Source of the DNA: Candidatus Spongiisociaceae bacterium
Lineage (GTDB): Bacteria > Actinomycetota > Acidimicrobiia > Spongiisociales > Spongiisociaceae
Direction: 5' to 3'
NCBI GenBank assembly: GCA_965262915.1
Contig: OZ253564.1
Span: 3,040,001 to 3,104,000, forward strand
DNA: 64,000 nucleotides
Shown: positions 1 to 64,000 of the stretch, in pieces
Position numbering within the stretch: position 1 is the first letter of the stretch
How the letters are laid out: each line of letters begins with the position of its first letter
Notes under the pieces: generated by a model
Databases searched by the model: none
What the model saw: only the letters and a program-made list of their open reading frames with translations
What the model was told of the DNA's origin: nothing
Position numbers and translations under genes: made by a program

Positions 1-54
1 TTGATCGGGATGCTTCTGGCCGTGACGGCCCGGGCTCGCGTGAAAGTTCTGTAA
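1..54 (+). CDS. 3' end of a gene entering the window (hydrophobic tail LIGMLLAVTARARVKVL*)
   Basis: Open frame 1 from base 1 to TAA at 52-54; convergent with ddl. Confidence 0.45.
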   Translation: MIGMLLAVTARARVKVL

Positions 55-85
55 CAGGTCCGATCGTCGGGAGAGCTTGGGGGAG

Positions 86-1162
86 TCAGCCGAGCTTGGC
101 GGCGATCGAAGCGGCGCTCTGTAGGGCAACCCCGTCGGCCCCCGCTGTGGAGAACACCCGAGCCTTCGATCCCTCCATCTCGCCCACGAGGTCCACGACG
201 ATCCGTTGGCGGCTGATAGGTGGATCTACCCACAGGTAGAGCGACAGGCTGCCGGGGATGGTGTTTATCTCGTTGACCCACAGATCACCGTCACGCTCCA
301 GGAAGTCGAGGCGGGCAATCGACCGGATGCCGGCCAGTTCGGTGACGGTACGGGCCAGCGACCGGATACGAGCCTCCAGTGCTTCGGGAAGTGACGCCGG
401 GAGCTCCCGTGCGGATCCTTCGATGCCACCCCCGGACAGGTACTTCTCGCGGTAGCCATAGAACTTCTCGCTCGCCGGCGCCTCGATAGCGGACAGTTGG
501 AACTCCGGATAGGTGCGGATAGCGATGTTCAGGTCCCGGCCACCGCCCAGATACGGTTCGATGACCGCCCCCCTATCCATGTGGGGCGAGGAGCGGAGCA
601 ACGCCAGAGCGGTGTCGTAGTCGTCCACCACCTCGATACCGATGGAGGAGCCCCCGAAACGGGGCTTCACGATGTAGGGAGGAGGGAAGTCGGGTTCGGC
701 ATCGGCGGTCACCAGCCGACGCGGCAGGCTCGGCAGGCCGGCAGCCAGCACCAGGGCGCCGAAGGCCAACTTGTCCATGGCGACAGCCGACGCGGCCGCA
801 TCCGGGCCCGAGTAGCGGATCCCGACGATGTCGAGTGCCCCCTGCAGGGTTCCGTCCTCCCCCGGCCCCCCGTGGCAGCAGATCAATGCGGTGTCGACCT
901 CCAGCCGTCGGCGTTTGACCATCCATCCCGCCCCTGGCTCGGCCACTAAACGCAGATCCCTCGACTTGGGCGGCGGTCCGGTGGCGTAGTCGGATGCCTC
1001 ACCCGTCGGATCGACCCTGTACCAGCGGCCCACCTTCGACCAGTAGATCGCGATCGGATCCCGCCCGGCCTCGGCGAGCAGGCGAGCGGCCTGCAATCCG
1101 GTCAGGACGCTGATGTCGTGCTCGGGCGATGGACCACCGAACACCACCCCCGGATGGCTCAT
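86..1162 (-). CDS. ddl: D-alanine--D-alanine ligase
   Basis: VVFGGPSPEHDIS, HGGPGEDG, KPRFGGSSIG, NEINTIPG motifs; ATG at 1162 with GGAGGA RBS. Confidence 0.93.
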   Translation of the reverse strand: MSHPGVVFGGPSPEHDISVLTGLQAARLLAEAGRDPIAIYWSKVGRWYRVDPTGEASDYATGPPPKSRDLRLVAEPGAGWMVKRRRLEVDTALICCHGGPGEDGTLQGALDIVGIRYSGPDAAASAVAMDKLAFGALVLAAGLPSLPRRLVTADAEPDFPPPYIVKPRFGGSSIGIEVVDDYDTALALLRSSPHMDRGAVIEPYLGGGRDLNIAIRTYPEFQLSAIEAPASEKFYGYREKYLSGGGIEGSARELPASLPEALEARIRSLARTVTELAGIRSIARLDFLERDGDLWVNEINTIPGSLSLYLWVDPPISRQRIVVDLVGEMEGSKARVFSTAGADGVALQSAASIAAKLG

Positions 1163-1226
1163 CCCTCTCCTCCAGGCATCTCGGAATCCCGTGTAGACAC
1201 CGGCACTTCGGTATGCGACCAAGGCT

Positions 1227-1461
1227 AGTGGTCTGTCTGTGAAATGGCGTCGTGCCGTGCAAGCAGGGCACGGCAAGTTGTCTTGCTGGCGGACTACTGT
1301 GGTCTGTCTGTGAAATGGCGTTGTGGCATGCGCCGGCAGCGGCGTTCCTCGCAAGGCCGGCCGACGAAGGCGTACCGGGAGCGTACGTTGAGGAGGCCGA
1401 ACGCAGCGAGGGGCGTCGATGGCAAGCAGGGCACGGCAAGTTGTTTTGCAGACAGACCACT
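1227..1461. mobile_element. MITE family A: internally deleted unit (1227-1298) plus full unit (1299-1461)
   Basis: Terminal inverted repeats GTGGTCTGTCTG/CAGACAGACCAC; homologous to 63083-63250 and 31195-31328. Confidence 0.75.
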
Positions 1462-1534
1462 GGGCGGCCCGAGGCGGTCCTCCGTTGATCTTCGCAGTCC
1501 CCGGGCGGCGGAGGGCCGGGCCGGCGCCGGGGGG

Positions 1535-3088
1535 TTACGGGTAGTGGTCCGGCAGGTCGTTCTCGTAGAGGACCACATCGCCGGGTCCGAGACGGCAGCG
1601 GACCCACTCGACGGCCTCATCCCGGGTGTCTACCAACGTCACCGTAGCCTTGCCGTCCCGGGCTCCCTCGACCATCGAGCGGCGGTTGGTCCGGCCCACG
1701 ATGACGAGGTCGTCGGCGACGTCCGCAGCCGCAGCCGCGAACCGGGCGTTGTGGCTCCGCTGCAGCGGCCCGAGTTCGACCATCCCGGGGGTGACCACCA
1801 CCCGGCGCGCCCGTTCCCCGCCGTTGACCGCCAGGACCTCGACAGCCCTGGCGGCGCCCGTAGGATTGGAGTTGAAAGTGTCGTCGATGATCGTGAACCC
1901 CTTGGTGGATCGCCCGATCGACTGGCGGTGCTCCGTCTGGGTGATCCTGTCGCTCCGCCTGGAGATATCTGCGGGTGCGACACCTACTTCGAGAGCCACC
2001 GCCACCGCGCATGCCAGATTGGCCCCGAACACCTTGGTGGCCGGTACCGCACCGATCCGCTCACCCCGCGCCAGGATGGCGACCTCGTCCCCTTCTGTGC
2101 GGACCCGGACATCGGTAGCTGCCTCCGTCGAACCGCATCGCCAGATCCTTGGACCGTCACCACCTGATGCCACACTTCCGGCCAGGGTCGCCAGAAGGGG
2201 ATGATCGACGTTGAGTACCACCACGTCCGCGCCTGCGACTATCTCGGATTTGGCCTCGAGGATTCGTTGCTCGGTCTTGAACCGCTGCAGATGGACCGGT
2301 CCGATGGCAGTCAGCACTGCTATCGATGGGGGCAACCACGAGCACATCTCGGCGATCTCGCCGCGCCCGTAGGTGCCCATCTCGGCTATGAAGACCTCGG
2401 CGTCGGGCGTGAGGTGCTCGTTCACCGCCCGCGCCAGCCCCAAGCGGTTGTTGAAGCTCGCCGGACTGGCGACCACTCGCCTCGTACCTTCCACGAGATC
2501 GCACACGTACCACTTGGTCGATGTCTTCCCGTAGCTGCCGGTGATGCCCACGACCATCGGAGCGACGCGTTCGAGGGTACGGGACGCCTGGTCGACAAAC
2601 CTCTGTGACAGGCGCTTCTCCAGGGGGCCGGCGATCCAGAGCGCTACGTCCAGCGCGAAGTAGAACAGTACGGTGCCGACGATGGTGGCGGTGCCCTGCG
2701 GCGTACGACCGGTTACCGACAGGACGAGCCACGTCACCAGCGCTGTGGCGCCGAACAGGACCCCCGCCGAGAGGGCTGCCATCCGTTTGAGGCGGGTCGT
2801 CCAGACCAGTGAGGATGTCCGGCCTCGGAGGGTCAGTCCGAGCGGGAACACCGCCAGCGCCGCCGAGCCGAGCAGGGGCCAGAAGGAGTCGGGCCGGATG
2901 ACCCACCCGACCGCGGCCGCTACCACCAGTACGGGCTCGGCCATGTTCAACACCCTGCTCCCGAGCCAGATCCGCCGGATCCCGCCCACCGAGCGGGCCA
3001 GGTAGTGCTCGCGCTGGGCGACCCGCAGCCACTTGATGCCCGCTACCGCCACTGCTGCGGCGCCCAGTACCGGCATCACCCAGGTCAC
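1535..3088 (-). CDS. murF: UDP-MurNAc-tripeptide--D-Ala-D-Ala ligase with N-terminal membrane segments
   Basis: GITGSYGKTSTK P-loop, SFNNRLG, EMG, IDDTFNSNP, TPGMVELG, C-terminal ENDLPDHY. Confidence 0.9.
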   Translation of the reverse strand: MTWVMPVLGAAAVAVAGIKWLRVAQREHYLARSVGGIRRIWLGSRVLNMAEPVLVVAAAVGWVIRPDSFWPLLGSAALAVFPLGLTLRGRTSSLVWTTRLKRMAALSAGVLFGATALVTWLVLSVTGRTPQGTATIVGTVLFYFALDVALWIAGPLEKRLSQRFVDQASRTLERVAPMVVGITGSYGKTSTKWYVCDLVEGTRRVVASPASFNNRLGLARAVNEHLTPDAEVFIAEMGTYGRGEIAEMCSWLPPSIAVLTAIGPVHLQRFKTEQRILEAKSEIVAGADVVVLNVDHPLLATLAGSVASGGDGPRIWRCGSTEAATDVRVRTEGDEVAILARGERIGAVPATKVFGANLACAVAVALEVGVAPADISRRSDRITQTEHRQSIGRSTKGFTIIDDTFNSNPTGAARAVEVLAVNGGERARRVVVTPGMVELGPLQRSHNARFAAAAADVADDLVIVGRTNRRSMVEGARDGKATVTLVDTRDEAVEWVRCRLGPGDVVLYENDLPDHYP

Positions 3089-3819
3089 AGGAGCCCCTCG
3101 ATGGCCGAACGGATCCGGTCGGGCGCTTCGCGCGGGACATCATGACCGCAATGTCCCACGACATCCACCTCTACCTCGGCCAGTAACCGGGCGGAGCGGT
3201 GAGCCACCTCCGGGGGGACTTCCTGATCGTCCACACCCCAAACCATCCGGACGGGGCAGGTCACACGGGCCAGTTCGCGTTCGTAGGTCTCGTTGACCAC
3301 CTTGACCAGGATGTCACGCATCACGCCAGAGGCTGCCTTGTAGTCGGCCGATCCCCGCTTGCGCTTCTCCCGTTCGAGGATCTCGTCGCTTATCAACCCC
3401 ATCCGGTGGCCCCACCGCACCAACCGGTAGGCGAGCGGCGGTTTTCGCACGGGCTGGTCGGCACGCCGCAGGAGTGGAACGCCCGCGAGGACCAGCCCCG
3501 CAACCAGTTCCGGCCTGGATGCGGCCAGCACCGTACCCACCCGGCCACCGAACGAGTGTCCCACCACGACCGGACGAACGGCGAGTTCCCGCACCAACTC
3601 CGCAACCACGTCCGCATACCCGGCGGCCCCGACGACCTCGGCAGGAGGCGGGCTCGCTCCGAATCCGGGAAGGTCGACCGATACAGCGTCGAGTCCATCC
3701 AACACCTTCGCGAAGTCACGCCGATCCCTCCCCCATCCGTGCAACGCAACGACCCTCGGGTCCCCCGAGCCGTAACGATCCGCAAACAGCCGTCCGCCGG
3801 CATAGTTCGTCAAGGGCAT
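3085..3819 (-). CDS. alpha/beta hydrolase
   Basis: LHGWG, DLPGFG, GHSFGG nucleophile elbow, C-terminal GH; overlaps murF start. Confidence 0.88.
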   Translation of the reverse strand: MPLTNYAGGRLFADRYGSGDPRVVALHGWGRDRRDFAKVLDGLDAVSVDLPGFGASPPPAEVVGAAGYADVVAELVRELAVRPVVVGHSFGGRVGTVLAASRPELVAGLVLAGVPLLRRADQPVRKPPLAYRLVRWGHRMGLISDEILEREKRKRGSADYKAASGVMRDILVKVVNETYERELARVTCPVRMVWGVDDQEVPPEVAHRSARLLAEVEVDVVGHCGHDVPREAPDRIRSAIEGLL

Positions 3820-3977
3820 GGATCGCTCCTCTCTGCCGATCGGTCCCGTACAAGTTTCTCGATGGAGATGGCCCCCGACATCGGGGACGCAGCCGACGAG
3901 CACGGCGGTGTCGGTACTTTACGGCGGTCCTACCGGAAGAAAGGGCGAGGGCGGCTCGGAGGTGGGTGGTCAGCCCC

Positions 3978-4769
3978 CTACTCGGGGGACCGGTCGGAGG
4001 TGGCGATGGCGTGGAAGCCGCCGTCGACGTGGATCACCTCCCCGGTCACCTTGGTGGAGAAATCCGACAGCATGACGCAGATCATGTTGGCTACCGGGGT
4101 GGGGTCGGTGGTGTCCCAGGTGAGGGGGGCCCGTTCGTCCCACACATCCTGGAAGCGGGAGAACCCGGCGATGCCCTTGGCGGCCACGGTTGACAACGGG
4201 CCGGCGGAGACGGCGTTGACCCGGACGTTGTGGGGTCCCAGGTCACGGGCCAGGTAGCGGGTCACCGAGGCCAGAGCCGCCTTGCAGACGCCCATCCAGT
4301 CGTAGACCGGCCAGGCCTGGGTGCTGTTGTCGAAGTCGAGGGTGACCAGCGACCCGCCGCCGGCCTCCCGGAACAAGGGGAGCAGGCCGACGGCCAGAGT
4401 CTTGTAGGAGAAGGTCGAGGTGGTGAAAGCCAGCGCGGCGCTCTCCGAAGGCGTAGTCAGGAAGTTGCCACCCAGAGCGTCCTCGGGGGCGTAGGCGATG
4501 GCGTGGACCGCGCCGTCCAGACTGCCCCATCGTCCGGTCAGTTCGGCCACCAACTGCTCCATGTGGGCCGCGTCGTTGATGTCGAGCTCGAACACGTCGG
4601 GGGGGTCAGGCAAGCGCCGGGCGGACCTCTCGGTGAGGCGCATCCCCCGCCCGAATCCGGTCAGGACTATCTGGGCGCCCTGTTCCTGGGCGACCTTGGC
4701 CGTGTGCCAGGCGATGGAGCCGTGGGTGAGCACGCCGGTTATCAGCAGTCGTTTACCTGTCAGCAGCAT
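3978..4769 (-). CDS. fabI: enoyl-ACP reductase (InhA-like)
   Basis: GKRLLITGV, SIAWH, YDWMGVCKA, AVSAGP. Confidence 0.93.
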   Translation of the reverse strand: MLLTGKRLLITGVLTHGSIAWHTAKVAQEQGAQIVLTGFGRGMRLTERSARRLPDPPDVFELDINDAAHMEQLVAELTGRWGSLDGAVHAIAYAPEDALGGNFLTTPSESAALAFTTSTFSYKTLAVGLLPLFREAGGGSLVTLDFDNSTQAWPVYDWMGVCKAALASVTRYLARDLGPHNVRVNAVSAGPLSTVAAKGIAGFSRFQDVWDERAPLTWDTTDPTPVANMICVMLSDFSTKVTGEVIHVDGGFHAIATSDRSPE

Positions 4770-4806
4770 GGCACTCCTCCCCCGCCCGGGTGTAGGGCTC
4801 CGGTCC

Positions 4807-4911
4807 TGGGAGAGTGCTGAGAAACCCTCCGTTGGCCCGACGGCCGATGGAAATCTACTTGTTCAGCGGACGGCGGGCCAACTGCTACCACCGTTTCTCA
4901 GCATTCTGCCA
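4807..4911. mobile_element. MITE family B copy 1
   Basis: GGAGAGTGCTGAGAAA...TTTCTCAGCATTCT ends; internal IR GTTGGCCCG/CGGGCCAAC. Confidence 0.75.
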
Positions 4912-4935
4912 GAGACCGGCCCGGTTCCCGGTGGC

Positions 4936-6897
4936 TCACTCCTCGTCGCCGGGGGCCGCGGCCGCCTTCTCGGCGATCTCGGCCACGATGTCGGCGTTGG
5001 CGAGGGTGGTGACATCGCCCAGTTTCCGCTGCTCGGAGATGTCGCGTAGCAGGCGGCGCATGATCTTCCCCGACCGGGTCTTGGGCACGTCCGCGGTGAA
5101 CACGATGCTCTTGGGCTTGGCGATGGGCCCGATGACCTTCGCCACATGGTTCCGCAGGGTGGTGATCAGCGCGCTGTCACCCTCGAAGTCGCCCCGCAGG
5201 CTCACGAAGGCCGCGATCGCCTGACCGGTGATCGGGTCGGTGCGGCCCACCACGGCCGCTTCCGCCACCGACGGGTGGGAGACCAGGGCCGACTCGACCT
5301 CCATCGTCGAGATGTTGTGTCCAGACACCAGCATCACGTCGTCGACCCGGCCCAGCAACCACAGGTAGCCGTCGTCGTCGAGCTTGGCGCCGTCGCCCGG
5401 GAAGTAGAGGCCCTCGAAGCGGGACCAGTAGGTGTCGACGTACCGCTGATCGTCGCCCCAGATGGAACGCAGCATCGACGGCCACGAGTTGCGGATCACC
5501 AGGTAGCCGCCCCCTCCCCTGCCGACCGAGGCGCCTTCCTCGTCCAACACGTCGGCGATGATTCCCGGCATGGTGGTGGTCGCGCTACCGGGCTTGGTCG
5601 TGGTGATGCCCGGCAGCGGCGAGATCATGATCGAACCGGTCTCGGTCTGCCACCATGTGTCCACCACCGGAGAAGAACCGCCGCCGATGTGCTCGTGATA
5701 CCACATCCACGCTTCCGGGTTGATGGGTTCTCCCACCGTGCCCAGCAGGCGTATGGAGGAAAGATCGTGACGCTGCGGGTACTCCTCGCCCCACTTCATG
5801 AACATCCGGATGGCGGTGGGAGCCGTGTAGAGCTGGGTCACCCCGTACTTGGCGATGATCGACCAGAGACGGTCCTTGTCGGGGTACGCGGGCGTCCCCT
5901 CGTACATGACCGAGGTGGTCTGGTTGGCCAGAGGGCCGTAGACGATGTAGGTATGCCCGGTCACCCACCCGATATCGGCCGCGCACCAGTAGATGTCGTG
6001 GTCGGGCTTGATGTCGAACACGTAGCTGTGGGTGGTGGTGGCGCCCACCAGGTAGCCGCCGGTGGTGTGCATGATCCCCTTGGGCTTGCCGGTGGTACCC
6101 GACGTGTAGAGGATGTAGAGCAGGTCTTCGGCGTTCATCACCTCGGGTGGGCAGTCAGCCGCCTGGCCTTCCACCAGGTCGTGCCACCAGATGTCGCGCC
6201 CCGGTGTCATCGCTACGTCGTTGCCGGTGCGAGCCACCACGATGCAGTTGCGGATCAGGTCGGTGCGTTCCATCGCCTGGTCGGCCGCTCCCTTGAGGTC
6301 GATCACGCCTCCGCCCCGCCAGGCCCCGTCGCAGGTGATGAGTACCTCGACTCCGGCATCCTCCACCCGGTCGACGATGGCTTCCGAGGAGAATCCTCCG
6401 AAGATGACGCTGTGGGCTGCGCCGATACGGGCGCAGGCCAGCATGGCGATGGCCAGTTCGGGAACCATGCCCATGTACATGGCGATGCGGTCGCCCTTCT
6501 GCACGCCGATGGAGCGGAGCCCGTTGGCGAAACGGCACACCTCTTCGTAGAGGTCGCGGTAGGTGAGCACCCGCTCGTCCCCCGGCTCGCCCTCCCAGTA
6601 GTAGGCCACCTTGTCACCGCGGCCCGCCTCGATGTGGCGGTCCAGGCAGTTGTAGGCGATGTTGAGCTCGCCGTCGGAGAACCACTTGAAGAAGGGCGGA
6701 TTGGAGTCGTCCAGCATCACCGAGGGCTCCTTGAACCAGGTGACGCGGTTGCGTGCCTGGGCCTCCCAGTACGCCACCGGGTCTACCCCCGCCTCCTCGT
6801 GCAGGCCGGGCTGGGCGTTGGCCTGGGAGGTGAAGTCGGAGGATGGCGGGAACGTACGGTCTTCTTGCAACAGGCTTTCGATGGTGCGCTCGGCCAC
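4936..6897 (-). CDS. acs: acetyl-CoA synthetase
   Basis: YTSGTTGKPKG, DTWWQTE, PKTRSGKIMRR. Confidence 0.96.
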   Translation of the reverse strand: MAERTIESLLQEDRTFPPSSDFTSQANAQPGLHEEAGVDPVAYWEAQARNRVTWFKEPSVMLDDSNPPFFKWFSDGELNIAYNCLDRHIEAGRGDKVAYYWEGEPGDERVLTYRDLYEEVCRFANGLRSIGVQKGDRIAMYMGMVPELAIAMLACARIGAAHSVIFGGFSSEAIVDRVEDAGVEVLITCDGAWRGGGVIDLKGAADQAMERTDLIRNCIVVARTGNDVAMTPGRDIWWHDLVEGQAADCPPEVMNAEDLLYILYTSGTTGKPKGIMHTTGGYLVGATTTHSYVFDIKPDHDIYWCAADIGWVTGHTYIVYGPLANQTTSVMYEGTPAYPDKDRLWSIIAKYGVTQLYTAPTAIRMFMKWGEEYPQRHDLSSIRLLGTVGEPINPEAWMWYHEHIGGGSSPVVDTWWQTETGSIMISPLPGITTTKPGSATTTMPGIIADVLDEEGASVGRGGGGYLVIRNSWPSMLRSIWGDDQRYVDTYWSRFEGLYFPGDGAKLDDDGYLWLLGRVDDVMLVSGHNISTMEVESALVSHPSVAEAAVVGRTDPITGQAIAAFVSLRGDFEGDSALITTLRNHVAKVIGPIAKPKSIVFTADVPKTRSGKIMRRLLRDISEQRKLGDVTTLANADIVAEIAEKAAAAPGDEE

Positions 6898-6994
6898 GTC
6901 TCCTCGCTCCGGATCGGTTGGGTCGGAGGGTACCGGCTCGCGAGGCGGGTTGCGCCGTCTCGTGGGGGTGGCCAGACGGATAGGCAGAGCCGGG

Positions 6995-7342
6995 CTACTG
7001 CCGGTGGTCGCTGCGGCGTACCCTCTTGGACATACCGTGGGGCGCTCTGAGGCAATGGGCGGTCCGGTCGTTGAGTTCTTCCATGAGACGGTTCGTCTCG
7101 ATCGTCTCGTCGAGCTTCTGGTTGGCGGCGCGGATTCGCTGCCTCATCTCCTCGGCGACCTCGTCCACGTACCGGCTCATGGCGGCGTACATCTCCTCCA
7201 TCTCGCGCCTGGAGGCTTCGATCTCCTCTCGGAGTTCGATTGTCACGGCGTCGAGGCGCCGGTTGGTGCGCCACAGGTAGTAGTAGGCGATCCCCTGGAG
7301 CAGGGCAAGGAAAGCGAGCGCGAGGTTCATCGTGAGATCCAT
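6995..7342 (-). CDS. small membrane-anchored coiled-coil hypothetical protein
   Basis: GGAGGT RBS, ATG at 7342, N-terminal hydrophobic helix then E/R-rich heptads; promoter directly upstream. Confidence 0.7.
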   Translation of the reverse strand: MDLTMNLALAFLALLQGIAYYYLWRTNRRLDAVTIELREEIEASRREMEEMYAAMSRYVDEVAEEMRQRIRAANQKLDETIETNRLMEELNDRTAHCLRAPHGMSKRVRRSDHRQ

Positions 7343-7349
7343 ACCTCCG

Positions 7350-7378
7350 ATTGTACGGGTGGAGTTGGGGAGGTTCAA
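7350..7378 (-). promoter_or_regulatory. sigma-70-type promoter TTGAAC-N17-TACAAT
   Basis: Near-consensus hexamers with 17-bp spacer just before the RBS of 6995-7342. Confidence 0.65.
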
Positions 7379-7429
7379 GGGATCCGTTCGGCGGGGACGC
7401 CGGTCCGGCGTAGGCGCTGCACGCTGTCG

Positions 7430-7542
7430 AGGGTTGCCCGGAGGGCCGCCTTCCGGGAGCGAGACTCGATGTCGATGGGGGCGATCCGGACCGCCCCGAT
7501 GTCTGTGCCCTTCAATATGCACGTTGGCCGGTAAGGTTTCAA
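7430..7542 (-). repeat. dispersed promoter-plus-leader element D, copy 1
   Basis: TTGAAA-N17-CATATT-GAAGGG then ~85 nt similar to 13553-13665. Confidence 0.65.
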
Positions 7543-7631
7543 CCCCCTCTGTTCCTGGAGGACGGATTCTTTTCTCGCGGGCTCGGGAGCCGGTGGATGG
7601 ATGGGTGTCTCCGAACGGCTATGTTGGGAAG

Positions 7632-8555
7632 GTGACCGGAATCAGGCGTCCCCGGCGTGTCCAGAGATCGATGCTGTCGGTTCCCGGATCCCGGCCGTCC
7701 CTGTTTCCCAAGGCGGCCCGCTCGGGCGCCGACCACGTCATGCTCGACCTCGAGGATGCGGTGGCGCCCGACGACAAGGAGGCCGCCCGGGCCATGGTGG
7801 TGACCGGGCTCCGCGAGGTGGACTGGCAAGGCGCCGGCCAGACGGTCACGGTGCGCATCAACGACGCCGGCACCCCGTGGATGGTGGGGGATATCCGGGC
7901 GGTGGTAACCGGGGCCGGCGACTACGTCGACACGCTGATGGTGCCGAAGGTCACCGGCCCCGAGGAGATTACCCGCGTATCCCACCTGCTCGATGATCTG
8001 GAGCAAGACCAGGGGATCTCGAGGCCCATCGGTCTGGAAGTACTCATCGAGACCGCCCGAGGGCTGGCCTGCGTCAACGCCATCGCCGGTTCCGATCCCC
8101 GTCTCGAGGCGCTCCATTTCGGCGCCGGAGACTTCGGGGCCGAAATGGGTGCCCGCACTCTCACGATCGGGGACGGTCTCGGGTATGCCGGCCGCTGGCA
8201 CGCCGTCCAGACCATGATCGCAGTCGCGGCCCGCGCCTGGGGGCTCCGGCCCATCGACTCCGCCTACGACGACTTCCACGACGACGAGGGCTATCTGGCT
8301 GCGGCAGACCGAGCGGCCGGGCTCGGCTACGAGGGCAAATGGGCCATCCACCCCCGCCAGGTGCCCCTGGCAAACCGGGTGTTCTCCCCCACGCCCGAAG
8401 AAGTTGCGGCTGCCCTGGGTCTGGTGGAGGCCATGGAAGCCGCTGCGGCCGAAGGAAAGGGAGCAGCCCGCTACCGGGGGAAGATGATCGATGCCGCCTC
8501 CAGCCGCCTGGCGGAGAACATCCTCCGCATCGCCGAGCGGGTGGACCGGAACTGA
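7632..8555 (+). CDS. HpcH/HpaI-CitE family CoA ester lyase (malyl-CoA lyase-like)
   Basis: RSMLSVPGS, LDLEDAVAPDDK, VRIN, IETARG, GKWAIHP. Confidence 0.88.
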   Translation: MTGIRRPRRVQRSMLSVPGSRPSLFPKAARSGADHVMLDLEDAVAPDDKEAARAMVVTGLREVDWQGAGQTVTVRINDAGTPWMVGDIRAVVTGAGDYVDTLMVPKVTGPEEITRVSHLLDDLEQDQGISRPIGLEVLIETARGLACVNAIAGSDPRLEALHFGAGDFGAEMGARTLTIGDGLGYAGRWHAVQTMIAVAARAWGLRPIDSAYDDFHDDEGYLAAADRAAGLGYEGKWAIHPRQVPLANRVFSPTPEEVAAALGLVEAMEAAAAEGKGAARYRGKMIDAASSRLAENILRIAERVDRN

Positions 8556-8641
8556 GCACACCGCCCGCGCTGCTCCGGCGCCCGATCCGAGAGTTGCGGT
8601 GGCGATCCGCCCAGGCCGGGCGGGAGGCCGGTGGGTGACCG

Positions 8642-8748
8642 TGGGAGAGTGCTGCAAAACGACGGGGAGCAACGGCCCGTGCCCCCCTCTGAGCAGGCAC
8701 TATGTCATCGGCCGACGGGCCAACCATTCACCCGTTTCGAACCCTCTC
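8642..8748. mobile_element. MITE family B copy 2 (degenerate right end)
   Basis: GGAGAGTGCTGCAAAACG...GGCCCG...TGTCATCGGCCGACGGGCC core. Confidence 0.7.
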
Positions 8749-8754
8749 AGAGGG

Positions 8755-10437
8755 TCAGTGGCCGGCTCCGGTCGCCATCGGTACCGCGTTCCCGGTGGCT
8801 GCGCCGAGCGAGTCTCGGGCGTGGTAGGACGACCGCACCAGCGGCCCGGACTCGACGTGGGCCAACCCGACGCGCCGGCCGTAGTCGGCGTACTCGACGA
8901 ACTCGTCGGGGTGCACGTAGCGGTGGATCGGACGGTGCCGGACCGTCGGCCGGAGGTACTGCCCGATGGTCACGATGTCGACGCCCACCGCCCTGAGGTC
9001 GGCCAGTGCCCCGAGCACCTCCTCGCGGGTCTCCCCCATCCCGACTATCAGACCCGACTTGACCGTACCGGCCGGGTCGTACCACTTGGCCCTGGCCAGT
9101 AGCGCCAGGGACCGGCCGTAGTTGGCCGAGGTCCGTACCTCCCGCTGCAATCTCAGCACGGTCTCGGTGTTGTGGTTGAGCACCGCCGGTCCGGCCTCCA
9201 GCACCCTTTCCAGATCGGCCCTCACTCCCTTGAAGTCGGGGATCAACACCTCGACATCGCAGCCGGGAACCCGCTTTCTCGCCTCACGCACGGTCTGGGC
9301 AAAGATGGTGGAGCCACCGTCGTCCAAGTCATCCCGGTTGACGGAGGTGATCACCGCATGGCGAAGCCCCATCGCCGCCACCGCCTCCGCCACCCGGAAG
9401 GGTTCCTCCAGGTCCGGTCCCTGCGGGCGTCCGGTGTTCACATTGCAGAATCCGCAGGCCCGCGTACACGTGTCGCCGAGGATCATCATGGTGGCGGTTC
9501 CCTGCCCCCAGCATTCATAGATGTTGGGGCACCCCGCTTCCTCGCAGACGGTGTGGAGGTCGAGTTCCCTCATCAGCCTGCCCAAGCGGAGGTACTCGTC
9601 CCCGAAGCGAGCGGTGACCTTCATCCATGGCGCCCGAGGTGGCTCCCCGGTCAGCCGCCGCCCGATGGTGACCGGAACCTGCGAGCGTCCCTTGGGCGAG
9701 AAGCACCCGTCGGCGAGCAACCGGTCCACCTCATATTCGCGGGGACGGCCCTGTCCCCTGGTGAAGGCTCCGAGCTGTATCTCGTTGCGGGCGTAGCCGA
9801 ACACCTCCTGGAACCTCGGAACCAGCACCTCGACCGCCTCCTCGATGGAGACCGGACGGCCCAGCAACTCGACCAACGAGGTGACGGGCCGGTCGGTGAT
9901 CCCGCAGGGGTGCATGTAGGAGAAGTAGGCCATGTCGGGATCGACGTTGAGGGCGAACCCGTGCATGGTGACGTGGCGGGCCACCCGGACACCGAGGGCC
10001 GCCACCTTGCCACGGTTGGTCCACACGCCCGTGTTGCCGGCTTCGCGCCGGGCCGCGATCCCGAAGTCGGCGAGGGTCCGAATGAGGACCTCTTCGACGG
10101 CCCGCACGTAGGGAACGATCCTCTTGGTGTCGGCCAGAGCAACGATCGGGTATCCGACCAGCTGGCCCGGACCGTGGTAGGTGATGTCTCCTCCCCGGTC
10201 GATGTCGAAGCGCTCGGCTCCGACCTCGACCAGTCGCTCGGGGGTGATCAGCAGGTTGGCGCCGTTGCCGTTGCGACCCAGCGTGTAAACGTGGGGATGT
10301 TCCTGCAGCAGCAGGTAGTCGGAGGCGCTCCTTCCAGTGTGCCGCCCCTCCCAGAAGGCCCGCTGCAGGTCCCAGGACTCCTCGTACGTGAGGCGTCCCA
10401 GCCATCTCGTCCGCAGGAGAGCGTGGTCGGCCGCCAC
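8755..10437 (-). CDS. lipA: fused octanoyltransferase LipB + lipoyl synthase LipA
   Basis: N-terminal EHPHVYTLG, RGGDITYHGPGQ, HGFALN, PCG; C-terminal CEEAGCPNIYEC, CTRACGFC, RSSY in one frame; start approximate. Confidence 0.9.
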   Translation of the reverse strand: MAADHALLRTRWLGRLTYEESWDLQRAFWEGRHTGRSASDYLLLQEHPHVYTLGRNGNGANLLITPERLVEVGAERFDIDRGGDITYHGPGQLVGYPIVALADTKRIVPYVRAVEEVLIRTLADFGIAARREAGNTGVWTNRGKVAALGVRVARHVTMHGFALNVDPDMAYFSYMHPCGITDRPVTSLVELLGRPVSIEEAVEVLVPRFQEVFGYARNEIQLGAFTRGQGRPREYEVDRLLADGCFSPKGRSQVPVTIGRRLTGEPPRAPWMKVTARFGDEYLRLGRLMRELDLHTVCEEAGCPNIYECWGQGTATMMILGDTCTRACGFCNVNTGRPQGPDLEEPFRVAEAVAAMGLRHAVITSVNRDDLDDGGSTIFAQTVREARKRVPGCDVEVLIPDFKGVRADLERVLEAGPAVLNHNTETVLRLQREVRTSANYGRSLALLARAKWYDPAGTVKSGLIVGMGETREEVLGALADLRAVGVDIVTIGQYLRPTVRHRPIHRYVHPDEFVEYADYGRRVGLAHVESGPLVRSSYHARDSLGAATGNAVPMATGAGH

Positions 10438-10478
10438 CCGGAGAAACCTGTCGGGCTTCCCGGCCGGCCGGTCACCGT

Positions 10479-11903
10479 TCAGGTCAGATGCTGTTCCCAA
10501 TCCCAATTCTCCAGGTTGTCCTTTATCCGGCGCAGGAACAGCACCGCGGTGGAACCGTCGAAGGCCCGATGATCCCAGGAGAGTCCCAGGTAGCCGATGT
10601 GCCGGATGGCGATGGCGTCCTGGCCGTCGGCGGTGGTGACCACCTTGGGCCGTTTGGCCACGGTGTCGGTCGACAGTATCGCCACGTTCGGCACGTTGAT
10701 GACCGGGGCCGACATGAACGATCCGTAGGGTCCGGGGTTGGTGATCGTGAAGGTGCTTCCCGTAACGTCGTCGGGTCCCACCCGGCCGGTCCGGGCCCGA
10801 TCCGCCACGTCCCGGATCTTGCGGGCCAGCGCCCGCATGGTGTAGTCGTCGGCGCTCCTCACGGTGGCGACCATCAGGCCCGCCTGGTTGAGGTCGATGG
10901 CGATCCCCAGGTTGAGGTCGTGGTGGTACACGGCCTTCCGCCCGTCGATATCGAAGGAACTGTTGACGATCGGGAACTCCCGGAGCGCGTCGATGGTGGC
11001 CCGGGCGATGAACGGAAGGTAGGTCAGCGAGAATCCTTCCGCTTCTTTGAAAGCCTGGCGATGGGATTGCCGCACTCGTTCCACCCCCTCGTAGTCGACT
11101 TCCACCGAGGTCCACACGTGGGCCGCCGTCTGGAGCGACTTGACCATGTTGGTGGCGATCCTCATCCTCATACGGCTCAGGCGTACCTCCTCGTCCCGGC
11201 TCGTGACCGGTTCCGCGGGAGGGGGCTCCGGCCTCGGGGAAGGGGCGGGACCGGGTGCAGGGGCGGGCGGGGCCGCCTGTATCGGGGAGGGGGCGGGAGC
11301 CGGCTCGACTGCCGGCTCCGGGGCCGGTCGGGAGGCCATCCGGTCTATGTAGGCCAACACGTCGTTGCGGGTGACGCGGCCGTCACGCCCGGTGCCTTCG
11401 ATGTCGCTGGGGTCGATGTCGTGTTCCCGGGCCAACCTGCGCACCACCGGGGAGAGGAACTGGCCGGGCCCGGGCCGGCGCCGTCGCGGCCCGGTGACGG
11501 GCGCTGCCTCTTCGACCGGACGTGGCGGGGTCGGGGCGGCCGGCGCCATCGGGAGTGGAGTCGGCGGGACCGGCCCGGGGGGCGCCTCATCCGTCGGCTG
11601 GGCGGCTGCGGCTGCGGGCAAGGGTGCCGGTTCCAGGATGAGGGTTTCGGCTTCCCCCGCTTCGGATATGACCACCATCGCGGTTCCCACCTCGATGGTC
11701 TCGCCCTCGCCCACCAAGATGTCGCTGACCACGCCCGACACCGGCGAGGGGATCTCCGTGTCCACCTTGTCGGTGGATATCTCGACGAGCGCCTCGTCCT
11801 CGGCGATCGGATCGCCGACCTGCTTGATCCAACGGAGCACGGTCCCTTCGGTGACCGTCTCACCGAGTTGCGGCATCGAGACTGTGGTTGACATCGTTCG
11901 CAT
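10479..11903 (-). CDS. dihydrolipoamide acyltransferase E2 (DlaT/SucB-like)
   Basis: Lipoyl domain EISTDKV, E3-binding SPVVRRLA..GTGRDGRVT, Pro/Ala linkers, catalytic DHRAFDG. Confidence 0.93.
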   Translation of the reverse strand: MRTMSTTVSMPQLGETVTEGTVLRWIKQVGDPIAEDEALVEISTDKVDTEIPSPVSGVVSDILVGEGETIEVGTAMVVISEAGEAETLILEPAPLPAAAAAQPTDEAPPGPVPPTPLPMAPAAPTPPRPVEEAAPVTGPRRRRPGPGQFLSPVVRRLAREHDIDPSDIEGTGRDGRVTRNDVLAYIDRMASRPAPEPAVEPAPAPSPIQAAPPAPAPGPAPSPRPEPPPAEPVTSRDEEVRLSRMRMRIATNMVKSLQTAAHVWTSVEVDYEGVERVRQSHRQAFKEAEGFSLTYLPFIARATIDALREFPIVNSSFDIDGRKAVYHHDLNLGIAIDLNQAGLMVATVRSADDYTMRALARKIRDVADRARTGRVGPDDVTGSTFTITNPGPYGSFMSAPVINVPNVAILSTDTVAKRPKVVTTADGQDAIAIRHIGYLGLSWDHRAFDGSTAVLFLRRIKDNLENWDWEQHLT

Positions 11904-11933
11904 CTCCCGGGGTTTACAGCACGTTCGACATTG

Positions 11934-13307
11934 TCAGTGGAGGGGACGGTGGGCCGCGGACATCAAGGTCTCCCCGACCGCTTCGCTCAGAGTGGGGTGG
12001 GCATGGACGAATGCCGCCGCCTCCTCCGGCAGCGCCTCCCATCCCACCATGTACATTAGTTCGTGGATCAACTCCCCCGCATAGGGACCGACCACCGTGG
12101 CCCCGACGATAGGCCCGCCTACCTCGTTGAGGATCTTGACGAAGCCGCGGTTCCTTCCGATGATCCGGGCCCGGCCCACTCCCATGAAGCTGTGGTCATG
12201 CGCCTCCACCTCGATTCCCGCCGCGATGGCCTGTGCCTCGGTCAAGCCGACGGAGGCCACCTCCGGATGGGTGTAGACCACGCTGGGGAGGGCCCGGTAG
12301 TCGACGGGCGCCGTCCGGCCCGTGGCGATGAAGGTGACGGCCGCGATGGCCTCGGCGAACGCGCCGTGTGCCAGACCGGGCGTTCCGGCCACCACGTCGC
12401 CCACCGCGAAGATACCCGGCTCGGCGGTCTGCATGGTGTCCAGGTCGGCCAGCACGAAACCCCGGTCGGTCCCGACTCGAACGCTGTCGAGACCCAGGTC
12501 GTCCGTGAGCGGGCGCCGGCCCACCGCCACCAGCACCGTGTCCACCTCCACTGCATCGTCCCCCCCCACAGCGCCCAGGGTGATCCCTTGTCGCGACCGG
12601 CCGAGTTGCGCCCCGGCCCCGAGGACAAACTTCACTCCGCGCCGTCCGAGCTGTTTCTGGAGTTCGCGGGCGGCGCCGGGCTCGAACCCGGGGATTATCT
12701 GGTCTATCATCTCGAAGACCACCACCTCGCTGCCCACATCGGCCAGAAGGCTTGCGAACTCGCATCCGACGATGCCCCCTCCCACGATCCCGACCCGGCC
12801 GGGGCGCTCCGGCCAGTCGAGGGCGTGGTCCGAACTGACGATCCGCTCCCCGTCATAAGGGAATCCGGGCAACTCGATGGGTACCGAGCCGGGGGCGAGG
12901 ACCACATGGCGCCCCTCCAGCATACGAAACTCGCTCGGGCCTTCCACTTCGACCCGGCCGAGGCCCGAGAGGCGACCGTGCCCCTTGAACACTTCGACCT
13001 TGCGGTGGCGGAGCAGCCCGGAGAGGCCCCTCACCAGGCCGTTGACGATCCGGTTCTTTCGAGCTAGGGCAGTCGGCCAGACGAAGCTCGCCTCGCCGGT
13101 TATCACCCCGAACTCCCCCGCTGACCGGACCGTGGAGTACACCTCGGCCGCTTGGAGCCAGCTCTTGGCCGGTATGCACCCCCGTAGCAGGCAGGTTCCC
13201 CCGACCGCGTCATGTTCGACAAGTGCCACCGAGAGGTCGAAGTTGCGGGCGTAGAGGGCGGCGCCGTAGCCACCGGGACCCCCACCGACGATTACTAGGT
13301 CATACAC
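11934..13307 (-). CDS. lpdA: dihydrolipoamide dehydrogenase
   Basis: GGGPGG, GGTCLLRGCIP redox disulfide, HPTLSE. Confidence 0.94.
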   Translation of the reverse strand: MYDLVIVGGGPGGYGAALYARNFDLSVALVEHDAVGGTCLLRGCIPAKSWLQAAEVYSTVRSAGEFGVITGEASFVWPTALARKNRIVNGLVRGLSGLLRHRKVEVFKGHGRLSGLGRVEVEGPSEFRMLEGRHVVLAPGSVPIELPGFPYDGERIVSSDHALDWPERPGRVGIVGGGIVGCEFASLLADVGSEVVVFEMIDQIIPGFEPGAARELQKQLGRRGVKFVLGAGAQLGRSRQGITLGAVGGDDAVEVDTVLVAVGRRPLTDDLGLDSVRVGTDRGFVLADLDTMQTAEPGIFAVGDVVAGTPGLAHGAFAEAIAAVTFIATGRTAPVDYRALPSVVYTHPEVASVGLTEAQAIAAGIEVEAHDHSFMGVGRARIIGRNRGFVKILNEVGGPIVGATVVGPYAGELIHELMYMVGWEALPEEAAAFVHAHPTLSEAVGETLMSAAHRPLH

Positions 13308-13552
13308 CGGATGTCACGCCTCCATTTTTTCGGTTCCCCGGACGGCTCAGCCTAATCGTATCGGGTAAGGACGCCATCAGCGCGACCTGCTCCGACCCGA
13401 CCTGCCTGCCTCGATCCCGCCACAGGTGTCCGGTTGCGCGACCCGTGCCTGCCGGCTTCGAGAGCCGCCAGCGTCCCAGAGGTGCGCAGGCGCCGGTAGG
13501 CGAGGAAAGCGAGAACGCGAAACAATCGCAGGCCGCGAGCCGCCCGGAAGGC

Positions 13553-13665
13553 TTGAACTGTCACACCCGAGGACGCATATTGAAAGGGACACAAAGATCG
13601 CCGCGGCCCGGACCTCTCCGATCATCATCGAGTCTCCTTCCCCGGAGCGGCCGCTCCGGTAACGC
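13553..13665 (+). repeat. dispersed promoter-plus-leader element D, copy 2
   Basis: TTGAAC-N17-CATATT-GAAGGG and downstream similarity to 7430-7542 (minus strand). Confidence 0.65.
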
Positions 13666-13914
13666 CCCCAGGGAACGAGCAACCAGCCGACGGGTTGACC
13701 TTCGGACTCGGATAGCCGCGCGCTATCCGGACGATCACCGATGGACAGGCGGCGGCGGGTCGGGAGGGAACCCGGCGAGACGGGCGCCTCCGCTGTCCGG
13801 GCGGGCGACGTCACGGCAGGAGGGGTGGGCAAACCGTCGGGGTGGACGTTCGGCGCCTGGCCTCCAGGGGAGGCCAGGCCGAAGGCGCGACCGAGGCGCT
13901 ACCCTTTCGCCGAG

Positions 13915-14007
13915 ATGCCGACCCGCTACCTGATCTTCGGGGCCTTGGTGACCGCACTGGTGATCCTGGTGGGGGTAGGCCTGTGGTTCCTGCTGGGTGT
14001 GCTGTGA
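13915..14007 (+). CDS. 30-aa single-pass membrane peptide MPTRYLIFGALVTALVILVGVGLWFLLGVL
   Basis: Fully hydrophobic ORF, GC-rich third positions, TACCCT -10 hexamer 9 nt before ATG. Confidence 0.6.
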   Translation: MPTRYLIFGALVTALVILVGVGLWFLLGVL

Positions 14008-14059
14008 GCTTCCCCGCCCCAATGAGTATCTGCCTGGCGACGATCCGTCGAGGCTGGGA

Positions 14060-14278
14060 ATGCAGATAACCAAGACGATCCGTCTCACGGGTGAATCCGC
14101 CGAGTCCATCGAAGGCGCCATCGCCGCGGTTCCGCAGAGGGCGGCGACTTCACTCCGGGGTGTTCGCACCTACGAGGTGGTCCGGGTGGCCGGATATCTC
14201 GATGACGAGACCGCCTGGGCTCACGAGGTCACCTGCGACGTGACGTTCGGCGTGAAGGACGCCACGACTCACGGGTGA
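14060..14278 (+). CDS. dodecin family flavin-binding protein
   Basis: KTIRLTGESAESIEGAI...SLRGVR.YEV...VTFGV; 72 aa. Confidence 0.8.
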   Translation: MQITKTIRLTGESAESIEGAIAAVPQRAATSLRGVRTYEVVRVAGYLDDETAWAHEVTCDVTFGVKDATTHG

Positions 14279-15247
14279 CATCGGTAGCCATTCCCCTGGG
14301 TGACGGGATCCACCGGATCACGTTGGCGCTCCCCATGCTCCGGCCCGAGTCGGTCAACTGTTACGTGGTCGAGGGTGACGACGGTCTGACTCTCATCGAC
14401 TGGCGGAGCGAACGCCCGCGCGGAACTCGAGAGTCTGGTGGCGAGGCTAGGCGACATCTCGGGAGGCGCCGTCGCGCTCGATCGTCTGATATGCACCCAT
14501 CTCCACTTCGATCACATGGGCGGGGCGCACACACTGGTGTCCCGGCATCCGGTGGAGTTCGTCATGCACCGCTCCACCGCCGACCGGGTCGAGAATTACA
14601 ACGATCGGACCGCCGGCCGGTCTGATCTCCGCAAGCTGGCCCGGGCTCATGGGGCGCTCCCCTCCCAACTCGATCCGGTCGAGGCGGTATGGACACGTCG
14701 CTCGTATCGCGGGATCGCCATGCGGCCGAGCCACCCGGTGGTGGACGGTGAACGCATACGGGTCGGATCGGGTCGCTACCTGGAGGTGATAACCACCCCG
14801 GGCCACGACTACACCCATATCTGCCTGCGCGACAGCCGCAGCGGCTACCTGTTCAGCGGCGACCACGTCCTTCCCCGGATCACTCCTTTCATACCGTACG
14901 ACCCGGATCGGGACTCCCTGGCCGAGTACCTGGCTGGACTGGAACTCATCGAGGACCTCGACCCCGCGGTAACCCTTCCCGGCCATGGCGAGACCATCGA
15001 TCGGGGAAGAGCCAGTGCCCGCCAGATCGCTCTGCACCACGAGGGAAGGCTGGGCGCCCTCTCCCAGGTCGTCAAGGGCCAGCCGGCAACCGCCTGGGAA
15101 ATGACGACCGAGGTCTTCCGGCCCGATCCGGACCCCTTCGACAAGATGCTGGCCTTCCTCGAGACGATGTCGCATCTCGAGTACCTGGTCAACAGAGGGA
15201 GGTTGCGCCGATCCCTGGATGACGGCGTGTGGCGATACGTGCGCTGA
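14275..15247 (+). pseudogene. MBL-fold metallo-hydrolase, frameshifted near 14402
   Basis: VNCYVVE..LTLID in one frame; THLHFDHMGG, TPGH, SGDH, PGHG in another; removing one G restores LIDCGANAR. Confidence 0.8.
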
Positions 15248-15387
15248 CCGGGTGGCGGTGAGCCTGGTGGGGGCCGACGGTGTGCCTACCCGGCGGGTTC
15301 TCGCCGCCTAGGGATCAACCGTTCCGAACCGACCATACGGTGGGCGGATCTCTCGTCGCATCAGTGGTCAGGCCGTAACCGAACCGG

Positions 15388-15609
15388 TCATCGGCCACGG
15401 TTTACTTGCAAGGGTCTGAATCCCCGGTTGCGGGCTTCGGCCAGGGTGTCCGGACCGTATGTCTGGACCAGCTTCCGTCCCATCAGATCGTCGGATTCGA
15501 TGCGGTGTTCCAGCTGGGCGAACTGCGCGGGGTCGTCGCAATCATAGACGGTCATCGTGTCCCGGGCGCCGACGAACCGGTTGTGTTCGAAGCGTCTCAT
15601 TCGAGGCAT
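15388..15609 (-). CDS. small hypothetical protein
   Basis: GAGGGGAAGG RBS, 73-aa ORF RFEHNRFVG...PDTLAEARNRGF. Confidence 0.7.
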   Translation of the reverse strand: MPRMRRFEHNRFVGARDTMTVYDCDDPAQFAQLEHRIESDDLMGRKLVQTYGPDTLAEARNRGFRPLQVNRGR

Positions 15610-15690
15610 GGCGACCTTCCCCTCAGACAGTCTCGCGTTCGGTTGGCCCGGCTCCTGCTCCGGGCGAGCGAGGACCGGCGTTCCCGGTCC

Positions 15691-16020
15691 TCATCGAGAC
15701 CGACCCCCACGGCCCGTCCTGACCTCGGTACCGCACATCGGGCAGGGCGCCACCGCGATCTCCCCGACGATAAAACTGAAGCCGCAGTCCCGGTCGGGAC
15801 AGACCGTCCGGCGGGAAGGTCGCTCGGGTGGCGGTGGCGGTGGCGGTGGCGCCATGGATCCTGGCCCGCCGGGACCGGGGGCTCCGGGAGGTGTTGCCGC
15901 CCCCGGGGGAGGAGAACCGGACGCCCGGACCTCGTTGGTAACCCCACACGCCGGGCATGCGTAACGACCCGGCCTCATGACCTCGAACCCTGTCCCGCAT
16001 CGACCGCAACGTGCCCTCAT
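15691..16020 (-). CDS. double zinc-ribbon protein with proline-rich linker
   Basis: CGRC..CPAC, poly-Pro linker, CPDRDC..CPMC; ATGA overlap with upstream gene. Confidence 0.75.
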   Translation of the reverse strand: MRARCGRCGTGFEVMRPGRYACPACGVTNEVRASGSPPPGAATPPGAPGPGGPGSMAPPPPPPPPERPSRRTVCPDRDCGFSFIVGEIAVAPCPMCGTEVRTGRGGRSR

Positions 16021-16460
16021 ACCGGCTCCTGTTCCTTGACCCGTTCGCCCAGAGCGCCGATCCCGGCCAGGTATCCGGCCTCGCCGGCCAGAACCGCAGC
16101 TATGTCGGCTGTGGAGTACTCGTGGCCCTGCCTGGCCAACTGACCCCGAATGTACTCGATGGCGCTTCCTTCCCCTCCGGCCACCACCTGCAGTCCTTTG
16201 CGCAGACGGGCCGGGACGGCCAGACCCTGTAGGTAGTGCGTGGACCACTCGACGGTCCTGCGGACCCCCGCCGGACCGAGTCGCTCCAACACCTCAGGGT
16301 CGAGAGTCTCGACCGTGAAGTCCACCGCGTCGTTTATGACGTAGACGGCGGGTTCCACCGGCTGCCGACCGCGGGCCTCCACGACCGCCACCAGCGCCAC
16401 AGCGCCAATCAGCAGCACGAGGAGCAGGACGCCGATGACCACCGCGGTATTGGAAGGCAT
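16017..16460 (-). CDS. single-pass membrane hypothetical protein
   Basis: N-terminal TM helix; TAGGCT -10 just upstream of ATG. Confidence 0.75.
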   Translation of the reverse strand: MPSNTAVVIGVLLLVLLIGAVALVAVVEARGRQPVEPAVYVINDAVDFTVETLDPEVLERLGPAGVRRTVEWSTHYLQGLAVPARLRKGLQVVAGGEGSAIEYIRGQLARQGHEYSTADIAAVLAGEAGYLAGIGALGERVKEQEPV

Positions 16461-16541
16461 AGCCGGTAGCCTATCAGTGGCGAGTCGAATCGCTGCCGGT
16501 GGCAGGCGCAGCGCCGGCTCCCGGGCGGCGGGGCCGCCACG

Positions 16542-16770
16542 CTATCCGAACGGGAGCAGGATCCAGGACTTCCCGGCCGGCGACGAGGCGTCGACCCCCG
16601 TAGCCCATCTCGGACAGCGTGAACGGCGCTTCGCCTACCACGAGGGAGCGGTCGTTCGGAACCCCCCGGTAGTACCGGCCGTCCCGCTCCTCCGCTTGGC
16701 ATCGGTGCTCGACCAGGCCCGGTTCCCCGATGCCGCCGGGTCCGATGCTGAGCGCCACCGTCCCGGTAGG
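16542..16770 (-). pseudogene. relic C-terminus of a fourth beta-propeller paralog
   Basis: PTGTVALSIGPGGIGEPGLVEH...YYRGVPNDRSLVVGEAPFTLSEMG then frameshifted VDASSPAGKSWILLPFG*; matches C-termini of the three intact genes. Confidence 0.75.
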
Positions 16771-16912
16771 TTGCTGATCTCGACCGGGAGTCCGGCGGGC
16801 GCTCCCGGACCGGCCCCCAGCGACCGGCACCGCCATCACGACCCTGTCGATCACCCGTGGCGATGGTCATCCGCCTGCCCCGGTAGAGCTACCTCTGCGG
16901 GTTCGCGGCCCC

Positions 16913-18958
16913 TCAGTTCCCGATGTACTCCTCCAGGGGGAACCGTATCCAGGAGGTCGCGGACAACGATTCCAGATCCGATCCCTTGAGTCCCGCGGCG
17001 GAGAGGGTGAACAGGGTGTCACCCACCACGAGCGATCGCTCGATAGGGAGGGGGCCCATGCCGCCATAGTAGAGGGTGTCGCCATCGGAAAGATCGACCT
17101 CGTGTTCGATGCTCCCGCGCTGCTCCATGCCCTCCCGGCCCACATCGATGACCATCGCGTGGTGGAAATCGGTCCAGACGTCCGATTCTTCGTCGTACTC
17201 CCACGACCCGATGGGCAACACAGCGATTCCGGTCGGTGGCCAATATAGAAAAGCGCGATGGTCGAACTCGACCTCCGAGAACGATGACTCCGGCAACGTC
17301 AGCTGATGTGCCCGGACCGGGTTGGCCAGATCGGAGACATCGAAGATGGAGACCTGCGTTCCCATGATCCGGCCCTCCTCATCGGCGTCCTGGCCCACGC
17401 CGAGCAGCAGCCCGTCGCCGATCGGGTGCAGGTAGGCCGAGTAACCCAGGATCTTGAGTTCACCCACGACTTTCGGGTCGGCCGGGTCGGACAGGTCGAT
17501 CGTGTAGAGCGGGTCGGTCTCGCGGAAGGTCACGACGTAGCCGATGTCGCCCATGAATCGGACTGCGTATATCCGTTCTCCCCGGCCGAGGCCACCAACC
17601 GAACCTACGACCAGAAGCTCTCTCCCGTTCCGTTCCAGAACGTCCACGCGGCTGTCCGGCTCTTCGTCGCTCCACCACCATGGCGGCGCACTCGTGGAAG
17701 CCACGCGGAGATAACCGTCGTGCTCGGACATGGCGAACTGGTCCAGCAGGAAGCCTTCCACGGACCCGCTCGCCTCGTAGACCGGGCCTTCGGGGCCGCC
17801 GATGCCGAAGCGGTGGATATGGGTGGCCAACCCGCTGATATCCTCGTCGTCCGAGTCGATCCACCGATGGTTCGCCACGTAGAGGCGGTCGGTCGACGCG
17901 TAGACAGTATCGCCTCCCGACATTACGCTGGCCACCGATTCCACGTCGATCGCTTCGCTCATATCGAAGGTCAGCACCGAGACGACGGCGATGCCCGAGA
18001 ACTCCTGGGGGGTGTAAGCCGCGGAGCAGTCGATCATGACCCCTCTCGTGGCTGAATCATCCGGGCCTCGGTTCAACACGTAGCTTGGGGCCCAGTCCTC
18101 CAGTGTCGACTCTGCGATCAACTGCCGGTTGATCTCCTTCGCCCGCGACTTCTCCGGTTCGGAATGCGAGGAGGAGTAGTCGAACTCATCGCTGACCCTC
18201 GGTTCGAAGGTCAGCGCCAGAGCTACCCTATCCCCGACCAGCCGGGCTGCAATCAACTCTCCATCCACCACAAGAGTGTTCGCGACCCGCATCCGCTCGG
18301 GCTCAGAGAGATCGATCTGCAACACCAGCGTTGTGACGCGACCGCCGTCGGAATACGTTGATGCCAAGACGAGGGCGCTGTCGCCGCTCATGAACATCTG
18401 GTGGTACCAGAGATCGGTGGTCCCCCATGAGAGGAGCGGCAACCCTGAGACCAACTCCGGGGGACCGGAAGAGACATCTATGTAGTACAGGATCCCGCCG
18501 GCCAAGGCCAGAATACGTTTGCCATCCGTCTTCACGATGTCAGGTTCGTCGACCTCCAGTTCCTGTACGTTGGTGGTGGAGTAGTCCACTCCCGGTCTCA
18601 GCATGGAAGCTCCCACGCTGTCCTGCCCGGTGGCCGCGGTCGTCGCCACGGCGGCTGTCGTGGTGGCCGCCGACCAGCCTTCGCCCTCGAAACCCCAGGG
18701 TCCGACCTGTTCGGTCGCAACTCGCTTGACGTGGTTGAGAAACGCGTCGCAGGTCTCGAAGTCCACCAGTTGCGATCCGAACAGGCCGATGGGCCGGATT
18801 GGGTTATCCCCTTCCGAGCCGATTGGACTGTCGACTAACGTGCCGAAACCGCTCGATACAGTCGGCTCGGTAGTGTCGGAGACCGGTTCGGTGGTGTCGG
18901 AGACACAGGCGGTCAAAACCGCCACCAGCGCCACTAGCCGGATTGCGTATTTCCTCAT
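16913..18958 (-). CDS. secreted beta-propeller domain lipoprotein 1 (Beta_propel/COG4880-like)
   Basis: Lipobox LTAC; YSTTNVQE..DEPDIVKTDG, FAMSEHDGYLRVAST, YVVTFRETDPLY, GELKILGYSAYLHP. Confidence 0.88.
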   Translation of the reverse strand: MRKYAIRLVALVAVLTACVSDTTEPVSDTTEPTVSSGFGTLVDSPIGSEGDNPIRPIGLFGSQLVDFETCDAFLNHVKRVATEQVGPWGFEGEGWSAATTTAAVATTAATGQDSVGASMLRPGVDYSTTNVQELEVDEPDIVKTDGKRILALAGGILYYIDVSSGPPELVSGLPLLSWGTTDLWYHQMFMSGDSALVLASTYSDGGRVTTLVLQIDLSEPERMRVANTLVVDGELIAARLVGDRVALALTFEPRVSDEFDYSSSHSEPEKSRAKEINRQLIAESTLEDWAPSYVLNRGPDDSATRGVMIDCSAAYTPQEFSGIAVVSVLTFDMSEAIDVESVASVMSGGDTVYASTDRLYVANHRWIDSDDEDISGLATHIHRFGIGGPEGPVYEASGSVEGFLLDQFAMSEHDGYLRVASTSAPPWWWSDEEPDSRVDVLERNGRELLVVGSVGGLGRGERIYAVRFMGDIGYVVTFRETDPLYTIDLSDPADPKVVGELKILGYSAYLHPIGDGLLLGVGQDADEEGRIMGTQVSIFDVSDLANPVRAHQLTLPESSFSEVEFDHRAFLYWPPTGIAVLPIGSWEYDEESDVWTDFHHAMVIDVGREGMEQRGSIEHEVDLSDGDTLYYGGMGPLPIERSLVVGDTLFTLSAAGLKGSDLESLSATSWIRFPLEEYIGN

Positions 18959-18992
18959 GATCAGTCCTTCCGGAGCGCTACTCGGTAGGTAT

Positions 18993-19020
18993 GACGCCGG
19001 CGACTGCGCCAAAGGTTCCC
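18993..19020 (-). promoter_or_regulatory. ECF-sigma-type promoter GGGAACCT-N16-CGTC
   Basis: Same motif and spacing before all three propeller genes. Confidence 0.75.
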
Positions 19021-19150
19021 GATGTCGGTCAGGCGGTCGGGAGACGTTCCCGCACGGCCCCCGCTCCAGTACCCGGGCAACCGCCCACCACGATGACGAG
19101 CCATCGATCACCTGTGGCGCTGGTCATGGCCCCGGCCGGGTAGAGGTGGC

Positions 19151-21229
19151 TCAGCTGGCGGCGTACTCCTCGATGGGAAACCGTATCCAGGAGGTCTCGG
19201 ACAGGGAATCGAGGTCGGATCCTTGGAGTCCCAACCAGGAGAGGGTGAAGAGGGTGTCACCGACGACCAGGGAACGGGAGATCGGAACGGACGCCATATA
19301 CGAGTAGAGGTCGTAACCAAGCAATGGCTCATACTCGATATCAGGATCGATTTCCTGGCGGATCCTGCCGAGTTCGTCGATTCCGTCGGGTCCGACGTCG
19401 AGTACGGCAGCCTCGTTGAAGCTCACCCAGTTGTCATCTCCGTCTCTGTAGTCCCACCATCCGATGGGTAGGACCGCGATACCGGTCGGAGGCCAGTAGA
19501 GGAAGGCGTGGTGGTCGAACTCGGCCTGGGATCTGGAGAACTCCGGGAACGTGTACTGGTGTATCCGGATCGGGTTGGCCAGATCCGAGACATCGAATAC
19601 GGACACCTGCGTACCGCTGGTCCTCCCCTGCTCGTCGGCGTCCTGGCCCACACCCAGCAGCAGCCCCTCCCCGATCGGGTGCAGGTAGGCGGAATAGCCC
19701 AGGATCTTGAGTTCCCCGACCACCTTCGGCGCGGTGGGGTCGGACAGGTCGATCGTGTAGAGAGGATCGGTCTGGCGGAACGTGACAACGTAGCCGATCT
19801 CGCCCATAAAGCGCACCGCGAAGATCTGTTCGCCCTCACCGAGACCTGCCACCGACCCCACAACATGTAGCTCCCGGCCGTCCCGTTCCAGCACGTCCAC
19901 GCGGCTCTCGGAAGTCCCGTCAGTGCGCCACCACCAGGTCGGCATATCCGTGGACGCCACCCTCAGGTAGCCGTCGTGCTCGGACATCGCGAACTGGTTG
20001 AGCAGGATACCGTCGACGGATCCGCTCGCTTCGTAGACCGGCCCGCCGGCACCGCTGATATCGAAGCGGTGGATATGGGTCGTTATGCCCTCCACATCGT
20101 CTTCGCCCGCTTCGTCCCGGTCGATCCAGCGGTGGCTGGCCACGTAGAGGCGGTCGGTGGACGCATAGACGGTGTCGCCTCCCGACATGACGGTGGCCAC
20201 TTGGTCCACAGCGACGCCCTCCGTGAGGTCGAACGTGACCACCGAGAGGGTGTCGAACCCGGAGAACTCCTGGGGTGCGTAACCGGAGGAGCAGTCGATC
20301 AGCGAGCCCTCCGAGGCTACCCCTCCGTCGGGCACTTTCAGCTCGTACCGGGGCGCCCAGTGCTCCAGAGCCGATTCCTCGATGACGCTGCGGTTGACCC
20401 TCTCCGCCCGCAACTCGGCCGACTCGGTGCTGGAGGAGGGGTAGACGAACTCGGAGCCTATCGTCGGCGAGGCGCTCACGACCAAGGCCACCCGTTCGCC
20501 GACCAGCCGGGCGGAAACGAAACCGGCCTCGATCATGAGGGTGCTGACCACACGCATTTCGTCGGGATCGGAGAGGTCGACCTGCGCAACCAGCGTGATG
20601 TCCTGGTCTGCTCTCGCGTAAGGATCGAGACCATGCGCCATCAGCAGAACGGTATCGCCGCTCATGAAGATCTGCTGGTTCCAAAGGTCCATGTCGTTCC
20701 ATGACAGCAACGGCATAGACGAGACCAACTCCGGGACACCGGATGAAACATCTATGTAGTGCAGAGCGCGGTAACCCACGGCCAGAATGCGGCCCCCGTC
20801 GGTCTTGACAAGGTCGGGCTCATCGACTCCTACCTCCTGAACATTGGTGGTGGAGTAGTCCACCACCGCGTCCGCCTGTGCGGACACCGATGCGTCGGAG
20901 GGGGCATCCGCGGCCTCCTCCTCGACCATCATCTGGACCGTTTCTCTTAGGAGGGGATTGTCCTTGTTGAATCCGTAGGGTCCTACCCGTTCGAGCGCCT
21001 CAGCCTTGATATGGGCGAGGAAGGCTTCACACGAGTCGAACTCCACCAACTCCGATGCGAACAGCCCCACGGGTCCGTCCGGAACGGTTCCAGTCGTTGG
21101 GGCGACGGTGTCTACGGTGGAGTCGGCGCCGGTTCCCGTCAGGCTCGTCACAGCCGGTTCGGTGGCCTCGGCCGCGCAGGCGCCCACCAAGACCGCCAGT
21201 GCGACCAGCCGGATTGCAATCTTGCTCAT
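19151..21229 (-). CDS. secreted beta-propeller domain lipoprotein 2
   Basis: Lipobox VGAC, Thr-rich linker, same motifs as paralog 1; GAAGGAAG RBS. Confidence 0.88.
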   Translation of the reverse strand: MSKIAIRLVALAVLVGACAAEATEPAVTSLTGTGADSTVDTVAPTTGTVPDGPVGLFASELVEFDSCEAFLAHIKAEALERVGPYGFNKDNPLLRETVQMMVEEEAADAPSDASVSAQADAVVDYSTTNVQEVGVDEPDLVKTDGGRILAVGYRALHYIDVSSGVPELVSSMPLLSWNDMDLWNQQIFMSGDTVLLMAHGLDPYARADQDITLVAQVDLSDPDEMRVVSTLMIEAGFVSARLVGERVALVVSASPTIGSEFVYPSSSTESAELRAERVNRSVIEESALEHWAPRYELKVPDGGVASEGSLIDCSSGYAPQEFSGFDTLSVVTFDLTEGVAVDQVATVMSGGDTVYASTDRLYVASHRWIDRDEAGEDDVEGITTHIHRFDISGAGGPVYEASGSVDGILLNQFAMSEHDGYLRVASTDMPTWWWRTDGTSESRVDVLERDGRELHVVGSVAGLGEGEQIFAVRFMGEIGYVVTFRQTDPLYTIDLSDPTAPKVVGELKILGYSAYLHPIGEGLLLGVGQDADEQGRTSGTQVSVFDVSDLANPIRIHQYTFPEFSRSQAEFDHHAFLYWPPTGIAVLPIGWWDYRDGDDNWVSFNEAAVLDVGPDGIDELGRIRQEIDPDIEYEPLLGYDLYSYMASVPISRSLVVGDTLFTLSWLGLQGSDLDSLSETSWIRFPIEEYAAS

Positions 21230-21277
21230 CACCGCTTCCTTCTGGAATCTCTTCCATTCTGACCAGTTGAGAGGTGA

Positions 21278-21305
21278 GACGTATCGGAGACCACGGCAGG
21301 TTCCC
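21278..21305 (-). promoter_or_regulatory. ECF-sigma-type promoter GGGAACCT-N16-CGTC
   Basis: Same motif and spacing as 18993-19020 and 24017-24044. Confidence 0.75.
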
Positions 21306-21779
21306 GCCGTCGGCCGGGAATGTGATGGATTCCGGCGGATACTCATCAGTGCTTGACGAAATAGTTGCTGTCACGGTTGGCGGGTTTGTACGGACCACCG
21401 CAGATCGCGCCAGGCCACCGCGGTGAGGAAGATCCGGCGAAGGAGACCTCCGCCGCGATCATCACCCGAATCGCGCAACCAGACCGCCAAGAACGCCGCT
21501 GCCGGCGCTTGCTCAGGGGCCTCCCCGTCCACCACAGTGCCTGGGCTCGGAGCGCGTCCTCCCCGCCCCCTCCGGAAGGCTGTCGGGCACCGAGATTCCT
21601 GATCCTTTGGGCGGTCGAGCGACGTCCGGTTCGTCATGGCCCTGCTGTTTGGTACCTCCAATAGTGCAACACAGGTGTGACAGCATCAACCCCACGCGGG
21701 GCGCGGTGGCTCGAGCCGGCCGCCCGCCTTCCCGCGTCGCTTCCTCTACGCGACTGCCGGCCGCCGGTCGACCTTCCCG

Positions 21780-21826
21780 GCTGACTCCGGTCGACGACCC
21801 GCTATAGGTCATCGACCGGAGTCGGC
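21780..21826. terminator. ~20-bp stem hairpin downstream of propeller 3
   Basis: GCTGACTCCGGTCGACGACC / GGTCATCGACCGGAGTCGGC inverted repeat with 7-nt loop; no U-tract. Confidence 0.5.
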
Positions 21827-21890
21827 TACCGGCGGTACCGAACCGCAATGTCGGCGTCGACGTCGTCCACCACCGCGGATGCTGCCAGCC

Positions 21891-23966
21891 TCAATAGCGG
21901 TAGGTAGACGACTCGTACGGGAACCTCGTCCAGGAGGTCTCGGACACCGATGTCAGGTCCGTTCCGGCCAGGCCGGCGTCGGAGAGGGTGAAGATCGTCT
22001 GGCCTATGACGAGTGATCGTCGGATGGGAACGTATCTCCAGTAGTACGAACCCCGATCGAACTCGGGAGCGTCCTCGGGGGGTTCGTGTTCGATGGTGCC
22101 GAGTTCTTCGATGCCGTCGGGTCCGACGCCGAGCACGATCGCCCCTTGGTATATCCCTCTCCTGCCCGACTCGTCCCTATCTCCCCACCATCCGACTGGC
22201 AGGACAGCGGTTCCGGTCGGGTGCCAATAGAGGAACGCCCGGTGGTTGAACTCGACCTCGGTTCTCGATGACTCCGGAAGCGTGAACTGGTGGGTCCGGA
22301 CCGGTTTCGCCAGATCCGACACGTCGAAGATGGACACCTGCGTTCCCTTGACTCGGCCTACCTCGTCGGCATCCCGGCCCACACCGAGCAACAGTCCTTC
22401 GCCGATCGGGTGCAGGTAGGCCGAGTAGCCCAGGATCTTCAACTCGCCCGCCACCTTCGGGTCGCTCGGGTCGGACAGATCGATGGTGTAGAGCGGGTCG
22501 GTCTGGCGGAAGGTCACCACGTAGCCGACCTCCCCGATGAACCGCACCGCGAATATCCGTTCTCCCTTGCCGAGGCCGGCCACCGACCCCACGGCCCTCA
22601 GCTCGCCCCCATCCCGTTCGAGAACGTCCACGCGGCTCTCGGAAGCCTCGCTACGCCACCAACCCCACACCGGGGCGTCGGTGGACGCCACCCGCAGGTA
22701 GCCGTTGTGCTCGGACATGGCGAACTGGTTGAGCAGGAATCCGTCCACCGAACCGCTCGCCTCGTAGACAGGTCCATCGGACCCGCCGATGGCGAACCGG
22801 TGGATCCGGGTAGTGATCCCTTTGGCGTCGGCCGCGTCGAAGTTGTTCCGGTCGATCCACCGCCGGTTCGCCACGTACAGGCGGTCGGCGGACGCGTAGA
22901 CGGTGTCGCCTCCCGCCATGACGGTGGCCACCTCCCCCACGCCGATGTTCTCGGCGAGGTCGAGGTTCAGCACCGAGAGGAGGCCGAACCCGGAGAACTC
23001 CTGCGGTGCGTAGTTGGCCGAGCATTTGATCAGCCTTCCCTCTCTGGCGGTTCGCGAGTTCCGGACTCTCAGCTCGTATCCGGGTAGCCAGTGCGCCAGC
23101 GTCGACTCCTTGATGGCCGCGCGATTGGCCCGCTCCGCTCTGGCCATGGCCGACTCGGACATGCTGGCGGGATAGACGAACTCCGACTCGATACGGGGCA
23201 TGGACGACAGCACCAGGCTGGCCCGTTCACCCACCAGCCGGGACGATACGAGGCTTCCCTCGATCGAGAGACTCCTCACCACGCGGAGGACCACGGGTTG
23301 GGAGAGATCGATCTGCACGATCACCGTCTCGACGCCGGGCTCCCGGAGCGGCTCGTACCGGTATCCGGACATCATGAGGAGAGCGGTGTCACCGCTCAGG
23401 AACAATTCGATATCCGGCGATCCCAACCCGCGCCGGAGGGGGTTGTACCAAGGCCACAGGTCGTACGTGGACACCAATGCGGGAGCACCCGACGACACGT
23501 CGATGTAGTACAGGACACCCTGAGCGAGCGCCAGGATCCGTGTACCGTCCGTCTTCACGATGTCCGGTTCGTCGACGCCCACCTCTTGGACGTTGGTGGT
23601 GGAGTAGTCCACGCCGGCGGTGAGCCTGGTGGACCCGCCGGCCGCCCCGCCGGCCGCCCGACCGGAATCCTCTTCCGCTGCAGCCTCCGCAGCATCCTCA
23701 GCTCCGAAGAAAGTGAGCGGACGGCCCCTGGCGAACCCGTACGGACCGACCCGCGCCAACGCCTCGCTCTTGAGGTGGTCGAGGAAGGCATCGCAGGTGT
23801 CGAAGCCGACCAGTTGCGATGGGGAGGGATCTGACGGTTGTTCGGTATCGGCGGCCACGAGGCCGGACTCCGTTTGCTTCGGGGCGGGCTCCGACAGGGC
23901 AAGACCGGGGTTTGCGGCGGTGAGCAGCATCACCAGGGCCACCATCCATCCTACGTGCTTCCTCAT
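21891..23966 (-). CDS. secreted beta-propeller domain protein 3 (signal peptide, no lipobox Cys)
   Basis: MRKHVGWMVALVMLLTAANPGLALS signal; same propeller motifs. Confidence 0.88.
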   Translation of the reverse strand: MRKHVGWMVALVMLLTAANPGLALSEPAPKQTESGLVAADTEQPSDPSPSQLVGFDTCDAFLDHLKSEALARVGPYGFARGRPLTFFGAEDAAEAAAEEDSGRAAGGAAGGSTRLTAGVDYSTTNVQEVGVDEPDIVKTDGTRILALAQGVLYYIDVSSGAPALVSTYDLWPWYNPLRRGLGSPDIELFLSGDTALLMMSGYRYEPLREPGVETVIVQIDLSQPVVLRVVRSLSIEGSLVSSRLVGERASLVLSSMPRIESEFVYPASMSESAMARAERANRAAIKESTLAHWLPGYELRVRNSRTAREGRLIKCSANYAPQEFSGFGLLSVLNLDLAENIGVGEVATVMAGGDTVYASADRLYVANRRWIDRNNFDAADAKGITTRIHRFAIGGSDGPVYEASGSVDGFLLNQFAMSEHNGYLRVASTDAPVWGWWRSEASESRVDVLERDGGELRAVGSVAGLGKGERIFAVRFIGEVGYVVTFRQTDPLYTIDLSDPSDPKVAGELKILGYSAYLHPIGEGLLLGVGRDADEVGRVKGTQVSIFDVSDLAKPVRTHQFTLPESSRTEVEFNHRAFLYWHPTGTAVLPVGWWGDRDESGRRGIYQGAIVLGVGPDGIEELGTIEHEPPEDAPEFDRGSYYWRYVPIRRSLVIGQTIFTLSDAGLAGTDLTSVSETSWTRFPYESSTYRY

Positions 23967-24016
23967 GATCGGTTCCTTCCAGGAGTCATCCAGCCGGGTG
24001 TTCTCTCGGTAGTTAG

Positions 24017-24044
24017 GACGTACGGTAGATGTCGCAAGGTTCCC
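24017..24044 (-). promoter_or_regulatory. ECF-sigma-type promoter GGGAACCT-N16-CGTC
   Basis: Third copy of the motif. Confidence 0.75.
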
Positions 24045-24197
24045 GCCGCGTCGGAGATAGGACGGTTTGGACAAACCTGCCGTCACCGCGCGCCCGATGA
24101 CCTCCCCGCGCCGCCGTCCTGCAATGGGTTACCAACATGGCGATGGGGCAATTACCCTTGGGGATACAGATCTACGCATCTACCGGGAGAACCACCG

Positions 24198-24956
24198 TTG
24201 ACGGATACCGTCCCGCTGCTCGTTATCGAAGACCTTCATGTGGCCGTTGACGGCCAGCCGATCCTCCAAGGGGTCGATCTGACCACGTTCCGAGGCGAGA
24301 TCCACGCTTTGATGGGTCCGAACGGGTCCGGCAAATCGACCCTCGCCAAGGTGCTGATGGGACATCCAACGTACCGGATCACGTCCGGGAAGGTGTACTT
24401 CGACGGGGAGGACATCACCGGGGCCGATACGCCTTCGCGGGCCCGGATGGGCATGTTCCTCGCCTTCCAGTACCCCGAGGAGATACCGGGAGTGTCGGTG
24501 GTCAACTTCCTCCGTACCGCTTTGAGCAACCGGAGCGGGATCGACTACACGGTCCTCGAATTGCGCCTGCGAGTGATGGACGCCATGTCGTCCCTGGGCA
24601 TGGACTCCGCCTTCGCTGATCGGTACGTCAACCAGGGATTCTCGGGTGGGGAGCGCAAGCGCAACGAGGTACTGCAGATGGCGGTGCTCGAACCCGATCT
24701 GGTCATCATGGACGAGACCGACTCGGGACTGGACATCGACGCCCTCGGCATCGTGGCCGAGGGCGTGAACCGGCTGGCCGGACCGGAACGGGGTTTCCTG
24801 ATCATCACCCACTACCAGCGCCTCCTCGACCACATCACCCCCGATGTCGTCCACGTTCTGGTCGACGGCCGCATCGTCGAGTCGGGTGGGGCCGGTCTGG
24901 CCCACAGGCTGGAGGCCGACGGCTATGAGGCCTTTCGGGTGACCGCGGCGTCATGA
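24198..24956 (+). CDS. sufC: Fe-S assembly ATPase SufC (paralog 1)
   Basis: GPNGSGKST, LAFQYP, FSGGERKR, DETDSGLD, ITHYQR. Confidence 0.93.
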   Translation: MTDTVPLLVIEDLHVAVDGQPILQGVDLTTFRGEIHALMGPNGSGKSTLAKVLMGHPTYRITSGKVYFDGEDITGADTPSRARMGMFLAFQYPEEIPGVSVVNFLRTALSNRSGIDYTVLELRLRVMDAMSSLGMDSAFADRYVNQGFSGGERKRNEVLQMAVLEPDLVIMDETDSGLDIDALGIVAEGVNRLAGPERGFLIITHYQRLLDHITPDVVHVLVDGRIVESGGAGLAHRLEADGYEAFRVTAAS

Positions 24957-26182
24957 TCGACCCGGGAGCCATCCGCGCCGACTTCCCGATCCTGGACCGG
25001 AGGATCAACGACCGGCCGCTGGTGTTCCTCGACTCGGCGGCCAGCTCCCAGAAGCCCGTCCAGGTGCTCGACGCCATGATGCGCATCTATCGCACTTCCT
25101 ACGCCAACGTTCATCGCGGCGCCTACACCCTCTCGCAGGAATCCACCGAGGCCTACGAGGAGGCCCGCCGCAAGGTGGCCCGGTTCCTCAACGCGACCGG
25201 CGACGAGGAGGTGATCTTCACCCGGAGCGCCACCGCGGGTATGAACCTGTTCGCCTACGGCTGGGGACTCAACACGCTCAAGCCCGGCGACCGGGTTCTC
25301 ACCAGCGTGATGGAACACCACGCCAACATCGTGCCGTGGCACATCATCGCCCGCCATACCGGCGCCGAACTGGCCTACATAGACCTCACCGACGACTTCC
25401 GGCTCGACCTGGCCGGCGCTCGAGACTGCTTCGACGAGCGGGTCAAGATAGTTGCCCTCTCGGGCATGTCCAACGTCTTGGGAACCATGCCCCCGATCAC
25501 CGATATCGCCCGGATGGCGCACGACGTGGGTGCGGTCATGCTGGTCGACGGGGCACAGATGGTTCCCCACTCCCCGGTGGACGTCCAGACGTTGGGGGCC
25601 GACTTCCTGGCCTTCTCGGGGCACAAGATGCTCGGACCCACCGGCATCGGAGTGCTCTGGGGACGGAGGGAGTTGCTGGAGGAGATGGAGCCGGCCGAAG
25701 GCGGAGGCGAGATGATCCGCGACGTCCGCTTGTTCGAATCCACCTGGGCTCCGGTACCGCACAAGTTCGAGGCGGGTACTCCGCCGTTCGTGGAGGCGAT
25801 CGCACTGGGGGCGGCCATCGACTACCTGTCCGACATCGGAATGGACAGCGTTTTGGAGCACGACCGGCAGTTGACCGCCTACGCGCTGGAGCGCCTGGCG
25901 GATGTGCCCAACCTGTCCATCCAGGGACCCACCGATACCACCGACCGGGGCGGGGCGATCAGCTTCGACATTCCCGGCATCCACGCCCACGACGTGGCGA
26001 CCATCCTCGACGAGCAGGGGGTGGCGGTACGGGCCGGGCATCACTGTGCGAAGCCCCTCATGCGCCGCCTGGGTCTGACCGCCACCACCCGGGCATCGTT
26101 CTATATCTACAACGTGCCCGAAGACGTGGATGTCCTGGTCGACGCCCTCGGCGTGGCCCGGCGGCTGTTCGGACTCCCTTGA
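24953..26182 (+). CDS. sufS: cysteine desulfurase SufS
   Basis: LDSAASSQKP, EHHAN, FSGHKM, RAGHHCA. Confidence 0.95.
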   Translation: MIDPGAIRADFPILDRRINDRPLVFLDSAASSQKPVQVLDAMMRIYRTSYANVHRGAYTLSQESTEAYEEARRKVARFLNATGDEEVIFTRSATAGMNLFAYGWGLNTLKPGDRVLTSVMEHHANIVPWHIIARHTGAELAYIDLTDDFRLDLAGARDCFDERVKIVALSGMSNVLGTMPPITDIARMAHDVGAVMLVDGAQMVPHSPVDVQTLGADFLAFSGHKMLGPTGIGVLWGRRELLEEMEPAEGGGEMIRDVRLFESTWAPVPHKFEAGTPPFVEAIALGAAIDYLSDIGMDSVLEHDRQLTAYALERLADVPNLSIQGPTDTTDRGGAISFDIPGIHAHDVATILDEQGVAVRAGHHCAKPLMRRLGLTATTRASFYIYNVPEDVDVLVDALGVARRLFGLP

Positions 26183-26187
26183 GGTAC

Positions 26188-26294
26188 CTAGGAGGGTGCT
26201 GTAAAACGGTGGGGAACAGCGGCCCGTCTTCTTCTGAGCAGTTTCTATGTCATCGACCGATGGGCCGTGAAGGGGTTCTGCACCACCCTTCTAG
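26188..26294. mobile_element. MITE family B copy 3
   Basis: CTAG-GAGGGTG...CACCCTT-CTAG, between sufS and sufU. Confidence 0.85.
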
Positions 26295-26357
26295 ACCGGA
26301 GCAGGCAGGTGGTATTCGTCGGGGATCGGTCCCAGGCTCTATCGTTGGAACCTACCT

Positions 26358-26813
26358 ATGGCGCTTGAAGAGCTGTACCGCGAGGTGATCCTCGACCACT
26401 ACCGGAGCCCCCGGAATCGCCGCGTCCTCCACCAACCCGACGCGAGCGCCGACGGCAACAATCCCCTGTGCGGTGATGAGGTCCACGTCGATCTGCTGAT
26501 CGAGGGGGATGTGATCGTCGATATCGGGATCACCGGGCACGGCTGTTCGATCTCCCAGGCTTCCGGATCCATGATGGGCGACGCCCTCAAGACGAAGTCC
26601 ATCGATGCGGTGCACCGTCTCGCCGACCGCTTCAAGGGCATGATGAGCATCGACGGCGCCACCGACCCGGGACTCGATCCCAACCGTCCGGGGGCGGTGC
26701 TGGGCGATCTCGAAGCCCTCCAAGGCGTGCGCAAGTTCCCGGTGCGGATCAAGTGCGCCGACCTGCCCTGGACCACTCTGGAGGAAGCCCTCAGGGACTA
26801 CGAGGCCGGCTGA
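26358..26813 (+). CDS. sufU: SUF system SufU
   Basis: LYREVILDHY, NPLCGD, GCSISQAS, PVRIKCA. Confidence 0.93.
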   Translation: MALEELYREVILDHYRSPRNRRVLHQPDASADGNNPLCGDEVHVDLLIEGDVIVDIGITGHGCSISQASGSMMGDALKTKSIDAVHRLADRFKGMMSIDGATDPGLDPNRPGAVLGDLEALQGVRKFPVRIKCADLPWTTLEEALRDYEAG

Positions 26814-26814
26814 C

Positions 26815-26894
26815 CACGGCCCGTCGGTCGATGACAAGATGCCTGTTCAGAGGAAGAGGGCTAACCATCTACCCGTTCTTGAGCACCCTCTTAG
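26815..26894. mobile_element. MITE family B copy 4 (left end missing)
   Basis: CACGGCCCGTCGGTCGATGACA...GAGCACCCTCTTAG abutting IS1380. Confidence 0.75.
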
Positions 26895-28710
26895 CCTGAA
26901 TCCACCGACGGCCTCCCCGGGGGGTGGTCCGGGGTGCGGTTGGTGGGGGGTTGAGGGGTTGGGGCTGGTTGGATTCGGGGGGTTTCGGGGGTGTGGTGGG
27001 TGTGGTTTGGTGGGTTAGGTAGTGTTGGGGGCTGGTTGGGATGGTTTCGGGCGTGTGTGGTCGGGGTTTGGGTGGTTGGTTATGGTTGCGGCGGGTCCGT
27101 CGGGCCGGGTCAGCAGAGCTGTGGCAGCGCCCGGAGGTTAGTGAGGGTGGTTAGGTAGGCGCCGGCCCAGGGCCATCGGGCGGGTAGACGCAGGAGGCGG
27201 CGTCCGCCGTGGTTGACGAGGCGTCCAGGGAGTCCGAACAGTCGGGTACGGATGGTACGTCCACAGACCAGCCGCCCGGGCGGCTGCGTACCCCCGAGGA
27301 GGGCTATCTGCCGGTAGAGGTTATGGGCTAGGGCGGCGCAGATCAGCCAGGCGGCGTTAGCTGCGAAGACGCCGGAGGGTAGGTGGGCGAGACCCCCGGA
27401 GTCTTTGAGGTCGCGGATGGCGAGTTCGCATGTGGCGTGGCGGCGGTGGTACCGGTCGATTTCGACCGCGGGCAGCGGGCTGTGCGCTTCCCCAGGGTTG
27501 TCACCGATCTCTACCACCGGCAGTTCGGCCACTTCGGTGTCTTGTTCGCCGCGGCGGGGTTGGTGACCGGTGTCGTCTTGTCCGGCCCCGGGTTGGTGGC
27601 GCCGGTCGGCTTCTGCCGCGGGCAGGTCCAGGTTGGTGACCAAGGTGTGGTACCGCCAGTCGGGCCACAGCTCGGCTTGGGAACCGACCAAGCGGGTGCG
27701 GCGCACTACCAGGCGAACCCGGCGTTTCTGCGACCGTTTCTTGGGGTTGGTCATCTCCAGGACTGTTTCCCCCACTTGTGCCAGCCCGCCTTCGGGATAG
27801 GCAATGGGGGTCCACGCGTCTTTGTCGATATTGCTGATCAGTGTCCTAATCTTGGCATTCAGCGGGCAGGTGATCGACCAGCCCACCCCGAGGCGGTCGA
27901 GGGCGGCCAAGAGGGTATAGGACCAGAACCCCGAATCGGCCCGCACGCTCACCGGGCCCCTGGCCCCGGCCCGTCGCACACGCCGCACTGTCTCCCCAAC
28001 GAAATGGACCACACCCCTCTGCGATGCTCCTTCCCGCAGACGGGCGCCGACCACTTCCCCCGTATCGGCTCGGAACGCCAACAGCGGGTGATAACCCAAC
28101 TCTTTGGTGTAGCCATAGGCGGCCCCTTGTTTGGTCTTGGCAGACACCTCACAGATCGTCGAGTCCACATCGAGGGTCACCGCTCCCTTGCCGGGACCGG
28201 CGCCCGCCCGCCACGCACGGCCCAGCGCTACGGTCACCACCTTCTCCAACTGGCGTACATGACCCCAGGTGAACGAACGCAGGAAGGTTCCCACAGTGGA
28301 CGGGGCCATCACCGCATGGGGCAGCACCCGGTCGGTGGAACCGGCCCGGAGCCGATCCACATGGTCAATATGGGAGGCGCCCACCAGCATCGCAGCTACC
28401 AACGTGCATACCTTACGACCCGGATGCGCGCCACCCACCCGGCCGCCCAACCGCACCGTCCGATCCACCAAACCTTCCAAACCCAAACGGTCCATCAACG
28501 TCCCGGCCGCCAACAACCCAGCGTCGGCCACCAGCCCCTCATCATCGAAAACCGCCTCATACCGGTCGATATTCTGCAATACTCCACTCACAGGAAGTGC
28601 CTCCAGACTCCGAGCCAATCACCATGTTTCGTATGGCTATTGTCCCAGATCAGAGGCACTTTCCGCGTCTATCCACCCCCAACCACAGAATATCTACCGG
28701 TGGATTCAGG
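26895..28710 (-). mobile_element. IS1380-family insertion sequence, 1816 bp
   Basis: IRs CCTGAATCCACCG/CGGTGGATTCAGG; 5-bp direct repeat CTTAG on both sides. Confidence 0.92.
27110..28618 (-). CDS. IS1380 DDE transposase
   Basis: TLDVDST, GYHPL, VRADSGF, HATCELAIRDLK, FAANAAW. Confidence 0.9.
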   Translation of the reverse strand: MARSLEALPVSGVLQNIDRYEAVFDDEGLVADAGLLAAGTLMDRLGLEGLVDRTVRLGGRVGGAHPGRKVCTLVAAMLVGASHIDHVDRLRAGSTDRVLPHAVMAPSTVGTFLRSFTWGHVRQLEKVVTVALGRAWRAGAGPGKGAVTLDVDSTICEVSAKTKQGAAYGYTKELGYHPLLAFRADTGEVVGARLREGASQRGVVHFVGETVRRVRRAGARGPVSVRADSGFWSYTLLAALDRLGVGWSITCPLNAKIRTLISNIDKDAWTPIAYPEGGLAQVGETVLEMTNPKKRSQKRRVRLVVRRTRLVGSQAELWPDWRYHTLVTNLDLPAAEADRRHQPGAGQDDTGHQPRRGEQDTEVAELPVVEIGDNPGEAHSPLPAVEIDRYHRRHATCELAIRDLKDSGGLAHLPSGVFAANAAWLICAALAHNLYRQIALLGGTQPPGRLVCGRTIRTRLFGLPGRLVNHGGRRLLRLPARWPWAGAYLTTLTNLRALPQLC

Positions 28711-28818
28711 CTTAGGAGGGTGGTGCAAAGCCCCTTCACGGCCCGTCGGCCGATGACATAATGCCTGTTCAGAGGAAGACGGGCCGTCGCTCCCCACCGT
28801 TTTGCCGCACCCTTCTAG
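28711..28818. mobile_element. MITE family B copy 5
   Basis: TTAGGAGGGTGGTGCAAA...TTTGCCGCACCCTTCTAG; right end coincides with the fumC stop codon. Confidence 0.85.
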
Positions 28819-30206
28819 AGCACGCCCCCTTCGGTCATCCGCTTGATGTCGAGCACCCGATCGAGTTCATCCGCGTCCAGCAGGCCCTTCTCCAGCACCA
28901 CCTCCCGGATGGTACGACCGGACGCGAAAGCCTCCTTGGCGACCTCGGCACCCCTGTCGTAGCCGATGCGGGGGTTGAGGGCGGTCACCACGATCAGGTT
29001 GGCCTCCACCAGCTTCCTCGCCCGTTCGGCATCGGCCTCGATGCCCTCCACACAACGCTCCCGGAGGGTGGACGAGGCGCTGGTCAGCAAATCGATCGCC
29101 TCCAGAAGGTTGTGGGCGATCATCGGCATCATCACGTTCAGCTCGAGGTTCCCGTTGGCAGCCCCCCATGTGATGGCGGCGTCGTTGCCGATCACGTGAG
29201 CGGCCACCTGCATGACCATCTCGGGGATGACCGGGTTCACCTTTCCGGGCATGATCGACGAGCCGGGTTGGAGGACCGGGAGCTTGATCTCGGCCAACCC
29301 GGTGCGAGGGCCGGACGAAAGCCAGCGGAGATCATTGGCGATCTTGAACAGTGACACCGCCACCACCTTGAGGGTTCCCGAAGCCATGACCACCGCGTCC
29401 TTGGCGGCCTGGGCTTCGAAGTGGTTGTCGGCCTCGCGGAACGGGATTCCGGTCCTTCGGCCGATCAACCCGATGACCGAGGCGGCGAAGCCGGGGGGAG
29501 CGTTGATACCCGTTCCGACCGCGGTTCCTCCGAGCGCCAACTCGTCGAGGTCGGGCACCACCGCCAGGAGGCGTTCGACACCCCGGCGCGCCTGGACCCC
29601 GTAGCCCGAGAACTCCTGGCCCAGAGTGACAGGGGTGGCATCCATCAGGTGGGTCCGGCCTGATTTGACCACCTCCGAGAAGGCTGTCGCCCGAGTCTCC
29701 AGTGAGACTGCCAAGCCCTGCAGGGCGGGGATGAGACCCTCGCGTACGGCGGCCGACGCAGCTATGTGTATGGCAGTGGGTATCACATCGTTGGAGGACT
29801 GGCCGAAGTTCACGTGGTCGTTGGGATGTATCAACCGGTCACCGATCCCGCCGCCCAGAAGTTGGCCGGCCCGGTTGGCGATGACCTCATTGGTGTTGGT
29901 GTTGGTCGAGGTTCCCGATCCGGTCTGGAAGATATCGAGCACGAAGTGGCTGTCTAGGAGACCGGCCATCACCTCATCAGCGGCCCGGGCGATGGCAGAG
30001 GCTGTCTCGTCGGGCAGGTACCCGGCCTGCCCGGAGACATGGGCGGCCGAGCTCTTGATCAACCCGAGAGCCCAGATGAACCGGCGGCCGAACCGCAGGT
30101 TCGAGATAGGGAAGTTCTCCACCGCCCGCTGCGTCGAAGCTCCATACAAGGCGTCGGCAGGAACCTCGACCTCACCCATCGAGTCCTTCTCAACCCTGTA
30201 TCCCAC
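28815..30206 (-). CDS. fumC: class II fumarate hydratase
   Basis: [34 protein letters not shown]. Confidence 0.93.
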
Positions 30207-30365
30207 GTATTCCTCCCCGACCGGCCGGCACTCTCCCGTCGTCAAGACCTGCAAGGTTACCGTGCCGGGCCGGCCCACCAGAGAGTTGGAAACCGTAGGA
30301 GCATATAGTATGCATCCGGTGGACGGAGTATGATATACGGTGACAGAATTCCATACGGAGAAGTT

Positions 30366-30581
30366 ATGCGGATATCGGAACGTGGCCAGATCACCATCCC
30401 CAAACGGTTGAGGGATCAGTACGGGCTTACCCACAACGTGGAGGTGGAGATCACCCCCACCGAGATGGGCCTGCTCGTCCGGAAGCACACAACATCGAAG
30501 CATCCGGTGGATCGGGTGTACGGAATCCTGGACAGCGACGAGAGCGTCGACGACTACATCGAGGCAATCCGCGGCCGATGA
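30366..30581 (+). CDS. AbrB/MazE-type antitoxin (VapB-like)
   Basis: [13 protein letters not shown] AbrB motif; ATGA overlap with PIN gene. Confidence 0.88.
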
Positions 30582-30970
30582 TCACCGCGGTGGACACGAA
30601 CGTCCTGCTGGACGTCTTCCTTGCCGGTGCGCCTCATGGTCGACAGTCCAGGGACTGGCTCAGAGATGCCTACGACCGTGGGGCGATTCGCATCTGCAAC
30701 GTGGTCTACGCAGAACTCGTACCGGTGTTCGGCGGTCGAGCTTCCCTCGACGGTGCGCTCCGAGAACTCGGCGTCGCGGTTACTCCGATCGACAACGCCA
30801 TGGCCTACGAGGCCGGGATGCGTTGGCTGCCCTACCGCCGGTCCGGTGGCCCGAGGAAGCGGATCTTCACGGACTTCCTCATCGGCGCCCACGCCCTCTC
30901 ATCGGCCGATGCGTTTCTTACCCGAGATCGTGGCTTCTCCAGGTATTTCCCGGAACTGACGCCGGAGTGA
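30578..30970 (+). CDS. PIN-domain toxin (VapC-like)
   Basis: [25 protein letters not shown]. Confidence 0.9.
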
Positions 30971-31194
30971 GAGGTCCGCGGGTAGGCAGAGGCCGATCCC
31001 CCCTGTCCTCGGCCCTCCTGCCGCTGCTCGAGGAACACCTGGTCGTCGCTGTCGCCTCGTTAAGGGCCGCACACTCGGTCTGCCCTGGGTGAGCACGTAT
31101 CCGCGGACTCTCCGGGGCATACTCGACTCGAAGCGGTCGCCGTAGTCGCAACCTCGTTCGGATCATGCTCGGGGTCCGTCGGGGAGCGGGCCGG

Positions 31195-31328
31195 GTGACA
31201 TATTCCGGCAGTTGCGTTCAAGGTCCGCAAACGGCGGCGGTCCCGCGAGCGGCACACGCAGAGGTGGAATGCAGCGAAGGGCGTAGATGGCTGCTGGGAC
31301 ACACCAAACCGTCTTGCAGGCCGGCGAT
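31195..31328. mobile_element. degenerate MITE family A copy
   Basis: CCGGCAG..GCGTT..CAAGG...GCAGCGAAGGGCGTAGATGGC...TTGCAG aligns with 1333-1458. Confidence 0.55.
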
Positions 31329-31352
31329 TGCCTCCCACCCCGCCAATAACCT

Positions 31353-32042
31353 ATGTCTATGAGCACAGGGAATTTGCTCCTAGTCGAGGATGATCGAGGG
31401 GTGCGGGAGTCGTTGTGCCGCGCCCTCGAGTTGGAGGGGTTCGATGTGTGCGCGGCGTCCGACGGCCTTGTGGCGCTCGACATGCTCATTGCGCACACTC
31501 CCGACACCATCATCCTCGACGTGATGATGCCGCGCCTCGACGGGTTGGAAGTGGCCCGGCGGGTCCGTGCCCGCGGGGATACCACGCCGATCCTCATGCT
31601 TACTGCCCGCCATGAGGTGTCGAGCCGAGTTGACGGCCTCGACGCCGGCGCCGACGACTATCTGGTCAAGCCCTTCGCCCTCGACGAACTGCTTGCTCGG
31701 ATCCGGGCCTTGCTTCGTCGCAGCGGGCTCTCCGGGCAGGGCAACCGGTTACGTCTGGCGGACCTGTCGCTCGACCCGGCTGCCCGCCGGGTCTTCAGGC
31801 GAAGTCGGGAGATCATCCTGACCAAGACCGAGTTCGACCTGCTGGAACTACTGCTGTTCAACGTCCGGATCGTGCTCTCGCGGGGCGTGATCATGGATCG
31901 GATCTGGGGATACGACTTCGAGACCAGCTCCAATCCGCTCGAGGTGTACATCGGTTACCTGCGCCGGAAGCTGGAGGCTGCCGGGGAGCCGCGGCTCATC
32001 CACACCGTTCGAGGCGTGGGATACGTGGCGAGGGAACGGTGA
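31353..32042 (+). CDS. OmpR-family response regulator, MprA-like
   Basis: [37 protein letters not shown]. Confidence 0.92.
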
Positions 32043-33410
32043 GCCTGCGCTGGAGATGGGCGCTTGGCCTGGGAATGGTGGCCGCTCTGGCCATCGGCCT
32101 CACTACCTCCGCCGCCATTGTATCTGCCAAACGCCAGCTACAGGCGACAGTCGATGTGGACTTGAGAGAGCGAGCGGTGGAGGTCAACCGGTGGGCCGGG
32201 GTACTGCTCACCAACGGTCGGAACGTCCCTCGGCGCCTCCAACCAAGGATCATCGATTTCGACGCGGTCGTTCAGGCCTTCGACACCGACGGCACAGTCG
32301 TCCTGCGGATGGGGCGGGAGGGAGTGGCTCCACCGATCGAGGCAACGGATCTGGCCGTTCTGGCAGGTGGGCGGAGATCGTTGATCCGGGATGTGCGCAT
32401 AGACGGCACCCCCTACCGGATGATCACCCTGAGAGTGGCGCGCGCGACCGCTTACGAGACCGGCCCGTTGGCGTTTCAGATCGCGACCGACCGGTCGCGG
32501 GTCGATACCAACCTTAAGGCGCCGACCCGCTCGCTGGTCTTGATAGGGGTGGTAGGTGTACTTCTGGTGGCGTTCACCGGCTGGGTCCTTGCCTCCCGGG
32601 CGGTGCGGCCGGTTGAGGACCTCCACCGAGGCGGCTGAACAGATAGCCTTCACTGAACAGTTGGATACCGGGGGACAACTGGATACGTCTGCTCCCGGCG
32701 AGATCGGTCGGTTGGCCGCTGCTTTCTCCTCGATGCTCGGCGCTCTGTCGGCCTCGAGGCACCAGCAGCAGCGGCTCGTGTCCGATGCCGGTCACGAGTT
32801 CCGGACGCCGATCACAGCTCTCAAGACCAATCTCGAAATCCTCAGGCGGCAGGGCGACAGCCTGTCGAGCCGTCAGCGAGCTGAACTTGTCGAAGCGGCC
32901 CATTCGGAGTCGAACCAACTAGCCGCTCTGGCTGCCGAGTTGGTCGATCTCGCCTCTGATGTGCATCACACCGACGAGAAGATCACCAACTTGGATCTCG
33001 AGTTGCTGGCCACGGAGGTCGCCAACCGCCACCGCCGGGTTGGTGATAGGAAGATCGTGGTCTCGGGAGAGGGCGCGACGGTGACCGGACGGAGGTCGCA
33101 GTTGGAACGGGCGCTCGGAAACCTGGTCGACAATGGGATCAAGTGGGCAAGTGCGAACGTGGAGATCGTCCTGGATGGATCCACGGTGACCGTTATCGAT
33201 GACGGCCCCGGTGTCGCTGAGCATGAGATCCAACACATTTTCGAGCGTTTCTACCGGTCACGCGAGGCCCGCTCAACACCCGGCACCGGGCTCGGACTGG
33301 CCATCGTGGAACATCTGGTGGTTGCACATGGCGGAACCGTCTTCGCGCGCAATGCTCAATCCGGCGGGGCCGAAGTGGGCTTCACGCTGCCCGTAACCCA
33401 TGATCCGTGA
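32039..33410 (+). pseudogene. HAMP sensor histidine kinase (MprB-like), frameshifted near 32624
   Basis: TM/sensor/HAMP start in one frame; DAGHEFRTP, NLVDN, DDGPG, GTGLGL in another; extra C in GAC CTC C ACC GAG. Confidence 0.85.
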
Positions 33411-33559
33411 TGTCCCGGTTCCAATGGCAGCCCCAGCCGGGATCGTCCACTCCCTTCGCCCTCTGGTCCGGGACGGTGTGGGTGATGATGCGGTAACGGG
33501 CCTCGGCGGAGGCTACCGAGACCCGTTACCGGAGGGGAGACGGCTAGTCGGCTGTCAGA

Positions 33560-34042
33560 TCAGGCATCCTCGACACTGGATTCGGATGCCTCCTTCTCTG
33601 CATGCCGGTGACGACCACCGCCTCCATAACATTTGCCATGCTCGGAGCGGACGTCCTCCAACTCCTCCTTCGTGATCTGCCCGTCTTCGAGCGCACCGGC
33701 GAAGGGTCCATCCGGGTCTGTAAGCCGAGCCGCGAAGGGAAGCTCCGCTATCTCCTCACAAGTCAGCACATCGTCCTCCAAGAACGACTCCAACTGAGCC
33801 CGTGCTGTCCGGCGGGCTTCCAGAACCTCGGCCCTCTTCTCCTCGAACGCCGCAACGATTGCGTCGGACTGCTCCTGGGTGATGGTCTCGCCTTCTACGA
33901 GGTCTTCCAGGACTTGTTCCAACAGGCCTGCTCTCTCGTATCGGGATCTGTGTTCGGATCCGTGATGGCCGGCTCGTGCCCATGCAATCGTTGCAACCCC
34001 CAGCACGAGGACCGCAACCACCGGAATGACTATCTTGCGCAT
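33560..34042 (-). CDS. secreted helical hypothetical protein
   Basis: AGAAAGGAG RBS, signal MRKIVIPVVAVLVLGVATIAWA, repeated G.IT.E motifs, His/Gly patches. Confidence 0.8.
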   Translation of the reverse strand: MRKIVIPVVAVLVLGVATIAWARAGHHGSEHRSRYERAGLLEQVLEDLVEGETITQEQSDAIVAAFEEKRAEVLEARRTARAQLESFLEDDVLTCEEIAELPFAARLTDPDGPFAGALEDGQITKEELEDVRSEHGKCYGGGGRHRHAEKEASESSVEDA

Positions 34043-34094
34043 ACCTTGCTCCTTTCTCCAACCGGTTATGCAGAGCAAATCGTCCAATCCCAAC

Positions 34095-34133
34095 CTGTGC
34101 CTTTCCTGAGAGCAACCTGAAGATTCCGTGAGA
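34095..34133 (-). promoter_or_regulatory. four TCTCAG-like direct repeats at 11-bp period (MprA/OmpR-type box)
   Basis: Minus strand TCTCAC-N5-CTTCAG-N5-TCTCAG-N5-GCACAG. Confidence 0.65.
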
Positions 34134-34193
34134 AACGACGCGTGTGACAGTTACCTGACCTCAGCCGTCGGGGACGCGCGACGGGGGATAGTT

Positions 34194-34294
34194 CTAGGAG
34201 AATGCTGGAGAACGGGTAAATGATTGGCCCGTCCTCCGCTGACGTGGCACTCTGTCAGTCGGGCCAACGGTGGGGCTTTTCAGCACCCTCCTAG
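34194..34294. mobile_element. MITE family B copy 6
   Basis: CTAG-GAGAATGCTG...CAGCACCCTC-CTAG. Confidence 0.85.
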
Positions 34295-34427
34295 ACCGTG
34301 CTTATTCAGATACACCCTGTAGTACCGTTATACAACGTGCCCATCGTTGTGCAGCAAGACTGTGCTATGGCATCAAGCTTCAGAGGGCGGTCCCAAAGGA
34401 ACCAGCGAGAGTCGAGCGCGCTTCTGC

Positions 34428-35231
34428 CTAGAGGTCGAAGGGGGTGTCGGTGAACATGTCGCTCACCTTCGGCTTGGGCCGCTCGGAGGCGGGAGCAGTC
34501 AATCCGAGCCGGGACCGTACCGCCGCGTATCCGCCCGCTTCCAGCTCGTCTGCCAGATCCGGACCGCCGGACTCGACGATACGGCCTCCGATCATGATGT
34601 GGACCCGGTCGGGTACCGCGTACTTGAGGATCCGGCTGTAGTGGGTGATCACCAGCACCGCCACCTCATCGCTACGCATAGCCGACACCGCCTGTGCCAC
34701 CTGTTTGACGGTATCGATGTCGAGGCCCGAATCGACTTCGTCCAACACCATCACCGTGGGTTCCAGTACGGCCATCTGGAATATCTCGGAACGCTTCTTC
34801 TCGCCTCCCGACAGATTCCCGTTGACCGAGCGGCTGAGAAACCGCTCCATGCCGAACCGACGGGCCTCCGCTGCTATCCGGCCTCCCACGTCCGAGGCAG
34901 AGGCCCCTAGGGAGATAGCGGCTTCCTCGACGAACACGGACAGGTCCAGGCCAGGAATCTCCACGGGGTATTGGAAGGCTTGGAGCAACCCGGCTCTCGC
35001 CCGCTCGTCGACGCCCAAGTCGGTAAGGGACCGACCGTCTACGAGTATCGTTCCTGATACCTGGTAGCCCGATTTCCCGGCCAGCACATGGCAGAGGGTG
35101 GACTTTCCTGAGCCGTTGGGACCCATGATGGCGTGCACCTCGCCGAAAGGCACGCTGAGGTCCACGCCTTTGAGGATGTCCAGACTACCCACAGAAGCCT
35201 TCAGACCCTCGACCCGGAGCGCGGTCGTCAT
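34428..35231 (-). CDS. sufC: Fe-S assembly ATPase SufC (paralog 2)
   Basis: GPNGSGKST, QAFQYP, LSGGEKKR, DEVDSGLD, ITHY; extra C-terminal tail. Confidence 0.9.
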   Translation of the reverse strand: MTTALRVEGLKASVGSLDILKGVDLSVPFGEVHAIMGPNGSGKSTLCHVLAGKSGYQVSGTILVDGRSLTDLGVDERARAGLLQAFQYPVEIPGLDLSVFVEEAAISLGASASDVGGRIAAEARRFGMERFLSRSVNGNLSGGEKKRSEIFQMAVLEPTVMVLDEVDSGLDIDTVKQVAQAVSAMRSDEVAVLVITHYSRILKYAVPDRVHIMIGGRIVESGGPDLADELEAGGYAAVRSRLGLTAPASERPKPKVSDMFTDTPFDL

Positions 35232-35554
35232 GGCTCCCCCCGTCCGGGCTCGAGTCCCACCATCACCACCCCGTGCTCGACCCGCACCGTGTAGGTGGGG
35301 ACCGGGCGGGTGGCGGGGAGGGAATCGGGGCGGCCGGTCCGCACGTCGAACTCGGAGCCGTGCCGGGGACACTCCACGTCGTAGTCGAACAACTCACCCT
35401 CGGCCAAGGAAGCGTCGGCATGGCTGCACCGGTCGCCGATCACGAAAAAGTCGTCCTCGATACGGAACACGGCCAGACGGTGACCAGCCACCTCCACTCT
35501 CGTACCTTCCCCGTCGAGGAACGTGTCCGCGTCACCTACCCGTATCCACTCCAT
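35228..35554 (-). CDS. Rieske-type ferredoxin
   Basis: CSH...CPRH motif. Confidence 0.92.
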   Translation of the reverse strand: MEWIRVGDADTFLDGEGTRVEVAGHRLAVFRIEDDFFVIGDRCSHADASLAEGELFDYDVECPRHGSEFDVRTGRPDSLPATRPVPTYTVRVEHGVVMVGLEPGRGEP

Positions 35555-36822
35555 CAGAAGCTCCCCCTCTGCTGGGCACCTGCGAACTTGGCCGCCACCG
35601 CTGCCCGCGAAGGTGGCGCCAGACCGGGAACCGCCAGTTTGGAAAGGATCTCGTTGAAGAACCCGCGAACCAGGAGGCGTTCCGCCTTGTCGGTGGGTAG
35701 ACCGCGGCTCATGAGGTAGTACAACTGGTCCTCGTCGAGCGGGCCGGAAGACGACCCGTGACCGCACTGGAGATCATCGGTGAGGATCTCCAGGTTGGGT
35801 ATCGAGTGGACCTTGGCACCGTCGGACAGCACCAGGTTGCGGTTGGTCTCGAATGCGGAAGTTCCCACCGCCGGGTTCTCGATGCGCATCAACCCGGCCC
35901 ACACCGCCTGGGCTCTATCGGCCACCGCCCCTTTGAGGAAGATGTCGGATGTGGTGTGGGGGCCGTAGTGGGTCACATGGATCCGGTAGTCGAGCACCTG
36001 CCTGCCGTCGCCGAAGTAGATTCCACCCATCTTGACGGACGAGCCCAGACCCTGGAGCGAGATACCCAGACGTTGGCGAGCGTACCGACCGCCCAAGCCG
36101 ATCTCGTCTATGCGTAGAGTCGCATCGCGGTCGGCTACGAACTGGTGGTGGGCGACCATCCGGGCCGAGTCCGCCAAGCGTTGTACCACCGACACGGTCA
36201 GCCTGGCATTCCGGTCGGCCAGTACCTCCAGGATCGGGCATACGAGTACCCGGGCGCCCGGAGCGGAACGGTACACCACGACCACCGACGCCTCCGAGCC
36301 GGGTCCTCCGATGACCATTATGTGGGGGAAGACGGCCGCACCGTCGGTCACCGACTGAACATCCACCACCACCGGCGCGGTCACCGCGCGCCTGGCCGGG
36401 ACGAGGATGGCCGCGCCGGGAGGGCCGAAAGCGTGGTTGGCGGCGGTGAAGATATCGATATCGGGCGGCGCGGCGACGCCGTAGCGGGACCGTACGTGCT
36501 CTTCGGGCATCTCCGAGATTGCCCCGACGGTGACCTCGTCCCCCTCGCTGTCCACCACCGTCCCATCCACCAGCGTCACGCGGGCGACCGAGCCACCCAG
36601 TGCCTCCAGGTACTCATCACTTCCCAGCTCGCCGGACGGCTGCGGGACGGGACCATAGTCATCGAGCGAGAAGTCGAGATCGACATACTTCCAATCCTCG
36701 TCGCCGGCAGACGGCATCGAAGACTCGGACCAGACTTCGAGACCGCGGCGCCGGAGGGGCGCCAACCAGTCAGGGGCGGCATCTGACTTCGAAAGGGCTG
36801 CAAATGGTGATGATCCGGGCAC
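35554..36822 (-). CDS. sufD: Fe-S assembly protein SufD
   Basis: DEDWKY, PNLEILTDDLQCGHGS, QLYYLMSRG; GGAGGA RBS before GTG. Confidence 0.9.
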   Translation of the reverse strand: MPGSSPFAALSKSDAAPDWLAPLRRRGLEVWSESSMPSAGDEDWKYVDLDFSLDDYGPVPQPSGELGSDEYLEALGGSVARVTLVDGTVVDSEGDEVTVGAISEMPEEHVRSRYGVAAPPDIDIFTAANHAFGPPGAAILVPARRAVTAPVVVDVQSVTDGAAVFPHIMVIGGPGSEASVVVVYRSAPGARVLVCPILEVLADRNARLTVSVVQRLADSARMVAHHQFVADRDATLRIDEIGLGGRYARQRLGISLQGLGSSVKMGGIYFGDGRQVLDYRIHVTHYGPHTTSDIFLKGAVADRAQAVWAGLMRIENPAVGTSAFETNRNLVLSDGAKVHSIPNLEILTDDLQCGHGSSSGPLDEDQLYYLMSRGLPTDKAERLLVRGFFNEILSKLAVPGLAPPSRAAVAAKFAGAQQRGSF

Positions 36823-37039
36823 GGACCGATCCTCCACATCGTGGGTGTCGCATGGTAGACGGGTTCCCCATCGTATTAGCACTATCGCCGTAGTGCGAAG
36901 CCGGTGCTCGCTGACAGATGGCCGGATCAAGGCGTTGACTGCTCCACCTTGTTATAGCTACCAGCTAACGGACGCACAATCACCATTGGCAAAGGTCCGC
37001 TGGCACCGTTCGACCCCCCAGGCTACTCCTCCAACGGCG

Positions 37040-37735
37040 CTACCGGTCACCGATCGCCCCGGCAGCCCTCTCGAAGACGCTGTCCAGCATCTCCTGGGTG
37101 AGCCGCCCGGTGAAGGTGTTCTGCTGGGAAGGGTGGTAGCAACCGATGAGAAGGGGAGCGCCGGGGCCGAGTTCCACCTCCACCCCGTGGCCGAATCGGG
37201 GGCGAGGACGAGGAACCTCCCATCCCCGCTTGAGGCCGAGCCGCAGCGTCTGGTCGAAGGCCATACCTCCGAGGGCAACGATCACCTGCACCCGGCGGCA
37301 CAGATCGAGTTCGGCATCCAGCCAGACCGCGCAGGTGTCCCGCTCCGCGGGGGTCGGGCGGTTACCGGGCGGTACGCACCTCACGATGGCGGTTATGGCG
37401 GCGTCGCGGAGTTCGAACCCGTCGTCGCGGCTGACTGCCACCGGACGGTTGGCGAATCCCGTCCGGTAGAGGGCTCGGAACAGCCACTCGCCGGAGCGGT
37501 CGCCAGTGAACATGCGACCGGTCCGGTTGGACCCGTGGGCGCCCGGTGCGAGGCCGATCATGAGCAGCCGAGCGGTCGGGCCGCCCAGCATCGGCACCGG
37601 GCGGGCCCAGTACTCCTGGTCGGCATAGGCGGCCCTCTTGGAGGCCCCCACATGCTCGCGCCACGCGACCAGTCTCGGGCAGCGGCGGCACTCGATCAGT
37701 TCCTCCTGGGTCCGCCTGAAGGCTTGGTCACTCAC
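37040..37735 (-). CDS. uracil-DNA glycosylase family 5 (UdgB-like)
   Basis: [29 protein letters not shown]. Confidence 0.92.
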
Positions 37736-39336
37736 GATCCGGGTGCGGGGCCGGTCGACGCTCCGGAATCACCGTCCCCTTCCGGCGGAATGGCTGCGGG
37801 CGGTTCGGCCTCGAGAGCACCCACCTTGAACCGGCTCCTCGCGTTCCACAACATCCAACCCAGCTCCAGGCCCTCGGCGGCGTCGATCTCGGCGCGTACC
37901 TGCGAAGGGTCATCGTAATAGAAGTCCTGCAGCCAAGGCCGGATGATGGCCGCTCCTTCCAGACGCTTCATACCGTGGGCGAGTGCAGACCCTACGACCT
38001 CGCCAGGATGATCGTTCGGCTTGTCGAACCCGAACCAGCCCTTCGAGTAGTGGCTCGGGTAGACCATCGGCGAAATCACATCGACCGCGGCCGAGAGGGA
38101 AGCGAACTCCTGGCCGATCCCGCCGTCGTCGGCCACCGAGGTGATGAAGCCGAAGATGTCGGCGGCCACCAGGCAGCCGAGCGGGTGCAGTCGATCGACA
38201 GCCTCCTGCAGGAAGCCGGTGATCGCCTTCTTCCTGACCTCCGCTGAACTGTCGAGGTCGAAGCGGACGGTCTCCGGAAAGCCATCCGGAAAGCGGACGT
38301 AGTCGAATTGGATCTCGTCGAAGCCCGCCGAACAGACCTCGTCGGCAAGGTCCAGCGCGTAGGCCCGGGCCTGGCGGTCGGTGGGATCGAGGAAGTACTG
38401 GTTGCCCTTCCTGTACGGCGACTCGGTAGCGGTGTCGTAAGCCGCCATGTCCTCCCTGAGTCGGGCAGCGATCGGATCCTGGAAGGTCACGATACGAGCG
38501 ATCTTGTAGAGGCCCCGCCGGTCCATTTCGGCCACCACCCTGTCAAGATCGAACAACCTGTCCGCAGCTCCGAGCTGGTTGGCCAGGGCCACTTGCGTGT
38601 CGTAGAGAACACGACCCGACTCGTCCTTGACATCGATGACCAGCGAGTTCACGACCGTCTCATCGGCAATCGCCAGCAGTTCTTCCCACTGTTCGGGGTC
38701 GGTGTGGACCGAATAGGCGACATGAAGTCCTCTGATGACCCGCGGTTTGATCTCGATGTTGGTGACCAGGAACTCGCCGTCCCAATAGAGCGCCCTGTCA
38801 TGCCATCCCGGCCGGCTGACACTGATGGTGCCCACCGACGGGCGACTGATCTCGAAACGGCCCGTCTGGTCGGTCATCACCTCCCTGTCCCCGAGGGACA
38901 CGGAGGCAGCCGACAGACCGAAGCCGTTGCCGTCCACTACCGTACCCCGTAGCACGACAGGGCGGAGCATGAGTTCCAAAGGGTTCTTCTGGAAGGCCTC
39001 CACGGCCACGGCGCCGGGGAAGAACCCTTCGGCCTCGACCGAAACGGAGAACGGTACCCCCTCCCAACGGACCTGGATGACGCCGCTATCGTCGGTGACC
39101 AAGCGGTTGCCGCTGACCTTCGCCCGGGCGCCGATGATCGGGACTCCAAGATCGTCCTGGACCTGAACCGCCACCATCGGAACCCGGCCGGGCGGCGGAA
39201 CGGGCGCCTCCCCGACTACCACCACGGACTGTGCCATGCATCCAGCCAGGAGGATGCCGAGCAGAGCAACAGCCACCGGCCGCGCCCACCGCAGCGGGCT
39301 GTGGCGAAGCGAGGCGGACCGGGGTAGTCCGATCAC
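37732..39336 (-). CDS. putative glycoside hydrolase (DUF4015-like) lipoprotein with N-terminal beta-sandwich repeats
   Basis: LLAGC lipobox, [38 protein letters not shown]; start uncertain. Confidence 0.8.
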
Positions 39337-39640
39337 TGCGCTCCCCATCGCACATGGCAGACCGATGGGCACGGCTCGCGGCTGGTGCATCTGCTCGTTC
39401 GGGCGGATCTGAGACTGATGACCATGGTGGAGCACTCGCCGAGCACATCTACTGCAATGACCTCCAAAGGGTAATAGCACCTCGGAGACTATCTTCAACC
39501 GGTCTCGGCCGAACCGCATCTCCACCCTCGATACAGCCTTTCCCGGGAAGGACTTTACGAAACCAGGAGAGATCACGTTGCGAAATCCGTTTCGGGGTGA
39601 TACGTTGCCTTGCCTCAGCAAAAGAGAGGTTCGTGCAGGC

Positions 39641-40579
39641 GTGGTGATCGTAGCCCGGGAAGCGTTGCCGCTAGCGGATACCGTGGGTATGTACCTGGAG
39701 GAGGTGTCCACCCACTCCCTGCTGACGGCCGAGGACGAAGTGGAACTGTCCCGAACGATGGAACTCGGCCTTCGGGCACAGGAAGAGTTGGACACGTCAC
39801 CCCAACTCGGTCCCACGGAATGTCGCAAACTCCTCCGGTTGGTCCGGCAGGGCGACGAGGCCAAGGCGCTCTTCATCCAATCGAACCTCCGTCTGGTCAT
39901 CTCGATCGCCAAGCGCTACGTGGGTCGCGGTCTGGATCTGATAGACCTGATCCAGGAAGGCAACCTGGGGTTGATCAGAGCGGTCGAGAAGTTCGACTGG
40001 CGCAAAGGGTTCAAGTTCTCCACCTACGCCACCTGGTGGATTCGTCAAGCCATCACAAGAGGCTTGGGGAACCAGGCCCGTACCATCCGTCTCCCGGTTC
40101 ACATGGTGGACATCGTGCGCACCGTGAACGAGACCCGCTACACGCTGACCGAGGAGTTGCGGCGCTCGCCCACCCGCGAGGAGATCGCCGAGGCCAGCGG
40201 ACTCGATATCGACCGGGTGCACGCGGCCCTGGACGCGCCCGGCAGTACGATTTCACTCGACCGGCCCGTCGGGGAGGACGGTGACGCCGCTTTCGGGGAC
40301 TTCGTGGAGGACAAGGGAGCCACCGACCCGTTCGTCCACGCAGCGGTGGAGATCCGCAAGCGGCAGATCGCCGAAGCCCTGACCGTCCTCAACCCGAACG
40401 AGCGCACGGTGATCGTCAAGCGATACGGGCTAGGAGGGTCCGACCCCCATACGCTGACCGACATCGGCGCAATTCTCGGGCTGACCCGCGAGCAGATCCG
40501 CCAGATCGAGAATCGAGCCCTCTCGAAGCTCCGGCATCCCTCGTTCTCCTTCGGACTCAGGTACCTGCTGGAGCTCTAG
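39641..40579 (+). CDS. sigma-70 factor, RpoD/SigB-like, lacking region 1.1
   Basis: NLRLVISIAKRY, DLIQEGNLGL, KFSTYATWWIRQAI, TREQIRQIE; start uncertain. Confidence 0.92.
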   Translation: MVIVAREALPLADTVGMYLEEVSTHSLLTAEDEVELSRTMELGLRAQEELDTSPQLGPTECRKLLRLVRQGDEAKALFIQSNLRLVISIAKRYVGRGLDLIDLIQEGNLGLIRAVEKFDWRKGFKFSTYATWWIRQAITRGLGNQARTIRLPVHMVDIVRTVNETRYTLTEELRRSPTREEIAEASGLDIDRVHAALDAPGSTISLDRPVGEDGDAAFGDFVEDKGATDPFVHAAVEIRKRQIAEALTVLNPNERTVIVKRYGLGGSDPHTLTDIGAILGLTREQIRQIENRALSKLRHPSFSFGLRYLLEL

Positions 40580-40825
40580 GAGGGTGGTCTAAACGGTGGC
40601 GAGCAACGGCCGGTCTTCGTGCGAACAGGCATGAGAGGATGCGCGGGTAGGTGCTCACCTGGGGGACAACCCTTTTACGTCAGTTGACAAGTTCCCAGCG
40701 ATAACCAGGGGGTTCTCGCGCCGGAATCGGACAGGCTATTCAGCAGGGCCGGTCGCGATCCTCCTACGCGCACCTTCTTGTGTCATCGGCCGACAAGCCG
40801 TGGAGGGGCTTTGCACCACCCTCCC
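40576..40825. mobile_element. MITE family B copy 7, interrupted by a family C element
   Basis: Left half to GAACAGGCAT and right half from TGTGTCATCGGCCGAC rejoin into a standard B unit. Confidence 0.8.
40634..40778. mobile_element. MITE family C copy 1
   Basis: AGAGGATGCGCGGGTAGG...CCTACGCGCACCTTCT IRs; reverse-complement homolog at 55877-56023. Confidence 0.8.
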
Positions 40826-40932
40826 GGGAGGTACCGGCGGCTGCCGGCCGGTGTCCGGTGGCCAACGGGAAGGAGAAACCTGTGGCGTATCCGCCTTAGC
40901 GGTCGCGTGGTCTCCGCCACCCGGCGACGTGC

Positions 40933-42348
40933 TCAGCCGACCGCGCCCGCCTCCAGCATGTTGAGCTCGATGAGGCGGTTCATCTCGACCGCGTACTCCA
41001 TAGGGAGTTCCTTTACGATCGGCTCGATGAACCCCGCCACCACCATCGACGTGGCCTCGTCCTCGGTGAGTCCTCTGCTCATCAGGTAGAAGAGTTGGTC
41101 CTCGCCCACCTTCGATACGGTCGCTTCGTGGCCGATCTGGGTGTCCGCCTCTTCGATCTCCATATAGGGGTAGGTGTCCGACCGGCTGGCGTCATCCAGG
41201 ATCAGCGCGTCGCACCGGACGAACGACTTGGCCTTCTCGGCACCCGGCTCGACCCGTATCAGCCCGCGGTAACCAGCCCGGCCGCCACCCTTGGTGATGG
41301 ATTTGGACAGGATCGTCGAGGTGGTGTTGGGGGCGGCATGCACCATCTTGGCCCCCGTGTCCTGATGCTGGCCCGGTCCGGCGAAAGCGATCGACAGCAC
41401 CTCACCGTGCGCTCCGGGCTCCATCAGCCACACTGCCGGGTACTTCATCGTGAGCTTCGATCCCAGATTGCCGTCGACCCATTCCATGGTGGCGTCGGCG
41501 TAGACGGCGGCGCGCTTGGTCACCAGGTTGTACACGTTGTTCGACCAGTTCTGGATGGTCGTGTAACGACACCGGCCGCCCCGCTTTACGACTATCTCGA
41601 CCACGGCGGAGTGCAGCGAATCGGTCGAGTAGACGGGCGCGCTGCAACCCTCGACGTAGTGGCAGAACGCTCCCTCGTCGATGATGATCAATGTCCGCTC
41701 GAACTGGCCCATGTTCTCCGAGTTGATCCGGAAGTAGGCCTGGAGGGGCTGGTCGACGTGCACGCCCGGTGGAACGTAGATGAACGAACCGCCCGACCAT
41801 ACGGACGAGTTGAGCGCCGCGAACTTGTTGTCGTTGGGCGGGATGATCTTACCGAAGTGCTCCCGGACGAGGTCGGGGTGCTCCCTAACGGCCGAGTCCA
41901 TGTCCATGAACAGAACGCCGAGACTCTCGAGGTCCTCGCGATTCCGGTGGTAGACGACCTCCGACTCGTACTGGGCGGTCACCCCGGCCAGGAACTTGCG
42001 CTCTGCCTGGGGGATCCCCAGCTTCTCGTAGGTGTCCTTGATGGACTCGGGAACCATGTCCCAGTCCTTGGCCTGCTCCTCGGCCGGCTTGACGTAGTAG
42101 TAGATGTTGTCGAAGTCGATCTCATCGAGCAGCCCGCCGCCGCCCCAGGTGGGCATAGGTCGGCGCAGGAAGCGACGGTACGCCTTGAGGCGGAACTTGA
42201 GCATCCACTCCGGCTCGCCCTTGATGAACGACATCTCGCGGATGATTTCCTCTGATAGGCCCTTCTCGGGTTTGAAGACGTAGTCGTCCTCCGGATCACT
42301 CCAACCGAGCTTGTAGGCGCCGAGATCTATGTCAACTGTGGTGGTCAT
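40933..42348 (-). CDS. sufB: Fe-S assembly protein SufB
   Basis: [32 protein letters not shown]. Confidence 0.96.
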
Positions 42349-42605
42349 GAGATGCTTCTACCGTAACCTCTGCTGTGTCTAGTCGGCCCCGATCGTCACG
42401 GGGCTGCACGACTTGATCATACCAACTCTCCTGGTCAATCAGGGCGGCAATCGGTGCTGACAGGGCGCTCGGGCAGGCGGACACGATCACCCCGTGTACT
42501 CACTCCCTATCCGGATGCTGTTCGGGAAACCCCCGATCACCATGGCCGCCCCATGAAATGTCGCAAGCTGTGTTCCCCGGGTGAGTGCCTATCCGTGCCA
42601 TTCTC

Positions 42606-44069
42606 CTAACGCCACGGCATGTCCGTAGGAGTGACCGGGTCGGGCATCATCGTGTCTCCCATGAGGTACCCGTCCACAGCTGTGGCGCAACTCCGGCCCT
42701 CGGCGATCGCCCAGACGATCAGAGACTGTCCTCGTCCCATGTCGCCGGCGACGAAGACACCCTCGATGTTGGTTGACCAGTTGCTGTTCCTGGCGACGGT
42801 ACCCCGGTCGGTCAGGCGGACTCCCAGCTGTTCCAGCATCGGCGAGCGTTCCGGTCCGGTAAAACCCAGGGCCAGCAGCACCAGGTCGGCAGGGTACTCC
42901 TCATCAGTGCCCTCGATCTTGTCGAAGGACATCCGTCCATCACGGAACGACAGGTCGACGCCGCGGGTCCGCAGGGCCGTCACTCGGCCCCGTCCGTTCC
43001 CGACGAACTCCTCGGTGTTGATGGCGAAGCGCCGCACTCCTCCCTCCTCATGGGCCGAGGAGACCCGATACATGAGGGGCCAGGTCGGCCAGGGTGTGCT
43101 GTCGGCCCGCGCGTCCGGCGGCCGGGGCATGATCTCGAACTGGTGCACGGAAGCGGCACCCTGCCGGTGGACGGTCCCCAGGCAGTCGGCGCCCGTGTCT
43201 CCCCCACCGATGATGATCACATGCTTGCCGGACGCGGATATCGGAGGCTCATCCGTGTCCCCGAACCGGACACGGTTGGCCATGGGGAGGAACTCCATGG
43301 CCTGGTGGATCCCGGCGAGGCGCCTTCCCGGAATGGGCAGATCCCGCCACCGGGTGGCGCCCGCGGCCAGGATCAACGCGTCGAACCCGGACATCAGGCG
43401 GTCGGCGGTCAGGTCGACGCCCACTTCGGCATCGACCACGAACTCGGTGCCTTCCGCTTCCATCTGGTCGAGACGCCGGTCGAGGACACGCTTCTCCATC
43501 TTGAACTCGGGTATGCCGTATCGGAGCAGGCCCCCGATGCGGTCGGCCCGTTCGTAGACCGTCACGGCATGTCCCGCCCGGGTGAGTTGCTGGGCTGCCG
43601 CGAGGCCGGCCGGACCGGACCCCACCACCGCCACCCGCTTGCCCGTGAGCGTGGTCGGTACGACCGGAGCCACCCACCCTTCCGCCCAGGCCCGCTCGAT
43701 GATCTCGAGTTCCACCTGCTTTATGGTCACCGGGTCCGAGTTGATACCCAGGACGCAGGCAGCCTCGCACGGCGCCGGACACAGCCTTCCGGTGAACTCG
43801 GGGAAGTTGTTGGTGGCGTGGAGGCGGTCGATCGCCTCCTTCCAGTTGTCGCGGTATACGAGATCGTTCCAGTCCGGGATGAGGTTGCCGAGGGGGCATC
43901 CGCCGTTGCAGAAGGGGATTCCGCAATCCATGCACCGCGATGCCTGGTCGCGGAGATCCTGGAGCGGGAACTCCGCGTAGACCTCCTGCCAGTCGAGGAG
44001 CCGTACATCGACCGATCGCCGGGAAGGCGTCCGGCGCCCGTGCTTGAGGAAACCCTTGATGTCACCCAT
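42606..44069 (-). CDS. gltD: glutamate synthase small subunit
   Basis: [35 protein letters not shown]. Confidence 0.96.
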
Positions 44070-47000
44070 GGTCCGCACCCATGATTGCCTCGAGTACCGG
44101 TTCTCCGGTGATCTCCGCGTGGCGCACGGCCTCGATGACTCTCCTGTAGTCGTCCGGCATCACCTTCACGAAACGCCACACCTCTTCGTCCCATCCAGCC
44201 AGTATCCGTTCGGCCGGCGCGGAGCCCGTCTCCAAGTAGTGGGCCGTCACCCGGTCGTGCAAGAACCTCAGGTCCTCGCCACTGAGGGGATCGAGCGACA
44301 CCATCTCCAGGTTCACCCGGCCGGGGAAGGATCCGTCCGAGTCGTACACGTACGCGATGCCGCCTGACATGCCCGCGGCGAAGTTGCGACCGGTAAGGCC
44401 GAGGATCACCGCTCGCCCTCCGGTCATGTACTCGCAACCGTGATCGCCGATACCCTCCACCACGGCCACTGCGCCCGAGTTGCGGACGCAGAATCGCTCC
44501 CCCACCACGCCCCGCAGGAACATCTCACCGGAGGTCGCCCCGTAGAGGATCACGTTGCCGGCGATGATGTTGTCCTCTGCCACGAGGGGAGCTTCGGGGG
44601 GTGGCTTCACCACGATACGCCCGCCGGACAGACCCTTACCCACGTAGTCGTTGGCGCTCCCGACGAGATTCAGGGTGATGCCCTTGGGCAGGAAGGCGCC
44701 GAAGCTCATACCGGCCCAACCCGTGAAGTTGACGGTGATGGAGTCGTCCGGGAGTCCGGCCGCCCCGAAGCGGCGGGTCACGTGATAGCCGAGGAGGGTT
44801 CCCACCGCTCGGTTGACGTTGCGTACGGGCAGGTCCAGGGTCACCGGAGGGCCACCCGACAGCGTTCCCTCGGCCAGTTGGATGAGGGTCTGGTCGAGGG
44901 CTTGGTCCAGGCCGTGATCCTGCTCGGTGGTCTGGTGTCTGGCCTGGCCTGGGGCGAGTTCCGGCACGTAGAAGATCGGAGACAGGTCGAGGCCCTCGCT
45001 CTTCCAGTGGGCCGCGGCATCCCTCACGTCCAGCAACTCGGCATGGCCGATGGCCTCGTCGAGCCTCCGGAAGCCCAGTTCGGCGAGCAGTTCCCGGACC
45101 TGTTCGGCTATGAAGCGCATGAAGTTGACGACGAACCGGGCTTTTCCGCTGAACCGTTCGCGCAGTTCCGGGTTCTGGGTGGCGACGCCGACCGGGCAGG
45201 TGTCGAGGTGGCACACCCGCATCATGATGCAGCCCGAGACCACCAGCGGTGCGGTGGCGAACCCGTACTCGTCGGCACCCAGCAGCGCCGCGATCACCAC
45301 ATCCCGGCCGGTCTTCAGTTGCCCGTCGGTCTGTACCACGATCCGGTCCCGCAGGCCGTTGAGTAACAACGTCTGCTGCGTCTCGGCCAGACCGATCTCC
45401 CAGGGACCGCCGGCGTGCTTGATGGACGTGAGGGGGGAGGCGCCCGTGCCACCGTCGTAGCCCGAGATCAGGACTACGTCGGCCTTGGCCTTGGCGACCC
45501 CGGCGGCAACCGTTCCCACGCCCATCTGGGCGACCAGCTTCACGTGGATCCTGGCCCGCGGGTTGGAGTTCTTCAGATCGTGGATGAGTTGCTTGATATC
45601 CTCGATGGAGTAGATGTCGTGATGGGGCGGCGGCGAGATCAGACCTACACCGGGAGTCGACATGCGGGTCTCGGCGATCCACGGATACACCTTGTAGCCG
45701 GGTAGCTGGCCCCCCTCGCCCGGCTTCGCCCCCTGAGCCATCTTGATCTGGAGGTCGTCGGCGTTCACCAGGTACTCGGACGTCACTCCGAAGCGGCCCG
45801 ATGCCACCTGCTTGACCGCACTGCGCCGCAGGTCGCCATTGGGGTCGGCAATGTTGCGGGCCGGGTCTTCACCCCCTTCCCCCGTGTTCGACTTGCCGCC
45901 GATCCTGTTCATGGCGATGGCCAGAGTCTCGTGGGCCTCCTTGGAGATGGAACCGTAGGACATGGCCCCGGTGTTGAACCGCTTCATGATCTCCCGAACT
46001 GGTTCGACCTCTTGGATGGGGACCGGCGTTCGGTCCTCGGTCCTGAAACGGAACAGGCCTCTCAGGGTGCCCAGGCGCTCCGACTGGTCGTCGACGAGGC
46101 GGGTGTACTCGTTGAAGATGTCGTAGCGGCCCTCCCGAGTCGAATGCTGGAGCTTGTACACCGTATCGGGGTTGAACAGGTGGTACTCGCCCTCCCGCCG
46201 CCACTGGTACTCCCCGCCGCCGTCGAGATCCCGGTGGGCCGTCTCCCCCGGGTTGTCGGCAAAGGCCGCTCGGTGACGGTGGACCGCCTCCGCAGCGATG
46301 ATCTCGAGATCAACACCCCCGATCCGGCTCACGGTGCCGGTGAAGTAGGAATCGATCACCTCGGCGCCGACTCCCACCGCCTCGAATATCTGGGCCCCGA
46401 TGTATGAGGCGATTGTCGAGATGCCCATCTTCGACATCACCTTCAGAATGCCCTTGTCGGCCGCCTTCATGTAGTTGGCATGGGCTTTCCCCCTGTCCAT
46501 GCCAACTAGGCCGTGGCTCTCTCCGTCGATCATGTGGTCGATGGCAGCGAAGGCCATATAGGGGTTGATGGCGGTGGCGCCGTATCCCAGCAGCAGGCAC
46601 AGGTGGTGGACCTCCCTGGCGTCCCCGGTCTCCACTATCAGGCCCACCCGGGTGCGGTTCCGGGTCCGGACAAGATGGTGGTGTACGGCGGCGGTCGCGA
46701 GGAGGGACGGAATCGGAACCCGGTCCCGGCTCACTTCACGATCGGACAGTGCGATCGCCCAGACCCCCGCCTCGATCAGCTCGTCGACCTCGGCGCAGAC
46801 CTGCGCGAGAGCGTCGCGCAGGGCGGCTCCGCCGCCGTCGGGGCGGAAGTGGCAGCGCACCACGGCGGCTGACCCGCGGATCTTCGGGACTTCGTCCATG
46901 CTCAGCAGTGATGCGAGTTGCCCGTTGTCGATTATGGGGCTGTCGAGTTCGATCATGTTGCACGAGTCGGGCCCCGGGTCCAACAAGTTCGACTCCGGAC

Positions 47001-48639
47001 CGATGGTCGTTCGCATCGAGGTCACCAACTCCTCCCGGATCGCGTCGAGCGGAGGATTGGTCACCTGGGCGAAGAGTTGCTTGAAGTACTCGAACAGCAT
47101 GCGGCTACGGTTGGAGAGGACCGCCGGCGGCGTGTCGGTCCCCATCGAGCCGAGCGCCTCCTCGCCGCCGAGCACCATCGGCGCGATCAGCATCTTCAGT
47201 TCTTCGTGGGTGTAACCGAAGGTCTGGAGGCGCTGGAGTACGGGCAGCCGGTCGTCACCTTCCGGTGCCACCGCCGGAAGGTTCCCGAGGTGGACCAGCC
47301 CGTCGCCGAGCCACGCCGTGTAGGGCCGCGCCGTCGCGAGGTCCCGTTTGATCTCCACGTTCCGAACGATGCGGCCCGCAATGGTGTCCACCAGGAACAT
47401 CCTTCCGGGGCGGAGCCGGCCCTTCTCGACGATACGCGACTGGGGCACGTCGGTCACCCCCACCTCGGAAGCCATGACCACCAGGTCGTCATCGCTGACC
47501 CAGTAGCGGGAGGGGCGTAGCCCGTTACGATCCAGCACCGCGCCGATCTGCCTCCCGTCGGTGAAGGCGATCGATGCCGGGCCGTCCCACGGCTCCATCA
47601 ACGCGGAGTGGTAACGGTAGAAGTCCCGCACCGCGGGATCCAGGCTCTCGTGTTTCTCCCACGGCTCGGGAATCATCATCAGGACCGCTTCGGGGAGCGA
47701 GTAACCACCCATGTAGAGGAGCTCCAGCACCTCGTCGAAGCCCGCCGTATCCGAGACCCCCGGCGTGCAGACCGGGAAGATGCGATCGAGGTCACCCGGG
47801 ATGAGGTCGGTTGCCAGGAGGCTCTCCCGGGCACGCATGAAATTGCGGTTGCCCTGGATGGTGTTTATCTCGCCGTTGTGGGCGATCATCCGGTAGGGAT
47901 GCGCCAGAGGCCACGTCGGGAAGGTGTTGGTGGAGAAACGTGCATGCACCAGGGCGATCGCGCTCTCGACCCGGTCGTCGTGGAGGTCGGGGTAGAAGTC
48001 GGCCAGCTGCGTCGCGGTGACCATCCCCTTGTAGATGAGCGTGCGGCACGACAGGCTCGCGAAATAGACTCCCTCGTGCATGGCCGAGGCGCCGCCGATG
48101 GCCTCCGCCGGACGATCGTCGCCCGATACGAGGCGTACCTCGTGCTCGATCCGTTTCCGCACCACGTAGGCCCGTCGCTCCAACGCCATCGCCGACGCGC
48201 CCCGACCGTCTATGAACACCTGGCCGATGGCCGGCATGGTCCTGCGCGCATCTCGCCCTATCACCGACGGATCCGTCTGTACCTCGCGCCAGCCCAAGAC
48301 ATCGAGGCCCTCCTCGGCCGCGATTCTCTCCACGTGCCGGATCCCGAGTGCGGTGAGGTCCTCGCGGTTGGGGAAGAAGGCGATTCCGGTCGCGTAGCGG
48401 CCGATGGGAGGGAGCGCGAACGGTACCGCCGCACGCAGGAAACGATCGGGCACCTGCAGGAGAATGCCGGCGCCATCCCCCGTCGCCGGGTCGGCGCCCG
48501 TGGCCCCCCGGTGCGCCATGTTGCATATGGCTCCTATGCCGAGCGAGACCAGATGGTGGCTTCGTCTTCCTTTCAGGTCCGCGACGAAGTTGACACCACA
48601 GGCGTCGTGCTCGAACTGCTCCCGGTAGAGACCGGCCAT
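44062..48639 (-). CDS. gltB: glutamate synthase large subunit
   Basis: [40 protein letters not shown]. Confidence 0.97.
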
Positions 48640-48787
48640 CAACTCCCCTTCCCCCGGTCTTGCTGACAACCCTCACCATGTGGCGTGGAGGCACCCGTTC
48701 GATCGGGCCGGATCGACGAGGTTCGTCCGGCGTCAGGTAAAAACACCGACTATACACGCCTGCCGGCGGAGCCGCTCCGAGCGGTTG

Positions 48788-48892
48788 GAGGAGAATGCTG
48801 AAGAACGGGTAAATGGTTGGCCCGTCGTCCGCTGACGTAGCATTTTGTCATCGACCGTCGAGCCAACGGGGGGTTTCTCAGCACTCTCCTAG
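48788..48892. mobile_element. MITE family B copy 8
   Basis: AGGAGAATGCTGAAGAACGGGTAAA...CAGCACTCTCCTAG; very close to copy 6. Confidence 0.85.
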
Positions 48893-48913
48893 GACCTGAT
48901 AACTTGGGAGGGC

Positions 48914-49372
48914 ATGCCCGTTATCGTCATAGGCGCCGACACGCCCGTCGGAGACGCCATCGTGGATCTCGTCCTACCGTCGGCGGCCGAGGTGCGGGCG
49001 TTCGTCTCGGATGGGCAGCGGGCCCGCGATCTCAGGGATTCGAGTGTCAAGGTGGCACTCGGCGATGTCTCTGATCCATCTCATGTCGAAGCGGCTGCCC
49101 TCAACTGTTTCTGCGCGGTCCTGGTAGTCGAGGCGGCCACAGACGGTCGTGAGAGAGCGTTCGCCGCCGATCCGCAGGCTGTCATCGAGGGATGGGCCGG
49201 AGCGATCCGTAACGCAGGTGTTCAGCGCGCCATCTGGGTGGCCGGAGAGGGTAGCCGCTTACCGCTCCCCCGGCCGGTACCCGAGGTGGCGACCGTCACC
49301 GTCGGCCGATACATCGAGGGGGCAGCCCGGGAGGTGGCAGAGCTCGAAGGAGTACACCAACTCCCGGATTGA
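48914..49372 (+). CDS. short NAD(P)-binding Rossmann-like (NmrA-type) protein
   Basis: VIVIGADTPVG N-terminus, GDVSD; GGAGGG RBS. Confidence 0.7.
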   Translation: MPVIVIGADTPVGDAIVDLVLPSAAEVRAFVSDGQRARDLRDSSVKVALGDVSDPSHVEAAALNCFCAVLVVEAATDGRERAFAADPQAVIEGWAGAIRNAGVQRAIWVAGEGSRLPLPRPVPEVATVTVGRYIEGAAREVAELEGVHQLPD

Positions 49373-49458
49373 CTCCGGCGGCCGGTGGCCCATGCCGCCT
49401 TCGGCGTCCCCGAGCTACCGGGCTCGGAAGCCTCGCGCGTCGCCGATCCGACCAGGGG

Positions 49459-50598
49459 TTACCCGCGTCGGACGGTCTCGGATGCGAGACGGTTTCTCAA
49501 GACCTCGCCCAGCGCCCCCGGAGCGTCGGCATGGGTGCTGGCATGGGGGGCTACCCGCAGGAACCCGTCTCTCACCGTGAGCCTGAATCCGGCCTCCGTC
49601 AGCCGCTTGTACGCCTCGGCAACCGGCTCGCCGGACGGGCGGAAGCTGACGATGCCGCTCCGCTCCGAGTCTTTCGCCCAGGGTCTCACGACGTGGGCAC
49701 CCGCTCTCCGAGCCTCGTCCTCAACCGCCTTCGAACGGTCGATCACCGTAGCCTCCACATCCTCGATCCGCGCCCTGCGAAGCGCTTCCAGCGAGCCGCG
49801 CAACGCCGCGACGGAGGTGAGCGGCGGGCTGCCCATGGTGAAGCGGCGGGAGTTGTCGAGAGGGGGGTGCGGGAGGGGTACACGGGTGTCGAAAGGATCT
49901 TTCACTCCGGGCCAGCCCACCAAGGTCGGGGAGAGCCGCTCGAGCGCCCGCTCCGAGACGGCCATCACCCCCACCCCACCACCCGCCCTCAACCACTTGT
50001 GACCTCCGGCCACCACGACATCGGCATGCTCCATCGAGAAGCGCACCGCACCCAGGGCCTGGACGGCGTCGACCACCACCAGAGCTTCGCCGGCGGCTTC
50101 GCGCATCGAAGCCAGATCGCACCGGTAGCCGGTGTGGAAGTCGACGTAACTGAGCGCCACGGCCGTGGTCGAAGCGTCCCGGGCTCGGGCAATGAGATCG
50201 GCGGTGAGGCGGCCACCGGGGACCTCGACCATCCTCGGCTCTATGCGGCCCTCCTCGCCGGCCCGCACCCACGGATACAGGTTGGCGGCGAACTCGGTAC
50301 GGGGGATGACCACCGAACCGCCGGAGAGGCCGAACGCCACCGCAAAGAGGCCGGAGGAGGTGTTCGGAACCACGCCCACCCGGTCCGGTGCGGTACCGAT
50401 CAGATCGGCTGCCAGGGCCGAGGTGAGCTCGAGCTGCTCCATGACCAGTGGGATCAGACCCCCCTGCCCGCCCGCCATGGCCTCTCCCATCTCGGCGAGA
50501 CGCGCCCGCGCGGGGATCGACATGGCGCCGATCGCGGCGAAATCGAGAAAGCCGAACGGCTCGTCGTACTGCTTGAGGAAGGACTCCGATAAGGACAT
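49459..50598 (-). CDS. PLP-dependent aminotransferase class V enzyme
   Basis: LDFAA, EFAAN, VDAVQALG, GGHKWL, LRVAPH; no desulfurase Cys loop seen. Confidence 0.85.
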   Translation of the reverse strand: MSLSESFLKQYDEPFGFLDFAAIGAMSIPARARLAEMGEAMAGGQGGLIPLVMEQLELTSALAADLIGTAPDRVGVVPNTSSGLFAVAFGLSGGSVVIPRTEFAANLYPWVRAGEEGRIEPRMVEVPGGRLTADLIARARDASTTAVALSYVDFHTGYRCDLASMREAAGEALVVVDAVQALGAVRFSMEHADVVVAGGHKWLRAGGGVGVMAVSERALERLSPTLVGWPGVKDPFDTRVPLPHPPLDNSRRFTMGSPPLTSVAALRGSLEALRRARIEDVEATVIDRSKAVEDEARRAGAHVVRPWAKDSERSGIVSFRPSGEPVAEAYKRLTEAGFRLTVRDGFLRVAPHASTHADAPGALGEVLRNRLASETVRRG

Positions 50599-50709
50599 GG
50601 ACGGGGCGAGCCTACTCCTCTCTGCACTGCCCGGGACGACGAGAGGAGTACCGTAGCCGGGGTAACGCAGGCCGACTCCCGACAGCGGCCTCACGATCCG
50701 GAGTGGGAA

Positions 50710-51819
50710 ATGGCCGACCTTCCGTCCTCGACCGGAGTAGCGGTCATCGGATGCGGGATCATGGGCGCCTGCGCCGCGTACCACCTGGCTGCATCCGGCG
50801 CCGATGTCACCGTGCTGGAGCGTGACACGATCGGTTCGGGCTCGACGGCCAAGTCGGCCGGCGGGTTCAGAGCGCAGTTCTCGGACGAACTCAACATCAG
50901 GATGGCGGTCGAGAATATCCGCCGCCTGGAACGATTCGAGGCCGAGTTCGACACGGATATCGGCCTCAGGCAGTGGGGATACCTGTTCCTGCTGACCGAG
51001 CGGGACGTGGAGACCTTCCGCCGAGCGGTCGATCTGCAACGGTCCCATGGAGTTCCTTCGGAACTGATCGATCCGGAAACCGCCCGGGCTATGGCGCCCG
51101 GAATCCGCACCGACGACCTGGCCGCCGCTACGTTCTGTCCTTGGGACGGTTCCTGCACACCCGAGGCCGTGGCCCAGGGATACGCCCGGGCCGCGGTCCG
51201 TCACGGCGCGATCATCGTCCAGCAATGCGAGGCGATCGAGATCGTCGAAGCCGGGGGCCGGATAAGGGGTATCCGGACCAGCCACGGGTTCATCTCGACC
51301 GGTGAGGTCGTGCTCACGGCGGGCGTGTGGAGCCCCCGGCTCGCCGCTCCGCTCGGCCTCCGTCTCCCGGTGCGGGCCGAGAGACGGCACATCTGGCTGA
51401 GCCGGGGCCCCGATCCGTTCCCCCACCGCCTCCCCTTGGTGATCGACTTCGCCACCGGCTTCTACATACAGCGGGAGGGGCGCGGACTGGCGATGGGCGG
51501 CCGGGCTCAGACTCTGGAGGAGTTGGCGCCCACCGTCGCAAACCGTGCTCCATGCCTCCTCGAATCGGAGATAACGCATGGCTGGTGGGGCTACTACGCA
51601 ACGAGCCCCGACCACAACGCCCTGATCGGATCCGCGCCCGGAGTCGAACGGCTCCACTACGCGACCGGGTTCAGCGGGCACGGTTTCCAGCAGGGACCAG
51701 TAGTCGGACGTCACCTCGCCGAACTCGCCCTGGGGTTGGTACCCACTTTCGACCTGGCGCCCTTCGATGCACGCCGGTTCGAAACCGGCTCGACCATACC
51801 CGAGTCAGCGGTTATCTGA
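50710..51819 (+). CDS. FAD-dependent oxidoreductase (DAO/sarcosine oxidase beta-like)
   Basis: GCGIMG, GSTAKSAGG, ATGFSGHGF. Confidence 0.88.
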   Translation: MADLPSSTGVAVIGCGIMGACAAYHLAASGADVTVLERDTIGSGSTAKSAGGFRAQFSDELNIRMAVENIRRLERFEAEFDTDIGLRQWGYLFLLTERDVETFRRAVDLQRSHGVPSELIDPETARAMAPGIRTDDLAAATFCPWDGSCTPEAVAQGYARAAVRHGAIIVQQCEAIEIVEAGGRIRGIRTSHGFISTGEVVLTAGVWSPRLAAPLGLRLPVRAERRHIWLSRGPDPFPHRLPLVIDFATGFYIQREGRGLAMGGRAQTLEELAPTVANRAPCLLESEITHGWWGYYATSPDHNALIGSAPGVERLHYATGFSGHGFQQGPVVGRHLAELALGLVPTFDLAPFDARRFETGSTIPESAVI

Positions 51820-53066
51820 TGCCGAGTCTCGACCTGAGCCCCGAGGACCGGGCCATGCTGGCCGGGGAACTCGGCGAGGCCGACGCCGTCGCCATGCGCC
51901 TGCTGGTCGGACTGGCCCGAGCAACCGGCGCCCGCCGCCTGATCGACATCACCGGCGCCCATATCGACGGGACCCTCTACCTCGGCCGGGCCAGCCTCGA
52001 CTATGCCACCCGCCTGCGCGATCTCGGCGGGAGGGTCCGGGTGCCCACCACGCTCAACGTTTCCTCGCTCGACCTGCTCCACCCGGAGTTGTTCCGGGGC
52101 GACGACTCGACCCGGCGAGCGGCGCGGGCGACCATGCAGGCCTACCTCGACATGGGCGGGCGCCCCACATGGACCTGCGCTCCGTACCAGCTCCCCGAGC
52201 GACCGCGGTTCGGGGACCGGGTCGCCTGGGGGGAATCCAACGCCATCGTGTTCGCCAACTCGGTACTGGGCGCCCGTACCCCGCGGTTCGGGGACTTCGT
52301 CGACATCGCGGCAGCGCTCACCGGGCGGGCGCCCGAGTTCGGTCTCTACCTGGACGACTGCCGCCGGGCCGGGGTGCACTTCGACGTATCCGGCATTCCT
52401 CAGCCTGCCAAGGTGACCGAGCAGTTCTTCGCGGTGCTCGGCTTCCTGGTAGGGAAGGAAGCCGGTCTCGAAGTGCCGGTCATCACCGGAATCGAGTCAG
52501 CCACCGAGGACCAGATGAAGGTGCTCGGCGCCGCCGCGGCCACCTCGGGGGCGGTGGGGTTGATTCACCTGGTCGGGGTCACACCGGAAGCTCCTACCCT
52601 GGGGAGTGTCACCGTGGGGCGGCGGCCGCGATTCGTGGAGGTCACCCCGGAGGCTCTCGATGCCGCCTACGGCGCGCTCTCCAATGCCTCGGCCGGAACC
52701 CTGCGTACCGTGAACCTCGGTACTCCTCATTACTCGGCCAGACAGATCGTCCGGCTCGGCGCCCTGCTGGGAGGACGGAGGGTGCATGAGCGCGTGACCA
52801 TGTACGTGAACACGGGACGCGATGTCCTTCGCTCGACACAGGAGGTCGGCGACCTGGAGGGATTGGGCGTGGTGTTCGTGGTCGACACCTGCACCTACGT
52901 CACTCCGATGATCGAGGACCGGAACGGGGTGGCGATGACCGACTCGGCCAAGTGGGCCTACTACGCCCCCGGCAACCTCGGCTTGGAGGTCATGTTCGGA
53001 TCAACCGCCGACTGCGTGGAGTCGGCCCTCGCGGGCCGGGTGGTGCGGGAGACCACACCGTGGTGA
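51819..53066 (+). CDS. aconitase X catalytic (large) subunit
   Basis: AHIDG, VPTTLN, TWTCAPY, WGESNA, NSVLGART, DSAKWAYY. Confidence 0.88.
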   Translation: MPSLDLSPEDRAMLAGELGEADAVAMRLLVGLARATGARRLIDITGAHIDGTLYLGRASLDYATRLRDLGGRVRVPTTLNVSSLDLLHPELFRGDDSTRRAARATMQAYLDMGGRPTWTCAPYQLPERPRFGDRVAWGESNAIVFANSVLGARTPRFGDFVDIAAALTGRAPEFGLYLDDCRRAGVHFDVSGIPQPAKVTEQFFAVLGFLVGKEAGLEVPVITGIESATEDQMKVLGAAAATSGAVGLIHLVGVTPEAPTLGSVTVGRRPRFVEVTPEALDAAYGALSNASAGTLRTVNLGTPHYSARQIVRLGALLGGRRVHERVTMYVNTGRDVLRSTQEVGDLEGLGVVFVVDTCTYVTPMIEDRNGVAMTDSAKWAYYAPGNLGLEVMFGSTADCVESALAGRVVRETTPW

Positions 53067-53482
53067 AGATCCGGCTGCAGGGTAAGCCCCTTGTGCCGGG
53101 CGCGGCCGTGGGAGATAGCCTGGTGCTCACCGAACCCCTCAGCTGGTGGGGTGGGTTGGATCCGATCACCGGGACCGTGGTGGACGGCAGCCATCCCCAA
53201 TTCCGGGAGCGGACCACCGGGAGGATCCTGGTTCTGCCCCACGGACGCGGGTCCTCGGGAGGCTCGGCCGTTCTCGCCGAGTCCATAAGGGCGGGAACCG
53301 CGCCGGCGGGACTGGTGCTGAACAGTGCCGACCCCATCCTGGTCGTAGGGGTGATGGTGGCGGCGGAACTATATCCCGGACGTGGTTGCCCGCTGGTGGT
53401 CGTCGAGGAGGGGTTCGACTTGCTGGGCGGCGACCGCTCGACGCGTGTTCACCCCGACGGAACAGTCGAACAGGAAACCTGA
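53063..53482 (+). CDS. aconitase X swivel (small) subunit, DUF126
   Basis: PLSWWGGLDP, HPQ, GRGSSGGS; overlaps large-subunit stop. Confidence 0.88.
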   Translation: MKIRLQGKPLVPGAAVGDSLVLTEPLSWWGGLDPITGTVVDGSHPQFRERTTGRILVLPHGRGSSGGSAVLAESIRAGTAPAGLVLNSADPILVVGVMVAAELYPGRGCPLVVVEEGFDLLGGDRSTRVHPDGTVEQET

Positions 53483-53555
53483 TATCGGCTGCTGGTGGCC
53501 ATGAATCTGCCGCCGGTGACCACTACCGATCACCAAACACCGGCCACCGGCCGCA

Positions 53556-54188
53556 TCATCGGCCGGCCAGGCGCGCCTCCACCAGCCCGTTGACCGACTC
53601 GAGGGCTGTGATCGAGCGCCCGATCCTGGTGGCCGGATCGTCTGTCTCGAGGATCTCCTGCCTGTCGAGGTCCGGTACCGGGAGAACATCGAGCGCCCGG
53701 TACGCAGCGGGCAGGGCCTCGTCGGGCAAGGGCCCGATAGACCCGGTGTTGATCCCCATCTCGGCGAAGAGCGCCAACCCGCGCCAAAACGCCCGGTCGA
53801 GGCGTCGGCGACATCGAGGATCGGCGACAAAGCCGGACGGATCGTCCAGGCGTTGGACCCGGGCTTGCGGATACGGATCGTCGGCGAGCCACCCCTCGAC
53901 CCGGATCCGGGTATCGCCGCGGGCGACTACCAGGAGTTGCCCGTCCCCCGGCGAACCGACTCCTGTGATGGTCACAGCGACGCCGACGTCGAAACGGGCG
54001 TCTCCACCCCCGACCTCCCAACCTCGTTCGATCAGCACCACCCCGAACCCCGAGTCCCGCCGGACGCAGCGGTCGATCATCTCCAGGTACCGGGACTCGA
54101 AGACGCGCAAGGTCAGTACGGCACCGGGGAAGATGCCCCTACTCAGCGGGAACATCGGGAGCCACTCGACCGATGGTCGCTCAGGCAT
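53556..54188 (-). CDS. LON substrate-binding domain protein
   Basis: LPMFPL, FPG, VFESRY, FGVVLI..G.EVGG. Confidence 0.85.
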   Translation of the reverse strand: MPERPSVEWLPMFPLSRGIFPGAVLTLRVFESRYLEMIDRCVRRDSGFGVVLIERGWEVGGGDARFDVGVAVTITGVGSPGDGQLLVVARGDTRIRVEGWLADDPYPQARVQRLDDPSGFVADPRCRRRLDRAFWRGLALFAEMGINTGSIGPLPDEALPAAYRALDVLPVPDLDRQEILETDDPATRIGRSITALESVNGLVEARLAGR

Positions 54189-54672
54189 CGCCGGGAGAAG
54201 CCGTCCCTCGGGGCACCCGGCGGGTATGGCCCGACCGTTGCTGTACCCGGAAACGTATGCGAGCGACCTCCGTGAAGCCTACGAAGATCGGAAACGCGTA
54301 CCCGCCCGGATTCGGGAAGAGAAGGTTGTTGAAGGTGAAGGCCCGGGTCACGCCCGTATCACTTCCCGCCGGCCTCCCGAGACGGTGCGTGACCTTGATG
54401 TGCTGGGCGAACCGCTTCCCGCCGAACAGGCTCTTCCCGTCCTCATCGACGAGGTCGACGGACAGATCGAACTCTTCGAGGTGCGACCACGGCACCCTGA
54501 TACGGATCCCGATCCCCAGCGACGGATGGCGGGCCGGAAACGAACCCACCCAAAGCATGTCCCATCCCCCACCGAGAACGTACAGTTTGCCGCCCACCGC
54601 CTGCACGGCATCGGCCACCATGGCGAACTCGACCCTGGGAGTCGGATCGAGCGAGGTCTCGAGAGAGTCCAT
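54181..54672 (-). CDS. hypothetical Ig-like protein (DUF6941-like)
   Basis: ADAVQAVGGKLYVLGGGW, FPNPGGY. Confidence 0.7.
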   Translation of the reverse strand: MDSLETSLDPTPRVEFAMVADAVQAVGGKLYVLGGGWDMLWVGSFPARHPSLGIGIRIRVPWSHLEEFDLSVDLVDEDGKSLFGGKRFAQHIKVTHRLGRPAGSDTGVTRAFTFNNLLFPNPGGYAFPIFVGFTEVARIRFRVQQRSGHTRRVPRGTASPGDA

Positions 54673-54744
54673 CCCGCAACTCTAGGAGACATCCCAATGG
54701 GTTGCCCCATCATCGTCCTGCCTCCGGGAAAGGCTGGATTGATC

Positions 54745-54848
54745 CAGGAGGGTGGTCAAGGCCCCCGGTTGGCCCGGCGGTCGGTGAGAGACTGCCGCAT
54801 CAGCGGACGACGGGCCAACCATGTAGCCTTTTCTGAGCACACTCCTAG
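54745..54848. mobile_element. MITE family B copy 9
   Basis: AGGAGGGTGGTC...GAGCACACTCCTAG. Confidence 0.75.
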
Positions 54849-54971
54849 GATGGCAGTGGTTCTCGTTGACGCCCGACCGTTCCCGACCGGCGTACTGGTC
54901 TTCGATCTCGATCCCGGCTTGCTCGACGGAGGTTCACCGGGCCCGGGCCCGATACCGGGTCTCCCAATCTC

Positions 54972-55077
54972 CTAGGAGGGTGGTATAGGACCCCTACACG
55001 GCCCGTCGACCGATGAACGAGTGTGCCTCCGGAGGCAGGCGGACCGTTGTTCCCCATCGTCTTACAGCCGTCTCCTA
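54972..55077. mobile_element. MITE family B copy 10
   Basis: CTAGGAGGGTGG...ACGGCCCGTC...CAGCCGTCTCCTA. Confidence 0.75.
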
Positions 55078-55182
55078 CGTAGCCACCCTCACGTGCCTGC
55101 GTCCGTCCGAACGGGTGGGTCGGCACTCGACCCCGATCCGTCCACTGCTGGAACGCTTCCGCCGAGAGCACTCCACCGGGTC

Positions 55183-55842
55183 GTGAGATCCACCGGGCTG
55201 CTGCTGGCGCTGGCCCTGCTAGTCGGGGCCTGTGCGCCATCGTCGCCCGAAGCCGCCGATCCGTTCGATTCGGTGGCACTACTCCGCGGCCGCGTGTGCG
55301 GGAGGGACATGGTGGGAGGCGTGGTGGTAGGACCGGGCCTGCTCGTGACGGTCGCGCACAACGTCGCGGGATCGCAGGGCGGCCTCAACGCCACCTTCGA
55401 GGACGGGCTCGAGCACCCGGTGACCTTGGTGGGCATCGACGTCGACCGCGATCTGGCGCTGCTGTCCGCCCCGACCGTCCGGCATCCTTCGATCTTGCTT
55501 GCGCATCCGACCCCCGGCGAGAATGGGCGGATCATCCGCCTGCGGGGCCAAGCCAAGCGAGCCGAGGTGCTCTTCACGGATGCCGAACCGGTGACCGCGG
55601 TAGGTCGGAACCTCTATGACGAGGAGAGCACGGCGCGGAGAGAGAACGTCCGGGTGCGCGCCGAGGCGGGGGCCGGCTACTCGGGCAGCCCCGTTCTCAA
55701 CTCCGACGACCATATGACCGGACTGGTGTACGCCACAGCCCGGCTGGAGGACATGACCTACGCCAACGCATCCGCGGAGGTCGAGTCGTTCTTGGCGGCA
55801 TCCGATCCGACCACCGAGGCTAACCCGGGCCACTGTCCCTGA
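55183..55842 (+). CDS. trypsin-like serine peptidase lipoprotein
   Basis: LVGAC lipobox; VAHNV, RDLALL, GYSGSP triad motifs. Confidence 0.8.
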   Translation: MRSTGLLLALALLVGACAPSSPEAADPFDSVALLRGRVCGRDMVGGVVVGPGLLVTVAHNVAGSQGGLNATFEDGLEHPVTLVGIDVDRDLALLSAPTVRHPSILLAHPTPGENGRIIRLRGQAKRAEVLFTDAEPVTAVGRNLYDEESTARRENVRVRAEAGAGYSGSPVLNSDDHMTGLVYATARLEDMTYANASAEVESFLAASDPTTEANPGHCP

Positions 55843-55876
55843 GCCGGTTGCTAGTTGTCAGTTCTCAGTAGTCATC

Positions 55877-56023
55877 GGAGGATGCGCGGGTAGGCGAATC
55901 GCGACCGTCCCTGCTGAACAGCCTGTCCGACTCCGGCTCTAAAAACCCCTGGTTCTCGCTGTGAACTCATCAACCGACGCAAGAGGTGTCTTCCCAAGGT
56001 GAGCACCTAACCGCGCATCCTCT
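55877..56023. mobile_element. MITE family C copy 2
   Basis: GAGGATGCGCGG...CCGCGCATCCTC IRs; inverted relative to 40634-40778. Confidence 0.8.
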
Positions 56024-56096
56024 TGACGAGCCGCCCGCAGCTTGGAAACCACAACCGGCAACCAACCACCGGCAACCTGCAAGTAGCATCAGCCGG

Positions 56097-57251
56097 GTGT
56101 CGCCCTCCCCCTCTCGAATACCTCGCCTGATCGTGCTCGCCTACATCGCGACGCTGGCTATAGGCATAGGGGTGATCTTCTCACTCTTGGCAGAGATACA
56201 GGACCGCTACGGTTTCCCGACCTGGTCGTTGGGCCTCCTGGCCGGTATCCCCTTCGCTATGACCCTCTTCGGCAACATCTGGCTGACCCCGCTGGCCGAC
56301 CGAGGGTGGGAGGTACGGCTGGTCACATTGGGCTGCGCGCTGCTGGTGGCGTCCCTGGTCTGGATGATCTTCGCCACCGCTCTGTGGCAATGGGTGGCGG
56401 CGAGAGCGCTCATGGGACTCGCCGAAGGTGTCTCCGTAGGGGCGTGCCGGCGGATCATGATGAGTTGGGATCAGGACCGCCCTGGGCGAGCGCTGAGCAA
56501 TGTCATGGTGGCGATGATCGGTGGGATCCTGCTCGGTCCTCCCCTCGGGGGAGTGCTGAACGAGATCAACCATGTCCTTCCATTCCTGGTTCCGGCCGCG
56601 GTGGGCCTCCTGGTGCTCTTCCTTCTCCCGATGGTCCGACCCGCCGCGGAGTTCCAGCGAACACCCGCCCGGCTCTCCCGGCGCCGCCTGACTGCCATCC
56701 CGGGCTTCGCCTCCGGCTTGCTGCTCGCCGCTTCGAACTGGCTCTACATCGGGGTCATCGATGCGATCTGGGCCCGCTACATGACCGACCTCGGGGCGCG
56801 GCCGGTGGTCGTGGGTCTCGGGTTTCTGATCATCGCTCTTCCGACCGTGGTGCTCACACCGATCGGCGGTCGGTTGGCCGATCGCACCAACCCGGTGCGG
56901 CTCGCTCTGGTAGCCGCGGTCGGAGGACTCCCGCTGGTAGCGGCGTACGGGCTCGTCGGCGGGATACCTGCCCTGCTGGTCGTAGGGGCGTTGCACTCGG
57001 CATTCTGGGCCTTCGTGACCCTTCCGGGCCAGGCTGCGGTCGCCAAGGTAGCGCCCCCGGGCCAGGCGGCGGAGGCTCAGGGTCTCGTGGAGGTCTACGG
57101 GCTTACTCTGGCTGCCGTAGGAGCGTTCGCGGCGGCGCCTATCTACGAAGCCGCCGGTCCGACGGCGCTCTTTCTGATCACCGCCGCCGCCCTGGCGATC
57201 ACGCCCCTCGCCGTGTTCATCCGCCGGGACATATGGCTGCGGGCCTTCTGA
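56097..57251 (+). CDS. MFS transporter
   Basis: About 12 hydrophobic segments, PLADRGW and GRLADR loop motifs. Confidence 0.9.
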   Translation: MSPSPSRIPRLIVLAYIATLAIGIGVIFSLLAEIQDRYGFPTWSLGLLAGIPFAMTLFGNIWLTPLADRGWEVRLVTLGCALLVASLVWMIFATALWQWVAARALMGLAEGVSVGACRRIMMSWDQDRPGRALSNVMVAMIGGILLGPPLGGVLNEINHVLPFLVPAAVGLLVLFLLPMVRPAAEFQRTPARLSRRRLTAIPGFASGLLLAASNWLYIGVIDAIWARYMTDLGARPVVVGLGFLIIALPTVVLTPIGGRLADRTNPVRLALVAAVGGLPLVAAYGLVGGIPALLVVGALHSAFWAFVTLPGQAAVAKVAPPGQAAEAQGLVEVYGLTLAAVGAFAAAPIYEAAGPTALFLITAAALAITPLAVFIRRDIWLRAF

Positions 57252-57586
57252 AGAACCGGGTGGGCAGGACTCGGAGTGAGAGGGCGGAACGGGCCGATGC
57301 CGCGCGGGCCCGTAGGTCGCCTGCCCGGGGGCAGTCCGGTAGTCGATCGAAGATGCCACCCGGTATTGTGTCGGATGCCAAGTGTCAACCGGTGCGGCAC
57401 AAGCAAGAGACCGGCATCTGACCGGAATCCATGTCCTGGCCGGTCGATCCGATACGCGCCCGGTCAGAAGGAGACCACTGACGATGACGATTGCCTCGAT
57501 CCCCCGACGGCCCGTCTCCACCGCCGGCCTTGTCCGGGCGAGCTACCGGTGCCCTGACAGGTCCGCTTCCAAACGGGGTGCGCGCC

Positions 57587-58471
57587 GTGGTCGCCGTTGA
57601 CGTAGCGGTCCGCGCCGGTGCTCTCCTCGGTGAGTGCCCGCTGTGGAGTCCCGAGGAAGCGGTGCTGTACTGGGAGGACATCGACGGTCGGTTGGTGCAC
57701 CGTTACGACCCGGCCACCGGCATGGACGAAACCCGCGAGGTCCCGGGACGCCCCGGATCGATGGTTCGTACCACCCGACCCGGAAGACTCCTGATCGCAG
57801 CCGAGACCGAATTGGTCTGGTTCGACTGGGACACCGGCGCCACGACTCCGTGGGTGACCCTCGAGCCGGACGGCACGGGCAACCGGATGAACGACGGCCG
57901 GACGGATCCCGTCGGGCGCTTCTGGGTCGGATCGATGTACCAGCGGGCATCCGACGAGCGGTACACCGGCAGCCTGTACCGGATCGAGGGGGACGGATCC
58001 TTCACGGTCACCCGCCGGCGGATCGGAGTCCCCAACGCCTTGGCCTTCGATCCCGCACGGGAACGGATGTACTTCGCGGATTCCTTGGCAGGTGCCGTCT
58101 TGAGCTACGACTACGACCTGGAGACCGGGATCGCTCGTAACGAGGCCGTTTTTGCCGACTTCACCGACCTCCCCGGACGGCCCGACGGAGCGTGTGTCGA
58201 TGCCGAGGGTTGCTACTGGGTGGCAGCCGTCCACGGCGGGGCCGTGCTGCGGTTCACTCCCGACGGTGTAGTTGACCGCAGGATCGACATGCCGGTCACC
58301 AAGCCCTCGATGACGGCCTTCGGGGGGTCCGATCTGGGGACTCTGTTCGTAACCTCGATCGGTGGTGGCGGCAGCCATCCACTGGCAGCCGATGAACCCC
58401 GAGCGGGTGACCTGTTCGCGATAGACCCCGGTGTCACCGGCATGCCCGATGCCCCGTTTGCCGGTCTCTGA
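57587..58471 (+). CDS. SMP-30/gluconolactonase family protein
   Basis: LGECPLW, RMNDGRTD, PNALAF, PDGACVD; start approximate. Confidence 0.9.
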   Translation: MVAVDVAVRAGALLGECPLWSPEEAVLYWEDIDGRLVHRYDPATGMDETREVPGRPGSMVRTTRPGRLLIAAETELVWFDWDTGATTPWVTLEPDGTGNRMNDGRTDPVGRFWVGSMYQRASDERYTGSLYRIEGDGSFTVTRRRIGVPNALAFDPARERMYFADSLAGAVLSYDYDLETGIARNEAVFADFTDLPGRPDGACVDAEGCYWVAAVHGGAVLRFTPDGVVDRRIDMPVTKPSMTAFGGSDLGTLFVTSIGGGGSHPLAADEPRAGDLFAIDPGVTGMPDAPFAGL

Positions 58472-58538
58472 AGTCCGGGCCTTCCGAACCCGCGCCCAGG
58501 ATCGTTACCATCCTCCCACCGCATAGGGAGGTGTCGAG

Positions 58539-59519
58539 ATGGCGCACCGAATCTGGTTCGAACGCAAGGTCATTGCCGATCTCAGGCCCTATATCCCTCC
58601 ATCGGTGGAGATGCTGGGCCCCAGCCGCCCCGACAACGTGCACGCCGGGATCGAGACGGCCCGAGCAGCGATAGCAGCGAGGTTACGTTACGACGACCGC
58701 CTCTTCGATCTGGCGCCGGATCTGGTGGCGATCTGCCGCACCGGAATCGGGTGTGATGCCATCGACTTCGAAGCCGCCATGCGGCGGGGCGTAGCGATCT
58801 GCAACGTTCCGGACGGACCAACGGTCTCCACCGCGGAGCACGCGGTGGCGCTCATGCTGGCCACCGCGAAACGGGTGATCCAGTCGGGAAACCGGCTCCG
58901 CAACGCCCGAGGCAACTACTACGCGTCGCACCGAGCGTTCGAGTTGGACGGCAAGACATTGGGCCTCGTCGGGTTCGGCAGGATCGCCCGGCGCGTCGCC
59001 ACCATCGGTAGCGGCTTCGGTATGAAGATCCTGGCCTACGATCCTTATCTCGCCGACGACGCATTCCCACCGCCGGTGGTCCGGGCGCCGACTCTCGACG
59101 AGTTGCTCGCCCGCAGCGACGTGGTATCGGTTCACGTGCCTATGACCCCGGGCAATGCCCGGATGTTCGACGAAGATGCGTTCGCGAGGATGAGGCAGGG
59201 ATCGGTGTTCGTGAACGCTGCGCGGGGCGGCCTCGTCGATCAGGAAGCCCTGCTGGACGCGTTGGATTCCGGCCACCTGTTCGGTGCGGGGCTCGATGTG
59301 ACCGATCCCGAGCCGCTCGACCCCGGCCACCCGCTGCTGCACCGGCCGAACGTGACCGTAACCCCCCACATCGCAGCGGCAACGAGCGAGGCCCGGGTGC
59401 GCATGTTCAAGTTCGCCGTCGAGCAGGCGTTGATGGTGATCGAGGGGCGTAGACCCCCACATCTCGTCAACCCCGACGCCTGGGGTCGCGTACTCGCCCG
59501 GCTGGAACAACAGGGATGA
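58539..59519 (+). CDS. D-isomer-specific 2-hydroxyacid dehydrogenase
   Basis: GFGRIA, VNAARG, GLDVTDPEP, TPHIA. Confidence 0.9.
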   Translation: MAHRIWFERKVIADLRPYIPPSVEMLGPSRPDNVHAGIETARAAIAARLRYDDRLFDLAPDLVAICRTGIGCDAIDFEAAMRRGVAICNVPDGPTVSTAEHAVALMLATAKRVIQSGNRLRNARGNYYASHRAFELDGKTLGLVGFGRIARRVATIGSGFGMKILAYDPYLADDAFPPPVVRAPTLDELLARSDVVSVHVPMTPGNARMFDEDAFARMRQGSVFVNAARGGLVDQEALLDALDSGHLFGAGLDVTDPEPLDPGHPLLHRPNVTVTPHIAAATSEARVRMFKFAVEQALMVIEGRRPPHLVNPDAWGRVLARLEQQG

Positions 59520-60688
59520 AAAGAAGGCTCCGGATCGGCCTCGTCGGTTTCGGATGGATGGGCCAGGCCCACTCCCGCTCGTACATCTCGATCCCCCTCT
59601 ACTTCCCGGAGGCGCCCTTCCGGCCGGTTCTCGCCGCGGTGGCCGAAACCATCCCCGAGCGGGTGCGCCGGGCTGTCGAGGACTTCGGGTACCGAGCCGG
59701 GACCTCCGACTGGCGGGAACTGGTGGACCGACCCGACCTCGACATCATCGACATCACCGCTCCCAACGCCATGCACCAGGAGGTCGCGGAGGCGGCCGCG
59801 GCAGCCGGGAAGCACATCTTCTGCGAGAAGCCGGTGGGGATATCCACGGATGCCACCGCCCGGATCGAGTTAGCCGCCCGGCGGGCCGGGGTGATTACCG
59901 GGTGCGGCTACAACTACCGGTGGGCGCCGCTGGTCCGTTACGCAAAGCAGTTGATCGAGGAGGGCCGGGTGGGTACCCCAACGCACTACCGGGGCCGTTT
60001 CTTCAGTATGTACGGCAGAGACCGGCTCGGGTTGCTCACCTGGCGGTTCCTCCAGGAGGCGGCCGGCCACGGCGCTCTGACCGACATCATGTCCCATGCC
60101 ATCGACATGGCCCAGTTCCTCTACGGACCGATCCGTAGGGTGGTGGCGACCCGGGAGACTTTCGTGGTGGAACGCCCTCTCCCCACCGGGACGGGAACGC
60201 ACTACGACCGCGGCTCACCCGTCGATCCGACCGGGAAGGTGACCAACGAGGACTACGTGGGCGCGCTGGTCCAGTTCGCCAACGGGGCAAGAGGAACCCT
60301 TGAGGCCGACCGCTCGATCTTCGGACCGCAGTGCCAGCTGGCGTTCGAGTTGAACGGATCGAAGGGCGCCATCTCGTGGGACCACGAGAAGCTCAACCAG
60401 CTACGCCTCTACCTGCCGGAGGAGCAGCCCGACGACGGTTTCATCGAGGTCCTGGCGGGTGACAAGTTCTACCGCCAGGCGAACCTGGTTCCGGGCGGCG
60501 GCAACTCGATCGGGTTCGAGGACCTGAAGATCCTGGAGGCGTACGAGTTTCTCTGCTCGGTGGCGTCCGGGACGCCCCACGAGCCGGGCTTCGCGACGGC
60601 AGTCGCCAACGCCTCCGTGGCTGCCGCGATGATCCGCTCGTGGACATCGGAGCGGTGGGAAGACGTAGAGTCCGTGCGTATCGATTGA
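59516..60688 (+). CDS. Gfo/Idh/MocA oxidoreductase (inositol dehydrogenase-like)
   Basis: GFGWMG, CEKP, DIMSH; next to iolD relic. Confidence 0.88.
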   Translation: MKRRLRIGLVGFGWMGQAHSRSYISIPLYFPEAPFRPVLAAVAETIPERVRRAVEDFGYRAGTSDWRELVDRPDLDIIDITAPNAMHQEVAEAAAAAGKHIFCEKPVGISTDATARIELAARRAGVITGCGYNYRWAPLVRYAKQLIEEGRVGTPTHYRGRFFSMYGRDRLGLLTWRFLQEAAGHGALTDIMSHAIDMAQFLYGPIRRVVATRETFVVERPLPTGTGTHYDRGSPVDPTGKVTNEDYVGALVQFANGARGTLEADRSIFGPQCQLAFELNGSKGAISWDHEKLNQLRLYLPEEQPDDGFIEVLAGDKFYRQANLVPGGGNSIGFEDLKILEAYEFLCSVASGTPHEPGFATAVANASVAAAMIRSWTSERWEDVESVRID

Positions 60689-60748
60689 CGACGCGCCGAC
60701 GAGGTGACCCATGGCACCTTGTTGACGGGAATGCAATAGGAGACACGA

Positions 60749-60977
60749 ATGGAGACCGTCCGGCTTACGACCGCCCACGCCAACCGTCTTCCTCTGCTCA
60801 TTCTCTCGGGTGACACCTTCCAGCATCGGATCGTCGACCCGGTGCTCCAGCAGATCGAGGTGTTCGAGGATCCGACCGTCACCGTTTGCGACACCTTCAA
60901 GCCGGTCAGCTGCTAATGGGACCGCATTACCCGACCCGAGCAGGTAATCCGGTCGCTACCGCCTATGAGCACTGCTG
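60749..60977 (+). pseudogene. iolD: iolD remnant
   Basis: METVRLTTAHA joined to NRLPLLILSGDTF..DPVLQQIE..DTFKPVSC*WDRITRPEQ; internal TAA; cut by MITE. Confidence 0.85.
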
Positions 60978-61083
60978 TAGGAGGGCGGTCGAAAACGGTG
61001 GGAAGCAACGGCCCGTCTTCCTCTGAACTGGCATCATGTCATCGGTCGACGGGCCGTGAAGGGGTTTCACACCCCCCTCCTAG
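60977..61083. mobile_element. MITE family B copy 11
   Basis: TAGGAGGGCGG...CCCCCTCCTAG with ACGGCCCGTC/GACGGGCCGT inner IR. Confidence 0.85.
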
Positions 61084-61109
61084 AGGCCGGTAACCAAAGG
61101 AGGTAGAGG

Positions 61110-61916
61110 ATGGGACGTTTCAGCGGCAAGGTAGCGCTCGTCACCGGGAGCACGCAGGGTCTCGGCGAGGGCGTCGCGGAACGGTTCGTCGAGGAGGGAC
61201 TCGCCGGGCTCGTCGTAACAGGGCGCAACTCCGAGCGAGGCGATGCCGTCGCGAGCCGTTTGGCGGACGGAGGCTGCCGGACCGTATTCGTCCCGGCCGA
61301 CCTCGCCGAGCCAGAGGGGCCCGCCGGGCTCATCGAAGCCACTGACCGGAACTTCGGCCGCCTGGACATCCTCGTGAACGCGGCCGGAGACTCGCACCGG
61401 GGAACGATCGAGGACACCGGTATAGAGCTGTTCGATCACCTCATGGCCGTGAACGTCCGGGCACCGTTCATGTTGATGCAGGGCGCCATCCGTATCATGC
61501 GACGGGAAGGCATCGAGGGCTCCATCATCAACATCGCATCGGTGGCGTCCCACGGCGGCCCGCCCTACCTGACCGCCTACGCGACCAGCAAAGGAGCGCT
61601 GGTGGTGCTGACCCGTAACGTCGCCCATTCGGTGGCCTGGGACCGCATCCGGGTGAACGCATTGAGCATCGGCTGGATGGACAGCCCGGCCGAACACATG
61701 ATTCGGGAGCGTTTCCACGGGGGCGATCCGCAATGGTTGGAGAAGGCGGAGGAGAGCCAACCGTTCGGACGGCTCCTCAAGACCCATGAAGTCGCCAAGG
61801 CGGTCGCGTTCCTCGCGTCGGACGACTCGGGAATGATGACCGGAGCGGCGGTGGACTTCAACCAGATCGTCGTGGGCCCCGAACCGGGACCGGCTCACCG
61901 CCCCTCCCACCGGTGA
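61110..61916 (+). CDS. SDR family oxidoreductase
   Basis: TGSTQGLG, VNAAG, YATSK. Confidence 0.92.
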   Translation: MGRFSGKVALVTGSTQGLGEGVAERFVEEGLAGLVVTGRNSERGDAVASRLADGGCRTVFVPADLAEPEGPAGLIEATDRNFGRLDILVNAAGDSHRGTIEDTGIELFDHLMAVNVRAPFMLMQGAIRIMRREGIEGSIINIASVASHGGPPYLTAYATSKGALVVLTRNVAHSVAWDRIRVNALSIGWMDSPAEHMIRERFHGGDPQWLEKAEESQPFGRLLKTHEVAKAVAFLASDDSGMMTGAAVDFNQIVVGPEPGPAHRPSHR

Positions 61917-62117
61917 GCCTGCGAACGACACAGCCCGATGCGGCACTCCACGCCGGCCTGTCCGGGAGACATACTTCCTCGACTACCTGCCATCGGGGCC
62001 GGTGGGCGAGTAGCGGGGTCCGCGGCGCCTTCCTACCCGACCGCACCAGGATCCACGACGACCGGGGCACCGGTGCGATGAGCCTTCCGGACCCATGCGC
62101 GGAGGTTTGACAGGAGT

Positions 62118-63104
62118 ATGAGCGGAATCCCGACCGAGGCGCCCCCCGAGACCCTGGCATTCAACGCCGAGGTAGTGGCCCTCACGCGAAACTTGTCGCC
62201 CGCATGGGAAGTTGGCGTTTCGGAAGCGCGTCGGGTGAGAGAAGAAGGTCTGTCGATACTCGGCCCCCGGATCCTGTCTCCCATAGCGTCCGACCGCATG
62301 ATCGACGGAGCAGGCGGACCCATCCGCCTGCGGGTGATAGCTCCCGAGGGCGAGCCACGAGGGATCTTCCTGCATATCCACGGGGGAGGTTGGGTCTGGG
62401 GAGGTCCCCACCACCACGACCCCCTACTGGTGTCCCTGGCGGACGCCACGAGGCTGGTGGTGGTCTCGACGTCCTACCGTTTCGCTCCCGAGAACCCCTA
62501 CCCGGCAGGGCCCGATGACTGCGAGGAGGCGGCCCTGTGGTTATACCGCAACGGCCCTACGGAGTTGGGACAGGAACTCGTCGCGATCGGCGGGGAATCG
62601 GCAGGCGCCCATCTCGCCGCGGTGACCTGCCTACGCATGCGGGACCGGCACCGGCTCAGGCCTTTCGAGGTCGCGCTGCTCACCTACGGTTGCTATGACC
62701 TCCGCTGTACACCCTCCGTGAGGGCCTTCGGCGACCAGCCACTGATCCTCAACACCTCGTCAGTCCGGTGGTTCGTCGAGCAGTTCACCGGCAACCGGAA
62801 CCTGGAGGACCCGGACGTGTCGCCGATCTGGGCCGATCTCGCCGGTCTGCCGCCTGCTCTCTTCACCGTAGGTGGTCTGGATCCTATGCTGGACGACTCG
62901 TTGTTCATGTCCGCTCGGTGGCGGTCAGCGGGTAACGATGCCCGGCTCGACGTGTGGCCGGGCGCCATACACGCCTTCGACCTCTTCGATACCGCATACG
63001 GGCGAGCCGCCCGGGACCGGATGCACCGGTTCGTCAACTCGGTTCTGGGCGACGGCTCGGAAAGATGTCCAGGTCGCCTTGCTAACGGTCTGTCTGTGAA
63101 GTGA
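62118..63104 (+). CDS. HSL-family esterase/lipase
   Basis: HGGGW, GESAG, D and HAF catalytic motifs; last codons lie in a MITE. Confidence 0.9.
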   Translation: MSGIPTEAPPETLAFNAEVVALTRNLSPAWEVGVSEARRVREEGLSILGPRILSPIASDRMIDGAGGPIRLRVIAPEGEPRGIFLHIHGGGWVWGGPHHHDPLLVSLADATRLVVVSTSYRFAPENPYPAGPDDCEEAALWLYRNGPTELGQELVAIGGESAGAHLAAVTCLRMRDRHRLRPFEVALLTYGCYDLRCTPSVRAFGDQPLILNTSSVRWFVEQFTGNRNLEDPDVSPIWADLAGLPPALFTVGGLDPMLDDSLFMSARWRSAGNDARLDVWPGAIHAFDLFDTAYGRAARDRMHRFVNSVLGDGSERCPGRLANGLSVK

Positions 63105-63250
63105 GCGCTTGGAATGTGTTGCAGAGCCGTTCCTCGCAAGGCCCACCGACGAGAGCGTGACCGGCAGCGGCATGGCGAGGAGTCGGAATGCGGCGGGGAT
63201 CGTCACCGACAAGCAGGATCGGGCGAATCGTCCTGCAGACAGACCACTAA
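63083..63250. mobile_element. MITE family A copy
   Basis: GGTCTGTCTGTGAA...GTTCCTCGCAAGGCC...GCAGACAGACCACTA. Confidence 0.8.
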
Positions 63251-63289
63251 GGTCGGTCCCCCGACCCGTTGACGTAAGGAGAAGCCCGA

Positions 63290-64000
63290 ATGGACCTGTT
63301 GCCAGGCGTGGCAGCCTGCACTGTCACCACCAGCCGACTGCGTACCCACTACTACGAATATGGACCGGAGTCCGGGACTCCGGTGGTGATGATCCATGGG
63401 AACCTGTCAACCGGTCGCTTCTTCGAACATCTGTGGCCGGGGGCGCCGGACGGCTACCGGTTCATCGCTCCGGACATGCGTTCCTTCGGCCGCTCCGAAC
63501 CCAAACCTATAAACGCCACGAGAGGCCTCCGCGACTGGGCCGACGATACCCGGGCTTTGCTGGAGGAACTCGACATCCGGCAACCTCCCCACCTGGTCGG
63601 ATGGTCGACCGGCGGCGCCGCCATCGCCGCCTACGCGATGAAGCATCCGGTCGCCTCCCTGACCTTCATCGACCCCGTCTCACCCTACGGATATGGTGCC
63701 ACCCTCCGAGACGGCACGCCGTGCCAACCCGACTGGGCGGGTACCGGTGGTGGAACCGGGAACCCCGAGTTCACCGCCCGGCTGGCTTCCGGAGACCGGT
63801 CCGCCGACGACCCGGTGTCGCCTCGAAACGTGATGACCTCCTCCTACTGGTCGGCCGAATACCGCCTCCCGCCCGACCGGGAGGAGATCCTGGTGGACGA
63901 GGTCCTTCTCACCGTCACCGGCGACGACGGTTACCCCGGAGACCTGACACCTTCGGAGAACTGGCCCAATGTGGCGCCGGGAGTCCGGGGCATACTCAAC
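63290..64000 (+). CDS. alpha/beta hydrolase (runs off window)
   Basis: AAGGAG RBS, MIHGN, PDMRSFG, GWSTGG; not in the ORF track because it has no stop in the window. Confidence 0.85.
   Translation, partial: MDLLPGVAACTVTTSRLRTHYYEYGPESGTPVVMIHGNLSTGRFFEHLWPGAPDGYRFIAPDMRSFGRSEPKPINATRGLRDWADDTRALLEELDIRQPPHLVGWSTGGAAIAAYAMKHPVASLTFIDPVSPYGYGATLRDGTPCQPDWAGTGGGTGNPEFTARLASGDRSADDPVSPRNVMTSSYWSAEYRLPPDREEILVDEVLLTVTGDDGYPGDLTPSENWPNVAPGVRGILN

Follow-up and report, generated by a model that had tools for sequence, protein, structure and literature searches.

A tandem array of three Beta_propel genes and a relic, with an ECF-type promoter motif ahead of each intact gene

We report that the window, a 64 kb stretch of DNA analysed as a whole, carries three Beta_propel genes and the C-terminal relic of a fourth, all on the minus strand (16537-24044), and that the same promoter motif precedes each of the intact genes. 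The array is probably a lineage-specific tandem expansion, in the order bp3, bp2, bp1 and relic, of a gene of which most Acidimicrobiia have one copy; the ancestral ECF-type promoter was copied along, and the old copies became subfunctionalised as anchored and released forms of an envelope protein. The array, the relic and the promoters described in an earlier sequence-only reading are confirmed, as is its view that promoter plus gene is the duplicated unit, the motif being present ahead of all three copies. Its description of the locus as an undescribed system is too strong, since what is seen is the local expansion of one widespread and normally single-copy gene.

Results

Array layout

The first gene, bp3 (21891..23966, minus strand), encodes a 691 aa Beta_propel protein with a plain signal peptide; it is followed by bp2 (19151..21229, minus strand), encoding a predicted lipoprotein of 692 aa with the lipobox VGAC, and by bp1 (16913..18958, minus strand), encoding a predicted lipoprotein of 681 aa with the lipobox LTAC. 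All starts were set at the ATG after a GGAAGGA ribosome-binding site. That these are three same-strand paralogues of 681-692 aa was borne out by Pfam, where each is a full-length match to PF09826 (Beta_propel; gathering cut-off 22.4 bits), scoring 430.2 (bp3), 427.9 (bp2) and 437.6 bits (bp1) with E-values of ~1e-128 and covering positions 1-494 (bp1 and bp2) or 1-493 (bp3) of the 495 in the model. NCBIfam gave no match for bp1-3, for h73 or for the DUF4349 protein mentioned below. Pairwise amino acid identity among the three proteins is 56-59%; it reaches 70-95% at residues ~345-565, where the positions are conserved family-wide, and is merely ~30-35% in the blades at residues 165-345 and 585-645. 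The C-terminal blades had been called near-identical, which is overstated; the positions of the block at ~345-565, among them the invariant motifs GYSxYLHP, TFRQxDP and DEPD, are conserved throughout the family.

The relic (about 16537..16797, minus strand) had also been noticed from the sequence, and tblastn, tblastx and translation all recovered it. It retains the last blades only, equivalent to residues ~596-680, over ~75-85 codons with no start and no promoter, and aligns with the terminal blades of each of bp1-3 (tblastn within the window, E 1e-4 to 4e-3); in contigs of other samples it carries frameshifting indels of +2, +1 and -1. Contigs of 4 runs from 4 studies cover the array fully (30/30 bins), in short pieces from which copy number is not readable. 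A joint of 16753 to 23632 in X8, the shorter side of which is just 22 letters, was disregarded as a probable mis-joining of paralogues. Next to the relic is h147 (16017..16460, minus strand), whose conserved product of 147 aa has a single predicted membrane helix and no Pfam or NCBIfam match. Of 104 fetched loci, tblastn found it in 20, where it shares the strand of the Beta_propel gene and mostly follows it by 70-300 nt. In relatives h147 lies directly downstream of the Beta_propel gene, and here it closes the array.

Between bp3 and bp2 there is a 658-bp spacer, the greater part of which is one copy of a dispersed repeat of ~250-300 bp (21436..21743); blastn detected this repeat in 14 further places of the genome at 68-78% identity and in none of the relatives' loci. 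An inverted repeat ~65 nt past the bp3 stop (21780..21826, minus strand; 20-nt arms, 90% complementary, 7-nt loop) forms a hairpin that is a probable terminator; it was not called by a terminator-consensus scan for stem plus T run, which returned 0 sites. A scan for the sigma-70 promoter consensus also returned 0 sites, and Rfam searched over 15000-25000 at E up to 1 gave a single chance-level snoRNA match.

Copy number, synteny and phylogeny

The family is present in 36 of 41 relatives, mostly as one match, and in 62 of 151 genomes of the class, with three full-length matches in the genome under study alone; three full copies were not found in any other of the ~190 genomes searched. This comparison shows that the array is not fixed across the class. 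Two further genomes, G007 and G009, have two copies each, and the tree places the G009 pair as an independent duplication. The syntenic slot h73-h147-BP-sufCSU is conserved among relatives.

In the tree, which was built from 45 rows, excluding loci L031-L090, and carries SH-aLRT support only, bp3 groups with genes of G001, G002 and G007 (G007b; SH-aLRT 100) and bp2 with genes of G007 (G007a) and G003 (SH-aLRT 99). The bp1 gene forms a long branch and lacks an orthologue among the sampled genomes; its position has a support of 84, for which the fork was drawn open. Genome G007 thus carries both bp3- and bp2-type genes in the order of the array, its bp2 orthologue being 73% identical and in tandem position. 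No third copy was found in G007, where the opposite strand of a 2.5-kb gap encodes an unrelated ORF of 500 aa. The copies appear to be old and not recent, because they differ at more than four residues in ten, have a dS of ~0.9, and share their bp3- plus bp2-type tandem with a congener.

Export, anchoring and structure

Each of bp1-3 has a basic N-terminus and a hydrophobic region, a pattern that predicts an export signal. The earlier call of two lipobox copies and one plain signal peptide agrees with the pattern: a lipobox is found in bp1 and bp2, and the signal region of bp3 has no Cys. The genome has one match each to Lgt (PF01790, 109 bits) and LspA (PF01252, 119 bits). Loss of the lipobox is common to the bp3 clade, as seen in its three genes with readable N-termini (bp3, G007b and G002). 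The lipobox regular expression matched 41 of 74 distinct N-termini, with L007 and L024 as false negatives and with the wrong hydrophobic region taken in L016-L018, L034, L037 and L091; the clade-level statement alone is used here. It is therefore predicted that bp3 is released and that bp1 and bp2 are anchored, the split proposed by the sequence-only reading.

One could suppose that redundant copies were kept merely to raise the induced output of one protein, a dosage effect in line with the fact that bp1-3 have all retained promoter, ribosome-binding site and all residues that are invariant in the family. We regard this as unlikely: at 56-59% identity the copies are far from near-identical, the lipobox loss has been kept in all three readable members of the bp3 clade, congeners retain either one type or the other, and the fourth copy has decayed. 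We favour the reading that the copies have subfunctionalised, giving anchored and released versions of a single envelope protein.

The gene product, an exported protein of ~690 aa, has a large beta-propeller with a short helical cap, as well as a signal peptide and a low-complexity linker. An AF2 model of bp2 (pLDDT 85.7, pTM 0.86) has ~40 strands over residues 141-683 and adopts the propeller fold, its best structural matches all being propellers with Z 15-17. Foldseek and VIA-align searches returned generic propellers alone in this same Z range, an ESM Atlas search returned Beta_propel clusters alone, and a PDB sequence search with a 3-sequence profile at E up to 1 gave 0 matches. BamB (Z 16.0-16.2) and YxaL (Z 15.8) are likewise exported or lipid-anchored single-domain propellers, but they have no sequence similarity to the Beta_propel protein (7-11% identity), their Z scores are no better than those of eukaryotic WD40 matches, and the Beta_propel protein is bigger, with an extra helical cap. 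Surface proteins with LVIVD repeats (PF08309) are co-annotated with PF09826 on some long homologues and also on 34% of the members in one Atlas cluster, whereas bp1-3 have no Pfam LVIVD match at E up to 0.01. Elsewhere, long Beta_propel homologues carry fusions to cadherin-like, dockerin and RTX modules.

Selection and variation

Paralogue pairs among bp1-3 have a dS of 0.88-0.95 and an omega of 0.33-0.38, similar to the omega of 0.18-0.37 of orthologue pairs; dS is near saturation, which makes both omega and dating rough. No 40-codon window over residues 121-680 has pN > pS. Gene conversion, for which a check had been proposed, left no tracts among bp1-3, where the longest identical nucleotide run is 22-29 nt. 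The three genes are under purifying selection. Variation had been expected on surface loops, and identity is indeed lower in coil (47%) than in strands (61%), a modest loop enrichment of variable sites; this variation, however, tracks sites that vary family-wide, the mean top-residue frequency in the family being 0.44 at sites variable among bp1-3 and 0.71 at conserved ones.

The term diversifying, applied earlier to this family, is therefore unsupported, given purifying selection, the absence of conversion tracts and variation at family-variable sites. A surface family in which positive selection favours variable recognition of ligands or hosts, expanded because the nearest relatives of the lineage bear sponge-associated names, would fit the names in the nearest locus titles (Candidatus Spongiisociaceae, Spongiisocius and Poriferisocius), the recurrence of duplications among these genomes, one of them independent, the module fusions on long homologues, and the low identity of the blades at 165-345 and 585-645. 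We nevertheless hold it to be very unlikely, as single-copy orthologue pairs give the same omega as the paralogues, no window shows an excess of pN, the variable sites are those of the family, and gene and promoter are alike in many Acidimicrobiia whose titles suggest no host.

Promoter motif

A -35 element GGAAC with a -10 element CGTC is the form typical of ECF sigma promoters. The putative bp3 promoter (24017..24044, minus strand) reads GGGAACC, N17, CGTC and then CTA, and lies in the divergent spacer towards sufC with the end of CGTC 47 nt before the ATG. That of bp2 (21278..21305, minus strand) has the same elements and spacing followed by TCA, 42 nt from a GTG at 21232, the ATG being 3 nt further on, and that of bp1 (18993..19020, minus strand), followed by ATA, is 31 nt before the ATG in the 192-bp spacer past the bp2 stop. 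All three are exact pattern matches. The pattern GGGAACC-N{16,18}-CGTC has exactly these 3 matches in the window, all with N17 and all 31-47 nt before the ATG of a bp gene; shuffled sequences gave a mean of 0.47 matches and reached 3 in 2 of 100 shuffles. The same motif thus stands at each intact gene (3/3), as had been stated, and nowhere else in the window.

Upstream of Beta_propel orthologues GGAAC-N17-19-CGT[CT] was found in 66 of 106 distinct loci, and in none of the 22 loci whose titles are of Thermoleophilia type. Across 68 orthologue promoter sites a G precedes GGAAC in 61, a C follows it in 59 and an A stands 3 nt past CGTC in 63, giving the consensus cGGGAACC-N16/17-CGTCnnA, in which the GGAAC and CGTC blocks are conserved and the spacer sequence is variable. 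Both elements are ~16-17 nt apart at promoter distance from the start codon, and the promoter at bp1-3, conserved upstream of orthologues, is read as ancestral and of ECF type. Its assignment as an ECF form is by analogy with sigma-E targets of S. coelicolor (PMC6767563) and with textbook knowledge. The sigma-E promoters given there have (G/C)GGAAC and CGTC(T/C) separated by 17-18 nt, with GGGAAC-N17-CGTCT among the validated targets of Table 1, and membrane proteins, lipoproteins and secreted proteins make up most of the targets (PMC6767563). The promoter form is as at bp1-3, but no sigE-cseABC-like locus was identified here, and the word propeller is absent from the main text of that paper.

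Candidate regulon and sigma factor

In the genome under study the motif pattern has 6 matches against 0 for the reversed control, and it also stands ahead of orthologues of the DUF4349 and VWA lipoprotein genes. In 5 related genomes the strict pattern has 19 matches against 1 for the reversed control; 10 of these precede genes for exported proteins (3 Beta_propel, DUF4349, three VWA, serpin, SIMPL and RCC1), and the other 9 fall within genes or lack a convincing gene downstream. Co-induction of bp1-3 is plausible because the promoter is ECF-like and conserved, and it would likely fall within a small envelope regulon because a few further genes for exported lipoproteins (DUF4349, VWA and serpin) have the motif upstream.

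The genome encodes five ECF sigma factors, near genome positions 104 kb, 396 kb, 1154 kb, 4235 kb and 4695 kb and all away from the array, and among the loci compared an ECF gene adjoins a Beta_propel gene in just 2 of 104. Searches upstream of these five genes, including one with a relaxed pattern, did not find the motif, and none of the five could be singled out as cognate by adjacency or by autoregulation through the motif. Against the named ECF types of NCBIfam all five proteins are below the cut-offs; for TIGR02983 (SigE-fam_strep) they score 76.0-91.6 bits, under the cut-off of 141.55, and are not members. That a different regulator binds the shared motif, or that the motif is a conserved leader element, would agree with the failure to find a cognate or autoregulated sigma gene, but is highly improbable given a bipartite motif with strict 16-17 nt spacing, a variable spacer, conserved blocks at promoter distance from the ATG, and a form identical to validated actinobacterial ECF promoters (those of PMC6767563).

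Discussion

At the protein level bp1-3 are ordinary members of PF09826/COG4880, a family of secreted proteins with a C-terminal beta-propeller, alike in export signal and in propeller fold and with nothing that sets them apart; what this analysis adds is that the ECF-type promoter is conserved in Acidimicrobiia and that three of the genes form a tandem array. A full-text literature search on PF09826/COG4880 Beta_propel found no functional study, and one on Spongiisocius, Spongiisociaceae and Poriferisocius found nothing on function.

In the tandem expansion that we favour, each duplication would have copied the ancestral cGGGAACC-N17-CGTCnnA along with the gene. Of the five ECF sigma factors, whose genes lie elsewhere in the genome, one would be activated by an envelope-related signal; it would start transcription separately at bp1, bp2 and bp3 and also at a few genes for other exported lipoproteins (DUF4349, VWA). 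The bp3 transcript would stop at its own hairpin, and that of bp2 may read through into bp1. All three proteins would be exported by Sec; bp1 and bp2 would be lipidated by Lgt and LspA and held on the outer face of the membrane by a flexible tether, whereas the bp3 lineage would have lost its lipobox Cys before the species split, so that bp3 is released. The strongly conserved propeller region may bind or process a conserved envelope ligand, which is a guess.

A bolder reading takes cGGGAACC-N16/17-CGTCnnA to define an undescribed, class-wide ECF envelope regulon of the Acidimicrobiia, with Beta_propel as its core next to DUF4349, VWA/YfbK-like and serpin lipoproteins, and with a core gene that, in a lineage with sponge-named relatives, underwent repeated duplication and came to encode both membrane-anchored and released forms serving a host-related role. 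We consider this speculative and on balance doubtful.

The array itself is an ordinary, tidy duplication of promoter plus gene followed by a switch from an anchored to a released form. Its interest lies in Beta_propel/COG4880, a widespread exported family of no known function which sits, with DUF4349 and VWA lipoproteins, behind what appears to be a deeply conserved ECF-type promoter. The cognate sigma factor and its inducing signal, once found, would point to the condition in which the Beta_propel protein is required.

Gene content and organization of the array

The three long ORFs found at 16.5-24.1 kb of the window (C1:3040001-3104000) in this 5.06 Mb, single-contig genome (64% G+C) all lie on the minus strand, in the order bp3 (21891-23966, 691 aa), bp2 (19151-21229, 692 aa) and bp1 (16913-18958, 681 aa), each start codon being placed at the ATG behind a GGAAGGA ribosome-binding site that all three genes conserve. 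Each protein matches the whole PF09826 Beta_propel model of Pfam (437.6, 427.9 and 430.2 bits; cut-off 22.4) and none matches an NCBIfam model; pairwise identity is 56-59%, and a genome-wide search returned these three copies only. The relic of a fourth copy (~16537-16797, minus strand; frame …GVPNDRSLVVGEAPFTLSEMG…) retains only the last blades, which match the C-termini of all three proteins, and contigs from other samples show indels of +2, +1 and -1 within it, which is what non-coding DNA would be expected to show. The array of three genes, relic and shared promoter motif described by the sequence-only reading is confirmed. Lipoboxes are recognizable by pattern in bp1 (…VLTAC) and bp2 (…LVGAC) and not in the bp3 signal region, MRKHVGWMVALVMLLTAANPGLALSEP; both Lgt and LspA are encoded in the genome. 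Two of the copies are predicted to have become lipid-anchored proteins and the third a released one.

About 65 nt past the bp3 stop codon there is a hairpin whose arms are 20 nt long. The 658 bp spacer between bp3 and bp2 consists mainly of a dispersed repeat of ~250-300 bp (21436-21743) that recurs at 14 further sites of the genome with 68-78% identity (e.g., C1:4357048-4357259 and C1:1654502-1654798); it was absent from the loci fetched from relatives and may be a MITE-like element. Only 192 bp without a hairpin separate bp2 from bp1; transcriptional read-through from bp2 into bp1 may occur.

Copy number and history of the duplications

Of 41 relatives from the genus, family and order, 36 carry PF09826, almost invariably as a single match; in the class as a whole it was detected in 62 of the 151 genomes that were at least 90% complete. 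Three full-length matches occurred in the source genome alone among those searched; most other multi-match cases were fragments of one broken gene, though true pairs do occur in the congener G007 (in tandem), in genome G009 and in a small number of genomes at class level. The proposal of an undescribed system is not supported: the array is a clean but otherwise ordinary case in which a widespread, usually single-copy envelope gene has expanded in tandem.

Within the family the position of the gene is constant: h73 and h147 (a conserved 147-aa protein) are followed by Beta_propel and then by the divergent sufC-sufS-sufU genes. A quick maximum-likelihood tree of 45 rows (the window together with loci L001-L030 and L091-L104, without L031-L090; SH-aLRT support only) placed bp3 in a group with the genes of G001 and G002 and the upstream one of G007 (support 100), and bp2 with G003 and the downstream gene of G007 (support 99). 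The placement of bp1, by itself on a long branch close to G004 (support 84), is tentative. As G007 carries both types in the same order, each grouping with its counterpart, the bp3/bp2 duplication is older than the divergence of these species; bp1 and the relic are additional copies, observed in the source genome only, and the G009 pair is a separate, older event. The lipobox cysteine is missing from all three bp3-clade genes with a readable N-terminus (bp3, its G007 counterpart and the G002 gene; that of G001 is not readable) and present in most other Acidimicrobiia orthologues.

In the one-contig congener G005 the gene in this slot is cut down to a C-terminal fragment (L095, G005:C1:2142545-2143006; model positions 357-494 in a 222-aa open frame); it appears dispensable in that lineage. 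In G007 the bp2-type gene and h147 stand 2.5 kb apart, and the gap is filled by an ORF of 500 aa on the other strand (L097, 4593-6092), which may be an insertion. Elsewhere in the window, a DDE transposase (DDE_Tnp_1_4; 27110-28618, minus strand) lies between sufU and a fumarase gene, and a second suf gene set (SufBD, 35554-36930; ABC ATPase, 34428-35372) is found 8-10 kb off on the other strand. Next to lpd, a single 786-aa ORF (8755-11115, minus strand) combining the catalytic domain of a lipoyl ligase/transferase (LplA-B_cat) with lipoyl synthase (LIAS_N and Radical_SAM) looks like a LipB-LipA fusion.

Selection and structure

The paralogue pairs gave dS 0.88-0.95, dN 0.31-0.33 and omega 0.33-0.38 by the Nei-Gojobori method; the values were dS 0.26-1.44, dN 0.051-0.327 and omega 0.18-0.37 for orthologue pairs spanning duplicated and single-copy lineages, all of these being rough figures as dS is near saturation. 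Among the paralogues pN is ~0.4-0.6 in the linker and drops to 0.04-0.15 over residues 400-560. In every 40-codon window pS is 0.22-0.84, leaving no homogenised tract, and at 67-68% nucleotide identity no identical stretch is longer than 22-29 nt. The C-terminal blades are therefore similar because the protein is under purifying selection, not as a result of gene conversion.

The AF2 model of bp2 was confident (pLDDT 85.7, pTM 0.86; 93-sequence alignment), with disordered signal and linker segments (residues 1-56 and 101-121), a short strand-and-helix cap (62-102) and ~40 strands over residues 141-683. Foldseek and VIA-align returned only generic propellers for this model (Z 15-17, 7-14% identity, none outstanding), including WD40 proteins, BamB, YxaL, N2O reductase and tetrathionate hydrolase. 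The supposition that divergence is concentrated in loops held in part, in that paralogue identity from residue 125 on is 47% in coil and 61% in strands (Fisher p = 0.002). The regional pattern is stronger, however: in residues 165-345 and 585-645 strands are as variable as loops, and residues 345-565 are 70-95% identical among the three. Sites that vary between paralogues are also those that vary across the family (mean top-residue frequency 0.44, against 0.71 at sites identical in all three), which, together with the omega values, speaks against a diversifying family. The family-invariant residues, among them the DEPD…K motif, R241, C313, Q412, R473, TF..DP and G.S.YLH, suggest a single conserved surface that may serve binding or catalysis.

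Long homologues elsewhere either carry Beta_propel twice or are fused to modules of the cadherin-like, dockerin, LVIVD or RTX kind, which fits an extracellular role. Metagenome proteins P0004-P0017 (1310-1507 aa, 36-43% identity to bp2, PF09826 the sole annotated family) probably hold, from their length, two units per chain, in which case tandem copies are sometimes fused.

A shared ECF-type promoter

The 64 kb window contains three matches to the pattern GGGAACC-N{16,18}-CGTC, all with a 17-nt spacer and 31-47 nt upstream of a bp start codon (mean 0.47 sites in the shuffled window; three reached in 2 of 100 shuffles). A survey of 104 loci from relatives, yielding 106 distinct Beta_propel upstream regions, found GGAAC-N17-19-CGT[CT] in 66 of them: in nearly all loci titled Acidimicrobiia and one from Longispora, and in none of the 22 titled Gaiellaceae, Solirubrobacterales or Thermoleophilia. 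Across the window this looser pattern is no more frequent than expected by chance (4 sites against 4.1 in shuffles), from which we estimate ~3 of 106 regions by chance. The consensus from 68 sites is cGGGAACC-N16/17-CGTCnnA with a free spacer sequence (G 5' of GGAAC, 61/68; C 3' of it, 59/68; A 3 nt past CGTC, 63/68), the same form as the validated Streptomyces coelicolor sigma-E targets listed in Table 1 of PMC6767563 (e.g., GGGAAC-N17-CGTCTG at pspA and GGGAAC-N17-CGTCTC at mreB). Since the motif is kept upstream of orthologues across the class, the predicted promoter is ancestral to the Beta_propel genes of Acidimicrobiia and was carried along in each duplication; co-induction of bp1, bp2 and bp3 is likely.

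The strict pattern GGGAACC-N16/17-CGTCNNA gave 19 sites (reversed control, 1) when searched in five related genomes, all of them complete or nearly so. Three precede Beta_propel genes and seven precede genes for other exported proteins: a DUF4349 lipoprotein, three VWA lipoproteins (one with vWF_A and YfbK_C domains), a serpin lipoprotein, a SIMPL protein and an RCC1-repeat protein; the remaining nine are intragenic or lack a convincing downstream gene. The source genome has six sites (reversed control, 0), and the motif lies upstream of its orthologous DUF4349 (C1:2260462-2261424) and VWA (4838803-4840710, minus strand) lipoprotein genes. At the DUF4349 gene the motif ends just 5 nt before the ATG, both here (C1:2260428-2261424) and in G006 (L118), implying a leaderless or nearly leaderless transcript.

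Eight sigma-70-family genes are present in the source genome. Five are ECF-sized; none of these is near the array or has the motif upstream, and none of the five proteins reaches the NCBIfam cut-off for any named ECF type. One of the three long sigma genes, a primary-like (group 1/2) paralogue, is in the window (39872-40081, plus strand; ORF of ~372 aa). The new point, and the useful addition of this analysis, is the class-wide link of Beta_propel to an ECF-type promoter that it has in common with DUF4349 and VWA lipoprotein genes.
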